From Nitrosopumilus sp. (lineage in GTDB: Archaea; Thermoproteota; Nitrososphaeria; Nitrososphaerales; Nitrosopumilaceae): a DNA stretch of 64,000 bases. The stretch lies in assembly GCA_965223425.1 (NCBI GenBank), contig OZ245003.1, positions 416,001 to 480,000 of the forward strand, written 5' to 3'. The notes below the pieces were generated by a model. The model had not been told where the DNA came from and ran no database searches. It was given only the letters and a program-made list of their open reading frames with translations. Below, piece by piece: positions 1 to 64,000 of the stretch; position 1 is the stretch's first letter, and each line of letters starts with the position of its first letter. Both the position numbers and the translations under genes were made by a program.

Positions 1-751
1 CCCGCAATGGACTGGAAAATATTTTGTTGCAGCATTGAGGGGAAGTCATCTGCACATGATTGACTTTGATTTGGAAAACAACAAGGTGGTATCTCATGAG
101 AAACTATTCCAAGATGAGTTTGGAAGATTACGAGACGTGCAAACAGGACCAGATGGATTTTTGTACATTCTAACTAGTAATCAAGATGGGCGTGGCAGCC
201 CTGCTAATAATGATGACAGAATTCTTCGCATCACATCACTTTATGAAACTGAGAACATGCCTGGATGGATGAGTGATGTTTTTGTCTGGTTTGGCAATGG
301 AGAAATCTCTGAGCAAGAGATTATCCATCTTATTGAATATTTAACTGGACTAGGAGGAGGAGGAGGAGGAGTATCACAAGATTGTTCTGGAACTGCAGGA
401 TGTATTACTGGAGTGGTAACTCAAATTATTGATGGAGATACCATCAAAGTTGATGGGAATTCAATTAGATTTGCATTAGCATCAGCTCCAGAACTAAATG
501 AATCTGGAGGAGTAAATGCAAGAGAGTTTATCCAAACAATTTGTCCTGTTGGATCTAGTGTCCTAGTTGATGAGGATGATGGACAAAGACAAGGTAGCTA
601 TGGCAGAATTTTGGGTGTGATTTACTGTAATGGAATGAATCTCAATGAAGAGTTACTTGATGCAAATCTGGGATATCTTTCTTCAGGGTTTTGTCAATCC
701 AGCGAGTTTTCAGAAGAGAGTTGGGCACAAAAACATGGCTGTGAATCATAA
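1..751 (+). CDS. 5'-truncated glucose/sorbosone (PQQ-dependent) dehydrogenase-like beta-propeller fused via a thaumarchaeal WxxxVxxW-type module and Gly linker to a thermonuclease (SNase) domain
   Basis: Frame is open from position 2 (PQWTGKYFVAALRGSHL). GRLRDVQTGPDGFLYILTSN is the typical GSDH C-terminus. IIDGDTIKV...IRFA...YGRILG...NLNEELL are SNase motifs. Confidence 0.75.
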   Translation, partial: PQWTGKYFVAALRGSHLHMIDFDLENNKVVSHEKLFQDEFGRLRDVQTGPDGFLYILTSNQDGRGSPANNDDRILRITSLYETENMPGWMSDVFVWFGNGEISEQEIIHLIEYLTGLGGGGGGVSQDCSGTAGCITGVVTQIIDGDTIKVDGNSIRFALASAPELNESGGVNAREFIQTICPVGSSVLVDEDDGQRQGSYGRILGVIYCNGMNLNEELLDANLGYLSSGFCQSSEFSEESWAQKHGCES

Positions 752-1022
752 CTATGCAAAACTAGGCAATTTTTTTACAAAATTGTAATCTAGTATAAAA
801 AAACCAATTCAAGGGTTCAGTGTAGAACAGTGAGAATCCTTTGCATATCTAATAACTTGAACATATGATTTATTGGATTTATGAATGCCACAAGTACAAA
901 GAAAGAGGGGGGGGGGGAAGGGTGGGGAATAGGTAAGAGAAGAGACATATTCTAGAATTTGGGTTATATTAGTCTCAAATTACTGCAAAACTATATAAAT
1001 ATAAGCAGTATAATAATACTAA

Positions 1023-3128
1023 ATGGATATCACTTCTATAAAGCTATTAAATTCATTGGTAGAGGAACAAAAAGAAGCAAGTGATCTACTAGAGATATTA
1101 GGAATAAAAGAGAGGCGACTAGCATACATAATAAAAAATCTCACAGAGCTAGATTACATCGATAAAGAAAATACAATAATCAAACTAAAAGAAACACCAA
1201 AAGCGATACTATTCAGAGATGTTACTAAAATTATAGATGTTGAAAAGTTACTTCATGAATCAAATGAAATAATACTTTCAAGCATAGATGAAGGAATTAC
1301 CGTAGATGAATTAGTAAGAAAATCAGGATTATCAAAAGCTACCACATACAGATCAGTCTCAGATTTACAATCCATAGGTGCCATACTAAAAGATGAAGAC
1401 ATCATACGGATTGATGAATCAAAAGAACAATTAGTTTTATTTATGAAATTATTGAAAACTGAAAGAGAGGGAAAATATGAAGACGGGAATACGGAAATCA
1501 TCTATAATAACAATTCAACAATATTGAGAAAAACTCCAATTGGAAAAATTGCAAAGGGGGCAACTACTGGATTTACATTATTTTCAGATTATGGAATTGA
1601 ATATCGAACTATAAATGATTATTTTTGTGACCAAAAGGAAGATTTAGACATACAAGATATTTTGTTGCATGCAATTTATTCTGCAAATTATTCAAAAAAT
1701 AAAATGGAATTGTTAATGAGTATTGTTTTTTATGCAAAACATAAAGACAAAATGGATATTCTACAGCTAAGGAAAAAATCATCAGAGTTAGGAATATCAG
1801 AAATTTGGCTTGATATTGAAGCTTACATACGTAAAAAACAATTGAAAAATACAGAATTATTTTTACCATGGGATGAATTTCTATCTAAAGCGCAATTATA
1901 TGATATACCGATTGAAAAATATACATTACCAGAGCCAAGTAATTTATTATTCAGAGAAATTAGTGATGAGTTAGAAAAACCAATGACAATCTATCTGTTT
2001 GGTGGTGAAAACATGCGAATTAAATCATTGAAAGATAGTACAAAAGACTGTGATATCGTAGTAGAAACTAAAGATGATTTTGATAATTTAGCACAAACTC
2101 TTACTAGTATGAAATACGACAGAAGACTAAAAACAAAATATTCTGACGAGGACAGAAGAATAAAACCAAGTGATATTTTTGAGCATGAAAAGAAAAGTAG
2201 AGTTGATTTATTCACAGCAACAATAATGCAAGGTCTAACACTATCTTCTATAATGAAAGAAAAAGCAGATATCAGAGATTATGGAAAATTAAAAGTAGCA
2301 TTGCTAAGAAATGAGCACGTATTTCTGCTCAAAGCAGTAGCAAGTAGAGAAGGCGACATACAAGATATGGCAGCGCTGGTTACAGGTAACCCAAATACGC
2401 CTCATGAATTGCAACATGGATCTTTTGATTGGGACTTGGTATGGGCTGAAATTCTCAGACAAGAGCACATTAATCACACAAAAGATTTCACTACCGTTAT
2501 TTTTGATCAAATATCCTATCTTGCAGAACAGACAAGAATTGTTGCCCCATTTCTAGATAAACTCAGAAGAAATGTCATAGACAGAATGATCCAAAGAATG
2601 TTACGTGGCGGCGGTATGTCAATAAAAGAAATAATTGAATTATTGGATGGGGGGGATATTACTGAGCCAATGATTCGAAATAGAATTGATTCGTTAGAAA
2701 AAACTGAAATCATTGGCAAGTATTCGGCCGGAAGAATAACTTACGTAAAATTATTAAAAAATAACGAGTTTACTGACAAGGAATTGAAAATAAACATCCA
2801 TCGTTTTAAACTCTATATTGACTGGCGTTTCTATTTAAGACGAAAACAATCAGATCAAAAGATTCAGGAATTAGTAGATGAATTAGAAGAATTAGGATTT
2901 CAAACAATCGGAGAAATTGATGAAATACTTAGAAATTCTATTGAAACGTTAAAAGAATATGAAAAAGAACAATTTACAAAACATCATTTTGATGGAGTAG
3001 GTGCTACAAGAATTTGCATTGGTATGTGTTATCCAAAAATTGGTAAGAAACATTCATCAAAATTTTTTATTAGCAATTTTGAAAAATATTATGATATAGT
3101 AGACCTTATGCGTAATCGATCAAACTAA
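1023..3128 (+). CDS. 701-aa multidomain protein: winged-HTH domains + DUF6036/AbiEii-like nucleotidyltransferase + wHTH + helical C-terminal domain
   Basis: HTH ITVDELVRKSGLSKATTYRSVSDL. NTase motif YLFGGENM...STKDCDIV and LLKAVASREGDIQD. Confidence 0.7.
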   Translation: MDITSIKLLNSLVEEQKEASDLLEILGIKERRLAYIIKNLTELDYIDKENTIIKLKETPKAILFRDVTKIIDVEKLLHESNEIILSSIDEGITVDELVRKSGLSKATTYRSVSDLQSIGAILKDEDIIRIDESKEQLVLFMKLLKTEREGKYEDGNTEIIYNNNSTILRKTPIGKIAKGATTGFTLFSDYGIEYRTINDYFCDQKEDLDIQDILLHAIYSANYSKNKMELLMSIVFYAKHKDKMDILQLRKKSSELGISEIWLDIEAYIRKKQLKNTELFLPWDEFLSKAQLYDIPIEKYTLPEPSNLLFREISDELEKPMTIYLFGGENMRIKSLKDSTKDCDIVVETKDDFDNLAQTLTSMKYDRRLKTKYSDEDRRIKPSDIFEHEKKSRVDLFTATIMQGLTLSSIMKEKADIRDYGKLKVALLRNEHVFLLKAVASREGDIQDMAALVTGNPNTPHELQHGSFDWDLVWAEILRQEHINHTKDFTTVIFDQISYLAEQTRIVAPFLDKLRRNVIDRMIQRMLRGGGMSIKEIIELLDGGDITEPMIRNRIDSLEKTEIIGKYSAGRITYVKLLKNNEFTDKELKINIHRFKLYIDWRFYLRRKQSDQKIQELVDELEELGFQTIGEIDEILRNSIETLKEYEKEQFTKHHFDGVGATRICIGMCYPKIGKKHSSKFFISNFEKYYDIVDLMRNRSN

Positions 3129-3199
3129 TATTGCTAGATGATTTTTACCTTAGTAAACCAATTTGATTTTGAATTCTTAGTCGATTACGCATAAGGTCT
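3101..3199. mobile_element. 99-bp MITE (copy 1)
   Basis: TIR AGACCTTATGCGTAATCGA...TCGATTACGCATAAGGTCT with AGT duplicated on both sides. A near-identical inverted copy lies at 46927-47025. Confidence 0.9.
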
Positions 3200-3261
3200 A
3201 GTAAGAGGTAGGTTTGTTCCTACATATCCAACAAAGATGGTGAATTAGAAGCCAAACAATT

Positions 3262-3789
3262 CTAAATGCTAAGATTTAGTGCTTCACCAAAATAGTATCC
3301 GGCCAAAATTGTTCCAGCAGACCATATACATGAGCCTGCAAATGTAAAGAGTACAAATTTTGGAATTTTCATTTTGAGTAACCCAGCTGGAACTGAGATC
3401 ATCTCCCTCATTACTGGAATCATTCTTCCCAGAAACACTGCCTTGTCTCCATACTTTTCAAACCAAATCTCAACTCGTTCTAATTTTTGCCCTGATACCT
3501 TAACATATTTGAGATAACGCAGCAAAACAATTCTTCCAAGCTTTAATGCAATCAAGTAAATGAACGAAGTTCCAATTGTAGCACCGATTCCGCCAAGAAT
3601 AATCATTGGAATTACACCAACTATTGGAATTCCCTGTTGAGATGCCAAGAATCCTGCGGTTGGAAATATTGCCAGTGTGGGAATTGGGGGAACTATAGTC
3701 TCAATTAGGGCAGCTAAAAAGATTCCCTCATAGAGATGATTTCCTAAAAATTCTGTAACCCATATTAGAAATGAATCAAACGGTTCCAT
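3262..3789 (-). CDS. DedA family membrane protein
   Basis: ETIVPPIP, WFEKYGDKAVFLGRMIPVMR..ISVPAG motifs. Confidence 0.92.
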   Translation of the reverse strand: MEPFDSFLIWVTEFLGNHLYEGIFLAALIETIVPPIPTLAIFPTAGFLASQQGIPIVGVIPMIILGGIGATIGTSFIYLIALKLGRIVLLRYLKYVKVSGQKLERVEIWFEKYGDKAVFLGRMIPVMREMISVPAGLLKMKIPKFVLFTFAGSCIWSAGTILAGYYFGEALNLSI

Positions 3790-3920
3790 TTGTTTCTGGC
3801 ACCGAAATCCTACTAAATTACTTTGCGAGAAAAAACTCACACTGATTTGTCATATTTATGCCTAAAGATTGGGGTCTAAACTGGGAAACATCCTATATAC
3901 CAAAACCACATCATGCAATC

Positions 3921-4610
3921 ATGGGTAAATCTTTGCTAGTAATTATTGCAATAATAGTAGTTGGGATAGGCGTAGCATTTGCTGTATCACCATACTTTAC
4001 AGAAACAACTGTAGATGAGGCAATACCAACTGGTGCTATTATTGAGCAAAAAATGGAAGATAAAGATGCATTGATGATGAAAGATGATTCTACCATGATG
4101 GAAGAAACTATGATGGAAGAGGAATCCATGATGGAGGAGAAAGAAATGATGGAAGAGGAATCCATGATGGAAGAAACTATGATGGAAGAGGAATCCATGA
4201 TGGAGGAGGAATCCATGATGGAGGAGAAAGAAATGATGGAAGAGGAATCCATGATGGAGGAGAAAGAAATGATGGAAGAATCAGTTGTAATGTCTTATGC
4301 TGGAACATTCATCGGTGTTGGTGATGGAATTCATGATGCACAAGGAGATGCATACACAATACCACTAGAGGATGGCAGTACTGTATTAAGACTAGAGAAC
4401 TTTGAATCAACTAACGGTCCAGACTTGTTTGTTTATTTGTCAACAGATGACAAAGCATCCGAATTTGTCAATCTAGGAGATCTAAAAGCAAACAAAGGAA
4501 ATCAAAACTATGAAATTCCAGATGGTACTGATATTGACAAATACAGCAAAGTTCTGATTTGGTGTAAATCATTTGGTGTCTTGTTTGGCAGCGCAGAACT
4601 ATCTCCCTGA
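3921..4610 (+). CDS. Membrane-anchored DM13-domain protein with Met/Glu-rich low-complexity linker
   Basis: N-terminal TM helix. C-terminal LRLENFESTNGPDLFVYLS...KGNQNYEIP...VLIWCKSFGVLFGSAEL is a DM13 domain. Confidence 0.88.
   Translation: MGKSLLVIIAIIVVGIGVAFAVSPYFTETTVDEAIPTGAIIEQKMEDKDALMMKDDSTMMEETMMEEESMMEEKEMMEEESMMEETMMEEESMMEEESMMEEKEMMEEESMMEEKEMMEESVVMSYAGTFIGVGDGIHDAQGDAYTIPLEDGSTVLRLENFESTNGPDLFVYLSTDDKASEFVNLGDLKANKGNQNYEIPDGTDIDKYSKVLIWCKSFGVLFGSAELSP
4094..4280 (+). repeat. Imperfect coding tandem repeat (units like GAGGAATCCATGATG) encoding EEESMM/EEKEMM/EETMM
   Basis: Repeat directly visible in the DNA and in the protein. Confidence 0.9.
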
Positions 4611-4670
4611 GAATTTTTAAAAAATTCTCAAAAGGAATTTTTTATATGTAATACCAATAGTGGGCAATCA

Positions 4671-5063
4671 GTGTTTGCAGCAACAATTGTTTTACCGGTT
4701 TTTTCATTTCCAGGTATAATTCCAAAGAACCTGTTTTCTTTTTCAGGTACAGACGATGGGAAATCTGCACCAGATCCTAGATTCAAAAACATACTTTGGT
4801 TCATCATTGCAGGCACAAAAGGAGGCATAAATCGGGCAAAAATACTCAATTTGATAAAAGATACTCCAATGAATGCAAACAAGATTGCTACAGTATTGGA
4901 ATTAGATCACAAGACTATAGTCCATCATGTAAAAATTCTTTCAAAAAATGAACTGATTGTAAAGGCAGAAAAAGACTATGGCGCTGAATACCAATTGGCC
5001 CAAATTATGAAGGATAACCAAAGCGTACTAGAGGAGATTATGGAAAAAATTGGAACAAAATAG
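4671..5063 (+). CDS. ArsR-like winged-HTH regulator (start uncertain)
   Basis: LWFIIAGTKGGINRAKIL...MNANKIATVLELDHKTIVHHVKIL. Paralog at 31653-31955. Confidence 0.82.
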   Translation: MFAATIVLPVFSFPGIIPKNLFSFSGTDDGKSAPDPRFKNILWFIIAGTKGGINRAKILNLIKDTPMNANKIATVLELDHKTIVHHVKILSKNELIVKAEKDYGAEYQLAQIMKDNQSVLEEIMEKIGTK

Positions 5064-5090
5064 ATTAACTATTCAAGTGAGAGATGGTTC

Positions 5091-5393
5091 ATGGTAGACT
5101 TTATGCTAGCTGCAGTAGTAGCTGCATTTCTTAACATTGGATTACTTGGGATTACGATTGGAACCTATATTCAAAATATGAGGGTTATCAGATCATATTA
5201 TACTTCAGGTCTGGTTTTAGTTGCTACTCTGCTTATGATTCAAAACATTGTGATCATAATATTTTGGTCAACACTATACATGGATGACAAGGCCTTGATG
5301 ATGTCAGCTGATATGATATCACATTATTTGTTTGCAATTAATGTGATTCAGACAATCGGATTATCAATTCTTGTCTGGATTACTAGACGATAG
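5091..5393 (+). CDS. Small 3-TM membrane protein paired with the wHTH regulator
   Basis: Three hydrophobic segments. Similar to 31343-31627. Confidence 0.7.
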   Translation: MVDFMLAAVVAAFLNIGLLGITIGTYIQNMRVIRSYYTSGLVLVATLLMIQNIVIIIFWSTLYMDDKALMMSADMISHYLFAINVIQTIGLSILVWITRR

Positions 5394-5514
5394 CCCAAAA
5401 AGACTGGGGATAAAAGTGGAAAAACCATGCAGTAGTGGCCTCTAGTTTGGCTGCTTTTGAATCAACGCAACGCAACGAGGCATAGTGTTCTAATAATACT
5501 AAATCTTTTTAGAA

Positions 5515-5814
5515 CTATTTTTTTAATTCATAGTATTCAACTGTATGGGAAAACTGTCTATTGTAATCAACTTCTTCCCAAAACTTTTCCTCATCAATTT
5601 CTCTTCCTTCTGAAATCCAGACATTTAGAATTTTTTGCATAAACATCTGCGTGGTCTCATCAATTTGAGGTCTGATTCCCGTTTCTTTCTCAACCCTATC
5701 TCGCTCTTCTTTGAATTGTGTTAATAATCCCTTGAGATTTTTGCCATTAATCTGAGCGGCTTTTTTTGCTTTTGCAGCTTTCAGGTCTTTTCTGAAATTA
5801 GATAAAAATCCCAT
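5515..5814 (-). CDS. Hypothetical protein
   Basis: Clean ORF from MGFLSNF with host-like composition. Confidence 0.65.
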   Translation of the reverse strand: MGFLSNFRKDLKAAKAKKAAQINGKNLKGLLTQFKEERDRVEKETGIRPQIDETTQMFMQKILNVWISEGREIDEEKFWEEVDYNRQFSHTVEYYELKK

Positions 5815-5878
5815 GTGTATTGTAAAATTTTTTAAAATAAAAAGCTCTGTTTTAAATAATTCAGAGAGAAAAAGAGGT

Positions 5879-6242
5879 GTGCCAAGGGTTTCATGGTTTG
5901 ACATACCAGCAGATGATCCTGACAGGGCCCAAAAATTCTACAAAGAAGTATTTGATTGGAATTTTGAGAAATGGGATGGGCCAATGGATTACTGGATGGC
6001 AAAAACTGGAACTGAAGAACCAGGAATTGATGGAGGACTATCAAAGAGAGTGCCCGGTCAGATGGGAATGACAAATACTATTACCGTTCCATCAGTTGAT
6101 GAACTCTCAAAGAAAATTATGGAAAAAGGCGGGCAGCTTATTGTTCCTAAAATGGCAATTCCCAAAATAGGATGGTTTGCACAAGGCACTGACTGAAGGA
6201 AATATCTTTGGAATTATAGAGATGAATGAAAAAGCAGGATAA
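5879..6242 (+). pseudogene. VOC/glyoxalase family protein with a frameshift near the 3' end
   Basis: FDIPADDPDRAQKFYKEVFDW...GIDGGL. The ORF stops at GTD*, but the expected EGNIFGIIE tail follows in another frame. Confidence 0.75.
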
Positions 6243-6284
6243 TACCACCTAAATTAATAATCAGAAAGATTCCAAAATCAACAA

Positions 6285-6701
6285 TTGAGTTACAAGTTTT
6301 TAGAACATGCAACTGATGCCATAATTGAGATTACAGCAAAAGATCTCAAAGAAGCGTTTGCAGTTGCATCTGATGCAGTAATCAATCTGACACTTGATCA
6401 AGACAAAGTAGAGGAAAAAGAGAAAAAAGAATTTTCAGCACAAGGAAAAGATCTAAGATATCTTCTGTTTAATTGGATTGAAGAGATTACTTTTGTTCTA
6501 ATTACTGAAGGATTTGCCATCAAGAGAATTGAATTTGGCATTGAGAAAAAAGAAGGCTATAAAATAGATGCAACAGCATACGGTGAGCCACTTGACTTTC
6601 ACAAGCATAATTTCAAAGTCGAAATCAAGGCACCTACATTTTATGAAATGGAGATTAATCAGGACAAGTGCGTTTGTATGAAATTTTTGCTTGATTTGTG
6701 A
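6285..6701 (+). CDS. Archease
   Basis: YKFLEHATD...EIKAPTFY motifs. Confidence 0.92.
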   Translation: MSYKFLEHATDAIIEITAKDLKEAFAVASDAVINLTLDQDKVEEKEKKEFSAQGKDLRYLLFNWIEEITFVLITEGFAIKRIEFGIEKKEGYKIDATAYGEPLDFHKHNFKVEIKAPTFYEMEINQDKCVCMKFLLDL

Positions 6702-6961
6702 AAGATTTCTTAGTAAAATAATAGAAAAAATCATACCCGTTTTCTAAGACTTGGGAACAAAGATCATTTGTTGATCCAAACATAGATCCTCAACGTTACA
6801 TTGGCAGATACAACAAGAGGGTCATGTGGAGATGGTGTACCAAATTAGTTGGCAAAGATGTGAGACTGCGGTAAAAACAATAGTAAAAGAAAAACCTTGG
6901 TGGCAATTCTGGCAAGCTGTAAAAAGTTAGGTTTTAATCACAATACTTTCTCACCATGAAC

Positions 6962-7108
6962 ATGGGAAAACTAAGTAGAAATCTCAGAGTTTGCGGAGAA
7001 TGCGGCATTGTATATACATCTGTTAGCATGACACAATACATTGACCAATGTCCCATGTGTAAATCAAGAAGATTTGAATCAATTCCAATTAAAACAGAAG
7101 AGGACTAG
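6962..7108 (+). CDS. 48-aa zinc-ribbon protein (not in ORF track)
   Basis: MGKLSRNLRVCGECGIVY...QCPMCKSRRFES, two CxxC motifs. Confidence 0.65.
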   Translation: MGKLSRNLRVCGECGIVYTSVSMTQYIDQCPMCKSRRFESIPIKTEED

Positions 7109-7152
7109 TTTTTCAACATAGATTTTTTAGTAGAACAGAGTTTGCAAACATA

Positions 7153-7554
7153 TTGTCTGAAGACACAGAAATTGAGAAAATAAAGCAAAGAAAACTAGAA
7201 GAAATGCTCAAACAGCAAAATCAGCCTAAAATTGAGCCTGGAATTACAGATTTGAGTGACTCTAATTTTGAGCAAATAATATCAGCTGAGAATCCAACAT
7301 TGGTGGATTTTTGGGCAGAATGGTGTGGCCCATGCAAAACGATGCATCCAGTATTTGAGAGTCTGTCAAAAAAATATCCAAAAATCAAATTTGCCAGAGT
7401 CAATGTGGATAACAACCAGAGCATTGCAATGAAATTTGCAGTTCAATCAATTCCAACATTTATTATGTTCAAAGCTGGATTGGTTGTAGATAAAATGATG
7501 GGGGCAGTAGGGGCTCCTGGAATTCATATGATTTGTAAAAAACATTCAGACTAG
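7153..7554 (+). CDS. trxA: Thioredoxin
   Basis: DFWAEWCGPCK active site. Confidence 0.93.
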   Translation: MSEDTEIEKIKQRKLEEMLKQQNQPKIEPGITDLSDSNFEQIISAENPTLVDFWAEWCGPCKTMHPVFESLSKKYPKIKFARVNVDNNQSIAMKFAVQSIPTFIMFKAGLVVDKMMGAVGAPGIHMICKKHSD

Positions 7555-9332
7555 TAAGCGTAAGCTGGTTCTTTTGCGCGTTGAATCCCAACTATCTCAT
7601 TTAGAACTTGTTGCTCGTCAGTACTTAGCTTATGCATGAATTTGTTGAGTAGTTGTTTTGCCTCATGTGATGGTGGAAACGTATAGTAAACATCTTCCTC
7701 AAAGATTTGTCTTCCAATTGTAACATCTCTAACAGAACAGGCAACCTCATCTCCGGTTTTAGCTGTGCTTACAGTCTTTTTATCAAGCTGAAGCTGGTGA
7801 ATCTTTCCAACCTTGCGTCCCGTCTTGTTCATAAATGGGATTTTTTGTTTCAGATTCCCTACATCTACACGAATTCCAAACACTGCAGGATCATTATTTC
7901 TAAAAACCATTCCTTTTAGGAAAGTAAATTTCGAAACTGGTGTCAGTTCTGCAAATATTGCATCTTCCTCATTTGCAGAATCTTCCTCAACCCATGCATT
8001 ATAGTTGTCAATTAAACTGTAGATTACTTTGTCTTCAAACACTTTGATGTGACTGTCCTCTGATTCATCTTTTGCGTCAGGTAAAACTTTGACATTAAAT
8101 GCCAAAACAACCCCAAGATGTCTGTCGTTTTCTTTGATTGCTTTTGCCTCTATTACATCACGTCGGGTTACAGAACCAATGTCAGCTTTGGCAACAGGAA
8201 CCCGTGAACGTCTGAGCATCTCAACTATTGCCTCAAGTGAGCCTATAGTGTCACATTTGACGATAATACCATTGGTTTCTGTATCAATAAACACAGATTT
8301 CATCTCAGACTCGATGAGTTTAGTGAATTTTTCGATCTCTTGTTCATTTGATGCAACATAAAGAGTACTTCCTGGAAGGACACCTTCAAGATCTGGCGAT
8401 GCAATTTTTAATCCAGCTGCTGCATCCACTTGTGCAGCTTGTTTGAATTTGTCTCGAGGATCTCGCATCTCATCAAGTGGTTTTGGTAAAAGCAGTGCCT
8501 TTGGTTTTGTAACTATGACAGCATCTCGTTTTGCAACAACAATGCTGTTTTCTTTTTTTATTGCTCCATCAATTAGAATGATATTTGCCGTCTGACCCAA
8601 GCCGGCCTCGTTTTTTACCTCCAATACAATACCACGTGGTTCTTTTTCTTCCTGATTGAGTCTTTTTTGAAGATATTGTTGTGCCAATCCTACCAATACG
8701 CTAAGCAGTTCAGGAATTCCAACTCCAGAACGTGCTGAAATTGGCACGATTGCAATCTCAGATTTAAAGTCTTTAACACGGTAAAATGCCTCTGACTGAT
8801 ATCCCAAAATGGAAAGAGTTCCTACGACATCATAGATCTTTTGATCAAGATCCACCTGAATTGATGCATCCTGCTCTTTGATTGCATGTGAGATGAATGA
8901 AGATTCAGATTTTCTCCATCCAGAAATCTGATCACATTTGTTTAGTGCAACAACAAACGGAACTTTTCTGTTTTGCAAAATTTTCAAGCTTTCATTTGTT
9001 TGCGGTTGGAACCCACGATTAACATCGACTACCAAAACTGCAATGTCAGCTGCAGAGCCTCCCCTGGAACGAAGGTTTGTAAAAACTTCGTGTCCTGGAG
9101 TATCAATAACTAAAATTCCTGGAACTTTATTTTCTGATTCCTCAAGTTTCTTGTATAAGACACCACATGTTTTTTTGATTGTCTCAGTTGGCAGAAAGCT
9201 TGCACCGATATGCTGAGTAATTCCACCTGCCTCTCTTCCCTGAACACCCGTGCCGCGAATTCTGTCTAAAAGGGATGTCTTACCAGAGTCTACGTGGCCA
9301 AGAACTGCCACTATGGGCTGACGAATTTGCAA
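7551..9332 (-). CDS. infB: Translation initiation factor aIF5B (IF-2)
   Basis: GHVDSGKT, REAGGITQHIGA, DTPGHE, NKCD GTPase motifs. Confidence 0.97.
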   Translation of the reverse strand: MQIRQPIVAVLGHVDSGKTSLLDRIRGTGVQGREAGGITQHIGASFLPTETIKKTCGVLYKKLEESENKVPGILVIDTPGHEVFTNLRSRGGSAADIAVLVVDVNRGFQPQTNESLKILQNRKVPFVVALNKCDQISGWRKSESSFISHAIKEQDASIQVDLDQKIYDVVGTLSILGYQSEAFYRVKDFKSEIAIVPISARSGVGIPELLSVLVGLAQQYLQKRLNQEEKEPRGIVLEVKNEAGLGQTANIILIDGAIKKENSIVVAKRDAVIVTKPKALLLPKPLDEMRDPRDKFKQAAQVDAAAGLKIASPDLEGVLPGSTLYVASNEQEIEKFTKLIESEMKSVFIDTETNGIIVKCDTIGSLEAIVEMLRRSRVPVAKADIGSVTRRDVIEAKAIKENDRHLGVVLAFNVKVLPDAKDESEDSHIKVFEDKVIYSLIDNYNAWVEEDSANEEDAIFAELTPVSKFTFLKGMVFRNNDPAVFGIRVDVGNLKQKIPFMNKTGRKVGKIHQLQLDKKTVSTAKTGDEVACSVRDVTIGRQIFEEDVYYTFPPSHEAKQLLNKFMHKLSTDEQQVLNEIVGIQRAKEPAYAY

Positions 9333-9338
9333 ATCAGA

Positions 9339-9740
9339 TCACTCAAACGCTACCCTCAATTCGTGATCAAAACTTTCTTGTGAATCTGATGCATGGATGA
9401 TGTTTTCACTGAATCCCAATCCAAAGTCTCCTCTAATAGAACCAGGTTCTGCTTCAAATGACTTAGTTGCGCCAACCATAATTCTAGCAGTGGCAATTGC
9501 ATTGTTTCCTTCAATGACTGCGGCAACTACGGGCCCTGACGTGATAAATGATGTCAGTTCACCAAAGAAAGGCTTGTCCTTGTGTATGTCATAGAATTTC
9601 TCTGCCTGTTCCTGAGTAAATGTAAACATCTTTAGTTTTAAAATTCTGAATCCTTTTCTTTCAAATCTTGAGATAACTTCACCAACTAGATTTCTAGCTA
9701 CTGCATCTGGCTTTACAATGAACAGAGTATTTTCAGTCAA
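9339..9740 (-). CDS. ndk: Nucleoside diphosphate kinase
   Basis: IVKPDAV...GSIRGDF...NIIHASDS. Confidence 0.97.
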   Translation of the reverse strand: MTENTLFIVKPDAVARNLVGEVISRFERKGFRILKLKMFTFTQEQAEKFYDIHKDKPFFGELTSFITSGPVVAAVIEGNNAIATARIMVGATKSFEAEPGSIRGDFGLGFSENIIHASDSQESFDHELRVAFE

Positions 9741-9742
9741 TT

Positions 9743-9952
9743 CTACTTCTTTCTGATTCCGCCTTTAACGTGTTTTTTGGTCCACTTTAGTTTTCTTGGA
9801 TCACGTTTTAGTGCTAGTGCATTTTTTTTGCATTTTGCTGAACAAAACCATAGAACAGTTCCATCGTTTTTTGCAAGCATTGTACCTGAACCTTTGGCAA
9901 CAGGTCTATCGCAAAAATTACATGGTTTAACTAAAAGACTCACATCAATCAC
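9743..9952 (-). CDS. rpl24e: 50S ribosomal protein L24e
   Basis: CNFC...DGTVLWFCSAKC...PRKLKWT. Confidence 0.95.
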   Translation of the reverse strand: MIDVSLLVKPCNFCDRPVAKGSGTMLAKNDGTVLWFCSAKCKKNALALKRDPRKLKWTKKHVKGGIRKK

Positions 9953-10165
9953 CTATTTGATCTTCTTTGCTTCTCTTTCTGTTTCTCTGAGCATTAGAAT
10001 TTCCCCTTCCCTCACAGAACCTTTTACGTTTCTTGTAAGAATTCTTCCTTTGTCTTTTCCAGTAAGAACTTTGACTCTGACTTGAATTACCTCACCGGCA
10101 ATACCGGTACGTCCAACAATTTGTATAATTTCTGACTGAATTACTTCGTCAGTTGTAGCGCTCAT
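9953..10165 (-). CDS. rps28e: 30S ribosomal protein S28e
   Basis: [14 protein letters not shown]...[19 protein letters not shown]. Confidence 0.96.
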
Positions 10166-10548
10166 TGATCAGTCTTTCCACCTTTAATTTTAGCAATTGA
10201 TGACACAACTTGGTCTACTATGTGCTGTGCATCGCCGGCATCCAAAATTGCCGCAGCAGCAGAAGTAATGTCGATACCCAATGAATTGCCTAATTCCTGT
10301 TTGCTTGGAACAAATGCAAACGCCGCACCTTGCTCTTCACATAGAATTGGAAGATGAGCTACAACCTCCGGCGGTTCAACATCTTCGGCGATAACTATTA
10401 GTTTACTAGTGCCACGTTCGATTGCCTTGGTTGCTTCGTTGGTTCCTTTCTTGACTTTGCCGCTAGTAGATGCTACTCGAACAGCTTCCAAGATTGGATT
10501 AACAAGATCCTCTGGCGTCTCAAATTTAACATAATATGCTTTTCCCAT
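10162..10548 (-). CDS. rpl7ae: 50S ribosomal protein L7Ae
   Basis: [14 protein letters not shown]...[15 protein letters not shown]. Confidence 0.97.
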
Positions 10549-10609
10549 ACTTCGTCACCCTAAGGTTCATTCTCCATTCCCTACATCCTTTCGTTTGGTT
10601 TTAAAAGTG

Positions 10610-11974
10610 TTATCGGGAAATGATGACGGACTTTACTTTCTTGAGATATTCAGACATCAAATCGTCTAATTTCTCTTGACTTTCAGCTTCTGCATACACT
10701 CTAATGATTGGTTCTGTCCCACTTGGTCGGATCATTACCCAATTTTTAGGATCAAATGTAATTTTGATACCATCAGTTGTATCCGAATTGGGAAACTCTT
10801 CTTTTAGTGAAGAAACCAGTTTTGAAACATTTTCAGCAGAACATAAAATCTTGTCTTTTGTAGTAAAAGAGGGAGGCAAACTGGCAATTTCATCAGATAA
10901 TGGTTTTTCCGAGGTTGCCAGTAAATCAAGCATTAATGCCAGAGCCATACAACCATCTCGAACTTGGTTGTGTTTCCCGTACATGAATCCGCCATTTTCT
11001 TCAAACCCAACTAACGCATCAGTTGGAACCATCTTTCTTGATACTTCAACGCTTCCTACCTTGGTACGAATTACTTTTGAATTAAATTTATCAGCCAAGA
11101 CTTCAATGTTAGAACCTGAATTCAAGCAAGTTACAATCAAAGAATCAGGATTTTTCTTTAGGATGTGCTGAGTAAGAACCAGTGCAGACTTGTCTCCAGT
11201 TAGGATGTTTCCTTTGTTGTCACAAAAAATACTTCGATCTCCATCACCATCAAATGCAATTCCTACGTCAGCACTGTTTTGTATAACAGTTTTTGAAAGT
11301 TCTGAAAGATTTTGTGGGGTCGGTTCTGAGCCACGTCCTGAAAAGTTGCCATCAATGTTTTGGTTTACAAGAAATGTTTCACAATGTAGCATTTTACAAA
11401 AATCAGGTGCAGAAACTGCCTGTGCACCATTCCCTAAATCCAAAACAACCTTGAAATTCTTTGATTCTATTAACTTAGAATCAACTTGAGATACGACTCC
11501 TTGGAGATACGTCTCAACTGATCTGTCTTCTTTACCTGCTGTGCCCCATTTTTCAGGATTTTTAATCCAATTTTTTTGCAGATAGATATCTTCAACTACT
11601 AATTCATCTTCTCGTGAAATCTCTACTCCATCTTTTGCTGCAGGTTTGATTCCATTGTATTGAGGGGGATTGTGAGATGCCGTAATCATTATTCCACCAG
11701 AATATTCCAAAGTCTTTACTGCAAATTCAAGACATGGGGTTGGAACAATTCCTGCAATGTTACAATCAATTCCAATTGAATTAAGAGCTGAACTTACAAC
11801 TTTACAAATTGCAGGACTTGATTCTCTTCCATCATAACCAATCAGTATTGATCCTTTTCCAAAGTAAGTTCCAATGGCTAAAGTCATATCATGAACAAAT
11901 TCTAATGTGAGGTCTTCAGGGAACACTCCACGAATTCCATTTGTTCCAAAAAATTTTCCCATAAGATTATGCAA
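10610..11974 (-). CDS. glmM: Phosphoglucosamine mutase / phosphohexomutase
   Basis: FGTNGIRG, ITASHNP, FDGDGDR, IRPSGTEP. Confidence 0.88.
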   Translation of the reverse strand: MHNLMGKFFGTNGIRGVFPEDLTLEFVHDMTLAIGTYFGKGSILIGYDGRESSPAICKVVSSALNSIGIDCNIAGIVPTPCLEFAVKTLEYSGGIMITASHNPPQYNGIKPAAKDGVEISREDELVVEDIYLQKNWIKNPEKWGTAGKEDRSVETYLQGVVSQVDSKLIESKNFKVVLDLGNGAQAVSAPDFCKMLHCETFLVNQNIDGNFSGRGSEPTPQNLSELSKTVIQNSADVGIAFDGDGDRSIFCDNKGNILTGDKSALVLTQHILKKNPDSLIVTCLNSGSNIEVLADKFNSKVIRTKVGSVEVSRKMVPTDALVGFEENGGFMYGKHNQVRDGCMALALMLDLLATSEKPLSDEIASLPPSFTTKDKILCSAENVSKLVSSLKEEFPNSDTTDGIKITFDPKNWVMIRPSGTEPIIRVYAEAESQEKLDDLMSEYLKKVKSVIISR

Positions 11975-12009
11975 TAATAGATAAATTTGTGTTTAATGGC
12001 AGGTTCGTT

Positions 12010-12094
12010 GCGGGAGTCGCCCAGCCTGGTCAAAGGCGTAGGGTTTAGGACCCTATCTCTTAGGAGTTCGTGGGTTCAAATCCCATCTCCCGCA
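12010..12094 (+). tRNA. tRNA-Leu(TAG)
   Basis: GCGGGAG acceptor stem, anticodon arm TAGGG-TTTAGGA-CCCTA, long variable arm, GTTCAAATC T-loop. Confidence 0.95.
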
Positions 12095-12122
12095 TTATTT
12101 TGATTTCTGTGAATGATTAATA

Positions 12123-12992
12123 ATGAGAAAATCTTCAACAAACAAAGTCATGAAAAAGACAGTAATTGGCATCACAGTAGTTGGAAAAGATAGAGAAGGA
12201 ATAGTAGCTACATTTACAAATTTTGCATTCTCAAAAGGTGGAAACATTGAGAAAGTGAATCAAAATGTAATCAAAGGACTTTTTGGAATGTATCTAGAAG
12301 TATCCTTTTCAAAAAAAATTGACGTAAAGAAGTTTGATGCAGAATTACAGAGATTGTCTAAAAAAGAAAAAATGGATGTAAGTACACATCATGAAACAAA
12401 TTCGCAAAAAAATATTGCAGTATTTGTAACAAAAGAACCGCTTTGTCTTAAAACCATTCTCAGTAATGCAAAATCACTCAAAGGAAAAATTTCAGTAATA
12501 GTGGGTACAGAAAACACACTTGCGCCACTAGCAAAGAAAGCAAAGATCCCGTTTGTTACAGTACAAGAAAAAGATCAACAAAAGGCAGAAAAGAAAATCA
12601 TTGAAATATGCAAAAAATACGAGATTGACTTGATATCACTTGGAAGATACATGAGAATTCTCAGCCCCAACTTTGTTTGGAGATATCCAAACAGAATTAT
12701 TAATATTCATCCGTCAATACTGCCAGCATTTCCAGGAGCACTGGCATATGCACAAGCATATGAAAGGGGAACAAAGATTGTTGGTGTTACTGCTCATTAC
12801 GTTACAGAGAACTTGGATCAAGGACCTATCATATTCCAAGACTCATTCAAAGTAGATCCAAACGATACATTAGAAAAAATCAAGACAAAGGGGCAAAAAT
12901 TAGAGGCAGATACTTTGCTCAAAGCAATGAAGATGCACCTAGAAAACAAGCTAGAAGTTCGCTGGAGAAAGGTTCACATAAAGTCCAAGTGA
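12123..12992 (+). CDS. purU: Formyltetrahydrofolate deformylase
   Basis: N-terminal ACT domain. RYMRILS, IINIHPS.LPAFPG, GVTAHYVTENLDQGPII. Confidence 0.9.
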   Translation: MRKSSTNKVMKKTVIGITVVGKDREGIVATFTNFAFSKGGNIEKVNQNVIKGLFGMYLEVSFSKKIDVKKFDAELQRLSKKEKMDVSTHHETNSQKNIAVFVTKEPLCLKTILSNAKSLKGKISVIVGTENTLAPLAKKAKIPFVTVQEKDQQKAEKKIIEICKKYEIDLISLGRYMRILSPNFVWRYPNRIINIHPSILPAFPGALAYAQAYERGTKIVGVTAHYVTENLDQGPIIFQDSFKVDPNDTLEKIKTKGQKLEADTLLKAMKMHLENKLEVRWRKVHIKSK

Positions 12993-13720
12993 ATCAAATG
13001 TCAGATCTCAAAGTCCAATTAGATCCCAGTCTCAGAAAATCAATTAAAAAGAAAAATCAGGTGGCAGTCATTCCAGTTGGCTCAACAGAACAGCACGGAT
13101 CGCATTTACCCATATCAACAGACTCTGATATTGTAACTGAAGTGGCAAAAAGACTTGCCAAGAACAAAGGGTATCTGCTTCTTCCAACCCTTACCTACGG
13201 AGTCTCATTTGAACACGCACCATTTTTTAATTTGAGCATTAGAGAGTCAACCTTACGTACTGTTCTTACTGACTTGTGTTCGTCGCTTTTGGCAAATAAC
13301 ATCAAGACAGTTTTCATAATTAACGGACATCATGGAAATCTAAAAGCAATCAAAAGCATAGATGTGAAACTCAAAAAACTCTCAAAAAACAAACTCAGGG
13401 TATTTCCACTGTCTTACTGGCATTTTATGAAAAGAGAGTTTGATCACGCAGGATTTGTAGAAACATCACTGATGCTAGCAATTTCAAAAAATGTCAAAAT
13501 GAAATTGGCAAAAAAAGGACTGATCACAGATAAAATGACAAAACAAGAAATCAAAAAACTTGTGAAACTAGCTAATCAGTCATTTCCTAAAGCCACAAAA
13601 AACGGGGTTTGGGGAGACCCAACAAAAGCCACAAAAAAAGATGGACATGTGATTTTAGCTGAAATTGTTAAAAATCTAGGAAAAAAGTGTCAAACTTGCC
13701 TTACTGTGTATGGCGCATAG
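12989..13720 (+). CDS. Creatininase / creatinine amidohydrolase family protein
   Basis: PVGSTEQHGSHLP..TD, NGHHGN, DHAG..ETS, GVWGDP. Confidence 0.9.
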   Translation: MNQMSDLKVQLDPSLRKSIKKKNQVAVIPVGSTEQHGSHLPISTDSDIVTEVAKRLAKNKGYLLLPTLTYGVSFEHAPFFNLSIRESTLRTVLTDLCSSLLANNIKTVFIINGHHGNLKAIKSIDVKLKKLSKNKLRVFPLSYWHFMKREFDHAGFVETSLMLAISKNVKMKLAKKGLITDKMTKQEIKKLVKLANQSFPKATKNGVWGDPTKATKKDGHVILAEIVKNLGKKCQTCLTVYGA

Positions 13721-13776
13721 TTACACCAATGAAATTTTAATATAATCCCTCAATATCAAAGCCAATAAGTGATATA

Positions 13777-14013
13777 ATGTCCGTTGATATGGCAGTAAAA
13801 GTACTGGATGAGAGCATCGATCAAGTTGTATTGATAAAACTCAAAGGTAACAAAACAATTAGAGGTAATCTACTTGGTTTTGACCAGCACATGAACCTGC
13901 TACTCGATTCTTCAGAGGAGATTCCTGCTGAAGGCGATTCTAAAGGCCTTGGAACCATTGTAGTAAGAGGAGACAATGTAGTTATGATATCTCCTCCCCC
14001 AGCACAAAATTAG
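13777..14013 (+). CDS. Sm-like (Lsm/SmAP) protein
   Basis: [14 protein letters not shown]...VVRGDNV. Located upstream of L37e as usual in archaea. Confidence 0.95.
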
Positions 14014-14023
14014 GTGATGTGAG

Positions 14024-14191
14024 ATGGTAAAAGGTACAACTTCGATGGGTGGGTTTACAAAGAAAAAAGTTCACATCAGGTGTAGAAGATGTGGTAAAAA
14101 CTCGCTTCACAAGCGTCATCATCAATGCGCAAGCTGTGGATTCCCAGAGGCCAAACGCAGAAAGTATTCCTGGATTAAATGGTATACATAG
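14024..14191 (+). CDS. rpl37e: 50S ribosomal protein L37e (not in ORF track)
   Basis: MVKGTTSMG...[13 protein letters not shown]....QCASCGFP. Confidence 0.95.
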
Positions 14192-15121
14192 ATGCAAGAG
14201 ATTGTTCTTATTCTTAGTTCATTAGCCGGCGTAGCTACAGCTGCGGCTGTACGAAAAGTGCCAAGAGACAAAAAATTGCTCAGTCTCAGTGCCAGTTCAA
14301 ACATTAAAAGTCAAATTAATTCTCTAAAAATTGAGAAAGACATTCTTACCAAAACAATTTCAAGACTCTACCAAGCAGATTCTGAATTCTCTAAAATTCA
14401 AAAGGACAAACTGTTACCAAAATATCAACACCAATTAGGAATTGTTTTAGCCAAACTAGAAAAACTTGAACAAGCAAGCAAGCATCCGGACTTGGGCCCG
14501 GTTGGAGATGGTTTGATTACTTTGATGGATCAAAAATTATCAAAGCTAGACGACAGACTGTATGAGATATCATCAAAGATGGCAAGTGCAAAAGTAGAAT
14601 CGCCAAAGAAAGAATCAGAAGTAAAAAAACAAGAGCCAAAATACAAATCAAAACCATTTAACTTTGAGAAGCCAAAAGAATCAAAGATAGAGCCAGTCGA
14701 AATTCCTGCAACAAGATCAAGACAGTCGTTTGAATTAACCACCTTGACAAGTGTTTCAAGAAAGGAGCCAAAATTCCCACTATTTGAAGAAACAAAACCT
14801 GACATTAACAAACCAATTCCACATCCAAAGACAATTCAAACTGAAATTATTGCACCAAAACAAAAAGTTGAAGGCAAGACTGAGGTTATTCAGTCAGTAA
14901 AGCCAGAACTAGGAACAAAACCTGACATTAACAAAGAGGTTGCAAAGATTACAGAACACAAGGCATTACCAGAACCAACCACAGAAGAAAGACCAAAGGT
15001 AACAACGTTAGATGATGACTTTGGTGATGATGATAATGATGCAGATGCAGATGATTTAGATAAAATCAAAGGTAACATCATGAAAGTATTGTCCAAGCTT
15101 GATCAAGCAGAGGTAGAGTAG
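14192..15121 (+). CDS. Membrane-anchored coiled-coil hypothetical protein
   Basis: N-terminal hydrophobic helix, coiled-coil, acidic tail. Abuts its neighbours. Confidence 0.75.
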   Translation: MQEIVLILSSLAGVATAAAVRKVPRDKKLLSLSASSNIKSQINSLKIEKDILTKTISRLYQADSEFSKIQKDKLLPKYQHQLGIVLAKLEKLEQASKHPDLGPVGDGLITLMDQKLSKLDDRLYEISSKMASAKVESPKKESEVKKQEPKYKSKPFNFEKPKESKIEPVEIPATRSRQSFELTTLTSVSRKEPKFPLFEETKPDINKPIPHPKTIQTEIIAPKQKVEGKTEVIQSVKPELGTKPDINKEVAKITEHKALPEPTTEERPKVTTLDDDFGDDDNDADADDLDKIKGNIMKVLSKLDQAEVE

Positions 15122-15796
15122 TTGTCCTATGATGGTGCCATCAAGGCATTATCAAATGATGCACTAAAGCATGTCAAAGATTACTCCGTAATTGGATTGG
15201 GAAGTGGAAGAGCTGCAACTGCACTTGTAAAATCGCTTGGAAAACTAATTGAAATAAAAGATTACCATGTTGTAGGAATTCCAACGTCACTACAAATTAA
15301 ACAAGTTGCAGAAGAAGCAGGAATACCGCTTGTGGAGGCTGATCAAGTAGGTCATATCGATGTGGTGTTTGATGGCGCAGATCAAATTGATTCACGGAAG
15401 TTTGTTATCAAAGGCGGTGGTGGAGCTTTGTTACGAGAAAATATTTTGTTTAGTCTTGCAAAAAAAGTCATAGTTATGGCAGACAAGACAAAGTTTGTGA
15501 AAAATTTCACAAGATCTGTTCCAGTAGAAGTTCACCCATTTGCTAGAGCATCTGTAACAAATTCTATCAACAAACTGGGAGGAACAGCACAACTACGTAC
15601 ACTGGATAGAGGATATCCATTCTTTACAGAAAATGGGAATATAATTCTGGATTGTGATTTTGGAGCAATAAAGAGTCCCAAAGTGCTCACTCAAAAAATT
15701 AAACAAACAGCTGGAGTGTTAGAATCAGGAATATTTCTCAGAAAGCCAGATGTGATTTACAGGGCCAAAGATAACGGCAAATTCGATATTCTTTAG
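15122..15796 (+). CDS. rpiA: Ribose-5-phosphate isomerase A
   Basis: IGLGSG, DGADQID, IKGGGGALLRE. Confidence 0.96.
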   Translation: MSYDGAIKALSNDALKHVKDYSVIGLGSGRAATALVKSLGKLIEIKDYHVVGIPTSLQIKQVAEEAGIPLVEADQVGHIDVVFDGADQIDSRKFVIKGGGGALLRENILFSLAKKVIVMADKTKFVKNFTRSVPVEVHPFARASVTNSINKLGGTAQLRTLDRGYPFFTENGNIILDCDFGAIKSPKVLTQKIKQTAGVLESGIFLRKPDVIYRAKDNGKFDIL

Positions 15797-15826
15797 TCAT
15801 GCTAGAAGAAAAAACAAAAAGAAAGG

Positions 15827-16714
15827 CTATTGGGTCCAACCCAAACCAACTAATTTTTGAATACTCGGGAATTTAACACATGCTGGATCTCCAGAGGGTT
15901 TGAAGACAAGTCCCATTGAAGACTTGCACTGAATATCTTCTGGCTCGACTCCTTCTTTGAGTTGTTTCAAAGGAGACAAACTTGCAAGATATACTTCTTC
16001 ATTTCTGATGTGATGGATTGAATTCCAGACAATTCTTCGAATTCATAAATCACAGCATCGATAGAATCTGTTACGTCTGCAGGATCTGCTCTGATGTCAA
16101 AATCAGACCATGCTTGTTCATAGTATTCATTGATTCGTTCTGAATCAATCGGATCTACATCTTCAAGTGCTGAAGATTTGTTGAGATTGCCAAATGAAGG
16201 CAGAGCCATCTTGAAATTCTGCCATCTTTTCGATGATCCCATCAGCTACCGCCTCCCTGTATTCGACTTTTGAAGTTTCAAGAAGTTGGTTGATTAGTTG
16301 CATCTTAAATTCAGATTCATCACTCAACTCGTGACCTACTACAATTTCTCGTGCTTCTTGAATGATCTCTTTTGCATCATCAATTGCTAATTGAGCTTGG
16401 GCTCTAGTTACATCCGTACTTGCTTTGTCTTTTAACTCCAACAAAATTTGTCGAAGTTTTTGATCAACTTCTGGATTTGCTTCAAGATGTTCACTCATTG
16501 TTTCATACAATTCAGAAATTGGATGAGTTGCATGAACTATTGCCAATTCTGCATTATTTTCATCAAGATTCATCTCTAATGCCCAAAAATGTCCCAGCGT
16601 TTCTTCTATGGTTCCTGCAAATTCAAGTTTTTCGTTTCTTTCAGAATCTGCAAAAACCATTGGAGAAATACCTAGAACAACTATGGTTAAAATTCCCATT
16701 GTGATTTTATTCAT
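15827..16714 (-). pseudogene. Secreted helical protein with thaumarchaeal C-terminal SPLKQ...C...PACVK...LGW module, broken by two frameshifts
   Basis: Signal peptide in ORF 16163-16714. The continuation is in ORF 15967-16242. SPLKQLKEGVEPEDIQCK...DPACVKF...GW is in a further shifted frame ending at 15827. Confidence 0.65.
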
Positions 16715-17257
16715 TAGTTTTACAAATCTTGTGTGTTGTTTAAAGTATCAAATGACTCTAAAATTGTACAATATGAGGTTATTACACAAGTCTAGAAATT
16801 GCAATATGTGGAAATTATGTGGCCCAGTCATTGACATGGACGATAACCGCATTGACAAGCTTGATGCCACTGATTTTCCAGTTGGCACGTTTAATCATGC
16901 AACAAGTTATGTTGGAGAAAAAACAGGCTCTTCAAGGGTTAGTTACTATTGTAGATGTTACATTGGTTGTCAAGGGTTCTGATTTGATCTGTAAAAATCT
17001 AAAATTAAAGGAAAATACCGGTCTTAAAAATTGAATTTAAAACCAAGATCACATTTTTCATGACATTTCAGGCATTGCTGTTGAGTAGGTTTTTGCAGGG
17101 CTTGTGCAAAACACGCTTTTTTTCATTTGTTACATGTTAGACATTGAATTATAATAGCTAATTTGGTTGAGCTTAGTGTATAACTAGAAAGCAGTGCCTT
17201 TTTATGTTAAAATGTACTTTCTCAAAATGGACAGAACACAGGTATCTGGACGCTAGT

Positions 17258-17506
17258 TTATTCTAAATTTTTTACAACATCCTCAATTCTTCTTGGATTC
17301 AGTGCGTATTGTGTTCCGTATGATGTAGGATGTGACAGTACAAGATTCTCCTTTACAAGTTTTTTTACCTCTTTTTCTACGTCCCCTTTTAGATGCGATG
17401 GGAACCCTGTTTTCAAATTGGGTAATGAAATATGACATGCACCAATTCTATGATCTGCAAACATCTTTGCAAGAATCTTTTTTCTAGCGTCACTTTTACT
17501 CATCAC
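17258..17506 (-). CDS. Small basic wHTH-like hypothetical protein
   Basis: GFPSHLKGDVEKEVKKLVKENLVLSHPTSYG pattern. Divergent from a wHTH gene. Confidence 0.65.
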   Translation of the reverse strand: MMSKSDARKKILAKMFADHRIGACHISLPNLKTGFPSHLKGDVEKEVKKLVKENLVLSHPTSYGTQYALNPRRIEDVVKNLE

Positions 17507-17586
17507 TCTATTATGTAAAATATATTATATAAATAATTACATGATAAGCATTAATTATTTATATAATAGATATTGATAATAAATAC

Positions 17587-17925
17587 ATGAAAAATGAAGC
17601 CGTGACAATGGATTTTGAGGTTAGAGAAAAGGCAATTGAGCTGGGTCCATTAGAGTATGTGTTTCCTGGAAGCACATCTAAGATTTTGGATTTCTTATGC
17701 GTGTTCAAAGAATATGATTATTCAATTACAGATATTGCAAAAAATTCTGGTTTGTCATTTAAGACTACATTTGATGAGATAAAAAGACTGGAAAAACAAG
17801 AAATTGTAATAATCTCTCGTACAGTTGGCAAGTCAAAAATGTACAAACTGAACTTTGATTCTGCACAGGCAGAATCTATTGAAAAACTGGCATTTGATAT
17901 AGCAAAAAAGAGAATAACGCATTGA
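17587..17925 (+). CDS. Winged-HTH transcriptional regulator
   Basis: DYSITDIAKNSGLSFKT...RTVGKSKMYKLN. Confidence 0.85.
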   Translation: MKNEAVTMDFEVREKAIELGPLEYVFPGSTSKILDFLCVFKEYDYSITDIAKNSGLSFKTTFDEIKRLEKQEIVIISRTVGKSKMYKLNFDSAQAESIEKLAFDIAKKRITH

Positions 17926-18469
17926 ATTATAATATTTGATATTTTTAAACTCAAAAAATAACTTCTTGCCTTTTTTACTGTCCTCCAATTTAATTCGCAG
18001 ATAGCAGTACCTTGACCCTTGCGTTTCTTGGAGTCTGATTCAACTATGTTTAATGTCTTATGATCAGAATCCATAATTTTTTTGATATCATTTTCTGTAT
18101 AATCTCCACCCATCAACTCAGTTTTCATAAGTGGTGCATCTTCACTTAATTTTACACAAGTTGTTGTTATAATCTGTGAGCGTCCATGAGATTTGTCTTC
18201 ATAAAGCTTCTAAATCCTTGTTTTTGAAGTCAGCTACAGAGCGTGCCGTCCCTCAGATATCAGTCTGGGACGGATCTAACACCCTTCCAATGAACAGGAT
18301 GATGCCACAGGATAAGGCGAGTCTGCAAACACGCGAAAAGGATCCCAAGGGTTTTACAGACATCTTGGCTTTGAGCAACACTTGCTCTACTTTATGAAGA
18401 CAGTTACAGTGCAACACGGCTAGCAGTATGGCCTATGTGACTTGGGTTTTTTTTCTGGTACTGCCGGCC

Positions 18470-19747
18470 CTATGGTTCTGCCTGCATCTCTGGCATTGAA
18501 GAGCTGCCAATCACCATCCATTGGTCGTCACGTATGGTCCATACGGCATAGTCTGAGGAGTCCAGATCCCCCGCTGCATTGAGCTTGGTGGAGCCCACTG
18601 CGCCGGTATGGTTCTCGGCCACCGGTATCATGTTTGTCTTGATTGCGTCCGTATCGGTGCTCTGCGCTGCCTCCATTGCAAGGCCGGCAAGCCACACGGC
18701 GTCATATGTGCAGTAGGCATAGACAGTTGGAATCCTGCCAAGCTCCGACTTTATCAGTTCTGTCACCCTGTCGGTTTTGGGGTTCTCCGACGCTACAAAC
18801 TGCAAGGTGGTAAAGTCCGTCGCATACGCAAACTCCAGTCCTATGGAGTCGTCGACCAAGCTCTGTACGTTGGTACTGCCATCAGAGCCAAACCACCTCA
18901 CGTCGTCCAGTACCTCATGCGAGGAGGCTGACTGCATAAACTGCAACACCTCGGCAAACGCAATCAGCAACACTCCCACCCTGTCTTCACCGTACTTGTC
19001 TACGTACTTCTGAACCTGGTTTGCCAGAAGTGAGGTCGATGCCGAAAACTCGGGGGCCTCCGGATTGTACCGTATGCCATCGTCTACTATGCCGCCTGCT
19101 TCCGAGAACGACATTGCAGTGGACTCTTTGAGGCCGTCGCCCCAGGTGTCTCCCCTCCAGACGGGTACGAGCACGTCAATCCCACGGGACGCCATCAAGC
19201 TGGCAATTGCCGGGCCCTGGTTGTCGTCGTCGGGAACGGTTCTGAATACGTTGTCGTCAGGTATTGCAAGCGACGGGGCTGTGCTGCCGTAGCTGATCAT
19301 CATCATGTTGTTTGCGGCTGTGTATCCCATGAGGTTCCTGAGGTTGGCGCTTGTTGACGGGCCTATCACCATCTTTGCCCCCTTGGCATGCATGGCAGTG
19401 ACCTTATCCAGTGCGATGACCGGGTTTGTCTGCGAATCCTCCACTATTCCGTTGATGCTCCACGCGCTACCCTTTCCCTCTAGGTACTCGTTAAAGTCGT
19501 CCACTGCAAGCTGCGCGGCTATCCTGTCCTCCTCTCCTTGGCTGGCAAGATCGCCAGTCAGTGGGAAGAGTAGTCCAATGTTTACGGTACCTTCCAGGCT
19601 GGCCGATGCCGGCATGACGGGTTCTGATTCTGTCACAACAGATTCGGGTTCTGTCATGACGGGTTCTAGTTCCGTGGACATGGAAATGGCAACAAATATG
19701 CCAACTGCCACTGCGATTATTGGTATGGCGATAAGTATCTTATTCAC
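18470..19747 (-). CDS. ABC-type branched-chain amino acid (type 1 periplasmic) substrate-binding protein, GC-rich
   Basis: IGLLFPLTGDLA, VIGPSTS, STAPSLAIPDDNVFRTVPDD, YDAVWL. Probable GTG start at 19747 with an N-terminal TM helix. Confidence 0.9.
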   Translation of the reverse strand: MNKILIAIPIIAVAVGIFVAISMSTELEPVMTEPESVVTESEPVMPASASLEGTVNIGLLFPLTGDLASQGEEDRIAAQLAVDDFNEYLEGKGSAWSINGIVEDSQTNPVIALDKVTAMHAKGAKMVIGPSTSANLRNLMGYTAANNMMMISYGSTAPSLAIPDDNVFRTVPDDDNQGPAIASLMASRGIDVLVPVWRGDTWGDGLKESTAMSFSEAGGIVDDGIRYNPEAPEFSASTSLLANQVQKYVDKYGEDRVGVLLIAFAEVLQFMQSASSHEVLDDVRWFGSDGSTNVQSLVDDSIGLEFAYATDFTTLQFVASENPKTDRVTELIKSELGRIPTVYAYCTYDAVWLAGLAMEAAQSTDTDAIKTNMIPVAENHTGAVGSTKLNAAGDLDSSDYAVWTIRDDQWMVIGSSSMPEMQAEP

Positions 19748-19911
19748 ACTGTGACACAGTACTTCATTTATAAAAATGATGATCCACTCTCTTTGAACCG
19801 CTTTTTGCAATAATTTATGCACCTTTTCCTGCATATTGACAATTGAGATAGAAAATGAATTAGATGATGACGATGGCAAGTAGCCACACATTCTTTTTTC
19901 CTTCCCAAGTT

Positions 19912-20577
19912 CTATTTTTTACCAAATTTTCCCAATAATGGAACAAAAACATAGTTTGATTCATTTTTAATTTCAACAATTCCGTCAGATGTCTTTTTTA
20001 GCATGACCAGAGATTGAGAAGAACCTCCTACAGGTGCAATTATGAGTCCATTTTCATCTAGTTGTTCAAGTAATGGTAAAGGAATTTCCGTACATGCTGC
20101 GGTGACTATGATTCTGTCGTAAGGGGATTGTTCAGTATAACCCAAACTGCCGTCACCTAAAATCAAATGAACATTATCAATTCCTAGCTTTTTCAAATTT
20201 TCTTTTGCAAAACTTACCAACTCTGGATGTCTTTCAACAGAATAAACAGTTCCGCTTCCCACCAAGTAAGATAAAATTCCAGTCTGCCAACCAGAACCGG
20301 TGCCAATCTCAAGAACTTTTTGCCTTTCTTTGATGTCTAACCATTCAGTCATTCTTGATACAACTCCCGGTTGCGAAATAGTTTGATCTTTCAGTATTGA
20401 TAGTGGTTCGTTGTCATACGCTCTGTCTAATTCGATTGATTCAACAAACTCGTGTCTAGGAATGCTTCTAAATGCTAACTCAACTTTCTCATCAGTAAGA
20501 AATCCTGAATCTTTTAAGAAACGAATTAATCCATTTAATGCCATCTTGTAGTTTTTTTCAATTTTAATTGGTTTCAA
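19912..20577 (-). CDS. pcm: Protein-L-isoaspartate O-methyltransferase
   Basis: QTISQP, VLEIGTGSGWQ, PYDRIIVTAA, FVPL. Confidence 0.95.
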   Translation of the reverse strand: MKPIKIEKNYKMALNGLIRFLKDSGFLTDEKVELAFRSIPRHEFVESIELDRAYDNEPLSILKDQTISQPGVVSRMTEWLDIKERQKVLEIGTGSGWQTGILSYLVGSGTVYSVERHPELVSFAKENLKKLGIDNVHLILGDGSLGYTEQSPYDRIIVTAACTEIPLPLLEQLDENGLIIAPVGGSSQSLVMLKKTSDGIVEIKNESNYVFVPLLGKFGKK

Positions 20578-20617
20578 CTAATGTGGATGGAATTTTTTGC
20601 CATTTAAAGTGCATCAG

Positions 20618-22021
20618 TTATTTTGAAAACAAGCTAATTTTTCGCTCAACTAGTTTGCCATGACCAAGTTTTCCAATTACTTCAAAATCATCGGCGACCA
20701 TTTCACCTCGAACTATTGTCTTGACAGGCCAACCCCTGAGATTTCTTCCCTCATAGACAATATAATCAGAAAATCCTCCAAACAGATCAGATGTTGCCTT
20801 TTTTTCTTTTTTCAAGTCTATCATAGTAATGTCTGCATCAGAATTTTTCTCCAGGGTTCCTTTTTGTGGATACATTCCAAATATTTGAGCAGCATTACTG
20901 CTGGTAAATTTCACAAACTGTTCTAGCGTTATTTTATTTTGATTCACGCCATCATTGAGCAATATTGGAATCGCAGTCCCAATTCCCGGAAATCCTGCAA
21001 GTGCTCCCCAGACATCCTCACCGCCTAGCTTGAGTTTGAGTTGATTTGCAACATGATCCGTACCAACAGTATCGATTTGATCTGAAGAAAGTGCATTCCA
21101 AACTGCCTGTCTGTCATTTTCAGTTCTTATTGGAGGCATGACTTTTGCAAGATAGCCTTCCTGTTTCTCATAAGACAGTGCAAGATAGTGAGGACACGTT
21201 TCTACAAAAATTTTTGTCCCAAGTTTCTTCTCCTCTTCAATTTGAGCTAGTGCACGAGCAGAACCAATATGAACAAAGTAAATTACACAATCATAATCTC
21301 GTCCAAACTTTGAAACCGTCTTAATTGCTTTTGTCTCAAATTCAGGTGAACGACTTTCAGACCAAGCAGACAACCCATCTTGTTTTTTTTCTTTAGCAGT
21401 CTTGATTCCACATCCACAGGATTCATAGTCTTCTGCATGGACAAGCACTGGACAGCCAAGATCAGCTGCAGTCTTTACAGTTTGTTCAACTATTTCATCA
21501 GTAACATCAACTTGAGATGCAACAAGTTGGGAAGAATTTGGTGGCATATCCATGTACACATGACCAACTTCACCACCAAGATTCATGTAAATTTTAAAAG
21601 ATGTGATTCCTTTTTCAACACAAAAATCCATCTCATTGATTTGTTGTGGAGTAAAAATAGAAGCATGGATTGCATAATCGACATAGTGGTTCTGTGATGC
21701 CGCATCAAGCTGAGATTGCAGCGAACTAGAGAATGGATCTTCTAGTCTAAGCATTCTCATCATGGTTGTTATTCCGCCAATAGCTGCCGCATGAGATTCA
21801 GTTTTTGCAGCATCATTGATTGGAGAATATACGCCATAGTGAACATGAGTGTCAATTGGACCAGGGACAGAGATCAGTCCATTACCATTAATTTTGCGGT
21901 CACATGCAGGAACATCATTTGTAAATCCGACTATTTTTCCCTCATCAATTAGAATATTCTTGTCTACCATTCCTTGAGCAAGTATAATGTGAGAATCAGT
22001 AATTACGGTATCACAAGTCAT
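20618..22021 (-). CDS. Cyclic amidohydrolase (dihydroorotase/allantoinase/dihydropyrimidinase family)
   Basis: PGPIDTHVH, AAAIGGITT, VHAED, ETCPHY, GTDH. Confidence 0.9.
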   Translation of the reverse strand: MTCDTVITDSHIILAQGMVDKNILIDEGKIVGFTNDVPACDRKINGNGLISVPGPIDTHVHYGVYSPINDAAKTESHAAAIGGITTMMRMLRLEDPFSSSLQSQLDAASQNHYVDYAIHASIFTPQQINEMDFCVEKGITSFKIYMNLGGEVGHVYMDMPPNSSQLVASQVDVTDEIVEQTVKTAADLGCPVLVHAEDYESCGCGIKTAKEKKQDGLSAWSESRSPEFETKAIKTVSKFGRDYDCVIYFVHIGSARALAQIEEEKKLGTKIFVETCPHYLALSYEKQEGYLAKVMPPIRTENDRQAVWNALSSDQIDTVGTDHVANQLKLKLGGEDVWGALAGFPGIGTAIPILLNDGVNQNKITLEQFVKFTSSNAAQIFGMYPQKGTLEKNSDADITMIDLKKEKKATSDLFGGFSDYIVYEGRNLRGWPVKTIVRGEMVADDFEVIGKLGHGKLVERKISLFSK

Positions 22022-22163
22022 CTGAAAATTTTATGTCTAGCAGTCTATTATTCTTTGAGAATTTCATGTTATCCCTATATAGAATATGGGCACGAAATAG
22101 AATTCTATTTCTTATGTAGAAAATAACGGTTGGATTTTAGTAGAAAAAATTTTATGAATTTCA

Positions 22164-22480
22164 ATGACTAGAAAAAACATTCTATTGACGACAACATCGA
22201 GTCTAATTGCAGTATTCTCTGTAGCATTTATTCCAAACCTTGCATTTGCTGAAGAGGAAAAAACAGGCTACAAAATGGCAGATGATGATACTCATGCCAT
22301 ATTTACATTTACATTCAAAGACGGCATATAATTTCATGAATTTCCTGTATTCAATATGGTTGATGATTACATAACAAACTTTGACTCTCCAAGTTTTCTG
22401 TTGAAGGAATGATTGGAGAATGACATCATCTATACAAGAATTAGATGAAGCTTTCAAGTACAAAGCAAATCCAAGTGTAG
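22164..22480 (+). pseudogene. Fragment of an exported protein gene with internal stops
   Basis: Signal peptide MTRKNILL...AFAEEE, then a premature TAA. Coding-like continuation is cut near an IS relic. Confidence 0.45.
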
Positions 22481-22690
22481 TATGTTGAAATTATGTCGCC
22501 TAGTCATCAGTGTCACCTCCATCCATCTCGGGTTGCCTTTCCTGATCGCATCGTAGCCTTTTTGCTGTAAAACGCACCAAACGGCTTTTCGTATAGGTCT
22601 ATATCAAGTGAGAAATGAAGTCTTTTCTCGTTGTAGAGTTTGACGTACTCTGAGAGGCTTTCAAAATGGTATGTCTCCTGCTGCAGTAGA
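22480..22690 (-). mobile_element. IS481-like transposase 3' relic
   Basis: Minus strand reads EYVKLYNEKRLHFSLDI...AFYSKKAT, the YNxxRxHxSL integrase-core end. Confidence 0.55.
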
Positions 22691-22909
22691 CCTGTTTTTT
22701 GCGCACTGTCTTAGTATCTTATTTGATCAGCTGTTAGTCTTTTTACCATTATTTTTTTTTTGGATCGGTAGAGCCAAGTATTCCTTTACAGTACATCGAA
22801 TCTTAGGGCAACCTAATTGTTGTACAATAGACTGAATGGTTCCCAGCTATAGATTTTTGTGAGACTCCTGGAGAAAATGAATAAAAAAGCATGCAAAGAA
22901 GGAATGCAA

Positions 22910-22981
22910 GGGCCGGTGGTTTAGGGGTATAATGCCTCGTTCGCAACGAGGATGTCGAGGGTTCGACTCCCTCCCGGTCCA
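22910..22981 (+). tRNA. tRNA-Ala(CGC)
   Basis: GGGCCGG/CCGGTCC acceptor stem with G3:U70, anticodon arm CCTCG-TTCGCAA-CGAGG, GTTCGACTC T-loop. Confidence 0.93.
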
Positions 22982-23024
22982 CTTTTCCAGAAACCATTAT
23001 ACATAAACAAAAATTACTATCGCC

Positions 23025-23384
23025 ATGGAAGTTTTTGACGGCAAAAAGGCTGCGCAAGAATACATGTCAAAACATACTCTGGCGTTCTCAACTCCAGAAC
23101 TAACTTTAATGAGATTTGCATTTTGGCTAGGTGATTCTGTTCCAGATCCAAATAATGATGGAAAGGGAATTCCAAGGATGATGACCTTTTTGACAGAGCA
23201 AGACTTTGAACCAGTGTTAATTGATGATGATAAATATGAACCATCTGGTGCAGTTAGAAGCTCTGCAAATGTTGGAAATGCATACAATGAAGTAAAGGCA
23301 GATGGAAAGTTTTGCTCAGAATGCGGGACTAGTCTTTCTACAACTGCAAAATTCTGTCCTGAATGCGGTACAACACAAGAATAA
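23025..23384 (+). CDS. Zinc-ribbon domain protein
   Basis: C-terminal FCSECG...AKFCPECG. Confidence 0.85.
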   Translation: MEVFDGKKAAQEYMSKHTLAFSTPELTLMRFAFWLGDSVPDPNNDGKGIPRMMTFLTEQDFEPVLIDDDKYEPSGAVRSSANVGNAYNEVKADGKFCSECGTSLSTTAKFCPECGTTQE

Positions 23385-23402
23385 GAAAGTAGTTTTTTAG
23401 TT

Positions 23403-23945
23403 TTATGCTTTAGTTCCACACTTTGTGCAAAACTTTGCATTTGGTCTTAGTTCTGCACCACATGAAGAACACCCATTTCCACTTGGTTGTGTAACAGTTC
23501 TTCTTGGCATCAAAGCTGGATCTGGTGATGGTAAAGTTCCAACATCATCAAATGCTTCTTGTGCAGAAACAATTCCTGGCGGACCTGCTCCACCAACTGG
23601 ATTTTCTGCAGTTCCGGATCTTGGCGGCATTCCACCGGGCATACCTCCTGCCATCATTCCAGGATTTCCCATACCTGGCATTAAACCAGGAGATTGTGTG
23701 TTGCCAGTTCCAGTACCTAATGATTTTCTCATTTCAAAGATTACTTTGATTGCTAAAAATTCTAGTGCAGAATATGCAACAGTATAATCACCTAATTTTT
23801 GAAAGAACTCTTTGTCACTTAGCTGGCCCTTCTTGTACATGTTGTTAGTATCTAGAAATGATTCATAGTATCCTTGAGATTCATCAAACAAGCTTTGTAG
23901 TTTGTCAAATAACATGTTTAATGTATCTACTTCACCAAATGACAT
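23403..23945 (-). CDS. Zinc-ribbon domain protein with Gly/Pro/Met-rich linker
   Basis: C-terminal CSSCG...AKFCTKCG. Confidence 0.85.
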   Translation of the reverse strand: MSFGEVDTLNMLFDKLQSLFDESQGYYESFLDTNNMYKKGQLSDKEFFQKLGDYTVAYSALEFLAIKVIFEMRKSLGTGTGNTQSPGLMPGMGNPGMMAGGMPGGMPPRSGTAENPVGGAGPPGIVSAQEAFDDVGTLPSPDPALMPRRTVTQPSGNGCSSCGAELRPNAKFCTKCGTKA

Positions 23946-23992
23946 GGTCTATCTTTATTTTTGGAATATTAATTACTTTAGGATAGGTTGAG

Positions 23993-24337
23993 CTAATTTT
24001 GTCTGTGATTTTGAAAACATTCGTTACAATAGACAGGTCTGTCTTCTTTTGGCTTGAATGGAATCTGACAATCGTTTCCACAATCGCCACATTTTGCATC
24101 AAACATTTCTCGTGGTCTGTCATTTCTTCTGCTAAATCTTGAGTCTGTGTCATTTCTACGGTAACCTCCAGAGCGTCCGCCAAATCTACCACCACTTCTT
24201 GGTGCTGGTTTGTGATTTTGAAAACATTCGTTACAATAGACAGGTCTGTCTTCTTTTGGCTTGAATGGAATTTGACAATCGTTTCCACAATCGCCACATT
24301 TTGCATCAAACATCTCTCTTTCTCGCTCAAATGACAT
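23993..24337 (-). CDS. Tandem CxxC-x17-CxxC domain protein
   Basis: Two identical REMFDAKCGDCGNDCQIPFKPKEDRPVYCNECF units around an RG-rich linker. Confidence 0.88.
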   Translation of the reverse strand: MSFEREREMFDAKCGDCGNDCQIPFKPKEDRPVYCNECFQNHKPAPRSGGRFGGRSGGYRRNDTDSRFSRRNDRPREMFDAKCGDCGNDCQIPFKPKEDRPVYCNECFQNHRQN

Positions 24338-24429
24338 ATCTATCTAAAATTGGTGAATTTGTGCTGTAATTAAACCATTGGAACAGTTGTTTTAAGAAAA
24401 CAAAAAGAAGAAAAACGTATTTTTGGAAT

Positions 24430-24756
24430 CTATGCTAGTGCTCTATCAATCATACTCTTGTATGATTCTTTAGAAGCGGCACCTACTTGTTGGCTAACTA
24501 TTTCACCTTTGTTAAGAATTATCAAGGTTGGGATACTAAAGACATTATATTTCGATGCCAGTTCATTTGCCTCATCGACATTAACCTTGACAAATTTTAC
24601 TTTGCCATCATAGTCATTTGCCAGTTCTTCAACTACTGGACTTACCATTCTACATGGACCACACCATTCGGCCCAAAAGTCTACAAATACAGGAATGTCA
24701 GAGTTTATCACATCGACTTCCCAAGACCTTGCATCTGAAACTTGTGTAATTCCCAT
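24430..24756 (-). CDS. trxA: Thioredoxin
   Basis: DFWAEWCGPCR. Confidence 0.94.
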   Translation of the reverse strand: MGITQVSDARSWEVDVINSDIPVFVDFWAEWCGPCRMVSPVVEELANDYDGKVKFVKVNVDEANELASKYNVFSIPTLIILNKGEIVSQQVGAASKESYKSMIDRALA

Positions 24757-24872
24757 TGTACTACTGTTTTGTTGACCGTACCTAAAAACGTTCACCAGAA
24801 TTATCGCCATATTTTTTGTGGTAAGATCAATTTTTGATATATACTTAAATGACGTTTTGATAAAACTCAGAT

Positions 24873-25598
24873 ATGAGTTCAGAGTTTAGACTTAAAAAAT
24901 TAAGAGGTTCTGGCGGTTATGTTATGGCTAATGTTTCTGATGAACAACAAATGAAAGGCAATCTAGGCGGTCCTGATCTATTTTTGGCACCAATTGGCAG
25001 ATTAGATACAGAAAAAATCTCCAAACACTTTTGCAATACATGTGAAAAAGAATTTGAAGGTCCTCCAAAATTAGATTTTGAGAATCCTAATGAAGAAGTT
25101 GCAGAAAACCTAATTCTTGCAGAAAGAGGGCAATACATGTGCAATTCATGTAATTCTACAATTGCAGAGTACAGGGAATTCAAAAAGCAAGATGAGGCAG
25201 GAGAAATTGGAAATGCCAGACCAGAGCAACCAGCAGTTGAAAACACGCCACAGCAAGTTGTAGAACCTGCAACACAAACTACTCAGGAAGCAGTTACACA
25301 ACCAGATCCTGCAACATCGGTGAATTCAATTGAAGGAAGAATTGTAATTGATGAAAACGCCAACAGAGTTGGAGTTGCAAAACAAGTGGGGGTTGATTCC
25401 ACACAATCAATGGTTTTAGTCATCACTAAAAATGACGGAACAGAAGGTAGTATTCCATGGAGTAACATCAAAAAAGTTGGAGAAATGATTCTCTTGGGAA
25501 CTCCAGATGATGCTAGTCAACTAGGTAAATGTTCTAATTGTGGATTTGGAAATAAAGATGGTTCTAAATTCTGCGAAGAGTGTGGAACTAAGCTCTAA
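24873..25598 (+). CDS. Zinc-finger + PRC-barrel + zinc-ribbon protein
   Basis: CNTC/CNSC pair, IEGRIVIDENANRVG...IPWSNIKKVGEMILL, CSNCG...FCEECG. Confidence 0.8.
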   Translation: MSSEFRLKKLRGSGGYVMANVSDEQQMKGNLGGPDLFLAPIGRLDTEKISKHFCNTCEKEFEGPPKLDFENPNEEVAENLILAERGQYMCNSCNSTIAEYREFKKQDEAGEIGNARPEQPAVENTPQQVVEPATQTTQEAVTQPDPATSVNSIEGRIVIDENANRVGVAKQVGVDSTQSMVLVITKNDGTEGSIPWSNIKKVGEMILLGTPDDASQLGKCSNCGFGNKDGSKFCEECGTKL

Positions 25599-25639
25599 TA
25601 GCTAACAAATTTAATCAATGAATATAGGCAATGATGTAA

Positions 25640-26413
25640 TTGGCAAAAAGATCTATCTCAAAGGGAGTCATTAAAGACATCATTATAGTTGGAATAGGAG
25701 TTTTAGTAATTTGGTTGGGTCTACAAGTAGCATTTGGAACACAGAATCCATTTTATGTAGTCGCAAGTGGAAGTATGATTCCGGTTTTAGAGATTTATGA
25801 TGTAATAATTGTTCAAGGACACGAGCCTTTTGAAAATATTGACGTTGGGGATATTGTTGTATTTAATCGACCTTCAGATCATGACAGGGTAATAGTGCAC
25901 AGAGTAGTTTCGATAATTAATGATGAACCAAAAGAGATTAGAACAAAAGGAGATGCAAACTCAGCATCAATTCCTGGAACTGACTTTCCAATTACTGAAG
26001 AAGAGTACATAGGAAAAGTAGCTTACACATTACCCCAAGTAGGGTATGTCACACAATTAATAAAACCACCAATAAACTATATCATAATTGCAATTGTCAT
26101 AGGAGTTATGATTGTAAAGCAGATGTCAAAGAGGAAAAAAGGAAAACAATTCACATTATCAAATCTATTAGAGACAGATAAAGAAGATTCTGATAAACTA
26201 CCAGATGTTGACAAGATAGAAAAAGATTCAGAATATTCTGAGCACATAGATAAATCTGAAGTTGTCGAAGAGGAAAAATCAGACTTGGATGAAGCAGAAA
26301 AATCAGACTTGGATGAAGCAGAAAAATCAGACTTGGATGAAGCAGAAAAATCAGACTTGGATGAAGCAGAAAAATCAGACTTGGATACATCTGAGAAAGA
26401 AAAGAAAGAATAA
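25640..26413 (+). CDS. Signal peptidase I (archaeal Sec11 type) with acidic repeat tail
   Basis: VVASGSMIP, IVHRV, TKGDAN motifs. Confidence 0.93.
   Translation: MAKRSISKGVIKDIIIVGIGVLVIWLGLQVAFGTQNPFYVVASGSMIPVLEIYDVIIVQGHEPFENIDVGDIVVFNRPSDHDRVIVHRVVSIINDEPKEIRTKGDANSASIPGTDFPITEEEYIGKVAYTLPQVGYVTQLIKPPINYIIIAIVIGVMIVKQMSKRKKGKQFTLSNLLETDKEDSDKLPDVDKIEKDSEYSEHIDKSEVVEEEKSDLDEAEKSDLDEAEKSDLDEAEKSDLDEAEKSDLDTSEKEKKE
26273..26386 (+). repeat. 24-bp perfect tandem repeat (GAAAAATCAGACTTGGATGAAGCA) x4.75 encoding EKSDLDEA
   Basis: Directly visible. Confidence 0.95.
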
Positions 26414-26761
26414 TTCCGCTAAAATTCAGGCAAACAGGTTCACATTATGCATAGATGAAGGCATTAGATCGTCCTGTTTGCTTGGTGATACAATTACGTC
26501 AAATTTACTAAAAAGGGATCCTGAGAAATCGTCAGTTTCAAGAGTAGAATCATTTATGAATGTGTAGTTTTACGAAAAGAAAAAAAGAACCAGGCGTTTT
26601 GAACTATCTCTACATGGTCCAGTGTTGTACCACCGGTCAAATCACATTCAGGAGCAAATGACTCCCTCTCAGTAATCTTTCTGTCTCCATTTCCGTTGTT
26701 CTCAGTAGAAAGTTCGAGTTTGATCCAATCCATTAAAAATGGATTACTAGTTAGATTCAGA

Positions 26762-28294
26762 TTATAAAACAGAATCTTTTGTTTTGAACACTCGTTTAAA
26801 ATAGTCAGAAGGTTCTGATGGGTCTTCAATATCATTTGTAATGCCAGCTAGTTTTTTTGCCAAATTCTTTTTGTAGCCTACTTGCATCTGCCTTTGAATC
26901 TGGATTCTTTGGGCTTGTGGAGAACCTGCACCATGCATAGATTCTGTAAGATAACCAACTGCGTTTCTACCAAGCGTCATGTTTTCAATTAGTCTCAATA
27001 CTCGCATTCTGTTTTCAACATCGACACCCTTTCTTCCTTTAAGGAATTTTTTGAGTAATGGACCAGCTTCTGGATGTCTAAAGTCTTTTTCAGATGGAAG
27101 AGTTACTACCAATCCGCCCGCGATGTCTTGCGCAAGTCTGGCAATCTCATATGGCAACCGAGTAACATTATGTTTACAAACTTGTGCAAGCATATCTTCG
27201 TTCAAATACACGCCAGATTTCATTTTATGTCCTTGGTGTGAAGATGCAATTCCTGCAGCAAATATTGTTTCATTAAGATGAGTCATCTCGATAATTTTGT
27301 CTTTGATGTGAGATACTTTGGGTACTCCATTATAGTCAGCAATTGTTGCAGCAGCTCCAATTAGAACATCACCAAGTCCTGTTTTGCACACATAGCTACG
27401 TCTGTGATAACAAGTGAATCTCTCTATAAGCATGGATGCGAATTCATATTCTCCATGCATGAAAACTTTGTCCCATGGAATAAACACCCTGTCTAAAACC
27501 ATCAAGGCTTCTTGCCCACCATACTTTGCATTACCAGCATCAATGTCACCTTCTTCCATGCTTCTAGTGTCACATGATTGTCTACCATAGATGTAAGTCA
27601 CTCCTTTTGCATCTGCTGGAATGGCACCAACAACTGCCCAATCTTTGTCATTTTCAGTCAGTCTGACTGTCGGCATTAAGATTATCCAGTGTGAGTTGAT
27701 ACATCCGGTTTGGTGCGCTTTAGCACCAGACACATAGATTCCTTTTTCGTCTTCTTCTACTATTCTTGTAAATAAATCGGGATCGTCTTGTTCTGCTGGT
27801 CCTTTGCTTCTATCGCCTTTAGGATCAGTCATTGCACCACCAATTACAAGATTTTCTTGCTGCACCATCTTTACAAATTCTAAGAATCGCTTATGATAGT
27901 CAGTTCCGTGTTTTTCATCCATTTCAAAAGTTGTAGAATGCAAAGAATTCAGCGCATCCATACCAACACATCTTTGAAAACATGTTCCAGTGTTCTGTCC
28001 TAGTGTTCTTTGCATTTTATTTTGTAAAACTAAATCTTCTGCACTTTCTGCAATATGTAAAAATCGATTAACTCTCAATCCTGTAATTGATGAATCAGCT
28101 GATGCAAGTGCCTCTTCGCGCACTGCCAAGTCATAAGTTTCTGCAACTGCATTAATTGACGGTTTAATCATCGGATGATCGACTGGTTCCTTTACTAATT
28201 CTCCAAATAGGTAAATTTTGAGATCTCTGTCTCTGAGACTTTCAATGTAGTCATCGCCTGTTCTAATTGTCTTTAAGACATTAGCCATGTACAA
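26762..28294 (-). CDS. hcd: 4-hydroxybutyryl-CoA dehydratase (3HP/4HB carbon fixation cycle)
   Basis: GTCFQRCVGMD, AMTDPKGDRS, HRRSYVCK, ESMHGAGSPQAQ. Confidence 0.95.
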   Translation of the reverse strand: MYMANVLKTIRTGDDYIESLRDRDLKIYLFGELVKEPVDHPMIKPSINAVAETYDLAVREEALASADSSITGLRVNRFLHIAESAEDLVLQNKMQRTLGQNTGTCFQRCVGMDALNSLHSTTFEMDEKHGTDYHKRFLEFVKMVQQENLVIGGAMTDPKGDRSKGPAEQDDPDLFTRIVEEDEKGIYVSGAKAHQTGCINSHWIILMPTVRLTENDKDWAVVGAIPADAKGVTYIYGRQSCDTRSMEEGDIDAGNAKYGGQEALMVLDRVFIPWDKVFMHGEYEFASMLIERFTCYHRRSYVCKTGLGDVLIGAAATIADYNGVPKVSHIKDKIIEMTHLNETIFAAGIASSHQGHKMKSGVYLNEDMLAQVCKHNVTRLPYEIARLAQDIAGGLVVTLPSEKDFRHPEAGPLLKKFLKGRKGVDVENRMRVLRLIENMTLGRNAVGYLTESMHGAGSPQAQRIQIQRQMQVGYKKNLAKKLAGITNDIEDPSEPSDYFKRVFKTKDSVL

Positions 28295-28358
28295 TAATCA
28301 TTTTCATGTTGTATAAATATTCTAAATAGGCACAGCTAAGTTTAGGAATAAATTGCGA

Positions 28359-30455
28359 TCAAAGACCTATACGAACATCTAGAATGCGACAACCTTTTCC
28401 TTTTTCCATTACTAAAACAGGATTCATATCCAGTTCTTTGATTTCTCCAAAGTCAGACACCAGTTGAGATAATCTCTGAATACATTCAGAGAGTTTTGTA
28501 GTATCAGAGGGTTTTTCGCCTCTTACACCTTGAAGCAGTTTTTGTGTTTTAATTGAGGCAATCATATCATCGGCCTCTCTATCAGTCACTGGAGCGAGTT
28601 TGAATGTAACATCCTTAAGAACTTCTACATAAATTCCACCCATTCCAAGCATGATTACTGAACCAAATCCCGGCTCAAGTTTTGAACCAATGATTAATTC
28701 TTTGCCGCCTTTTACCATCTCTACAATCAAGACGCCTTTGATCTCGGCTTTTTTGTTGTATTTTTTGGCATTTCTGATAATTGTTTTGAATGCAGTTTTA
28801 ATTTCAGAATCATTTGTCAAATTTACTTTGACGCCACCTGCATCTGATTTGTGAATTATTTGAGGCGATACAATCTTCATTACGACTGGATAACCAATAT
28901 TTTTTGCAATTTTCACTGCTTCTGCCTCATTTTTTGCAAGGGCACTTGAAGGAAGCGGTAAGCCATATGCTTTAAGAACTTCTTGTCCCTCTTCTTCTAA
29001 AAGATTTGGTCTTTTCTCTTTTTTTGCCTTGTCAAAGATTTGTTTTGCTTTTGTTTTATTTACTTTGAATTTAGCAATTTTTCCAGTTGGAGCTTTGATC
29101 CAATTAGAAAATCTAATCATTGCTGCCAGAGTTCTAATTGCACCTTCTGCATATGTATAATATGGAACGTTTCCATCAGCTAAAATTTCTCTATTAGTTA
29201 TTCCTTCATCTAATCCCATCAAACTTGCAAGCATTGTCTTTTTGTATTTCTTTGACATCTCAACAATAACCTCTGCTAGTTTATCATAATCTAGAGTTCC
29301 TGAAGGAGTACACATTGAGATAACAGAACCAACTTTTGGATGTTTGAGTACACGATCTAAAACATTATGAAATCGACTAAAATCAGCATCACCTACAATA
29401 TCAACAGGGTTTCTAGAGCTTCCCCAAGGCGGAATTACCTCATCAATCTTTTTTCTAACACTTGTAATGTCTGCCATCTTGATTTTGGCTTTAGCACAAG
29501 CATCAGTTGAGATAATGGCAGGGCCGCCTGCATTTGAAACAATTACGAGATCACCACCTGATGGAAGTGGTTGCTTAGAAAATGCCGTTGCATAATCAAA
29601 GAGTTCTTCCATGGTATCAACTCTAATTGCACCTGACTGCTTTAGTAAGGCATCATAGATTTCATCTGAACCCATTAAAGCTCCCGTATGTGACATTGCA
29701 GCTTTTGCACCTTCAGGACTTCGTCCGGATTTTAGAACAAGAACAGGTTTTTTGAGTTTTTTAGTAATGTTTTTACAAACTTTGAGAAACTCTTGGCCAT
29801 CACCCATGTCTTCAAGATACATTACAATAACTTCGGTTTGCTTATGGTTTGCAAGAATTTTTAGAACATCAACTTCGCTCATTGCAGCTTTGTTTCCAAG
29901 ACTCACTACCGCTGAGAAACCTATTCCTTGAGCACTAGCATCTTCAACTAACGCAGCACATATGGCGCCGCTCTGGGATACGAGTGCAATTTTTCCAGAT
30001 TTTGGTGTAATTTTTAAAAATGTAGAATTCATCATTGTCTTTGGATCAAGGTTCATGACGCCAAGACAGTTTGGTCCAATTACTTGTATTTTGTATTTTT
30101 TAGCTATGTCCCTAAGTTCTTGTTCACGTTTTGCACCTTCCTCATCTACCTCTTTAAAACCAGCAGTAATGATAATGACGCCTTTGATTTTTTTCTTGCC
30201 ACATTCTTCTAATACTGATGCAACCAATGTATTTTTGATAACAATAACTGCAAGATCTATTGGTTTTGGGACATCTAAAACACTCTTGTATGCTTTTTTG
30301 TAAAAGACAGTATCCCTTGATGGACTAATTGGATAAACAGTTCCCTTGAAACCATTCATAATATTTGATGTGATGGTAGCACCAACACTTCCTATCTTAT
30401 TGGATGCACCAATAACTGCAATTGATTTTGGGGATAAAACGACAGATTCTGTCAT
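28359..30455 (-). CDS. ADP-forming acyl-CoA ligase, probably 4-hydroxybutyrate-CoA ligase
   Basis: GPNCLG, SQSGA, AAMSHTGAL, NPVD, HKSDAGGV ATP-grasp. Adjacent to hcd. Confidence 0.88.
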   Translation of the reverse strand: MTESVVLSPKSIAVIGASNKIGSVGATITSNIMNGFKGTVYPISPSRDTVFYKKAYKSVLDVPKPIDLAVIVIKNTLVASVLEECGKKKIKGVIIITAGFKEVDEEGAKREQELRDIAKKYKIQVIGPNCLGVMNLDPKTMMNSTFLKITPKSGKIALVSQSGAICAALVEDASAQGIGFSAVVSLGNKAAMSEVDVLKILANHKQTEVIVMYLEDMGDGQEFLKVCKNITKKLKKPVLVLKSGRSPEGAKAAMSHTGALMGSDEIYDALLKQSGAIRVDTMEELFDYATAFSKQPLPSGGDLVIVSNAGGPAIISTDACAKAKIKMADITSVRKKIDEVIPPWGSSRNPVDIVGDADFSRFHNVLDRVLKHPKVGSVISMCTPSGTLDYDKLAEVIVEMSKKYKKTMLASLMGLDEGITNREILADGNVPYYTYAEGAIRTLAAMIRFSNWIKAPTGKIAKFKVNKTKAKQIFDKAKKEKRPNLLEEEGQEVLKAYGLPLPSSALAKNEAEAVKIAKNIGYPVVMKIVSPQIIHKSDAGGVKVNLTNDSEIKTAFKTIIRNAKKYNKKAEIKGVLIVEMVKGGKELIIGSKLEPGFGSVIMLGMGGIYVEVLKDVTFKLAPVTDREADDMIASIKTQKLLQGVRGEKPSDTTKLSECIQRLSQLVSDFGEIKELDMNPVLVMEKGKGCRILDVRIGL

Positions 30456-30517
30456 GTAAGTTGAATCTAAGGATTTTGTATAATAAAGTTATTCATAGAA
30501 ATTTCTGATCTCGAATT

Positions 30518-30874
30518 TTAGCTTCCCAGCATTTTTCCTGCTAAATTTTCATTTCTAGGAATCCATACAATTGAAAGACTAGAGAATTTTCCCATAATGC
30601 TCCAATCTTCTCGTGCCAGACTCCGAAGTTGTTCATTATTGATTGCAAATTCATGATTTAGCTGGTTGACAGTATTTTTGGAATCACTGTAGATTGTAAT
30701 CTCTTCTTTTGAATTGGCATGCTTGTTTAATGCAGAAATTATTGCCAAGTATTCTGCTTGATTGTTGGTTATGTCTGGCTTTTTCTCATAAAATGACTCT
30801 CCTGTCTCTTTTACAAAGAATCCGTAACCACTGTTATCCCCTCCAGAACCATCGACATAAACACTAATTCCCAT
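30518..30874 (-). CDS. rnhA: Ribonuclease HI-like protein
   Basis: YVDGS, TNNQAEYLA, IYSDS, WIPRNEN. Confidence 0.88.
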   Translation of the reverse strand: MGISVYVDGSGGDNSGYGFFVKETGESFYEKKPDITNNQAEYLAIISALNKHANSKEEITIYSDSKNTVNQLNHEFAINNEQLRSLAREDWSIMGKFSSLSIVWIPRNENLAGKMLGS

Positions 30875-31307
30875 CTTTATACAACCTGGTTATCTTTACA
30901 CTTAGATTTAGTATTATCATGTAAATAACTGTGGACATAGCCTGTGATGCGACTGATGCTAGGTATGGATCATAGTTGATTGTTAGAAAATAGTACTGCA
31001 AACCCCATCTAACGACGGTATAAACAATCTCAGCAACTCCAAGCGAAGTAATTAATTTTTTTAGATCATGTTTTAGTTTTTGAGTGTCAGTGCCCCCTGA
31101 TTCTGTACGATATTTTTTTCTATTGTCAAGATAAAATAAGAAACTAAAGACTAAAAAATAAACAACATAATCTGCAATTGTAGTGTAAGTTGTATTTAGA
31201 TAATCTGCTTGTTCAGAAAGCAGCTGAGCAATTATTGCGGAAATAATAATTGATGCTGCAAGTGCAATTAGGACATTTTTGTTTAATTTGAAATATTCAT
31301 GTAACAC
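30864..31307 (-). CDS. Small multi-pass membrane protein (GtrA-like)
   Basis: Four hydrophobic segments. Confidence 0.65.
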   Translation of the reverse strand: MLHEYFKLNKNVLIALAASIIISAIIAQLLSEQADYLNTTYTTIADYVVYFLVFSFLFYLDNRKKYRTESGGTDTQKLKHDLKKLITSLGVAEIVYTVVRWGLQYYFLTINYDPYLASVASQAMSTVIYMIILNLSVKITRLYKDGN

Positions 31308-31342
31308 AGTTTTGATTATTTTTTGTTACAATTAAACTAAGA

Positions 31343-31627
31343 TTAATCCAAAGTGATCTTTAGGAATATTATTAATCCTGCAAGTTCTGCAATTCCCACT
31401 CCTAACATGTATGGGAATATATCGTGAGAGAAGATCTCTTCCATTGAAAAGTAAGCCATAGCACCAATTATGTTATGTAAAAACAACATTCCTGCAACAA
31501 CAATCATACCTAATGGAAGCTGTGCTCTAGTCTTGCCATACATTTTTCCAAATATACAGATGAGAATTCCAAGTACGCCCATGTTTGCAATTGAAACAAT
31601 AGATAAGACTAGTGATGTAGACTCCAT
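31343..31627 (-). CDS. Small 3-TM membrane protein paired with a wHTH regulator
   Basis: Hydrophobic pattern similar to 5091-5393. Confidence 0.7.
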   Translation of the reverse strand: MESTSLVLSIVSIANMGVLGILICIFGKMYGKTRAQLPLGMIVVAGMLFLHNIIGAMAYFSMEEIFSHDIFPYMLGVGIAELAGLIIFLKITLD

Positions 31628-31652
31628 TTAGTCAAAAACACATCTTGAGCGT

Positions 31653-31955
31653 TTATTTACTTTTATCCAACTTTCCTTCAATTTCTTCACATGTCTCCAT
31701 ATTAACTTCAAGAAAGGTAGAGATGAAATAGGCTACGCCATATTTCCTCCCAACTTTAGTTATCATGTTATTTTTTTCAAGCACTCTAATGTGGTGCTGA
31801 ATAGCCTTGTAATCTAATCCCAATTCATTTGCTAGTTGATTAGTATTAAGTGGGTTTTCCTTTAATTTTGAGATAATTTTTAGTCGATTCAAGCCTCCTC
31901 GTGAACCTGCAAACACAAACCAAAGCAGCCTCTTTGCATCAGGATCATTTGCCAT
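31653..31955 (-). CDS. ArsR-like winged-HTH regulator
   Basis: LLWFVFAGSRGGLNRLKI...NTNQLANELGLDYKAIQHHIRVL. Confidence 0.87.
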   Translation of the reverse strand: MANDPDAKRLLWFVFAGSRGGLNRLKIISKLKENPLNTNQLANELGLDYKAIQHHIRVLEKNNMITKVGRKYGVAYFISTFLEVNMETCEEIEGKLDKSK

Positions 31956-32059
31956 GAGTAATGAAAATTTCTCCAGTATACCACTAAAAAGTATTTTGAG
32001 ATTAAATCAAAATAGAAAGTATAAAAAACATAGCCAGACAAATTTCTTTGAAGTAAGAT

Positions 32060-32941
32060 ATGATGTTAAACTATGATGCACCATTGTATAGACCACCTTC
32101 AGAAGCAAGATCGCTGATCTTCCAAGTAACGCTAGGCTGTTCATTTAACGAGTGTTCTTTTTGTGATATGTATAGATCAAAAGAATATTCTGAGAGATCA
32201 TGGGATGATATAAAAGCAGAAATTGACATGATGGCAAACTATTTGCCTGACACTAGAAGAATATTTCTTGCAGATGGGGATGCATTAAATCTTGACTCAG
32301 AATACATTATAAAAATTGTAAAATACATTAAAGCAAAATTTGCAAAGCTTGAAAGAATTTCTTGTTACGCAATGCCTATGAATATTCTACAAAAAACACC
32401 AGAGGAATTAAAGAAAATGAATGAAGCTGGACTGGATATGTTTTACTTGGGAATTGAAAGTGGATCAGACATTGTTCTAAAAAAAGTAACAAAGGGAGCC
32501 ATTGCAAAAACAATTATCAAATCAGTCAACAAAGCAAAGGAAGCAGGTTACATCATGTCATGTATGGTAATTTTGGGACTTGGTGGCAGAACATATTCTA
32601 AAGATCACATAAAAGGAACTGCCAAAGTGATCAGTGCATGTTCGCCACAATATGTGGGTGCTTTGACTCTCTATTTGGAGAACGGAATAAAACAAGAATT
32701 TCTTGATAAATATGAAGGAGAGTTCACTAGAATTAATGATGATGAATCATTAGACGAACTTGACGGCTTGATTAGTCAAATAGAAACCAAAGACAAGATT
32801 GTGTTTAGGGCAAATCATGGTTCAAACGCATACACAATCAAAGGTACATTCCCACAAGACAAGCAAGAGATGTTAGATAAAGTAGAATGGATGAAACAGC
32901 ATCCAGAAATCATGCGCCCTCAAGGACTAAGGGGATTCTAA
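32060..32941 (+). CDS. Radical SAM protein
   Basis: YRPPSEA..LIFQVTLGCSFNECSFC (CxxxCxxC-type), FLADGDAL, GIESG. Confidence 0.92.
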   Translation: MMLNYDAPLYRPPSEARSLIFQVTLGCSFNECSFCDMYRSKEYSERSWDDIKAEIDMMANYLPDTRRIFLADGDALNLDSEYIIKIVKYIKAKFAKLERISCYAMPMNILQKTPEELKKMNEAGLDMFYLGIESGSDIVLKKVTKGAIAKTIIKSVNKAKEAGYIMSCMVILGLGGRTYSKDHIKGTAKVISACSPQYVGALTLYLENGIKQEFLDKYEGEFTRINDDESLDELDGLISQIETKDKIVFRANHGSNAYTIKGTFPQDKQEMLDKVEWMKQHPEIMRPQGLRGF

Positions 32942-33390
32942 ATCAAAGTGTTTTGATTCAAATACACCACTTTGAAGATTTTAACTGAATAATCCCCTTC
33001 AAAGATTTTGGTTGTGTGTGTATTATCAGAGCTTAATACTCTGAATCTATACTCATAGGCACCATCTGAATCTATACTAGCCTGTGCAAAGTGAACTGCA
33101 TCATTATTTTTGAAAATTTGAATAATTACTGGATAGCCCTCAACATGGTTTGTAACATTTCCTTCAACAAATCCCCATGGCAACATGTTTGTTTGAGGTG
33201 CACTAAAGAGAAGAGTTGATTTTTCAAGTCCTATCATTGCATTTATTGGAATGATTTCAGTTTGTGATTCATGAGCGTGATCACCAATAATAGCTTGACC
33301 AAGATGAGGATGAGCAAATGCAGAGTCTAAAGAAAATGACAAAAGAACTGCCAAGGTAAAAATGCTTGAAAATAAAATAAACTTGTTCAT
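32938..33390 (-). CDS. Exported hypothetical protein
   Basis: Signal peptide ending AFA-HPH. Confidence 0.7.
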   Translation of the reverse strand: MNKFILFSSIFTLAVLLSFSLDSAFAHPHLGQAIIGDHAHESQTEIIPINAMIGLEKSTLLFSAPQTNMLPWGFVEGNVTNHVEGYPVIIQIFKNNDAVHFAQASIDSDGAYEYRFRVLSSDNTHTTKIFEGDYSVKIFKVVYLNQNTLI

Positions 33391-33434
33391 GTCAAAATAT
33401 AATTCAAGAGCAATTTAAGAATTTGCCCATTAAA

Positions 33435-34677
33435 CAGCTAAGCGAAGTGTGTCCCAAGCCTGAGATCATGTAGGCGGTTTGGACTGGCGTATGGGAAGCG
33501 ATTCCAGCTGCACCTTAAACGTCAGCATGGTCATGGCTCTGCCTTTCAGTGCCATCAGAAAGCATTGCCCTGACAATCACCCATTCATTGTACAATACCC
33601 GAGAATGGCAAAAGCACAGCATCTGCGATTCCATGTCTGTGATTCGTGTCTTGGCCCTGCACTCCTCGATTTTGCCGTACTCATCTTTATCCCCCATCTT
33701 TTGGCATAGACCTCGATCCTGACTGCGGGATGATTTGTTGCAAACCCGATGTATACCTCCTTCTGGGTCATCAGAGTCTTTGGCCTTTTTCCTGTCAGTT
33801 ATTATCATGGAATATTCAGCAGCAGAACCCAGGTTGTTTTCAATTACGTTCCCTGAGATCTTTCCTCTTTTCCCCTGTGCAAACTCTCGCAGGCGGCCAC
33901 CACGTTGTACGTGTTCCTGCACGGCATCAGAAACTTTACGTTGTTTTCCTGCAGCCTGCTTATCGCATCAACTGAGAAGAACTCACGGTCAAGCAACGCC
34001 AGGTGTATCCTGATGCCCCCATCCCTGCCATGGTTTTGAGGACGGCATCCACGTAATCAGGCACGGATTCGAGCATCTTCAGGTATGATGCGGCAAGAAC
34101 GATACGCATCTTGTCATTTACGCACTGGACTCATGTAACGCTCAAGTATTTGGTTCCGTTCTTGTATTTGGAACGTGTCAGCTCCGCCCCCGGTACCCTG
34201 TCATAGCGCGGTATGAGGTGCATATCGATTGCCATGTCCAGTCCTTTTTTTGGAAACCTGCCCAGTCTTTTGAGGGTTTCAAGATGCCTTGCTATCTGGC
34301 CCTCAAGCGCGTGCTGGATTGCATCCTGCTCATCCCTTGATTGCAGATGCAATCCACCTGTCAGACGGTGTGTTGCAGCGTTTGTGCCTTCGCCTTTGCG
34401 CATCTGCTACAGAAGAATCATGGTGGCAGCCTTTAGCATGCCGCGGTTCAGATCATCTGGTCCAAACGTTGCGTTGTACCTGTCTGATGTGTTGGCGCAT
34501 GCAAGCATGTTTTTGGCGCCGTCTGCAACGTCTTCATATATGCGTGGATTGTTTAGCAGTTCGCGGCCCTGTCTGGTTTTTTGTGTGAACAACAGAAATC
34601 ATGGGGTCGTACCCTCATTGATCTGCTTGCATTTTGTAGCCGATTTGGCCCGAATTAGAGCAGGTTTCGCTTAGCTG
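33435..34677 (-). mobile_element. Degenerate ISH3-like insertion sequence
   Basis: TIR CAGCTAAGCGAA/TTCGCTTAGCTG with ATTAAA duplicated on both flanks. Fragmented transposase (AIDMHLIPRYD; FATN...YAKRWGI). GC-rich. Confidence 0.85.
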
Positions 34678-34678
34678 A

Positions 34679-34930
34679 TTAAAGATTATCAATTATCGGT
34701 TTAAGATTTTCTGGCAGTTCTGGTAATTCAGTATGACTTTCATTGTTTTGAAGAATTTCCGGACCTATACGCCTAACTCGTTGAGTTCCAATAAGAGTAT
34801 CAATGTTTCTTTGAATATCCTTTTCTGATAAAATGGCCTTTAATTTTGTAACAACAGCTTCTTCATTTTCATATTTTTTGATCCCATATTGAACAAGAAT
34901 AGTTTTTTCATCCGAAGAAAATTCTGTCAT
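34679..34930 (-). CDS. Small hypothetical protein
   Basis: Clean ORF. Its stop codon lies within the IS target duplication. Confidence 0.7.
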   Translation of the reverse strand: MTEFSSDEKTILVQYGIKKYENEEAVVTKLKAILSEKDIQRNIDTLIGTQRVRRIGPEILQNNESHTELPELPENLKPIIDNL

Positions 34931-35011
34931 AGTTGCATCAAAAGTCTCAGGCTAATAATTGTTGATTAATGAACAATAATTAAAATATGATGAATGACAA
35001 ATTAGTTCCAC

Positions 35012-35503
35012 TTGGAAAGCAAATTACAAATAATTTCAAATGTGTTGACTATGAAAAGATACGCTACAATTACGGTAATTAGTGGAGTGGGGTTGGGAAT
35101 AATTTATTATTTTTTGACAATGTCATTACTGCCTACTCATTTTGATGTTGCAATAGAGAATTTTCCTTCTTACATTGCTACGTCAATTGGGTTAACAGTA
35201 GTAATTTCGGCTTTGGCTGGAATTAATTTTGGATTAATGGCATTTAAAATGAAGCAGCTGAGAATGACAAATTCAGTAAAATCAAACTCTTCAGCTGTAC
35301 TTGGAGGAGCTTTTGCAGCATTTACTCCTGGATGTCCTGCATGTACTGCACCTTTAGCGGTAATTTTAGGTGCAGTTGGAGGATTGCCGTTGTTTCCAAT
35401 GCAAGGATTGGAATTAAAATTAATTTCAGTATGTGTTTTAATTTTCTCCATCTATTGGATTACAGGGGGACTTCAAAGCAAGAGCTGCTGTAAGATAGGA
35501 TAA
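35012..35503 (+). CDS. Membrane protein with GCPAC motif (possible metal/thiol handling)
   Basis: Four TM segments, PGCPACTAPL, C-terminal SCC. Confidence 0.7.
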   Translation: MESKLQIISNVLTMKRYATITVISGVGLGIIYYFLTMSLLPTHFDVAIENFPSYIATSIGLTVVISALAGINFGLMAFKMKQLRMTNSVKSNSSAVLGGAFAAFTPGCPACTAPLAVILGAVGGLPLFPMQGLELKLISVCVLIFSIYWITGGLQSKSCCKIG

Positions 35504-35661
35504 GGATAAGTAATTATCTAAAGAGTAATTTTTGATGGATTTCTATACAACTTGGTATTCTCAGAGTGGATAATTCTCTTAGTTGGCGAGATTTCCAACT
35601 AAAAAGAGTACGTTCATGCGGATTAGAAAATATTTATCACTTAGAATGTTTACTGTTAATT

Positions 35662-36009
35662 ATGGAAATTGAAGAAGCTGTTGAAAAGGTTTTGAAGGTA
35701 AGTCCATCCGTTAGAGTCGTCAGTGTTTGCGATCTAAGGGGTAAGTTGGTTTACTCAGCACGTTCAAAGAAGGTGAGGATCCTAGTGTCAAAGAAACAAA
35801 GCTTAGCATCACTAAAGGCTGCAGCAGTAGATTGGAGAAAACGAAAAAAACTCATGAAAACATTAGGCGCATGCAAATACGTTGTTGCAGAATATGACAA
35901 AGTCAAAAGAATAGTGATTCCAGCTGGAAAGGATTACATCTTGTATGTAACTACCACTGCCTCCTTAGATCATAACAAAGTTGTTCGTAAGGTACGCTCT
36001 TTTAGGTAG
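35662..36009 (+). CDS. Thaumarchaeal roadblock/DUF6659-like protein
   Basis: VRVVSVCDLRGKLV...LGACKYVVAEYDKVKRIVIP pattern. Confidence 0.65.
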   Translation: MEIEEAVEKVLKVSPSVRVVSVCDLRGKLVYSARSKKVRILVSKKQSLASLKAAAVDWRKRKKLMKTLGACKYVVAEYDKVKRIVIPAGKDYILYVTTTASLDHNKVVRKVRSFR

Positions 36010-36048
36010 TCATACCTAGTATTTTTTTTTGAACCAACATGGAGTTTC

Positions 36049-36300
36049 TCAGAGTTTTCTTTTTTTGGTGCCTCTTCCTGAACTAACCCACATGCCTTTT
36101 GTAGATGTGATTTTGGTACTTTTAATGTCACCAAATTTTATCTTACCAGTGCCTCTTCCCGTAGTGATATACGCATCCTTAGATGCCGCTTTTCTTGCCT
36201 CTTGAACTTTTTTGAATTCTTCACCAGACCATTTTGTGGCATCGCTATCAACTTCGATAATTTTTGTGCCTCTTCCACTTCGTATTCTAATTTTGACCAA
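36049..36300 (-). CDS. Small basic protein with three (S/T)GRGT repeats
   Basis: SGRGT, TGRGT, SGRGT. TTG start. Confidence 0.55.
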   Translation of the reverse strand: MVKIRIRSGRGTKIIEVDSDATKWSGEEFKKVQEARKAASKDAYITTGRGTGKIKFGDIKSTKITSTKGMWVSSGRGTKKRKL

Positions 36301-36727
36301 GATTTATCAATATTTTAGGGGAATTATCATTAATAAAATTTTAAATTTTCTTGCTTCCAGTCTTCGTTCTTAACTGCTTTACAACAGATACGTCCATGAT
36401 TTAAGATCATCAGGAAATATTACCAATAACCCACTATCTTTTTTGATGCCTCCACAGGTACCACTAGCTTTGTTTGTTTTGTCCAAAACAACCTAATTCT
36501 ATGTAAAAATCAAATTCAGAAGTGGCAAAGTGTTCTTGCTGTATAGAGGATGGAACAAAGTATGCCGCTCGGATAATAAATGAACATATGCAGAGTATTT
36601 GTGTGTCACCTGCTGATTTTCTGATGCGAAAAACAAATGGCCAAAAAATGCGTTAACAAAGATCACTGAAAATGCAATTATGGGAATAACCCCCTAAGAT
36701 TTTTTCATATTATACATTACGGATTAC

Positions 36728-37174
36728 TTAGGTATCAAATCTGCGTGCAAATTTGATTTTTGATTTAAGATAGTCATGATCATAGCAAGTAAGTTCTAAC
36801 TTGTTTCCATCAGGGTCGTCAAAGTAAATCGAATACGACAAGTCATGATCTACCACCTTATCTCTAGTGACCTTTTCCTGTAGAAGAAATAAATCCAAAC
36901 TATTTATTCTATTAAGAAAATCAATGAATTTTTCTCCAGTGGTTCTAAAGGCCATTCTGTTAATGGAACCATCGTTCTCTTTTGTTCCATTTATCATAGC
37001 AAGCGTAACAGATCTATCCTCATTTCCAATAAACAGAGGACCAATCTTTGACCACGCCTCAAGTTCCTTTATTGGTTTTAATCCAAAAATTTCTTCATAC
37101 CATTTAGCAGCTTTTTTCCGATTAGTTACAAACATTTCAACATGATCAATACCTTCAATTGAAAAATCAGCCAA
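36728..37174 (-). CDS. VOC/glyoxalase family protein
   Basis: IDHVEMFV...WYEEIFGL...SIYFDDPDGNKLEL. Confidence 0.88.
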   Translation of the reverse strand: MADFSIEGIDHVEMFVTNRKKAAKWYEEIFGLKPIKELEAWSKIGPLFIGNEDRSVTLAMINGTKENDGSINRMAFRTTGEKFIDFLNRINSLDLFLLQEKVTRDKVVDHDLSYSIYFDDPDGNKLELTCYDHDYLKSKIKFARRFDT

Positions 37175-37202
37175 TATGACTAGTTTAGAATTATGCTTAT
37201 TA

Positions 37203-37658
37203 TTAATTCTCTGGATTCAATGTAAATGAAAGGGCAGATTGCTCAAATCCCAAACGTTCGTAGAATTTATGAGAGTCTTTTCGTTGATTTCCTGATTCCA
37301 GTCTAATCCTATGACATTTTTTTTCTTTTGCAAGAGTAATACATGAATTGATTAGCTTTTTGCCAATTCCTCGGTTTTGGTACTTTTCAAGAACAACCAA
37401 CTCTGGAACATACATCTCCAAAGTGTCTCGATTTAGTCTTGGCAAAAATACCATGCTTATCATGCCAACTATTTTCATATCATCAAATACGGCAACAAGA
37501 ATTTGTTTATCCGAGTTTGTAGCATATTTTTTTATTAATTTTCTGAATGTGTCAACGTCAGAATCCTTTTGGACTTTTGGACGTCCTAGATCATATAACA
37601 ATCCAAGAATTATGGGAATATCTTTGTCAGACGCTTCTCGAATTGTTATGTTTTCCAT
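37203..37658 (-). CDS. GNAT family N-acetyltransferase
   Basis: LVVLEKYQNRGIGKKL...HKFYERLGF. Confidence 0.9.
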   Translation of the reverse strand: MENITIREASDKDIPIILGLLYDLGRPKVQKDSDVDTFRKLIKKYATNSDKQILVAVFDDMKIVGMISMVFLPRLNRDTLEMYVPELVVLEKYQNRGIGKKLINSCITLAKEKKCHRIRLESGNQRKDSHKFYERLGFEQSALSFTLNPEN

Positions 37659-38665
37659 CAAGGAGACAAGCCATTTTAGCAATAAAAATGGACGCAGGTG
37701 GTGGCATCCAGTCACAAAAATTATCTAAACATTTCTGCCCAGATTCATAAAAATAGGCCGAACAAGTCATAACTAGGAATATTTGTCACTTGACAACCTG
37801 TATCCTCCTTCTGCCACTGTTAATCTGTTCCCTTGAGACTTGGATTGATTGAAAACTTTCAGATACCTCAAAATATGATGGATTGACACCTTTCAAGCAA
37901 GCCATAACTTTTGAGCAATCCTGCAAACATGAATCTGATCAAGCTAGCAAATAAAAATGTCAAAACTCCGTCTTTGAATGATTAACCGGCTCAATTGCCA
38001 AGTTAGCGATAAAACTGAGAACAAACAATCCTGTAAATCCCAATCCCGCACCAGCAATAATTTTTTTAATTTTACTCATTTGCGGTAATTTTGTTTTTCG
38101 TTTTATCATTGAATAGCTTGTTTCATTGTCTTGACCAAACAAAAACGATTATGGCATATCCAATTCCAGTAAGAGACTCTATACGTTCTGCTAGAAACAC
38201 AGAAAGATCTGTAGTATAAACTGAGAAAAAAATTTCATATTGTACTGAAAAAACAATTATGTCACAACACAATTTTTTAATCCTGTACATTGCCCATAGA
38301 TCAAAATCTGGAAATATTGCACCAATTACTTGCCAGAATAAACCTACTTTTTTTTAAACGCAGGCTTTTCAGAATTTTTTTGTTTTTCATAAAGGAATTT
38401 TGTGCCGCCAAAAACATTAACAGACTTTCAAGCACTAATGACGATATGCCGAAATTTGCATCTGGGAAAAATTCCAAACCACCGTCTATGAATTGTGGAT
38501 TCACAAGCTCTGCTATTATCATAAAAATAGCACCAACTATGATGGTAATGCCTGAACCAATAATTGGCAAAGAACTGTGTTTTACCATGAGTTTAGATTA
38601 TGATTCTCATACATTACCGTCTGTATGTTATTTTGAATAACATTGGTATGCAATTAGGCATAAAA

Positions 38666-38684
38666 TGGATCCACGGGATTTCAA
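38666..38684 (-). repeat. Degenerate copy of the tRNA-Val 3' end (putative outer att site)
   Basis: TGGATCCACGGGATTTCAA versus TGGGCCCACGGGGATTTGAA at 58910. Confidence 0.45.
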
Positions 38685-38934
38685 GTCTTAGTGACTGTTT
38701 GAGGCCCAAAATTTTGCCAAATTTTAGTTATAATTAACAAAAAATAGCAACTATAACTAACGTTAGAATCTTAAAAAAGTCTTGGAATTTTCCAACATCA
38801 ATTTACGCATAATGTTTTGTTACAAGTAAAAATTATTGGTAATGTCAAGCACAATCACACGTAATATTATTGCAAATTAAGAGCGTAATTTGTAATTTTT
38901 TAGCAATTATATTATGAATGTCTATTAGAATGGA

Positions 38935-39657
38935 TTATTCATTTTCATCAATAGATACAAATGTTATACTAGATTTAAATTCTTTAATACCTTCTGAATT
39001 TTGTTGTGAATTATAAACTTCAATAAATTTTGAAACTATCTTCCTATCCCATAATTCGATATTATTTTTTTGTGCTAGCTCTTTTGCAGAATTTGTAAAT
39101 ATAGAATTTGTAACCACAATTCCTTTGTGTACATTATACCATGCAATTGCTCCTAAAACTTCTTGAACAGCACTGTTGGTTACTTTTTTATCTATGGAGA
39201 ATCGTTTGGTCTGAAGAACTAATTTTTCATCACCTCTTTTAGCAAGTATATCTCCTCCTTGATCACCACTACCTCGAGTTATGCTAACATCAGTAAATTT
39301 GTTAAATTCCATTATTTTCGCAATGAAACTTTCAAAAGCAAAACCATCTAACTTGTCTGCATCAAAGACAGATATTTTTTCAAAAGATTCTTTATTTTTT
39401 GATGTGTTTTGGACAGGAATGGTTGATAAATCAATGTCAGAAAGTTCCAAATCTAACAATTCAAGAAGTTTTCTAGCCTCAAAATTTTGTCCAATTATTT
39501 TTGGTATAATATGCATTGCAAAATCTGTTTTAGATTCAGAATTCGTCATATTATGATCACATGCGTAATGATAAATTGCATTGTGAAGAGTTTTTTCACC
39601 TTCAAAATTACCCCAAAAATTAGTTAATTCATCAACATTAGTAAAATGTGCACACAT
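38935..39657 (-). CDS. Mrr-like (Mrr_cat) restriction endonuclease domain protein
   Basis: LDGFAFESFIA...TRGSGDQGGDILA...LQTKRF...AVQEV...VVTNSIFTNSAKELA...IELWDR. Confidence 0.9.
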   Translation of the reverse strand: MCAHFTNVDELTNFWGNFEGEKTLHNAIYHYACDHNMTNSESKTDFAMHIIPKIIGQNFEARKLLELLDLELSDIDLSTIPVQNTSKNKESFEKISVFDADKLDGFAFESFIAKIMEFNKFTDVSITRGSGDQGGDILAKRGDEKLVLQTKRFSIDKKVTNSAVQEVLGAIAWYNVHKGIVVTNSIFTNSAKELAQKNNIELWDRKIVSKFIEVYNSQQNSEGIKEFKSSITFVSIDENE

Positions 39658-39658
39658 A

Positions 39659-41416
39659 TTATCGCCATCCTCCTTTCTTATCTATTATAATTTTCTTCAG
39701 ATTTTTATGATAAACTATGATTTTACTACCTAACATTTTTTTTGCTTTATAGATACAGTATTGGTTATTTTCAGATAATTCCCATTTTTTATATTTCTTT
39801 AAATCCGAATTTGTCGCAATAACCTTCTGAACTAAAGAATTGTCCCTTTCTACCTCCGATAAACTTGAGCAACTCTTACATAATTTGTCTCTTAGACAAT
39901 TGTTACTGTATATCTGTTCACAGAATTTGCATGTTGTTGAATCCTTTGTACAGTGAATTTCATCACAAATAGCACAAATTTGTCTATCATTTGGACAAAA
40001 TTGTTTATTACATTGAAAACATATTTCAAAGTCTACACTACATGTTCGTTTGTTACACCCATAACAAGAAACAATAGATCTATTACAAAATTTCTTTTGA
40101 CAATATTGACAATTATCATTACAAAAGAAGCATGTGATTTTAGAGCAATGAGAACAGTGCATTAGATGTTTTTCACAGGTTAACTCGTTACAAAAATTAC
40201 ATTGAACAGAACAATCAGTACATACACCTTCTTTGCAAATATAACAGGGGTTAAGTTCAGAAGTACACTCAATACACACATCTTTTTGACATTTGACACA
40301 GTGGTTTACACATAATCCACATATTACATGCGAGTTTACACACAAATAGTTTTTTTCTGCCTGTTTATTACAAATCTCACAAATTAGTATGAATTCTTGT
40401 GAGGGTTCGAAGAATTTAGTTTGAATCGCTTTCTCAGTAAATTTATTTTTTAATGTAATTTTGCAGTTTGATGAACTATACGAATAAGCAGTTCCCGCAA
40501 TTAATGAGAAATCAATTATGGGACGATACCTCTTTTCAATCTGTTGAATCTGTACTTCTTTATCTTTGGTTAATCTCTCAATCTGTTTAATTGCTTTATC
40601 CTCTGCTTTTTTAATTCGTTCCGATTGTTTTTCTTTTTCTTTAATATATTTATTTTGAGTATCTACATAGCGTGCATTAATTATTTTTCTATCAAACTCT
40701 TTTAGTTTTGATTGTTGATATGAGACATCACCATTAATTTCTTCAAGTCGCCTAATATGAGCTTGATTCAACGAATTCGAATCTTGAGTGATGCTATCTC
40801 GTGTTTTGGAAACATATTTCGTTGCTAATGGTTCCATCTCAATTTCTAATGATTTGGTAGCATTACTGTAACAGTAATCTATTCGTGGATCGTCTTTTTC
40901 ATATCTAATTGTGCCTAGTTCTGCATCTAATTGAATTTCAGAGGGAAAATCAAGCGGCAATAGAGTTTCAAAATCAATGTCTATCCATCTTAGCATGGAA
41001 ATACTTTTGATGCTTTTTACGGTAATATTGAAATAAAATCTAATCGCCATTTTCATATCTTCTGAGAAATTATCCAAAGTCACATGACAGTTGTGAGTAG
41101 GTATTTTATCCAAACATTCTGTTGGTGATTCAATTTGTTTTTTTAAATGACCCCAGGTTACTGGTGCCTGTTTTTTGATTTCACCAAGTATTATTGCAAG
41201 AAAGTTACTTCCCGGAACTACCCATTCACATGAATGAACATCAGCTACTGAATGCTCAAAAGTTATTCTCTTTGTTATTCCACCAAACAATGACTCATAA
41301 TCAGTTGGAAAGGTAATCGTGTAAAGTCCGTGAGTCTCATCTATTGCAGCATTGATTTTTTTCAAAAAGCTTAATGTTAAATCTTTTGAATATTCCAAAA
41401 GTATTTGATCATCCAA
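39659..41416 (-). CDS. SNF2-partner protein (YqhG-like N-terminus, coiled coil, long array of CxxC zinc-binding repeats)
   Basis: KRITFE...VVPGSNFL near the N-terminus. About a dozen C-x2-C-x4-C repeats at a ~14-aa period. Confidence 0.7.
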   Translation of the reverse strand: MDDQILLEYSKDLTLSFLKKINAAIDETHGLYTITFPTDYESLFGGITKRITFEHSVADVHSCEWVVPGSNFLAIILGEIKKQAPVTWGHLKKQIESPTECLDKIPTHNCHVTLDNFSEDMKMAIRFYFNITVKSIKSISMLRWIDIDFETLLPLDFPSEIQLDAELGTIRYEKDDPRIDYCYSNATKSLEIEMEPLATKYVSKTRDSITQDSNSLNQAHIRRLEEINGDVSYQQSKLKEFDRKIINARYVDTQNKYIKEKEKQSERIKKAEDKAIKQIERLTKDKEVQIQQIEKRYRPIIDFSLIAGTAYSYSSSNCKITLKNKFTEKAIQTKFFEPSQEFILICEICNKQAEKNYLCVNSHVICGLCVNHCVKCQKDVCIECTSELNPCYICKEGVCTDCSVQCNFCNELTCEKHLMHCSHCSKITCFFCNDNCQYCQKKFCNRSIVSCYGCNKRTCSVDFEICFQCNKQFCPNDRQICAICDEIHCTKDSTTCKFCEQIYSNNCLRDKLCKSCSSLSEVERDNSLVQKVIATNSDLKKYKKWELSENNQYCIYKAKKMLGSKIIVYHKNLKKIIIDKKGGWR

Positions 41417-41418
41417 GA

Positions 41419-43182
41419 TTAATTCTCCATCGAAGATAATTTAAAATTGGAAAATACTTTGTTGTCAAATTGCATTATTGTATCATTGATTTCTTCTTTT
41501 TTATGAGACCATTTTTCTCCAAGAGCAGAGAATTTATTTTTTAAATCAACTTTGGATGTTGCTGTCATATAGGATTCAAATATTTCTGAAGGCATCTTAC
41601 TGAGCCCATCATCCTCAAATAACAAATCAAGATCACCAATGGTCATTTTAAACAAATTAATTTTATCAAAAAGTAATTTTAGAATGTATTCTTCAATTGT
41701 GCCAATTATGGCTAAATTGTGAATATGTACATCTTCTTCTTGACCAATACGATGAACTCGTCCAACTCTTTGCTCAACTCTCATTGGATTCCAGGGTAAA
41801 TCATAATTGATCACATTACTACAGAATTGAAAATTTTGACCTTCTCCTCCTGCTTCAGTAGAGATCAAAACTTGGATGTCACGTTTAAAATTATTTACTG
41901 CAGTATCTCTTTCAGAAGTGGATAAACTACCATTAAATTTTGTAGTTTGAATTCCGTTATCTTCTAGGGCATCAAAAATATAATTTTGGGTGTCCTTAAA
42001 TTCTGTAAAAATAAGATGTTTAGATTCAGGATTTTCCTTAATTATATTTTCTAGACATTGCATTTTAGAATCAACCCTGATTTTATCAGTCAAGGCTAAA
42101 ATTTCCTCTAATTCAAGCTTGGATTCAGGAAATTGACTAATTTTCTTTTGTATTGCACCTCTTGTAGCTGCCGAACTACTAGAAATCTGTCTCTGTAAAG
42201 TCATTAATGGTAAAATAAAGTGCTTGCCTTCCATTTCTTTTACCCATAGATTTCTCACAAATTCTGTGGATCTATTGTAAAGTTCGACTTCATCCTCTGT
42301 TGTATCAAGCAAATGAGTATGAGGGATTCTATCTGTAAATTGAAGGTATTTTCTAACTTCGCTTCTAGTGGTTCTAATTACTACTTGTTTTAACAAGTTT
42401 TGTAATTCATATCTTTTTGAAGGATCAATTTCACGAAATTGCTTATCTAACGTATATGTTGATGCAAAATTATTCCAAGAACCAAGTATTCCAGGTCTTA
42501 TAATTTCTACCATGTTATACAATTCTTGTATATTATTTTGAATGGGAGTTGCAGATAACAAAAATATGAATTTTTTTGGTAATGTTTTGATAAACTTGTG
42601 AGCTTGTGTAGCAGAGTTTTTTAATCGATGAGCTTCGTCTACAATTACTAAATCCCATTCTATAGAATTTAATTTTTCAGCATTCTTTGGTATTACTGCA
42701 GATGGTAGCGATGAGATTAGCATATTATGTTCATCAAAATTTTTAAATCTATAATCATCTTTGTTAACGATAAAATCTAATTCAAATTTTGATTTTAATT
42801 CTTGTTGCCATTGAGTCCTTAATGACGGAGGAGTCAAAATTAAAGCATTTTTTATCAGGCCAGTTACAAAATATTCTTTTAACAAAATTCCAGCTTCAAT
42901 TGTTTTTCCAAGGCCAACTTCATCTGCTAGCAAAACCCTACCATTAAAATCATTTTTAACTAATTTTGCTGCCATGATTTGATGATCTAAAATTTGGATT
43001 GTAGCATTTAATGATCTTTGAATGGTTAAATCTCGAGTATGTTGACTGTTTATTATTTCATATGCTTTTAAAATATTTGTTAGACTATCAGATTCATCAA
43101 AAATTAATTCTCGTAATTTTTTCTTTACATTATTACGATCTGAATAAATTAACTCAGCAAGGTTATCTTTATTCCAATCCAT
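41419..43182 (-). CDS. SNF2-family helicase/ATPase (YqhH/RapA-like)
   Basis: LLADEVGLGKTIEAG, VDEAH, LSATPIQN, STEAGGEGQNFQ, YDLPWNPMRVEQRVGRVHRIGQ. Confidence 0.95.
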   Translation of the reverse strand: MDWNKDNLAELIYSDRNNVKKKLRELIFDESDSLTNILKAYEIINSQHTRDLTIQRSLNATIQILDHQIMAAKLVKNDFNGRVLLADEVGLGKTIEAGILLKEYFVTGLIKNALILTPPSLRTQWQQELKSKFELDFIVNKDDYRFKNFDEHNMLISSLPSAVIPKNAEKLNSIEWDLVIVDEAHRLKNSATQAHKFIKTLPKKFIFLLSATPIQNNIQELYNMVEIIRPGILGSWNNFASTYTLDKQFREIDPSKRYELQNLLKQVVIRTTRSEVRKYLQFTDRIPHTHLLDTTEDEVELYNRSTEFVRNLWVKEMEGKHFILPLMTLQRQISSSSAATRGAIQKKISQFPESKLELEEILALTDKIRVDSKMQCLENIIKENPESKHLIFTEFKDTQNYIFDALEDNGIQTTKFNGSLSTSERDTAVNNFKRDIQVLISTEAGGEGQNFQFCSNVINYDLPWNPMRVEQRVGRVHRIGQEEDVHIHNLAIIGTIEEYILKLLFDKINLFKMTIGDLDLLFEDDGLSKMPSEIFESYMTATSKVDLKNKFSALGEKWSHKKEEINDTIMQFDNKVFSNFKLSSMEN

Positions 43183-43245
43183 TGTAATTACCTATCGATA
43201 TTCCCCAAGTACTGGACAATGTTCATGAACCCATCTCCCACTTCT

Positions 43246-43325
43246 TAGTTTGTTGCATAACACGCCTAAGCCAGTCAAAAGTTGGGCAAGTTTCGTGCCT
43301 AGGATCCAAGTTATGCAACAAACTA
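43246..43325. mobile_element. 80-bp MITE with 16-bp perfect TIRs and 8-bp TSD
   Basis: TAGTTTGTTGCATAAC...GTTATGCAACAAACTA, flanked by CCACTTCT at 43238-43245 and 43326-43333. Confidence 0.88.
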
Positions 43326-43368
43326 CCACTTCTAGCTTGAATTATTTCATCTTTTGGATACATAAACT

Positions 43369-44497
43369 AGACTTTATGCATAATTGAATCATAAAAATTT
43401 TTCCGAAAGACTTGGATCTATTTTGATCGCCGCAACAGGTAGGAATCTCCAGAACAGACGATACGCAGGCTGCAAAGGGGGCTCAAGCAAAAGGACACAG
43501 CAATCAAGCAGAATAACAGAGCAATCAAGCAAAAGGACACAGCAATCAAGCAGAACAACAGAGGAGCAATCAAGCAGAACAACAGAGGAGCAATCAAGCA
43601 GAGCAACAGAGGAGCAATCAAGCAGAGCAACAGAGCAATCAAGCAAAAGGACACAGAAATCAGCAGGCGCGAGAAGACAGTCGACTCACTCCGCAAGCAG
43701 CTGCTGCTGCGCGAGGACAGTCTGTGGACCGCTACAGATGCAGGCCGTCCTGATACGGACACGTCGCCGTTGCCGCCGCTGCACAGCAGGGTGGTGATCC
43801 GCGGCATACTGCATAGCAGCGCAAAGCTTGCAGGGATTACCGTATGACCTTGACCAGTTTGACTACACCTGCAATGACTTTGTGGCAGAGTCAAGGAAGC
43901 ACGGCGGCGGCGGCGGCGCGCCGCTCTTTTCAGAGGACGAAACACCGGATCCCGGAAACCGCTGCCTGCCTGGCCGCAGGTCCGTCCTGCTGCTTGCGCT
44001 GTTCCGCAAGCGCTCAAACGTGACGCAGGATGCACTGGGAGTGCTGTTTGATGTGGATCAGTCCACCGTGTGCAGGTACCTCCGGTTCGCAGATTCCGTG
44101 CTGGCAGGGATCCTGCCTACTGCAGACAGGATGACCCGTCTGGTAAAAAAGGCCGAGACATCAGAGCAGCTAGAGCAGCTAATGCCGGACAGAACCATCA
44201 TAATTGACGGCACCGAGGTGCCAAGGCAGCGTCCGCAGGACAAGGATAAAAGAAAAAACACGTACTCTGGCAAAAAGAAGCGCTTTACGATTAACACCAC
44301 CATAATAACAAACAGGGCAGGCCTGATACTTGCAGCAGGCAGGTCCTTTGAGGGCGGGACGCACGACCTTACCATGATAAGAGAGGATCCGATAGACTTT
44401 GGCAGGTGGTCTAAATCCATGTACAAAAAGGACACTCCGGAAAAGGACAGGATACGGGTACTTGCAGACAAGGGGTACCAGGGAATTGCCAATCACT
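43369..44497 (+). mobile_element. IS5-family element (type A), frameshifted and 3'-truncated by a second IS
   Basis: Left end AGACTTTATGCATAAT. Transposase motifs LGVLFDVDQSTVCR, IIDGTEVPRQRP, YSGKKK, HDL, LADKGYQG. GC-rich. Confidence 0.85.
43484..43662 (+). repeat. 21/24-bp tandem repeats (GCAATCAAGCA core) inside IS5 type A
   Basis: Repeated AGCAATCAAGCAGAACAACAGAGG and AGCAATCAAGCAAAAGGACAC units. Confidence 0.9.
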
Positions 44498-45568
44498 AGA
44501 TGAGTTGCGCAATTGATTCAGTTTGAGTATAATCTCAATATTTCCTAACAACAAGATCCAAGGCTAAGAAACAACCATTTTCAATTCATGTTCAATCACA
44601 CGAAACTAGCAAAAAGACCAAAACGATTCCTGTCAATAACAGGACTGACTGCTCCGCAATTTGATTCCTTGTCAAAAGAAATACAAAAAAAATACAAAAC
44701 TACAGAAGCAAGACGTCTATCAGAAAAGAAAGGAAAAAGAGACATTGGTGCAGGACACAATTTGATCTACCAATCAAAGACAGAGTTCTGATGCTGTTAA
44801 TGTACTACAGAATGTACACAACACACGATATGTCGGGAATGATATTTGACCTGAACAAATCAAATGTGATGCGAGATATCAGATATTTGGAGCCCGCAGT
44901 AAAACAGTCAATCCCAATTCCCGCCAAAAAGTATGCAGATTCAAAAAAGATCAGCGGCATACAGCAGCTCCAAGAGTTCTTCCCAGAACTAATTGCAATC
45001 ACAGACGGTACGGAGCAGCCAATACCGAGACCAAAAAACAAGCGCAAACGTAAGACACACTATTCAGGCAAAAAGAAAAACCACACAGTACAAAACCAGA
45101 TTACGATAAACCTTGACGGAGTCATAATTCACAAACCTGCACATTCACCCGGATGTCGCCACGGTTACAAAATTTACAAATCAAAACATCCGACACTGTC
45201 TGAAGAGCTGTTAAACTTTTATGACCTTGGATATTTGGGGATTGAAAAGGACTTTCCAAAACAGACCAGCATTTTGCCATACAGAAAAAAGAAAGGAAGA
45301 AAGCTAACTGATTCTCAGAAAGAGTGGAACAAATCTCAAGCTAAAGTTAGAATCAGGATAGAGAGCATGTCATTGCACAAATCAAAAAATTCAGAATCAG
45401 CGCATATACATTTAGGAACAGATTGCGTCGTTATGACACCATTAGCGAGATAGTCTGCGGAATTGTTAATTTCAAGATACGGTGGAAGCAAGAGCTTGCT
45501 GTGATTCCATAAAATCAAAAACTATCGAGTGAAAGATGGGATTTTGATTGTAATTGCGCAACTCATCT
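44498..45568 (+). mobile_element. IS5-family element (type B), copy 1
   Basis: TIR AGATGAGTTGCGCAATT. Split transposase ORFs 44588-44791 and 44791-45453 (DGTEQPIPRP, HYSGKKK, DLGYLG). Near-identical inverted copy at 57087-58156. Confidence 0.93.
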
Positions 45569-45883
45569 GATAATTACACTTGGATTCGACATGGGTAATT
45601 GTTGTACCGCCGCCAAGATGTTTTCCGCCTAGACGAAACACGGTCATTTTATCGGTGTCTTCTATGAGATTTGCACCATGTGCATGATTCCTAAACTCTA
45701 CATATGGGAAGGTTCCCTCTCATGTCTGCTCCCCTCACACTTGTATAATCAATACATTCTCTTATTGGCATGTCGTACTTTTGATATACGGAAATTAGTT
45801 CAATTTCAGAAGGATGTGTCAGGAATTTTATGTCCTGTGGGTGACATTTTTGGGCCAACTGGCAATCAAGGCGATGCCGGCAG

Positions 45884-46120
45884 TCATTTGGCAGGTTTTA
45901 TTGGAACTTGAACCTTGCCCCTTCTTGGTTTGGCCCACGCATCCACGTCTGCCCGTACTTCTGCGGGCAGTTTGTCGTATTCAAAAAGCCCACTTGAAAG
46001 GCCATGTATGATATCGGCAAACTCTAGTTCGTCATTTGAGAGATTTGCGGGCCCGAATGTATTTTTGTACTTTTTCATACACCGTTTATGTGCGTATATG
46101 ATTAATAAAACTTCATGCAT
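45884..46120 (-). CDS. Small hypothetical protein (island cargo)
   Basis: ORF overlapping the end of 46113-46571. Confidence 0.4.
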   Translation of the reverse strand: MHEVLLIIYAHKRCMKKYKNTFGPANLSNDELEFADIIHGLSSGLFEYDKLPAEVRADVDAWAKPRRGKVQVPIKPAK

Positions 46121-46571
46121 GGGGGCTGATTCTTGGTATGAAAGAAACCCTTCCGTCTGGCGTGATCTTCATTATCGATTTTTGGGAATGATGCTGCCTT
46201 AGTATATGTGCATCTTCATCAGTCATTCCGTGGTTCTTGGGATATGATATATCGGTATAAACATAACCCTGATTGTCAATCCAACTGCCAAGGAACGGAT
46301 GCTCGTTTGTCTGCACCTCATCGTATGCCGATTGTAATACATTTGAGAAATCGCCTTGATGGTCGGTCGTCGCAATTACATACAATGGATTTACTCCATC
46401 TGCGTATAGTCTGTAGAGATCCTTCATGTCTGTAGTATTTTTTGCTGCGTAACCCTTCTCGGTAGCAGGATCATACGTGTGACCTCTTAGCGCACTTGTT
46501 GTCGCATCCAGCCATTTGAGATATTTCTTTATGGCAGCATCAAATGGTATCTTCTCTTTACCTGGGAGCAT
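46113..46571 (-). CDS. Hypothetical island protein with GxWxD...YxDxS...QKSI motif
   Basis: 152-aa clean ORF. The motif recalls phage-type SAM-lyase-fold proteins. Confidence 0.55.
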   Translation of the reverse strand: MLPGKEKIPFDAAIKKYLKWLDATTSALRGHTYDPATEKGYAAKNTTDMKDLYRLYADGVNPLYVIATTDHQGDFSNVLQSAYDEVQTNEHPFLGSWIDNQGYVYTDISYPKNHGMTDEDAHILRQHHSQKSIMKITPDGRVSFIPRISPHA

Positions 46572-46926
46572 GTCTCAAATGTATGGTGTTTGGTATATCA
46601 AAGATTCCATTTGTCTCATTTAGAAATATTCCGTCTCACAAATGTCTCATTGCTGTTTGTTGCAGTAGCATGAAGCAAGGCAAAAAAATATGCGATTGCC
46701 GCCCTGCTTCCCAGGTTTATCTCAAAGAAGAACAATACGGGCAAAAACAGCACACATGCAGACTCTATTCCTCCTGTCAGTAGTGTAGCGGCCGGGGGCC
46801 TGAACCTCCCATACGCAAAAGACAGTACGAGGCTGTACTCGTGTCTTGTTATGTAGGATTTGTGCGCAAATGTCACCTTCAGATCCAGTATCATGGATGC
46901 GCACCAGATTCCAGCTATCATACAGT

Positions 46927-47025
46927 AGACCTTATGCGTAATCGACTAAAAATTCAAAATCAAATTGGTTTACTAAGGCAAAAATTATCTCGCAATATTA
47001 GTTTGATCGATTATGCATAAGGTCT
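46927..47025. mobile_element. 99-bp MITE (copy 2, inverted relative to copy 1)
   Basis: AGACCTTATGCGTAATCGA...TCGATTATGCATAAGGTCT, AGT on both flanks. Interior is the near reverse complement of 3101-3199. Confidence 0.9.
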
Positions 47026-47035
47026 AGTAGGAGAT

Positions 47036-47552
47036 ATGATCAATCTCCGGCTTTAAAAGAAAGTATAAAAATAAAATTCCCGCCGAAGATACCGCCAGAG
47101 AACCATGGTATGCCAGTCCACATGCCACATGGCATTGGAGTATTTTCGCTCAAAGCGGACGTACTTGCGCTTCTTTGACTTTGCAGCAGATGGTGCCACC
47201 ATGCCGTTCTTTTTCATTATGCGGTATACTGCGCGGTAGCTTATATCGTGGTTGTCACTCAGTCTTTTTGCAGTGCGCAGGACTCCCACAGGGTCGTCCC
47301 GGTGCGCCTCAGTTACAAGGCGTATCTGGGCAGATGTGGTTGGGACATGCGGCCTGCCCATCTTCATGCGTGTTGTTCTGATTGTCGGAACCTGGCCCAG
47401 CCTTCGCACATGCCTTGCCGTAATGCCAAGATCTCGGGCTATCTGGGATGAAACGACTCCTTTTTTGCGCTGCCTGATTATGTATTGCCGTGATTTTTCT
47501 GTTAGTCTTTTTGTCATGGATTTTTGTGATCGGTACAGCCTGAAATAATCAT
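47036..47552 (-). mobile_element. Internally deleted IS481-like element
   Basis: ORF 47053-47517 has an HTH (SQIARDLGITARHVRR) and RFERKYSNAMWHVDWH, then breaks off. Imperfect inverted ends. Confidence 0.7.
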
Positions 47553-49485
47553 CTATTGTCCTTCTGATCCTAGGCGGACTGACTTTTCGTACAATTGACT
47601 CTTTAGCTCAATGTGGTCAGTTACTTTGAGCAGTGGTGAATTAGGCTCTGGATACGCTCCCAGATCTTTTTTCCAATTCTCCCTGTACTGCCAGAGATAT
47701 TCGCAGGCCTCTGGTGTGATAGATGTCCAGTAACTTTCAGGATCACCGCGATACACCAAAAGGGCAGCACCCTTGAAATTATCATCATCGTCTCTGAAAA
47801 ATATAACATCACGCCACGTAAAATAATCCCATGATTCCAGTCGGAATCCTGCAGAAGAAAACATTGTCAAAATTACCTTGTCTGTAATGCCGCGTGCTGT
47901 GAACATCATTTTTTGAATCTCTTCTCTGGCATATGCCCTATCCTGAGAGTTTACGGGTCTAGAGTGGCGATCATTGAAAATTTCGCCTCAAACACAACGA
48001 GCTAGATACCTGTAGATGTCAAGTTTAATGGAACATGTCCTAAAGTACTCTGACACTGTGTGTTTGAGATCTTCAAGCGTGTCATAGTGTGCTGCCGTGA
48101 TCAGCCTGTACTTGGCCTGCTTCCACAACGCCTCGATGGCACTAAGCTTCGGAGTGGCAACAGGCAGGTAGAGTATCTCGATCTCTCCCTTGTGATCCTC
48201 CAAGTATTTTCTTGCCGCCGCCGTCTTGTGCTGGCCGGCATTGTCCGTTATCAGCAGCACCTTGCCCCACTTGCGGCGGGCCTCTGCCAGGTACCTCACA
48301 AACGTAGGGCCGTCAAACTTGTCATACAGGCGCATCAGTCTGGTGCCGTCATCTGCAAGCGCCCCGTATACGACTGTCTTGTCCCTGCGTCCTGACCTTT
48401 CTATCTCCACGGGATCGCCTATGCGCGACCACAGCCTCTTGCCGTCCTCACCGATCCTTATGAATATCGACTCGTCCTGTATCGCAATCCGGAATCCACG
48501 CCTTTTTGCACGTGAAATGACTGCTGAGGCGTCTTTTTGCCACCGTCGTACCTCGTCGGCGCCTGCACTGTTCCCGTATACTGTCGTGGATGTCTTGCAG
48601 GAGAATCCAAAGACGCGCATTATCCTGCGCATGTTGGACATGCTGTATCTTCTGTTTGTCTTGCGACGTATCTGGTTGCGCAGCTTTCGCGGAGTCGGCG
48701 TGTTCTTTTTGCAAAGCCTGTCGGCCAGCTTTTCTATCAATGCGTACAAGACGTCCGGGCTTTTGCCTCTTCCTGGCGCGTCCCGGAGGCCATCTGCGCC
48801 ATATTTTCTGAACCTGCATACCCACAGCTGGACTGTGCGTTGGTCTACGTTGGCAATATCTGCAAGATCTGCCGTAGAGTGTCCCATGAGGACTCCGCGC
48901 ACTGCCAGCATCCTGTCACGAATCTTGATGTTCTTCTCTGCACGCATGGCCTCCGTCAGTGCCTGTACTTCGTTCACAGCTTGCAGCTGATCTGGTGATC
49001 AATAAGCTTTTCTGTTCAGTCCTGTCTGGAGAGGCGAAATTAATTATAATCGCCACTCTAGGATACAGATGGTATAGACGCTTCCAGTGCAGTGGCACGT
49101 CATTTGTATCCAAGAGTATCTTTATGGGCTTTGTATAGTTGGGAACAGAATTCGGACTAGTCTTGCCTTGGCTTACCCTCCTGTTAAAGTACTTGATGTA
49201 TTCGGCAATAATGTTGGTGCCTGCCTTTGAATCCTTTTCACACAATTTGACAAAGCATTCGGCCTGTGACTCTACGGTCTTGTCAGGTATAGCACACTCC
49301 ATCTTTTTGTACAGATTCAATGGTATCTCTTTGAGGAACCTTGCCAGATTCTTGGTATAATGTCTCTTGGTTTCAGGGTTTTTTATGCCGTCAAGAAAAT
49401 TTTCGTATGGAATGCCTTGGGTGGTTATCTTTTTGAGATCAACATTGAGCATTACGCCCTCAATATTTGAATCAGATTTAAGCAC
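47553..49485 (-). pseudogene. Tyrosine integrase B, interrupted by IS630 and truncated at the IS481-like element
   Basis: Removing the IS630 restores the in-frame sequence HLYPR-PVNSQDRAYAREEIQKMM...SSAGFRL (catalytic Arg box). The gene starts next to the att-like site at 49497. Confidence 0.85.
47962..49058 (-). mobile_element. IS630-family element with apparently intact transposase (47988-48977)
   Basis: TIR GAGTGGCGAT...AATTTCGCCTC with TA duplication. DDE motifs QDES, TDNAGQH, P.LSAIEALW. Confidence 0.93.
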
Positions 49486-49496
49486 CTCATGGTAGA

Positions 49497-49528
49497 TGGG
49501 CCCACGGGAATCGGAGTCCGGGTCGGGT
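49497..49528 (-). repeat. att-like direct repeat of the tRNA-Val 3' end
   Basis: TGGGCCCACGGG (12 bp) is identical to 58910-58921, followed by degenerate similarity. Confidence 0.7.
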
Positions 49529-49685
49529 TCAAGTCCATAATAACGGCAGAAAGTGATTGGAACACTTAGAATATTCCTATCTTAATTTTTTTTGTACTAA
49601 AATGCAAGCAAACAGATTGTATTTTGAATTGTTTTGATCTCTTGTAAGAAATTCATGTCTTAATTCTTTATAATGGACAGTATAA

Positions 49686-50942
49686 TTATCTGATCGGTTT
49701 TGGAAGCTCTTGTCGCTTCCAGCTCTTTCCATGAATCTGTTTCAAAAGTCCATCGTGTTCTTCTTTCGGAAGATCAGCTCCTATTAAGTGTGCTATGAAT
49801 TTAATGGCGTTCTTTTTTGCAGGCATTCCCGCCATGATCTTGCCATTTGATCTGATTAATACATTTGACCAGTACCTTGTACGAGGTCTCCAGTCTATCT
49901 TATTCAATCTCTCTATTAGAACATCTCTGTTTATGCGATCATTTAGTTTGCACGCATGTGCGTATCCGCCAACTAGTGCAAGCTGGCCTATCGGCCGATT
50001 TGACAGATAATCTTTTCTCATTTTTATACGCGTCTCATCCCCCTTTTCTGTTGGATCTTTGAGAGATTTTCGCCACACATCAATTCCAGATATGAGTTTA
50101 GTCCACTCCCTGCTTATCTCCTTCAACCGTTGATCAGTTTCGTGTTCAGGTATATTTTCAGGCTTGGATATGGTGGGGATTTTTGAACTACCTAGAAGAT
50201 GTATGCTGGCATCATAAAATGTAGATATGGTCGTAAACTCGTGTGCTGTTATATTAAGCGCATTTTTATCCAAGCTTACCAAACGTTCAGGAATTATATT
50301 GTTGTGTATCATCCGTCTTACTATGATTGACATGGTATTGTCATCATCAGTAATTAGCTTGTTTGCTTTCGTAGTAGGTTTTGCATATTTGTTTATCTTG
50401 TTGAATATGTATCTGGCCTTTTTCTCTTCAAAACGAACTAGTATTACTGCAACCTTTTCTTTTCCCAGATCGGGATTACTTTGGATGGTTGAAATAGAAT
50501 TGTCTCCGCCACCGTCCCCTTTGACGGCCAACTCAAAAGCCTTAGCTCTATGCTGTCCATCAAGAGGAATCAGAATTGCACTTCTAGACATTATAAAAAA
50601 CCCCATATCTTCAACTGCCTCATCGTATAATTTTGGGATGGAATCATCCGTTCCTACAAATTTACCTAGTGGTTCAAATTCCATCTTTTCATCATTTTTG
50701 ACAGCCAAAACTAAGGATCCTGAGAATCTGTTCGGGTCATTTGCAAAATATGGTGCTATATCACGCTTTATTCGTTTCAAATTGAGTTCTCTTTGAAATT
50801 TTGCGTCGAGTTCAAGATCCTCCCAATTTGGAAGATCTGCAGGAAATACAATTCGGCTGATTAATTCCGCAAGTGGCATAGAGGTAAGAAAGTAATCTGT
50901 ATTTCCAAACCTTGCTCGTAGTGCAGGATATGGGCTAGACAT
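49686..50942 (-). CDS. DndB-like DGQHR-domain protein
   Basis: FQRELNLKRI..DIAPY...FSGSLVL...LDGQHRAKA...FNKINKYAKP. Confidence 0.88.
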   Translation of the reverse strand: MSSPYPALRARFGNTDYFLTSMPLAELISRIVFPADLPNWEDLELDAKFQRELNLKRIKRDIAPYFANDPNRFSGSLVLAVKNDEKMEFEPLGKFVGTDDSIPKLYDEAVEDMGFFIMSRSAILIPLDGQHRAKAFELAVKGDGGGDNSISTIQSNPDLGKEKVAVILVRFEEKKARYIFNKINKYAKPTTKANKLITDDDNTMSIIVRRMIHNNIIPERLVSLDKNALNITAHEFTTISTFYDASIHLLGSSKIPTISKPENIPEHETDQRLKEISREWTKLISGIDVWRKSLKDPTEKGDETRIKMRKDYLSNRPIGQLALVGGYAHACKLNDRINRDVLIERLNKIDWRPRTRYWSNVLIRSNGKIMAGMPAKKNAIKFIAHLIGADLPKEEHDGLLKQIHGKSWKRQELPKPIR

Positions 50943-50989
50943 TGTGATTCCTCACATAGTGTTGTTTGCATTCAAATTGTACAGTCATT

Positions 50990-51316
50990 CTAAATCCCCT
51001 GTGTATTAGCATCGGGATGAAACCTCGATATAATTTCTGATTCAATATTCCTAATTTTGGGCTCCGTACTGTCCACATATACAAAGGATATTTTGATCTC
51101 ATTTGGATATGTTTCAAAATATTGTCTTAGTTGTGGATTAGATTCATCATGACTATGCTGTTCAATGCGTCTTTGCATATTCATACTCATTCCAACATAG
51201 ATACACTTACTGCGTAACCAAAAACTATACAGTCCAGCACTACTGTGTACACCATTATGAAAGTTATAATCAAACGACTGTGTCTCGGATTTAAGACGCA
51301 ATATAATTTCAGACAT
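50990..51316 (-). CDS. GIY-YIG nuclease family protein
   Basis: AGLYSFW....IYVGMSMNMQRRIEQH...ESEIISRFHPDAN. Confidence 0.82.
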   Translation of the reverse strand: MSEIILRLKSETQSFDYNFHNGVHSSAGLYSFWLRSKCIYVGMSMNMQRRIEQHSHDESNPQLRQYFETYPNEIKISFVYVDSTEPKIRNIESEIISRFHPDANTQGI

Positions 51317-51320
51317 TATT

Positions 51321-52958
51321 TTAGACACCGCAAAGACCCTCGCATTCACTTGCCATAACATCATCATAATTCTGGGCATTGTTCAGATCCACCTTGCCTA
51401 ATTCTATTCGTGAATGATGCAGATATGCCTTTCCTCGTAACGATCCCTGTATTTTTGGAATATTACGTAGTGACCAGTCAATCTGGACAGCATCATTAAA
51501 AGAGTCAGGCTCGTTTTCTTTGAGCCATTTCCATTCCATGTCATTATGATATGGACATCCCACACATGCACTGCGGGGTAGTCGACGATCCGGATATCGC
51601 TCCTCGAACCAATTGTAAATATTGGCACGTGTCATTTGAAGATCCACAAGCGGATAGCGATTGTCTATCCATTCATTTCTACTGGGTTTTATTCTCTCAG
51701 ATTCATCTGCACTTATTCCTATCCACATCTCAACTTGGACATCTTTGGGTGCACGTCTTCCAGGAGTAAAATTTAGTCGCCTCCTTAATTCCTTGTGTAT
51801 TGGTCTTATCTTGTAATGCGTAGTGCACTGTCTAACTGCTACGGATTTGCTCCCATTTGGATTAATTAAAAATGCAGGTATGTCCATGAACTGATCTCCA
51901 TCAGAATTAACACCATTCAGGATGTTCTCTCTAATGTTTCCAGCAGTTACACGTATTACATCATAGGACAGTTGTTTTTCCAACCATTCCAGATGATCAT
52001 ATACATTTGGAGGCTCCCACTGTGTATCTGCAAATATGGCAAAATCAGGTTTTTCGAGTCCGTTCCACCCTTCTTCGGCCATGAGAGCAAGAACAGTAGA
52101 TTGCGCACCTGCACCCAGACTCAATACCTTGACTTTTTTTCCACCTCGAAGATATTTACGATCATTTACTGATTCTGGTTTACACATTTGACGATCTGCA
52201 CTGCGTCGTACAATCCTGCGTAAATTTTCCCTGTTTAGAGAATCAATCAATCTTGCACCTGCTACCCTGTTTAGCTCCGTTAGCATAGAAATGTATCCTA
52301 CACGATTTATTCCTTTTGCCTCGTTGTGCAGTGCTCGTACACATTCTGACATAGTCATGTAATTTTTTAATACAGCATATTCCAAGGTACGATGATAATA
52401 TTCCGGAGTTTTGGCGAATGTTTCTAATGCCTGTTTTGCATCAAATGCACCTGCTGAATGTTCTGCAGCTTTGGTGGCCGCGTGTGCAATCCACCATGTT
52501 CTGCCTGAAATGCTTGATTTCCAAATACCTGTTCCCTCGTTATTTTTTGTTAACCAATGCTTGCGCATATTATTCAAGTTAGTATTTTTGGTGCTTGGCC
52601 ATCGAGTAATCCCGTACTGGTGGAGGTGGAAATGATTTAGATATGCTAATACGTGTTGATCAGATGCTAATCTGGGCGTCATACCTTCAAACGAATTGTA
52701 AAAATCAAGTGCTTGATTATCCGCCATATGTGTGGGCATATTTGCTGGTACAGCAAGATCTATAGGCTTGATTATGTATGCGCCAGTAGGTTCACGGTAA
52801 TTATCAATCTTATATTTGACTAGCAAATCCTCAAAATTTGCATCGAGATTCTTGTAATGGTCAATATTTTCTTCAAAGTTATGATACAAATGAACAAATG
52901 CATCCTGTGTGAATTTGTACAGAGGTTGTCTTTCAGTCTGAGTCATCGTTTTCTCCAT
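51321..52958 (-). CDS. Fusion: DUF6339-like N-terminal domain + phage-type PP-loop/PAPS-reductase-like Cys-rich domain
   Basis: N-terminus MTPRLASD..VLAYLNH...Y..TRWP...SGRTWWIA. C-terminus VLSLGAGAQST, FADTQWEP, RQCT..YKI.PI, IGISADE, PRSACVGCPYH, ECEGLCGV. Confidence 0.8.
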   Translation of the reverse strand: MEKTMTQTERQPLYKFTQDAFVHLYHNFEENIDHYKNLDANFEDLLVKYKIDNYREPTGAYIIKPIDLAVPANMPTHMADNQALDFYNSFEGMTPRLASDQHVLAYLNHFHLHQYGITRWPSTKNTNLNNMRKHWLTKNNEGTGIWKSSISGRTWWIAHAATKAAEHSAGAFDAKQALETFAKTPEYYHRTLEYAVLKNYMTMSECVRALHNEAKGINRVGYISMLTELNRVAGARLIDSLNRENLRRIVRRSADRQMCKPESVNDRKYLRGGKKVKVLSLGAGAQSTVLALMAEEGWNGLEKPDFAIFADTQWEPPNVYDHLEWLEKQLSYDVIRVTAGNIRENILNGVNSDGDQFMDIPAFLINPNGSKSVAVRQCTTHYKIRPIHKELRRRLNFTPGRRAPKDVQVEMWIGISADESERIKPSRNEWIDNRYPLVDLQMTRANIYNWFEERYPDRRLPRSACVGCPYHNDMEWKWLKENEPDSFNDAVQIDWSLRNIPKIQGSLRGKAYLHHSRIELGKVDLNNAQNYDDVMASECEGLCGV

Positions 52959-53802
52959 CCATCCGTTTTTGGTTCCATTCTACCATGAGTCCTAGGGGTT
53001 TGAGTTTTGATTTTGATTCTTCTAGTATGTTCTGTGCATGTCTGTTGGCGTTTTCTTTCAGGTCATCATCGATCTGAATATTATGATTGTGTAGTGTCTT
53101 ACGTAATGCTTGTATCCAAAGATGGTCTTCATCATTATCAGTCAGAGTCCGAATAGCATGCTCTATAGCAGTTAGATATAGTGATGCATACAATACAGGA
53201 CCTGCACTTTGACGAAGGCGACGTACTCCTTCAAGAGTCTTATGATTTATCAAGATCGAAATAATATCCTGGTTGGCATCTATGACATATTCTCCTATTC
53301 CTATGGTCGATTTTGCTACCATGCTTATTGCGGCTTGGATCTTTTCTATTGAATCAATTGTAATCTCGTGCTGTTCCCCTATTGCCAATATTGCACCTGT
53401 TGGAAGATCCATTCCATCAGGTCTTAATTTTTGAATTTCATCATCATGTTCTTCGGATTTAAAATTATGTATTTCTTCAGTGGTTACCACATATGGAATT
53501 ATATTTATTTTTCCAGCATAATCTGTCAATTGAAGATCTAATGACCTATGCGTTTCTGTAAAATCAAACATAACTCGTTGATTTGTTTTACTACATTTTA
53601 TCATAGCAAATACTTTTGCTTTTTCTTTTTTGATCATATTGCTTATGAAAACACTGTGTAATTCATAGGATAATTCCAAGTTTATTTTATCTCGGGTGCA
53701 AGTTGCTTTGTTAATCTGCATATTGAAACTACACTCACTGCGATAGTCAAATCCATCTGGACGGATTACTGGATGCGGAAGTAACAGATTTGCATAGCTC
53801 AT
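52933..53802 (-). CDS. Hypothetical protein with N-terminal PHPVI...DY motif
   Basis: Overlaps both neighbours (translational coupling). Confidence 0.75.
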   Translation of the reverse strand: MSYANLLLPHPVIRPDGFDYRSECSFNMQINKATCTRDKINLELSYELHSVFISNMIKKEKAKVFAMIKCSKTNQRVMFDFTETHRSLDLQLTDYAGKINIIPYVVTTEEIHNFKSEEHDDEIQKLRPDGMDLPTGAILAIGEQHEITIDSIEKIQAAISMVAKSTIGIGEYVIDANQDIISILINHKTLEGVRRLRQSAGPVLYASLYLTAIEHAIRTLTDNDEDHLWIQALRKTLHNHNIQIDDDLKENANRHAQNILEESKSKLKPLGLMVEWNQKRMDGENDDSD

Positions 53803-55685
53803 TTTTTCGACTCCAATGATTTGTCAACCTGAATGATTTCCACAATCTCGTATCCTGTATATGACTCATTTTCTGGTATTTCCAAATCTAAAACAATTCG
53901 TTCGTTACACTTTGATGTCATCACTATATGATTTCCCTCTTTTTTTACATCAAATCTGGGTGGAGATATTACATTGACAGCAATTATTGGAATCTCACTT
54001 TCATTTCGTTTTTCCTCTCCGGCTCGCATTATTGCAATATGTATTGGTTTGTCATCATCATGCTTGGGTGTAAATGCAACATGAAGTTTATTTTCATCAC
54101 GAACGATTCTTGGATGTACCAAAAATGGCATATCATGTTTAGATTCATTTTTATCTCCAAGCTGCTTTGATCTAGACCTTGTCCCTTTGTCTGAACCTCT
54201 ACCCGAACGACCCGGAAGATCTACGTCACTCCATGATTCGGGGTTATTTTTTGTCTGTCTTGATGGACTTGGGGTAATTGTATGGTGTTGTAGTTCTATT
54301 CCCTCATTATGACCCAGATTGCTTCCCTTATCTCCACCAGGTGTGGGGAGTATCTCTGCAAGTTCAGGCAATTGAATGTTATTTTCTTCATCCATAGTGT
54401 TGATATGTTCCTTAACAAAATCCTCAATCTTTTTTTGTATCTGTTTCAGATCCTTTTTAGTTGCTTCGCGTTCTCCTTCATCATTAACTCGCTTAAATTC
54501 TATTGCCTGATGATTTGGTGGTTCCATTTCTCGTATTTTTTCATCGGTTTTATCGTCTTGTGCCATAACAACTCCGGCATATTTGGCCCAGCCGCTACCT
54601 ACAGACGTAGTAAATGGATTTTTTTTGAATGATTTTTCATCGGTAATTAACATTCCTCTCCGATTCACGTAAGCAATTCGGTTTGGCAGATCTTCATCAT
54701 GTATATTTAGTTTTACGGTAAATCTACCAATATTTCCCTCGATTGATTGTTTAGTGTTGCTATCTCGGATAATGCGATAATAATGGTGTGACTTTGTCTT
54801 TCTACCGTTTTCAAATATGTTGTCTAGAGTCTCATAATTTATTATTTCAGAATTAATATTAACTTCTAATTTTTTTTCATGAATTGCAACAAAAAAATTA
54901 CGTGCGATTGATTCTTTTGCAATTTTAATCCAATCCTTTACTTTTGGCTCAAACCCAATGATAAAAATGCCACTACCTACGCCATCAAGTCGGAATTCAT
55001 CGTAAATATTTTTTCCAGTTGTTGGTGCAGGTCGTTGATTTTGTAGAAATTTTTCCCTTGTTCCAAAACCTATGTGTTGAAGCATACCATTTGACTGTTT
55101 TGGATTTTCATGTGATGAAATTTTACATCGAATAATGAATTGTTCCATTCGACCTTGTTTTTTTTCGGATGTTTTGCGTTGAAAATAACGAGTTGAGTAT
55201 CCTACGGTTTGTATTGAAGATACCAAATATGGTGCATTTTTTCCAATGCCGAAACTTCCTCCGGACGCACTCATGTTTTTGCTAGTTGTACCCTCATCAT
55301 ATACTAGGGCATTCCATTTTTCATCAACTAATCCTGTTGTGTTAGCATCCGTTATTGCCAACACTTTGATTTCATCTTGTTTTAATGCTTTTAACGCATT
55401 TTGATAGAATTTGATACCTCTTGCATTTTTTTCTTGTTTGGTACGTTCTAGTGCCTTGTCCATATGCTTTGCAAGATCTTTGGCAGCAATCTTATGTGCA
55501 GGTATTGTTATTTCGGATATATTTACTACTACGGGTTTATTTTTTTGTACATCGGCAGCATCAAGGGAGTTCTGTATTATTTCCCTTATCGTACTGTCCC
55601 ATGCATCAACTCGAAAATGCTCTTGGCTGCTATCGTTGAAACCATATAGTACCCCTCCTCCGGTGGGTGGAAAATACCACTTCAT
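53799..55685 (-). CDS. GHKL/HATPase-like (MORC-type) ATPase domain protein
   Basis: REIIQNSLDA (N-box), ITDANTTGL (G1), GGSFGIGKNA (G2). Confidence 0.8.
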   Translation of the reverse strand: MKWYFPPTGGGVLYGFNDSSQEHFRVDAWDSTIREIIQNSLDAADVQKNKPVVVNISEITIPAHKIAAKDLAKHMDKALERTKQEKNARGIKFYQNALKALKQDEIKVLAITDANTTGLVDEKWNALVYDEGTTSKNMSASGGSFGIGKNAPYLVSSIQTVGYSTRYFQRKTSEKKQGRMEQFIIRCKISSHENPKQSNGMLQHIGFGTREKFLQNQRPAPTTGKNIYDEFRLDGVGSGIFIIGFEPKVKDWIKIAKESIARNFFVAIHEKKLEVNINSEIINYETLDNIFENGRKTKSHHYYRIIRDSNTKQSIEGNIGRFTVKLNIHDEDLPNRIAYVNRRGMLITDEKSFKKNPFTTSVGSGWAKYAGVVMAQDDKTDEKIREMEPPNHQAIEFKRVNDEGEREATKKDLKQIQKKIEDFVKEHINTMDEENNIQLPELAEILPTPGGDKGSNLGHNEGIELQHHTITPSPSRQTKNNPESWSDVDLPGRSGRGSDKGTRSRSKQLGDKNESKHDMPFLVHPRIVRDENKLHVAFTPKHDDDKPIHIAIMRAGEEKRNESEIPIIAVNVISPPRFDVKKEGNHIVMTSKCNERIVLDLEIPENESYTGYEIVEIIQVDKSLESKK

Positions 55686-55833
55686 TAGAATATCTCCTTT
55701 GAGTAATCAATTATCCTATTCATAACTACTTTTGATTACTAAATCTCACTTCATCTTAAGTATTACGTTAGATTACCAAGTACGAATTGGGATATTTACT
55801 ATCATGGATGGTCATGTCAAAAGGGGTGTTGTG

Positions 55834-55971
55834 ATGAAATCAAAATTTAGTATCTCAGTTGATTCAGATTTATGTAAATGGTTGGATACAGAAATAAAGA
55901 TCAAGCGATTTGCAAGTAGATCTCATGGAGTAGAATTTGCATTAACTCAACTCAAGAAAGAAACAAACTAA
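55834..55971 (+). CDS. CopG-like ribbon-helix-helix protein
   Basis: MKSKFSISVDSDLCKWLD....KRFASRSHGVEFAL. Confidence 0.78.
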   Translation: MKSKFSISVDSDLCKWLDTEIKIKRFASRSHGVEFALTQLKKETN

Positions 55972-56020
55972 ACATCAACGTGTGATGTATAGGTTAAAGT
56001 TTTCATTTTATATCTGTCTT

Positions 56021-56299
56021 CTAGGAAGTCTTGGATGATTGTTTCTTAATTCTCGTCTTTAGTTTTGTACCGTATTTTGAGACATATTGTTTGCGTATAT
56101 CTGCTGGAAGAAGTGAAAGAAGCTCTTCAAATGAATCCAAATAGTGATCTGCGCGTTCTTTAGAATAGTTCAGTGCCTTGATAACATTCTCAGTCTTTGC
56201 TTTTGAAGGATTATTTTTGGGTGCAATGTAAAGCGATTCTTTACCTGCCTGAAAGTATAGATATTCAACATCCTTTGAGATCTTGACTGTGAGTGTCAT
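56021..56299 (-). CDS. Small hypothetical mobile-element protein
   Basis: Clean 92-aa ORF divergent from the integrase. Confidence 0.6.
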   Translation of the reverse strand: MTLTVKISKDVEYLYFQAGKESLYIAPKNNPSKAKTENVIKALNYSKERADHYLDSFEELLSLLPADIRKQYVSKYGTKLKTRIKKQSSKTS

Positions 56300-56399
56300 G
56301 GTATGTTATCGTATTATATGACACCTATTTTAAACATTCAGGTTAGGGCTATCTTAAACTACGATATCTATATATGCCACTATCGTATAACAAGATAGC

Positions 56400-58831
56400 A
56401 TGATAACATCCAAAAAAACACCTCATAATACACTAGATTTCTATTGCGATCATCAAAATTTCCCTAAAAGTGAAATAAAGGAAAATCATAATCAAACCAA
56501 GGATGAAGTCGCCGAGAGGCTAACCGATATGGGAAAAAATAAACTTTCAACAAAAAAAGACACTGCCAAACTACAAACATCAAAAAAACAAAGAATGCTT
56601 AGAAATCCAGAGATCAAAAGATGGTATGACAATCTTGCAAGAGGTTCATTGATTACAGCCGATGTGAGACTAAGACGTCTTGACAGGTTTTGTCAGATAC
56701 ATCAGATGACTCCGATGGAGCTAGCAGAGCTTGGAATGAAAGACCTAAGAACCGCAACAAATCTTTTAGAAGACCACATTACATGGATGGAAGACAAGTG
56801 CTATGCACCCGGATATACAAGCGGTTTTGTAAAGACCATAAAGTCATGGCTTGCACACTTTGACGTAGAGATAAAACGCAAAATCAAGATAAAAAACCCC
56901 AACCAGACACCAACTCTACAAAACGAGCGTGTCCCAAATGCACAGGAAGTTTCCGAGATCTTTGCAAGAGCATCATTACGCTCTTCTGTAATGATCTCGC
57001 TGATGGCAAAGTCTGGTCTCAGACCTGAAGTTATGGGAAATCATGACGGCACAGACGGACTGCGTATGGACGACCTACCAGATATTAGATGAGTTGCGCA
57101 ATTACAATCAAAATCTCATCTTTCACTCGATAGTTTTTGATTTTATGGAATCACAGCAAGCTCTTGCTTCCACCGTATCTTGAAATTAACAATTCCGCAG
57201 ACTATCTCGCTAATGGTGTCATAACGACGCAATCTGTTCCTAAATGTATATGCGCTGATTCTGAATTTTTTGATTTGTGCAATGACATGCTCTCTATCCT
57301 GATTCTAACTTTAGCTTGAGATTTGTTCCACTCTTTCTGAGAATCAGTTAGCTTTCTTCCTTTCTTTTTTCTGTATGGCAAAATGCTGGTCTGTTTTGGA
57401 AAGTCCTTTTCAATCCCCAAATATCCAAGGTCATAAAAGTTTAACAGCTCTTCAGACAGTGTCGGATGTTTTGATTTGTAAATTTTGTAACCGTGGCGAC
57501 ATCCGGGTGAATGTGCAGGTTTGTGAATTATGACTCCGTCAAGGTTTATCGTAATCTGGTTTTGTACTGTGTGGTTTTTCTTTTTGCCTGAATAGTGTGT
57601 CTTACGTTTGCGCTTGTTTTTTGGTCTCGGTATTGGCTGCTCCGTACCGTCTGTGATTGCAATTAGTTCTGGGAAGAACTCTTGGAGCTGCTGTATGCCG
57701 CTGATCTTTTTTGAATCTGCATACTTTTTGGCGGGAATTGGGATTGACTGTTTTACTGCGGGCTCCAAATATCTGATATCCCGCATCACATTTGATTTGT
57801 TCAGGTCAAATATCATTCCCGACACATCATATGTTGTGTACATTCTGTAGTACATTAACAGCATCAGAACTCTGTCTTTGATTGGTAGATCAAATTGTGT
57901 CCTGCACCAATTTCTCTTTTTCTTTTCTTTTCTGATAGACGTCTTGCTTCTGTAGTTTTGTATTTTTTTTGTATTTCTTTTGATAAGGAATCAAATTGTG
58001 GAACAGTCAGTCCCGTTATTGACAGGAATTGTTTTGGTCTTTTTGCTAATTTCGTGTGATTGAACATAATTGAAAATGGTTATTTCTTAGCTTTGGATCT
58101 TGTTGTCAGGAAATATTGAGATTATACTCAAACTGAATCAATTGCGCAACTCATCTATTGTTATCCACCAAGGAGTGGCAAAGTGCATAAAGACTCCGAA
58201 TCAGATAGTGGTACGAAGTGAGCTCTCAAAAACAAGACACCAATACTTTACGTTTTTGACAACGTCTGGTACAAAGAAACTACTTGCATACCTCAATGAC
58301 AGGCTAGCATATGGCGAGCCACTACATGGAAACTCTGCTGTAGTAGCTCCGGATCACACCCACACACTGAACCGCGGTAGAAATACATTCAAGACATTTT
58401 TGCCTACAAGACAGATAAGCAAGGAGATTCGTAAGACATTCCGACCAAGGTTTGAATGGAGACCTTACATACTGCGCGCCTACTTTGACACCGAGTTGTT
58501 AATTGCAGAGTCCAAGGGAAAAATAGCACATGACTTTAGGGTGTTCTTTATGGGACACAAGGGATCCATGGAAGCAAGGTACACTACCAACAAAGGAATG
58601 CTACCTGAGATACTGATTCGCGAAATGCGCGATTCGTTTGAACGCTCCGAAGAATTTCTTGATTTGGAGACAAACAAATCAGATGCAATACAGGATCAAA
58701 AACAAGAGATGCACAACATCATTCATGATGCAACACCAGACGAGCTTGATTCTATGCTAGAGGTACTACAAAGTACCGGCAAGATGAACCAAGTCAAAGA
58801 GTCGTTGCTTCAGACCGTGCAGAACAGATGA
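56400..58831 (+). pseudogene. Tyrosine integrase A interrupted by IS5 type B
   Basis: Removing the IS and one ATT gives the continuous sequence DDLPDI-VIHQGVAK. Motifs KSGLRPEV, YILRAYF, FMGHKG, ARYT. Confidence 0.9.
57087..58156 (-). mobile_element. IS5-family element (type B), copy 2
   Basis: Same TIRs as 44498-45568. 3-bp TSD ATT at 57084-57086 and 58157-58159. Confidence 0.95.
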
Positions 58832-58909
58832 TCATGCAAGGCTGGATATTTGTAGGAGCACTACCTAACGGAAAAATCGTGCTAAAAAGGCCCGAGCCCG
58901 ATGTGGGAG

Positions 58910-58984
58910 TGGGCCCACGGGGATTTGAACCCCGGATCTTCGCCGTGTAAGGGCGACGTCATAACCTACCTGGACTATGAGCCC
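58910..58984 (-). tRNA. tRNA-Val(TAC), integration target
   Basis: GGGCTCA...TCGCC-CTTACAC-GGCGA...GGTTCAAATCC...TGGGCCCA. Confidence 0.95.
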
Positions 58985-59064
58985 AGAAACCAAGATTGTT
59001 AAAATCCATTTAAACTTTGAGACGTGTGAAAATCTAGAAATTTGATTAAAAAATTACAAAATTC

Positions 59065-60078
59065 ATGAATTTTGATTTTTTTTCTAGTCCAATTGGATTA
59101 GGTCATGTAACTAGAGATATTGCAATTGCAAACCACTTTCAAAATATTTCAACAAACTTTGTAACAGGAAGTGGAGCAGCTAAAATTCTAAAAAATTTGG
59201 ATTTCAAAGTACAAAATGTGTACAATCCGCCTTCATTCATTGTTGAAAATGGAACATTAAAGAGTCCGGCAAAGTGGTTATGGAACTACTATCAATATTA
59301 TAAGGACTGTAAAAAAAAATCACAAGCAATTATTCAAAAAGATAACCCGGACTTGGTAATTAGTGATGAAGATTTTGCATCATTGTCGGTTGCACAATAC
59401 ATGAAAATTCCAACTGTACTTATCACAGATATCCTGGAAACTAGGTTCACCAAAGGATTTGCATCATTCATTGAAAAAAAGATGAATAAATCAATGCAAG
59501 AAATTATCAAAAAATCTGATATTGTGATTCTTCCTGAAAATGGAGATGATCAAGATAATATCAGAAGGGTAGGACCAATAGTCAGACAAACAAATTTTTC
59601 AAGAGAAGAGCTGCGAGAAAAACTTTCATTTGAGAGAAAAACCATAGTTATTTCCATTGGAGGAACAGATGCAGGCCTGTTTCTTATTGAAAAAGCACTA
59701 GAATCCATTACGAAAATCAATCAAGATACGGAAATTGTTCTAGTGTCAGGTCCAGCAGTTAGCAAAAAATTTGAAAATGTCAGAAATTTAGGCTTTGTAG
59801 ATAATTTGCATGAATTAATTTTTGCTTCAGACTTGTTGATTTCACTTGCTGGAAAATCAACCATAGACGAGGCTAATGCCTATGGAACACCGGCAATATT
59901 CATACCCATAAAGGGGCATTTTGAACAAGAAGATAATGCAAAAGAGCAAGGATTTGTCTTTGGGGATATCAAAAGACTTGAATCGCTAATTGTTGAAAAG
60001 CTTGAACAAAAAAGAAATCAAGTAAATGCTGGTGGTGCAGAAACTGCGTCAAATATTATTAGAAATTTGATGAATTAA
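59065..60078 (+). CDS. GT-B glycosyltransferase (MurG/GT28-like)
   Basis: GLGHVTRD, SIGGT, AGKSTIDEA...GTP...HFEQEDNA. Confidence 0.88.
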   Translation: MNFDFFSSPIGLGHVTRDIAIANHFQNISTNFVTGSGAAKILKNLDFKVQNVYNPPSFIVENGTLKSPAKWLWNYYQYYKDCKKKSQAIIQKDNPDLVISDEDFASLSVAQYMKIPTVLITDILETRFTKGFASFIEKKMNKSMQEIIKKSDIVILPENGDDQDNIRRVGPIVRQTNFSREELREKLSFERKTIVISIGGTDAGLFLIEKALESITKINQDTEIVLVSGPAVSKKFENVRNLGFVDNLHELIFASDLLISLAGKSTIDEANAYGTPAIFIPIKGHFEQEDNAKEQGFVFGDIKRLESLIVEKLEQKRNQVNAGGAETASNIIRNLMN

Positions 60079-60123
60079 CGATCAAATGCTTAATAGATGG
60101 CCATAAAGTTTTGATAAGATACG

Positions 60124-61539
60124 ATGACCAAGTTAGTAGTAGCAAAGTTTGGAGGGAGTGCATTGGGTCCGGATGGGGCAGCTATTCCAGAAATTATTAA
60201 ACGTCTTAATGATTTGAAAAAGGATTCCAAAGTAATTGCAGTGTTCTCGGCCCCATTAACTATGGATAATGGAAAAAAACGCTCTCTTACTGATGTAGTT
60301 TTAGAACAGGGCAGAAATGCAGAAAGTGAAACAACACCATCATTAGATATTGTAAAATCAACCTATCAAAAAATTCTGGAATTGGTAAACTCTGAAAATA
60401 AAGACAGCTGCGAAAATACTATTGATTCGCATCTAGAAAAGGTACAAAAAGCGCTAGATGAGGCATTTGAAAATAAAGAATTTGCCGATGAAGTACGCTC
60501 AAGGGCATTGGCATTCTCAGGAGAGATTTTGATGTCTCATGTGATGAATCACATACTAAGAAGTAATGGAATTAAGACTGATGCTGTAGGATTTGATGAT
60601 TGGCCAATTATTACAGATAACAACATAGAATCTACAAATTTTCTGACCTCAGAATCAAGGGAAAAGATGGGTAAAATCTCCGAACTCGTAGAAAAAAATG
60701 AGGTGGTAGCCATTGGTGGATTTATTGGGAAAACAGTAGATAATGTCACCACTACGTATGAGCGAGGGGGATCAGATAGGACAGCTGCAGATCTAGGAAT
60801 ACTGTTTCACAAAAACTATGAAACCAGTATAGATTTTGAAAAAGACAGCGCAGTGGTTTCTGCAGATCCAAAAATTGTGGAAGATGGATTGACTGAAGTA
60901 ATTCAGTTGTCATACAATGAAGCCAGATTGGCAGGGATGTTTGGAATGAAGATTTTAGATCCAATTGCAATAAAAGAGATCGTAGAAAATGGAGTAGATG
61001 TGCCAATTACTGTTACAAACATGAAAAATCCAGAAAAAACAACCACGATAAAGAGGGCGCTAGATGAGCAAAAGGGGCACCCAATTAAGATAGTTACGGG
61101 AAAAGAAAATTGCGCAATTTTTAGAATTGAAACAAACTGTATTCAAAAATTATTGACATCATTGGAAAAAGACAAACGCTACAGTGAGTTTATAATTTTA
61201 TCACCATTTACAAAGGATGGAATTGAATTTTCTAGAATATTGTTCCTAGACGGAGATTATGTTAAAAGAAACGAAAAATATTTGTTAGGATTTGACTCTC
61301 TTGCTACAATTACATACAACAGAGGGGTTATCACACTAATCGGTGATGAAATGTGGAGGGTTCAACAAGTAGCTTCAAGAACTAGCGCAAGGATTGGTGA
61401 ATCAGGACTAAACATATTGAATATGGATGCGCAGGAAGAGACCTCACGAATAATTATTGTTGTAGAGGATTCAGACGACAACATAAGAAAAGCAATCAAA
61501 GCCGTACATCAAGAAATTTCTGAAATTAATTTTGTTTAG
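60124..61539 (+). CDS. lysC: Aspartate kinase
   Basis: VAKFGGS, RGGSDRTAA, SADPKIV, LSYNEA, C-terminal ACT domain. Confidence 0.92.
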   Translation: MTKLVVAKFGGSALGPDGAAIPEIIKRLNDLKKDSKVIAVFSAPLTMDNGKKRSLTDVVLEQGRNAESETTPSLDIVKSTYQKILELVNSENKDSCENTIDSHLEKVQKALDEAFENKEFADEVRSRALAFSGEILMSHVMNHILRSNGIKTDAVGFDDWPIITDNNIESTNFLTSESREKMGKISELVEKNEVVAIGGFIGKTVDNVTTTYERGGSDRTAADLGILFHKNYETSIDFEKDSAVVSADPKIVEDGLTEVIQLSYNEARLAGMFGMKILDPIAIKEIVENGVDVPITVTNMKNPEKTTTIKRALDEQKGHPIKIVTGKENCAIFRIETNCIQKLLTSLEKDKRYSEFIILSPFTKDGIEFSRILFLDGDYVKRNEKYLLGFDSLATITYNRGVITLIGDEMWRVQQVASRTSARIGESGLNILNMDAQEETSRIIIVVEDSDDNIRKAIKAVHQEISEINFV

Positions 61540-61688
61540 TAAAAGAGTGGCGTTACGGGTTTTCACCTGTAAACGCCATCATGGGTTTGTTCTTGGACCA
61601 TTATCTAGATTTAGTCCGGCGTTACCCAAAACACGCGATATCATAACTTACAATTTCTAGTATTTAGACCTGATCTATATAGATCGGT

Positions 61689-61895
61689 TCACATACGCTC
61701 AGCTGCATACCAAAGAATTATTCCAATTCCAAGTAATGCATACCACTTGAAGTTTTTCTTATCCATGAAAATACTTACTGAGGCTAATTTGTCATCCATG
61801 TATGTGGTCTTACGAATCCTTCTCATTTCAAATGCCTGGCCGACCAAGCCTACTACAAGAAGAGCTATTGCTGCAAAACCCAGAGTCCATTCCAT
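61689..61895 (-). CDS. Small 2-TM membrane protein
   Basis: Two hydrophobic helices, clean ORF. Confidence 0.65.
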   Translation of the reverse strand: MEWTLGFAAIALLVVGLVGQAFEMRRIRKTTYMDDKLASVSIFMDKKNFKWYALLGIGIILWYAAERM

Positions 61896-61988
61896 GATGC
61901 ATGTTGATGTTTGCCTGATATTTAGTTTCCAGACTAACAGAAACTTGAAAGATAATTCTTTAAATTAGCATGGTTTTTTCTCTCTCCT

Positions 61989-62903
61989 ATGAAAGAGACA
62001 GGCAAGATATGGATGAATGGGAAGCTGGTTCCATTCAAGGACGCCAAAGTTCATGTGCTAACACACGCATTACACTATTCAACATCAGTATTTGAAGGAA
62101 TTAGGTGCTATAGCACGCCAAACGGTTCTGCAATGTTTAGGCTTCCAGAACATGTTGATAGATTCTTCAGGTCAGCAAAATTGTATTCAATGAAGATGCA
62201 ATTCTCAAAAAAACAAATCTCTGATGCAATACTAAAAACCGTAAGGGCCAGTGGACTCAAAGAATGCTACATCAGGCCATTGGCATATTATGGTTATGGA
62301 ACTATGGGGCTGACTCCTATCCAAAATAAAGTGGACGTCTCAATTGCATGTTGGGAATGGAGGATGGGTGAGTCAAAGGCCGGAAAATTCTCGGGGGCAA
62401 AATGTAAAGTATCAAGTTGGACAAAGATTGATTCACGATCCCAGCCAATGCAAGCAAAAGCGGCGGCAAACTATTCCAATGCGGCACTGGCAAGAATGGA
62501 GGCGTTAGAAAATGGATATGATGAGGCAATTATGCTAAACTCGCATGGAAACATTGCAGAAGGAAGTGCAGAAAATATCTTTGCTGTAAAAGATGATGTT
62601 ATTTTAACGCCCCCACTTTCTGCAGGAGGATTGGAGGGCATTACAAGGGACAGCGTCATCCAGATTATTGAAGAGAATGGGGGATTTGTTATTGAGCGTG
62701 ACTTGGAAAGAGATGATCTCTATACGGCCGATGAGGTCTTCATGACCGGTACTGCCGCAGAGGTAAAATCAGTCACGCAGATAGACAAGGTGAAGATTGG
62801 AAGTGGCAAAATGGGCAACATTACAAAGGCATTACAAAAATCATTTTCTAATGCGGCCTTGGGCAAAGATGAGAGGTTTTTGCCATGGCTGACATTCATC
62901 TAA
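61989..62903 (+). CDS. ilvE: Branched-chain amino acid aminotransferase
   Basis: HALHY..SVFEGIR, AKAAANY, EGSAENIF, LEGITRDS, GTAAEV. Confidence 0.96.
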   Translation: MKETGKIWMNGKLVPFKDAKVHVLTHALHYSTSVFEGIRCYSTPNGSAMFRLPEHVDRFFRSAKLYSMKMQFSKKQISDAILKTVRASGLKECYIRPLAYYGYGTMGLTPIQNKVDVSIACWEWRMGESKAGKFSGAKCKVSSWTKIDSRSQPMQAKAAANYSNAALARMEALENGYDEAIMLNSHGNIAEGSAENIFAVKDDVILTPPLSAGGLEGITRDSVIQIIEENGGFVIERDLERDDLYTADEVFMTGTAAEVKSVTQIDKVKIGSGKMGNITKALQKSFSNAALGKDERFLPWLTFI

Positions 62904-62944
62904 CTTTCCACGAAGTTTTTTACCCACAAAAATGAACAGATGTC

Positions 62945-63106
62945 ATGGACTCTTGTGCTACGGGGAATGCCAAGGAGATCTGCTGGTTTTGCAGAAAAGG
63001 TCGCCATGAAGACTGTATGAAGAATATTCCAACACAAGGCAGGTCAGACGGACCTCGTGACTGTGCTTTTGACACCAAACTAGTACCATGCAAATGTCAG
63101 CACTAA
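62945..63106 (+). CDS. 53-aa Cys/His-rich small protein (not in ORF track)
   Basis: MDSCATGNAKEICWFCRKGRHEDCMK...DCAF...PCKCQH. Confidence 0.55.
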   Translation: MDSCATGNAKEICWFCRKGRHEDCMKNIPTQGRSDGPRDCAFDTKLVPCKCQH

Positions 63107-63144
63107 ACAATTACCAACAAATACGCCCTTGTCTGAAAAATTCC

Positions 63145-63699
63145 ATGAGTTACAACAAGGAATTTTGGGACAGATATGCTGGAGAAAACGAAGCAAAATA
63201 CAATGAAGAGTTTGCTAAATTCACAAGAGACTTGGCTGTTTCTTTGCGATGTGCAAGTGTTCTAGAGATTGGATGTGGTACGGGAATTGATTTGAGATTG
63301 TTTCCAGATACGTTTCAAATTCATGGGGTTGATCTAAATGATAATGCCTTGAATATAGCTAGAGAAAAATTACCTGTTGCAGATTTTAAGAAGGGAGATA
63401 TTGCTAGTTTGCCATTTGAGGATTCCTCGATAGATTTTGTTTTTACACACCAGCTCTTGAACTACTTGGATGATGACACATTAGAGAGGGGAATTGCAGA
63501 GATGCACAGAATCGCAGGAAAATACATAATGAACTGTGAAAAATTTGAAGAGACAGAAAAACAGATTGATGAGAATCAAAAGTTTCGGAATATGTACAAA
63601 AGATGGCTTGACTACAAGGTAAGAATTGTAAGCAATGTGGACATGCATGAAGAGATAGATCCTGATAAAAGCAGATTCACCCTACTAAGAAAACTGTAA
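63145..63699 (+). CDS. Class I SAM-dependent methyltransferase
   Basis: VLEIGCGTG, HGVDLN, GDIASLPFEDSSIDFV. Confidence 0.9.
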   Translation: MSYNKEFWDRYAGENEAKYNEEFAKFTRDLAVSLRCASVLEIGCGTGIDLRLFPDTFQIHGVDLNDNALNIAREKLPVADFKKGDIASLPFEDSSIDFVFTHQLLNYLDDDTLERGIAEMHRIAGKYIMNCEKFEETEKQIDENQKFRNMYKRWLDYKVRIVSNVDMHEEIDPDKSRFTLLRKL

Positions 63700-63931
63700 C
63701 GTTTAGCTTTGAATTTTTGCGTATTTTACTTGCAGGGTTTTGGGCAAAATTATGGAAAAGATTGCGGGAGATTATCATGTACAGAAATTTTGCCTTGGCG
63801 TTGCTCTATAATATTTTACAGCTTGTCAAACTGGGCACATGCAGAGGAGCTAATTGCAAAAGGGTACAGATTTGTAGGCATACTAGCTGACAATAAGGCC
63901 GCGCTGGAAAAAACCCCGAACTCAGTGGAAG

Positions 63932-64000
63932 CGGGTCTAGAGGGATTCGGACCCTCGACAACCGGATTAAAAGTCCGGTGCGCTACCTGGCTGCGCCATA
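63932..64000 (-). tRNA. tRNA-Lys(TTT), 5' end outside the window
   Basis: Minus strand CCGGA-CTTTTAA-TCCGG anticodon arm, T-arm GAGGG-TCCGAAT-CCCTC, 3' end TAGACCCG. Confidence 0.88.

Follow-up and report, generated by a model that had tools for sequence, protein, structure and literature searches.

Organization of the locus

The window analyzed here is a stretch of 64,000 nucleotides (416001–480000) from a sponge-type thaumarchaeon. Five intact, co-oriented genes, A to E, occupy positions 49686–55685 of its minus strand (Table 1). A and B overlap by 4 nt, B and C by 26 nt, and C and D by 59 nt when the longest open reading frame is taken for D; 47 nt separate D from E. This arrangement agrees exactly with a preliminary description of the locus as five intact genes that overlap or are closely spaced. 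The same description reported that a DNA methyltransferase, DndD and DndE are absent, and for the window this holds: none of the 23 matches to PF00145, PF01555 and PF02384 in the genome falls inside it, and neither DndD nor DndE was found there. The window also has no class-V aminotransferase. Outside the operon, the host genome carries three complete dndBCDEA clusters.

Table 1. Features of the operon and its surroundings (positions within the window)
Feature	Position	Strand	Length or extent	Description (basis)
Gene A	53799–55685	−	628 aa	PDC-M33A-type protein, probable GHKL-like ATPase (PADLOC, motifs)
Gene B	52933–53802	−	289 aa	PDC-M33B-type "PHPV" protein, probable adaptor (PADLOC PDC-M33B, 1.7e-32)
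Gene C	51321–52958	−	545 aa	DUF6339 fused to SspD-like PP-loop domain
C, N-terminal domain	52179–52958	−	about residues 1–260	DUF6339 = PDC-M33C
C, C-terminal domain	51321–52157	−	residues 268–545	SspD-like PP-loop/PAPS-reductase
Gene D	50990–51379	−	129 aa (longest ORF; true start possibly further in)	Small GIY-YIG nuclease, predicted (Pfam)
Gene E	49686–50942	−	418 aa	Divergent DGQHR/DndB-family (ParB-like) protein (Pfam, TIGR)
Left-hand IS copy	44494–45572			Inverted relative to right-hand copy
Right-hand IS copy	57083–58160			DDE_Tnp_4 transposase; 98% inverted repeat of left-hand copy
tRNA-Val(TAC)	58909–58984	−		Borders island (ARAGORN)

Two inverted IS copies bracket the operon. The right-hand copy splits a neighboring gene in place, and both halves (56400–57092 and 58100–58831) match one 420-aa gene of a related locus (L003) with 64–65% identity. 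The left-hand copy abuts a third, truncated DDE_Tnp_4 open reading frame (43828–44499). The operon had been regarded as the cargo of a tRNA-integrated element. It does adjoin a tRNA-Val gene, but integration was not borne out: there was no integrase among the open reading frames scanned, and no repeat or partial copy of the tRNA elsewhere in the window. The operon lies in an IS-rich island and adjoins an SNF2/Mrr module.

Genes A to C and the PDC-M33 trio

Each of the three PADLOC models of PDC-M33 has a counterpart in the operon: A, B and the N-terminal half of C, in the same order and overlapping. PDC-M33 is a predicted phage-defense candidate of PADLOC (Payne et al., bioRxiv 10.1101/2024.01.29.577857). 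Its name was absent from the main texts covered by our literature search; the definition is given in PADLOC-DB and probably also in supplements. In the catalogued form, C stands alone as a DUF6339 protein of some 250 aa, and a cytosine methylase is usually close by. The operon in the window differs in that C has an SspD-like domain, no methylase is present, and D and E lie downstream. The preliminary description had the trio as a usual neighbor of cytosine methylases; in six of nine plasmid loci, a cytosine-5 methylase indeed lies no more than about 4 kb from unfused PDC-M33, and in a seventh another methylase adjoins it. Unfused PDC-M33 occurs without any PP-loop.

Gene A matches PDC-M33A over residues 2–608 (1.8e-87). 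It has no Pfam or NCBIfam match, and none of 31 relatives matches Pfam. Residues that fit a Bergerat fold (E35/N39/D42, D113/T116/G118 and G143/G146/G148/K149) are invariant in 31 homologues, which suggests that A is a probable GHKL-like ATPase. The earlier GHKL assignment is upheld by motifs, with weak profile support: a profile of A matched the Topo VI-B N-box at E = 0.24, and hhalign against a HATPase_c_3 family gave a probability of 22.6%. A is no P-loop NTPase, and a GHKL identity falls short of statistical confirmation. In B, the reported HPV motif is part of P-H-P-V at residues 9–12, with P11 invariant and P9 nearly so in 37 homologues; D19, Y20, R76, W229 and Q257 are also conserved. 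The AlphaFold model of B (pLDDT 92) comprises a β-sandwich region and a helical tail. It matched no PDB fold above a TM score of 0.26, with nothing nuclease-like among the matches listed, and B is probably an adaptor.

Gene C is a fusion, as the preliminary description had it: DUF6339 was detected in 50 of 50 homologues and PAPS_reduct in 49 of 50, and the two domains form a single polypeptide in at least 120 of the full-length homologues listed. The N-terminal half matches DUF6339 (Pfam, 2.5e-18, residues 85–251) and PDC-M33C (PADLOC, 1.2e-21). It is all-α in the structural model, with no PDB match among the top matches listed, and no DUF4007 signal was found in the 50 homologues. The C-terminal domain scores slightly below the PAPS_reduct cut-off (4e-4; 20.9 bits against 22.5), and its best family match is PADLOC SspD (1.2e-17). 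Foldseek returned CysH, GMP synthetase, [4Fe-4S] LarE and NcsA (probability 1.0, TM score on target about 0.5), with TtuA also among the matches. Across 50 sequences there is no variation in the motif S280-L-G-A-G-x-Q-S287, in D311 or in five cysteines (C378, C465, C468, C539 and C543). The PP-loop motif and the cysteines align with the same positions in two SspD proteins. PADLOC confirms the first of these (1.5e-133), and the second is called SspD by its 69% identity to the first. Identity to canonical SspD is only 24–28%, and the DndC and BrxP models did not reach the domain at E 0.01.

Genes D and E

Pfam and TIGR models bore out the earlier assignments of D to GIY-YIG nucleases and of E to the DndB/DGQHR family. 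D scored above both cut-offs (GIY-YIG, 25.8 bits against 22.6; GIY_YIG_2, 27.1 bits), and G49, Y51, Y61, G63, R71, E113 and N125 are invariant in 13 homologues. E matches Pfam DndB (1.4e-36) and TIGR03187 (DGQHR; 90.5 bits, cut-off 58.85). It diverges from the DndB equivalog TIGR03233 (only 83 bits, cut-off 328) and is the fourth and weakest DndB-family match in the host genome. All 16 homologues retain Q50-R51, D128-G-Q-H-R132 and F180/N184.

A set of 80 metagenome loci, many on short contigs, was anchored on relatives of E. In 18 of them, the gene immediately before that of the E relative encodes a GIY-YIG protein; SspD was found in 19, SspC in 10 and SspB in 4. One locus (L106) reads sspB-sspC-sspD-GIY-DGQHR on one strand, and its GIY-DGQHR tail is that of the operon in the window. 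Outside the A-B-C family, the nearest relatives of D and E adjoin canonical sspBCD.

Related loci and variable partners

Of 79 related loci, 48, chiefly from Chloroflexota, have fused A-B-C, and the fused forms make up one group in the tree (45 of 46 rows, aLRT 88). All five genes are found together elsewhere, in the same order, in eight of the 79 loci, all in Nitrososphaerota (eight other thaumarchaeal genomes). Divergent GIY-YIG and DGQHR genes follow fused C in three Dehalococcoidia loci (L020, L026 and L029). Near-identical A-B-C sets have differing partners. Across the related loci, downstream of C lie GIY-YIG and DGQHR, GmrSD/SspE-like genes, PbeABCD, or a helicase, GHKL and PLD trio. 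Counted before or after A-B-C, GmrSD/SspE-like genes occur in 17 loci, PbeABCD in 5 and the helicase trio in 6. DndC is absent from all five genomes with PbeABCD beside A-B-C. Fused C is the sole SspD-like gene in two of these (G303 and G305), and G304 has just one further full-length SspD-like gene, which belongs to the same PP-loop family and stands alone.

Stand-alone PP-loop genes without A, B or DUF6339 were found in 30 of the 79 loci, so the PP-loop enzyme does not require the trio. Those accompanied by GIY-YIG and DGQHR form their own clade (13 loci, support 100); the same combination occurs in three distinct PP-loop clades and also alongside canonical SspD. A class-V aminotransferase lies within 10 kb in only two of the 79 loci, one by a weak match.

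An Ssp-like reading of the operon

We suggest that the operon encodes an Ssp-like modification-restriction system based on a sulfur mark, most likely phosphorothioate (PT), in which PDC-M33 would replace SspB and SspC, and D and E would replace SspE. We put the probability of this reading at roughly 0.5. The operon is probably an undescribed variant of PT-based immunity, because it joins the PDC-M33 trio to a domain of sulfur-writer type and to a nuclease pair that accompanies sulfur-marking systems. It had been proposed as a new system. Our literature search found no publication describing the five-gene set, but the trio is already catalogued, and the operon appears best filed as an Ssp-like variant because the D-E cassette elsewhere accompanies canonical sspBCD.

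The PP-loop/Fe-S domain of C would take sulfur from a housekeeping cysteine desulfurase, activate DNA with ATP and install the mark, as SspD, DndC and BrxP do. It would work while attached to the PDC-M33 machinery, made up of the DUF6339 domain, adaptor B and ATPase A. These parts would hold the places of SspB (DNA recognition/nicking) and SspC (ATPase) in Ssp operons; in methylase-linked relatives, the PDC-M33 proteins presumably scan DNA and tell marked from unmarked. GIY-YIG protein D and ParB-like DGQHR protein E would act as a downstream read-out module and nick invading DNA that lacks the mark. Such a module would be the two-gene equivalent of SspE/GmrSD, which combines a ParB-like NTPase with a nuclease. 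The DUF262/GmrS and DGQHR domains are homologous (PMC4619093), and SspE has been treated as the DndB equivalent (PMC10853773).

The SspD match, the PP-loop fold, and the motif and cysteines in common with SspD support this reading, and lend partial support to the earlier view of a PP-loop, probably Fe-S, enzyme writing a non-methyl, possibly sulfur, mark. The D-E relatives beside sspBCD, with the shared tail of L106, point the same way, as do the conserved five-gene order, the single fused group and the swappable partners typical of PT systems. So do the PbeABCD genomes, which lack DndC and in two cases have fused C as their only SspD-like gene. Unfused PDC-M33 near methylases, and a window without one, suggest an exchange of writers. 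There is a precedent in BREX type 4: the ATPase BrxC and BrxP, in which a PAPS reductase is joined to a DNA-binding domain, were shown genetically to make PT with a housekeeping desulfurase (bioRxiv 10.1101/2024.06.03.597175).

Other observations argue against the Ssp-like reading: the low identity to SspD and unmatched DndC and BrxP models, the nature of A (not a P-loop NTPase, and not firmly GHKL), the stand-alone PP-loop genes and PP-loop-free PDC-M33, and the scarcity of class-V aminotransferases. Simple transfer of known PT chemistry is ruled out by the absence of SspB/DUF4007 and SspC, and the three host dndBCDEA clusters leave no need for an extra writer to explain PT in the host. Adjacency to GmrSD-like or Pbe genes may reflect defense-island clustering, because GmrSD-like genes (HEC-05/06) are stand-alone defenses often embedded in other systems (bioRxiv 10.1101/2024.01.29.577857) and the strict PT-dependence of Pbe-type modules has been questioned (PMC10853773).

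Among known systems, SspABCD-SspE of Vibrio and E. coli shares with the operon a PAPS-reductase-type PP-loop enzyme (that of C is nearest to SspD and has the same cysteine pattern), a ParB-superfamily protein and nuclease at the operon tail (SspE's place), and physical association of sspBCD with D-E relatives. The operon has no dedicated desulfurase, and many Ssp systems likewise rely on IscS (PMC8092258). Unlike Ssp, it has A, B and a DUF6339 domain fused to the PP-loop instead of SspB (DUF4007) and SspC, its read-out module is split (DGQHR and GIY-YIG versus DUF262 and HNH), and its host is an archaeon. BREX type 4 (BrxP-BrxC-PglZ-BrxL) similarly exchanges a methylase writer for a protein that combines a PAPS reductase with a DNA-associated domain and works with an ATPase; there, however, the fused partner is DUF4007, and PADLOC found no homology to BrxC, PglZ or BrxL among the five proteins. 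DndBCDE(A) with DndFGH or PbeABCD also places a DndB-family protein beside a PAPS-reductase-type enzyme, and PbeABCD beside A-B-C and the host dnd clusters provide a further link. The operon differs from Dnd in the unmatched DndC model, the lack of DndD and DndE in the window, and the low equivalog score of E.

Alternative explanations

The roles might be swapped, with D (as nickase) and E (as ParB-like NTPase) helping the PP-loop writer in place of SspB and SspC, and A-B-DUF6339 forming the restriction arm. That arm would leave marked DNA intact, as its unfused form presumably does next to Dcm. We consider this unlikely, although the 13-locus clade, an operon without other ATPase or nuclease, would fit it. 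So would the methylases beside unfused A-B-C, which need no helper, and the requirement of PT synthesis for a PAPS-reductase protein and an NTPase (bioRxiv 10.1101/2024.06.03.597175). Against it, D-E relatives adjoin complete sspBCD writers, which come with a nickase and an ATPase of their own. Moreover, fold searches with the B and C models revealed no nuclease domain in B or among the top matches listed for C, which would leave A-B-C without an evident cutting part.

It is improbable, in our view, that the PP-loop/Fe-S domain writes a mark other than PT, such as a thiolated or other adenylation-dependent modified base, in the manner of the Fe-S PP-loop enzymes TtcA, TtuA and NcsA, whose thiolation targets are RNA bases. 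The NcsA, TtuA and [4Fe-4S] LarE fold matches, the distance of the family from SspD, DndC and BrxP, the three Dnd writers of the host, and the pairing of stand-alone PP-loop genes with restriction-like trios without SspB/C- or DndD/E-type helpers would suit such a mark. Yet SspD is the best family match, with cysteine and motif positions in common, and the partners (D-E with sspBCD, Pbe and SspE-like genes) are those of PT systems. We think it equally improbable that independent defenses are simply juxtaposed. In that case PDC-M33 would be an effector complete in itself, island shuffling alone would account for the variable downstream genes, the PP-loop domain as well as D and E would be unrelated neighbors or regulators, and no mark would link them. 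Defense systems are often embedded in or beside one another (bioRxiv 10.1101/2024.01.29.577857), partners swap among near-identical A-B-C sets, and the operon sits in an IS-rich island beside an SNF2/Mrr module. Set against this are the overlapping genes, the joining of DUF6339 and PP-loop in one polypeptide, and the recurrence of PP-loop, GIY-YIG and DGQHR in three clades and with canonical SspD.

The operon and its genomic setting

Five co-oriented, intact genes on the minus strand, A to E, occupy positions 49686–55685, and on this point the ORF calls agree with the preliminary description. A and B overlap by 4 nt and B and C by 26 nt; 47 nt separate D from E. With the longest ORF for D, the C/D overlap is 59 nt; alignments suggest that D may start further inside. 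The operon has a G+C content of 0.36–0.39, similar to the remaining window, and the IS-rich stretch at 44–50 kb reaches 0.43–0.47.

Operon genes and other features of the window
Feature	Position	Strand	Description
A, PDC-M33A-type	53799–55685	minus	intact ORF, 628 aa
B, PDC-M33B-type	52933–53802	minus	intact ORF, 289 aa
C, DUF6339::SspD-like fusion	51321–52958	minus	intact ORF, 545 aa
D, GIY-YIG	50990–51379	minus	intact ORF (longest), 129 aa
E, DGQHR/DndB-family	49686–50942	minus	intact ORF, 418 aa
ORF upstream of A	56021–56299		92 aa
Inverted IS copy, left	44494–45572		full copy
Inverted IS copy, right	57083–58160		interrupts one gene
Halves of interrupted gene	56400–57092, 58100–58831		no Pfam match
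DDE_Tnp_4 ORF	43828–44499		truncated; abutted by the left IS copy, in a nest of ISs
IS3-like HTH fragment	47053–47517		same nest
IS630-like element (DDE_3)	47959–49061		same nest; 31-nt inverted ends
Tandem repeat	43457–43683		nine copies of a 21–24-nt unit, AGCAATCAAGCAGA-type
ORF containing the repeat	43384–43797	plus	no Pfam match
ORF containing the repeat, overlapping the former	43418–44035	minus	no Pfam match
Three co-oriented genes	38935–43182	minus	G+C 0.30–0.31; SNF2-family helicase (587 aa), 585-aa protein without Pfam match, Mrr_cat restriction endonuclease (240 aa); likely a restriction-type module of its own within the same island
Isolated G+C peak	18001–20000		0.487, against ~0.35–0.39 around it

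The genome (2.64 Mb, two contigs) gave a full-length archaeal SSU rRNA match, and the closest relatives of the operon locus are MAGs of Cenarchaeaceae and Nitrosopumilaceae. Of the sequencing runs listed as containing the stretch, six are of DNA type and none is of RNA. The operon lies within an IS-rich island adjoining tRNA-Val, between two inverted IS copies that are 98% identical. The two halves of the gene interrupted by the right-hand copy match a single 420-aa gene of a Cenarchaeum locus (L003) at 64–65% identity; there the intact homologue adjoins the operon, and a 532-aa paralogue is also present. Because the right-hand copy splits a gene that is intact beside the operon in L003, the IS copies inserted later and did not serve as the operon's vehicle, and a composite transposon built from them was ruled out on the same ground. 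The island had also been described as a tRNA-integrated element, which we rejected: no integrase occurs among the scanned ORFs (the small ORFs at 45.6–47 kb being only partly covered), and no att-like repeat of tRNA-Val was found. The 92-aa ORF upstream of A was excluded from the system; it has no relatives in 79 loci anchored on relatives of C, and it shows no resemblance to a conserved gene of ~76 aa that precedes A on plasmids.

The window holds no DNA methyltransferase, as first reported, since none of the 23 genome matches to PF00145, PF01555 and PF02384 falls there. It also has no class-V aminotransferase; such a gene, a cysteine desulfurase candidate, lies within 10 kb in 2 of the 79 loci, one match being weak. 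DndD and DndE are likewise absent from the window, and the three complete canonical dndBCDEA clusters of the genome all lie outside it. On C1 of this genome dndB-dndC-dndD-dndE are found at ~827.5–833.5, 874.5–880.6 and 1630.8–1636.7 kb, each with a DndA-like cysteine desulfurase, and a 703-aa DndD/PbeC-like ORF is located at 869–871 kb. The fused form of C was found in 10 of 301 genomes of the class, this one included, and in one of the 67 other genomes of the genus; its distribution is patchy and accessory.

Protein C joins DUF6339 to an SspD-like PP-loop domain

Protein C is matched by the PADLOC model PDC-M33C (1.2e-21) and by Pfam DUF6339 (2.5e-18), with a sub-threshold match to PAPS_reduct (4e-4). 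The PADLOC model of SspD matches residues 277–494 (1.2e-17, profile positions 2–199 of 277). All 50 full-length homologues scanned contain DUF6339 and 49 contain PAPS_reduct; DUF4007, the SspB domain, was detected in none of the 50 at E up to 1. In the AlphaFold model (pLDDT 89) the N-terminal half is all-alpha, and the top Foldseek matches include no PDB counterpart for it. The C-terminal half matches PAPS reductase, GMP synthetase, [4Fe-4S] LarE, NcsA and TtuA with a Foldseek probability of 1.0 and a TM on target of about 0.5. A search of solved-structure sequences with the C profile returned no matches at E 0.01.

The stretch S280-L-G-A-G-x-Q-S287 and residues D311, C378, C465, C468, C539 and C543 are invariant in 50 sequences. 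The five cysteines and the main motifs align, at 26–28% identity, with those of two SspD proteins from metagenome loci, one confirmed by PADLOC (1.5e-133) and the other 69% identical to it. Because identity to canonical SspD is only 24–28%, the C-terminal domain is, on sequence grounds, either a distant member of SspD or a sister family.

Proteins encoded beside C

The models PDC-M33A and PDC-M33B match A (1.8e-87) and B (1.7e-32), respectively, and Pfam matches neither protein. Protein A is likely a GHKL ATPase, judged from the agreement of its invariant residues with the Bergerat motifs (N-box ExxxNxxD, G1 box DxGxG and G2 box GxxGxG). Its profile reached the Topo VI-B N-box at E 0.24 only, and hhalign against a HATPase_c_3 family gave a probability of 22.6%. 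None of 31 relatives of A has a Pfam match, and no ESM Atlas neighbour carries a family. The model of B (pLDDT 92) consists of a beta-sandwich region and a helical tail; searched against the PDB, it gave low-TM beta-sandwich matches only (TM ≤0.26), with nothing nuclease-like among the matches listed. The motif of B first read as HPV is a conserved P-[HY]-P.

The assignment of D as a putative GIY-YIG nuclease stands: D exceeds the cut-offs of two GIY-YIG Pfam models, and the catalytic set Y51, Y61, R71, E113 and N125 is invariant in 13 homologues. For E, the proposed DndB identity holds at the level of domains, as it passes Pfam DndB with 126.7 bits and reaches 90.5 bits in the DGQHR domain model (cut-off 58.85), and fails at that of the DndB equivalog TIGR03233 (83.4 bits, far under the cut-off of 328). 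A complex prediction for the PP-loop domain with D and E scored 0.02 for partner E, which speaks neither for nor against binding.

Relatives of fused C and their partner genes

Among the candidates examined, 542 proteins matched fused C at E ≤0.001; the best 120 of these relatives listed are all full length, with 49–100% identity, and at least 558 relatives were confirmed in a collection of species-representative genomes. The lineages named for them are presumably typical of sponge microbiomes, a setting of supposedly strong phage pressure. The 79 loci kept were scored by tblastn with the five window proteins. Eight of them, all from Nitrososphaerota, carry A-B-C-D-E in identical order, so the five genes proposed as a unit do co-occur elsewhere. 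B accompanies a full-length fused C in 48 of the 79, with A also present in 47 of those. Another 30 loci have a stand-alone PP-loop protein only; downstream of it lie GIY-YIG and/or DGQHR genes in 13 and a trio of SF2 helicase, HATPase_c_3 GHKL ATPase and PLD nuclease in 13.

The gene flanking the fused loci is variable. GmrSD/DUF262-type enzymes occupy this place in 17 loci (PADLOC matches Orf5, HEC-05, HEC-06 and, weaker, SspE), the helicase-GHKL-PLD trio in six, PbeABCD beside A-B-C in five (PbeA 2.9e-195, PbeC 8e-49) and divergent GIY-YIG and DGQHR genes in three, from Dehalococcoidia. A quick maximum-likelihood tree of the PP-loop domain (IQ-TREE, SH-aLRT only, 71 rows, omitting 8 loci whose C ORF was lost in greedy ORF picking) unites 45 of 46 fused forms with a support of 88. 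Each of the two stand-alone architectures has its own clade (support 100 each), and the eight thaumarchaeal rows, including the window, form a clade as well (support 100). In this tree, differing partner genes accompany near-identical A-B-C.

None of the five genomes with PbeABCD beside A-B-C (G301–G305) contains DndC. Fused C is the sole SspD-like gene genome-wide in G303 and G305, and in G304 just one other full-length SspD-like gene exists, a stand-alone gene from the same PP-loop family. A canonical SspD is encoded elsewhere in G302, and G301 has an intermediate match. If Pbe modules need a phosphorothioate (PT) writer, the PP-loop family would be the only candidate for it in three of the five genomes; the available text of PMC10853773 doubts that Pbe modules are strictly coupled to PT.

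E relatives beside canonical Ssp genes

The reverse survey covered 80 metagenome loci anchored on relatives of E (28–40% identity), many on contigs of just 1–4 kb. Neither A nor B was found in any of the 80. In 18, the gene immediately upstream of the E relative encodes a GIY-YIG protein, and canonical SspD, SspC and SspB are present in 19, 10 and 4 loci, respectively. PADLOC matches at L108 include SspB (2.8e-99), SspC (E = 0) and SspD (1.5e-133), and L106 carries sspB-sspC-sspD-GIY-DGQHR on a single strand. By the gene content of such loci, D-E is a cassette found alongside genuine Ssp writers, where it takes the position of SspE in sspBCD-sspE. Beside the sspBCD, GIY-YIG and DGQHR sets of L108 (3479–6250) and L115 (9062–11800) there are further gene pairs, one encoding a DndB-domain protein of 628 aa and a PDC-M34B-like protein of 294 aa, the other a 620-aa methyltransferase-like protein and a 291-aa GIY-YIG protein.

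Comparison with known systems

Presented at the outset as a candidate new system, the operon is in part a catalogued prediction: A, B and the N-terminal part of C match PDC-M33, from which the fusion to an SspD-like domain departs. The likeness lies in three adjacent, co-oriented, overlapping genes that match models A, B and C in this order. However, the PDC-M33C model describes a stand-alone DUF6339 protein of 247–346 residues, whereas C has 545, and all 50 scanned homologues retain the fusion. PDC-M33 is one of 145 predicted candidates (10.1101/2024.01.29.577857). In no paper found does the main text name DUF6339 or PDC-M33, and none links phosphorothioate, PAPS reductase and GHKL, though supplements may list such loci.

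With Ssp, C shares the PAPS-reductase/PP-loop ATP pyrophosphatase family, its motifs and the five cysteines, as far as alignment can tell. Yet none of the five proteins matches SspB/DUF4007 (the DNA-binding nickase), SspC (an Orc/Cdc6-type AAA+ ATPase, E = 0 in L108) or BrxC. SspE/GmrSD joins DUF262, a DGQQR ParB-like NTPase, to a DUF1524 HNH nuclease, whereas E is a DGQHR/DndB protein and the GIY-YIG nuclease has a gene of its own, so that D-E may be likened to SspE by functional analogy only. The operon differs from Dnd in that C has no NCBIfam match, and hence is not the DndC equivalog TIGR03183, and in the sub-cut-off score of E for the DndB equivalog. No BrxP, BrxC, PglZ or BrxL model of BREX type 4 in PADLOC matches the five proteins at E 0.01. 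The operon is best classed within PT-type modification-restriction, a kind already known, with PDC-M33 itself catalogued only as a prediction.

Interpretation

The portions available of 10.1101/2024.06.03.597175 and PMC12707154 state that PT synthesis requires a PAPS-reductase-type protein together with an NTPase and a partner that recognises or nicks DNA, and that BREX type 4 uses BrxP, an SspD-SspB-like fusion, with BrxC. DGQHR and DUF262/GmrS are described as homologous ParB-like modules (PMC4619093, in part), and SspE is viewed as a DndB equivalent in the accessible text of PMC10853773, where GIY-YIG (URI) nucleases are mentioned in Dnd neighbourhoods and the terms GHKL, MORC and Top6B do not appear. 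The review found on DndB, GIY-YIG and PAPS reductase does not, in the text available, describe such an operon. Taken together with the domain, locus, partner-gene and Pbe-genome data, these published points are most economically read as an Ssp-like sulfur-marking system, to which we give a probability of about 0.5. The SspD-like domain of C would write the sulfur mark, the PDC-M33 proteins, physically fused to the writer, would substitute for SspB and SspC, and the GIY-YIG and DGQHR proteins would form a split SspE-like read-out. If so, Dnd, Ssp and BREX type 4 would be joined by another family that writes sulfur (phosphorothioate-type) marks into DNA, in this case around a GHKL-like ATPase without a P-loop, and this family is large, with at least 558 loci. 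PDC-M33, so far a mechanistically blank candidate, would gain a testable logic as a machine coupled to an exchangeable mark, m5C or sulfur. The GIY-YIG and DGQHR proteins would be proposed among the missing restriction partners of sspBCD modules; 83.9% of these have neither SspE nor SspFGH, according to the part of PMC8092258 available.

The main alternative retains the same system and exchanges the helper and effector roles; we hold it to be rather unlikely. The SspE-like position of D-E in the E-anchored loci fits a read-out role for this pair, and A, B and the DUF6339 domain would be the effector if the roles were swapped. That the genes are merely juxtaposed, independent defences seems improbable to us; the exchange of partner genes beside near-identical A-B-C speaks for it, and the fusion of DUF6339 and the PP-loop domain in one polypeptide speaks against it.

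The unfused trio was followed on plasmids. There, tblastn with A gave 26 records, and in all nine loci inspected A-B-C includes a DUF6339 protein of ~250 aa. That the trio usually neighbours cytosine methylases had been stated in the preliminary description, and a cytosine-5 methyltransferase does lie within ~4 kb in six of the nine (Deinococcus, Priestia, Paenarthrobacter, Planococcus, Arthrobacter and Halorussus). In Ligilactobacillus another DNA methyltransferase lies directly downstream; the incomplete gene tables of the Lactococcus and Halobacterium plasmids have none annotated. A further alternative concerns the mark. On its own or in its tether to PDC-M33, the SspD-like Fe-S PP-loop domain might install a non-PT mark such as a thiolated base, with PDC-M33 as a mark-agnostic reader-effector that evolution plugged onto 5-methylcytosine writers or a sulfur writer. 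We think this improbable beside the Ssp-like reading; if true, DNA modification would gain a new chemistry, and PDC-M33 would be a defence chassis whose epigenetic writers can be exchanged.

In plasmid loci L082, L085, L097, L098 and L099 a conserved gene of ~62–77 aa lies directly upstream of PDC-M33A (~5700–5980 in each). Five of six compared are 38–60% identical to one another and unrelated to the 92-aa ORF of the window; the small gene may encode a fourth component or a regulator.
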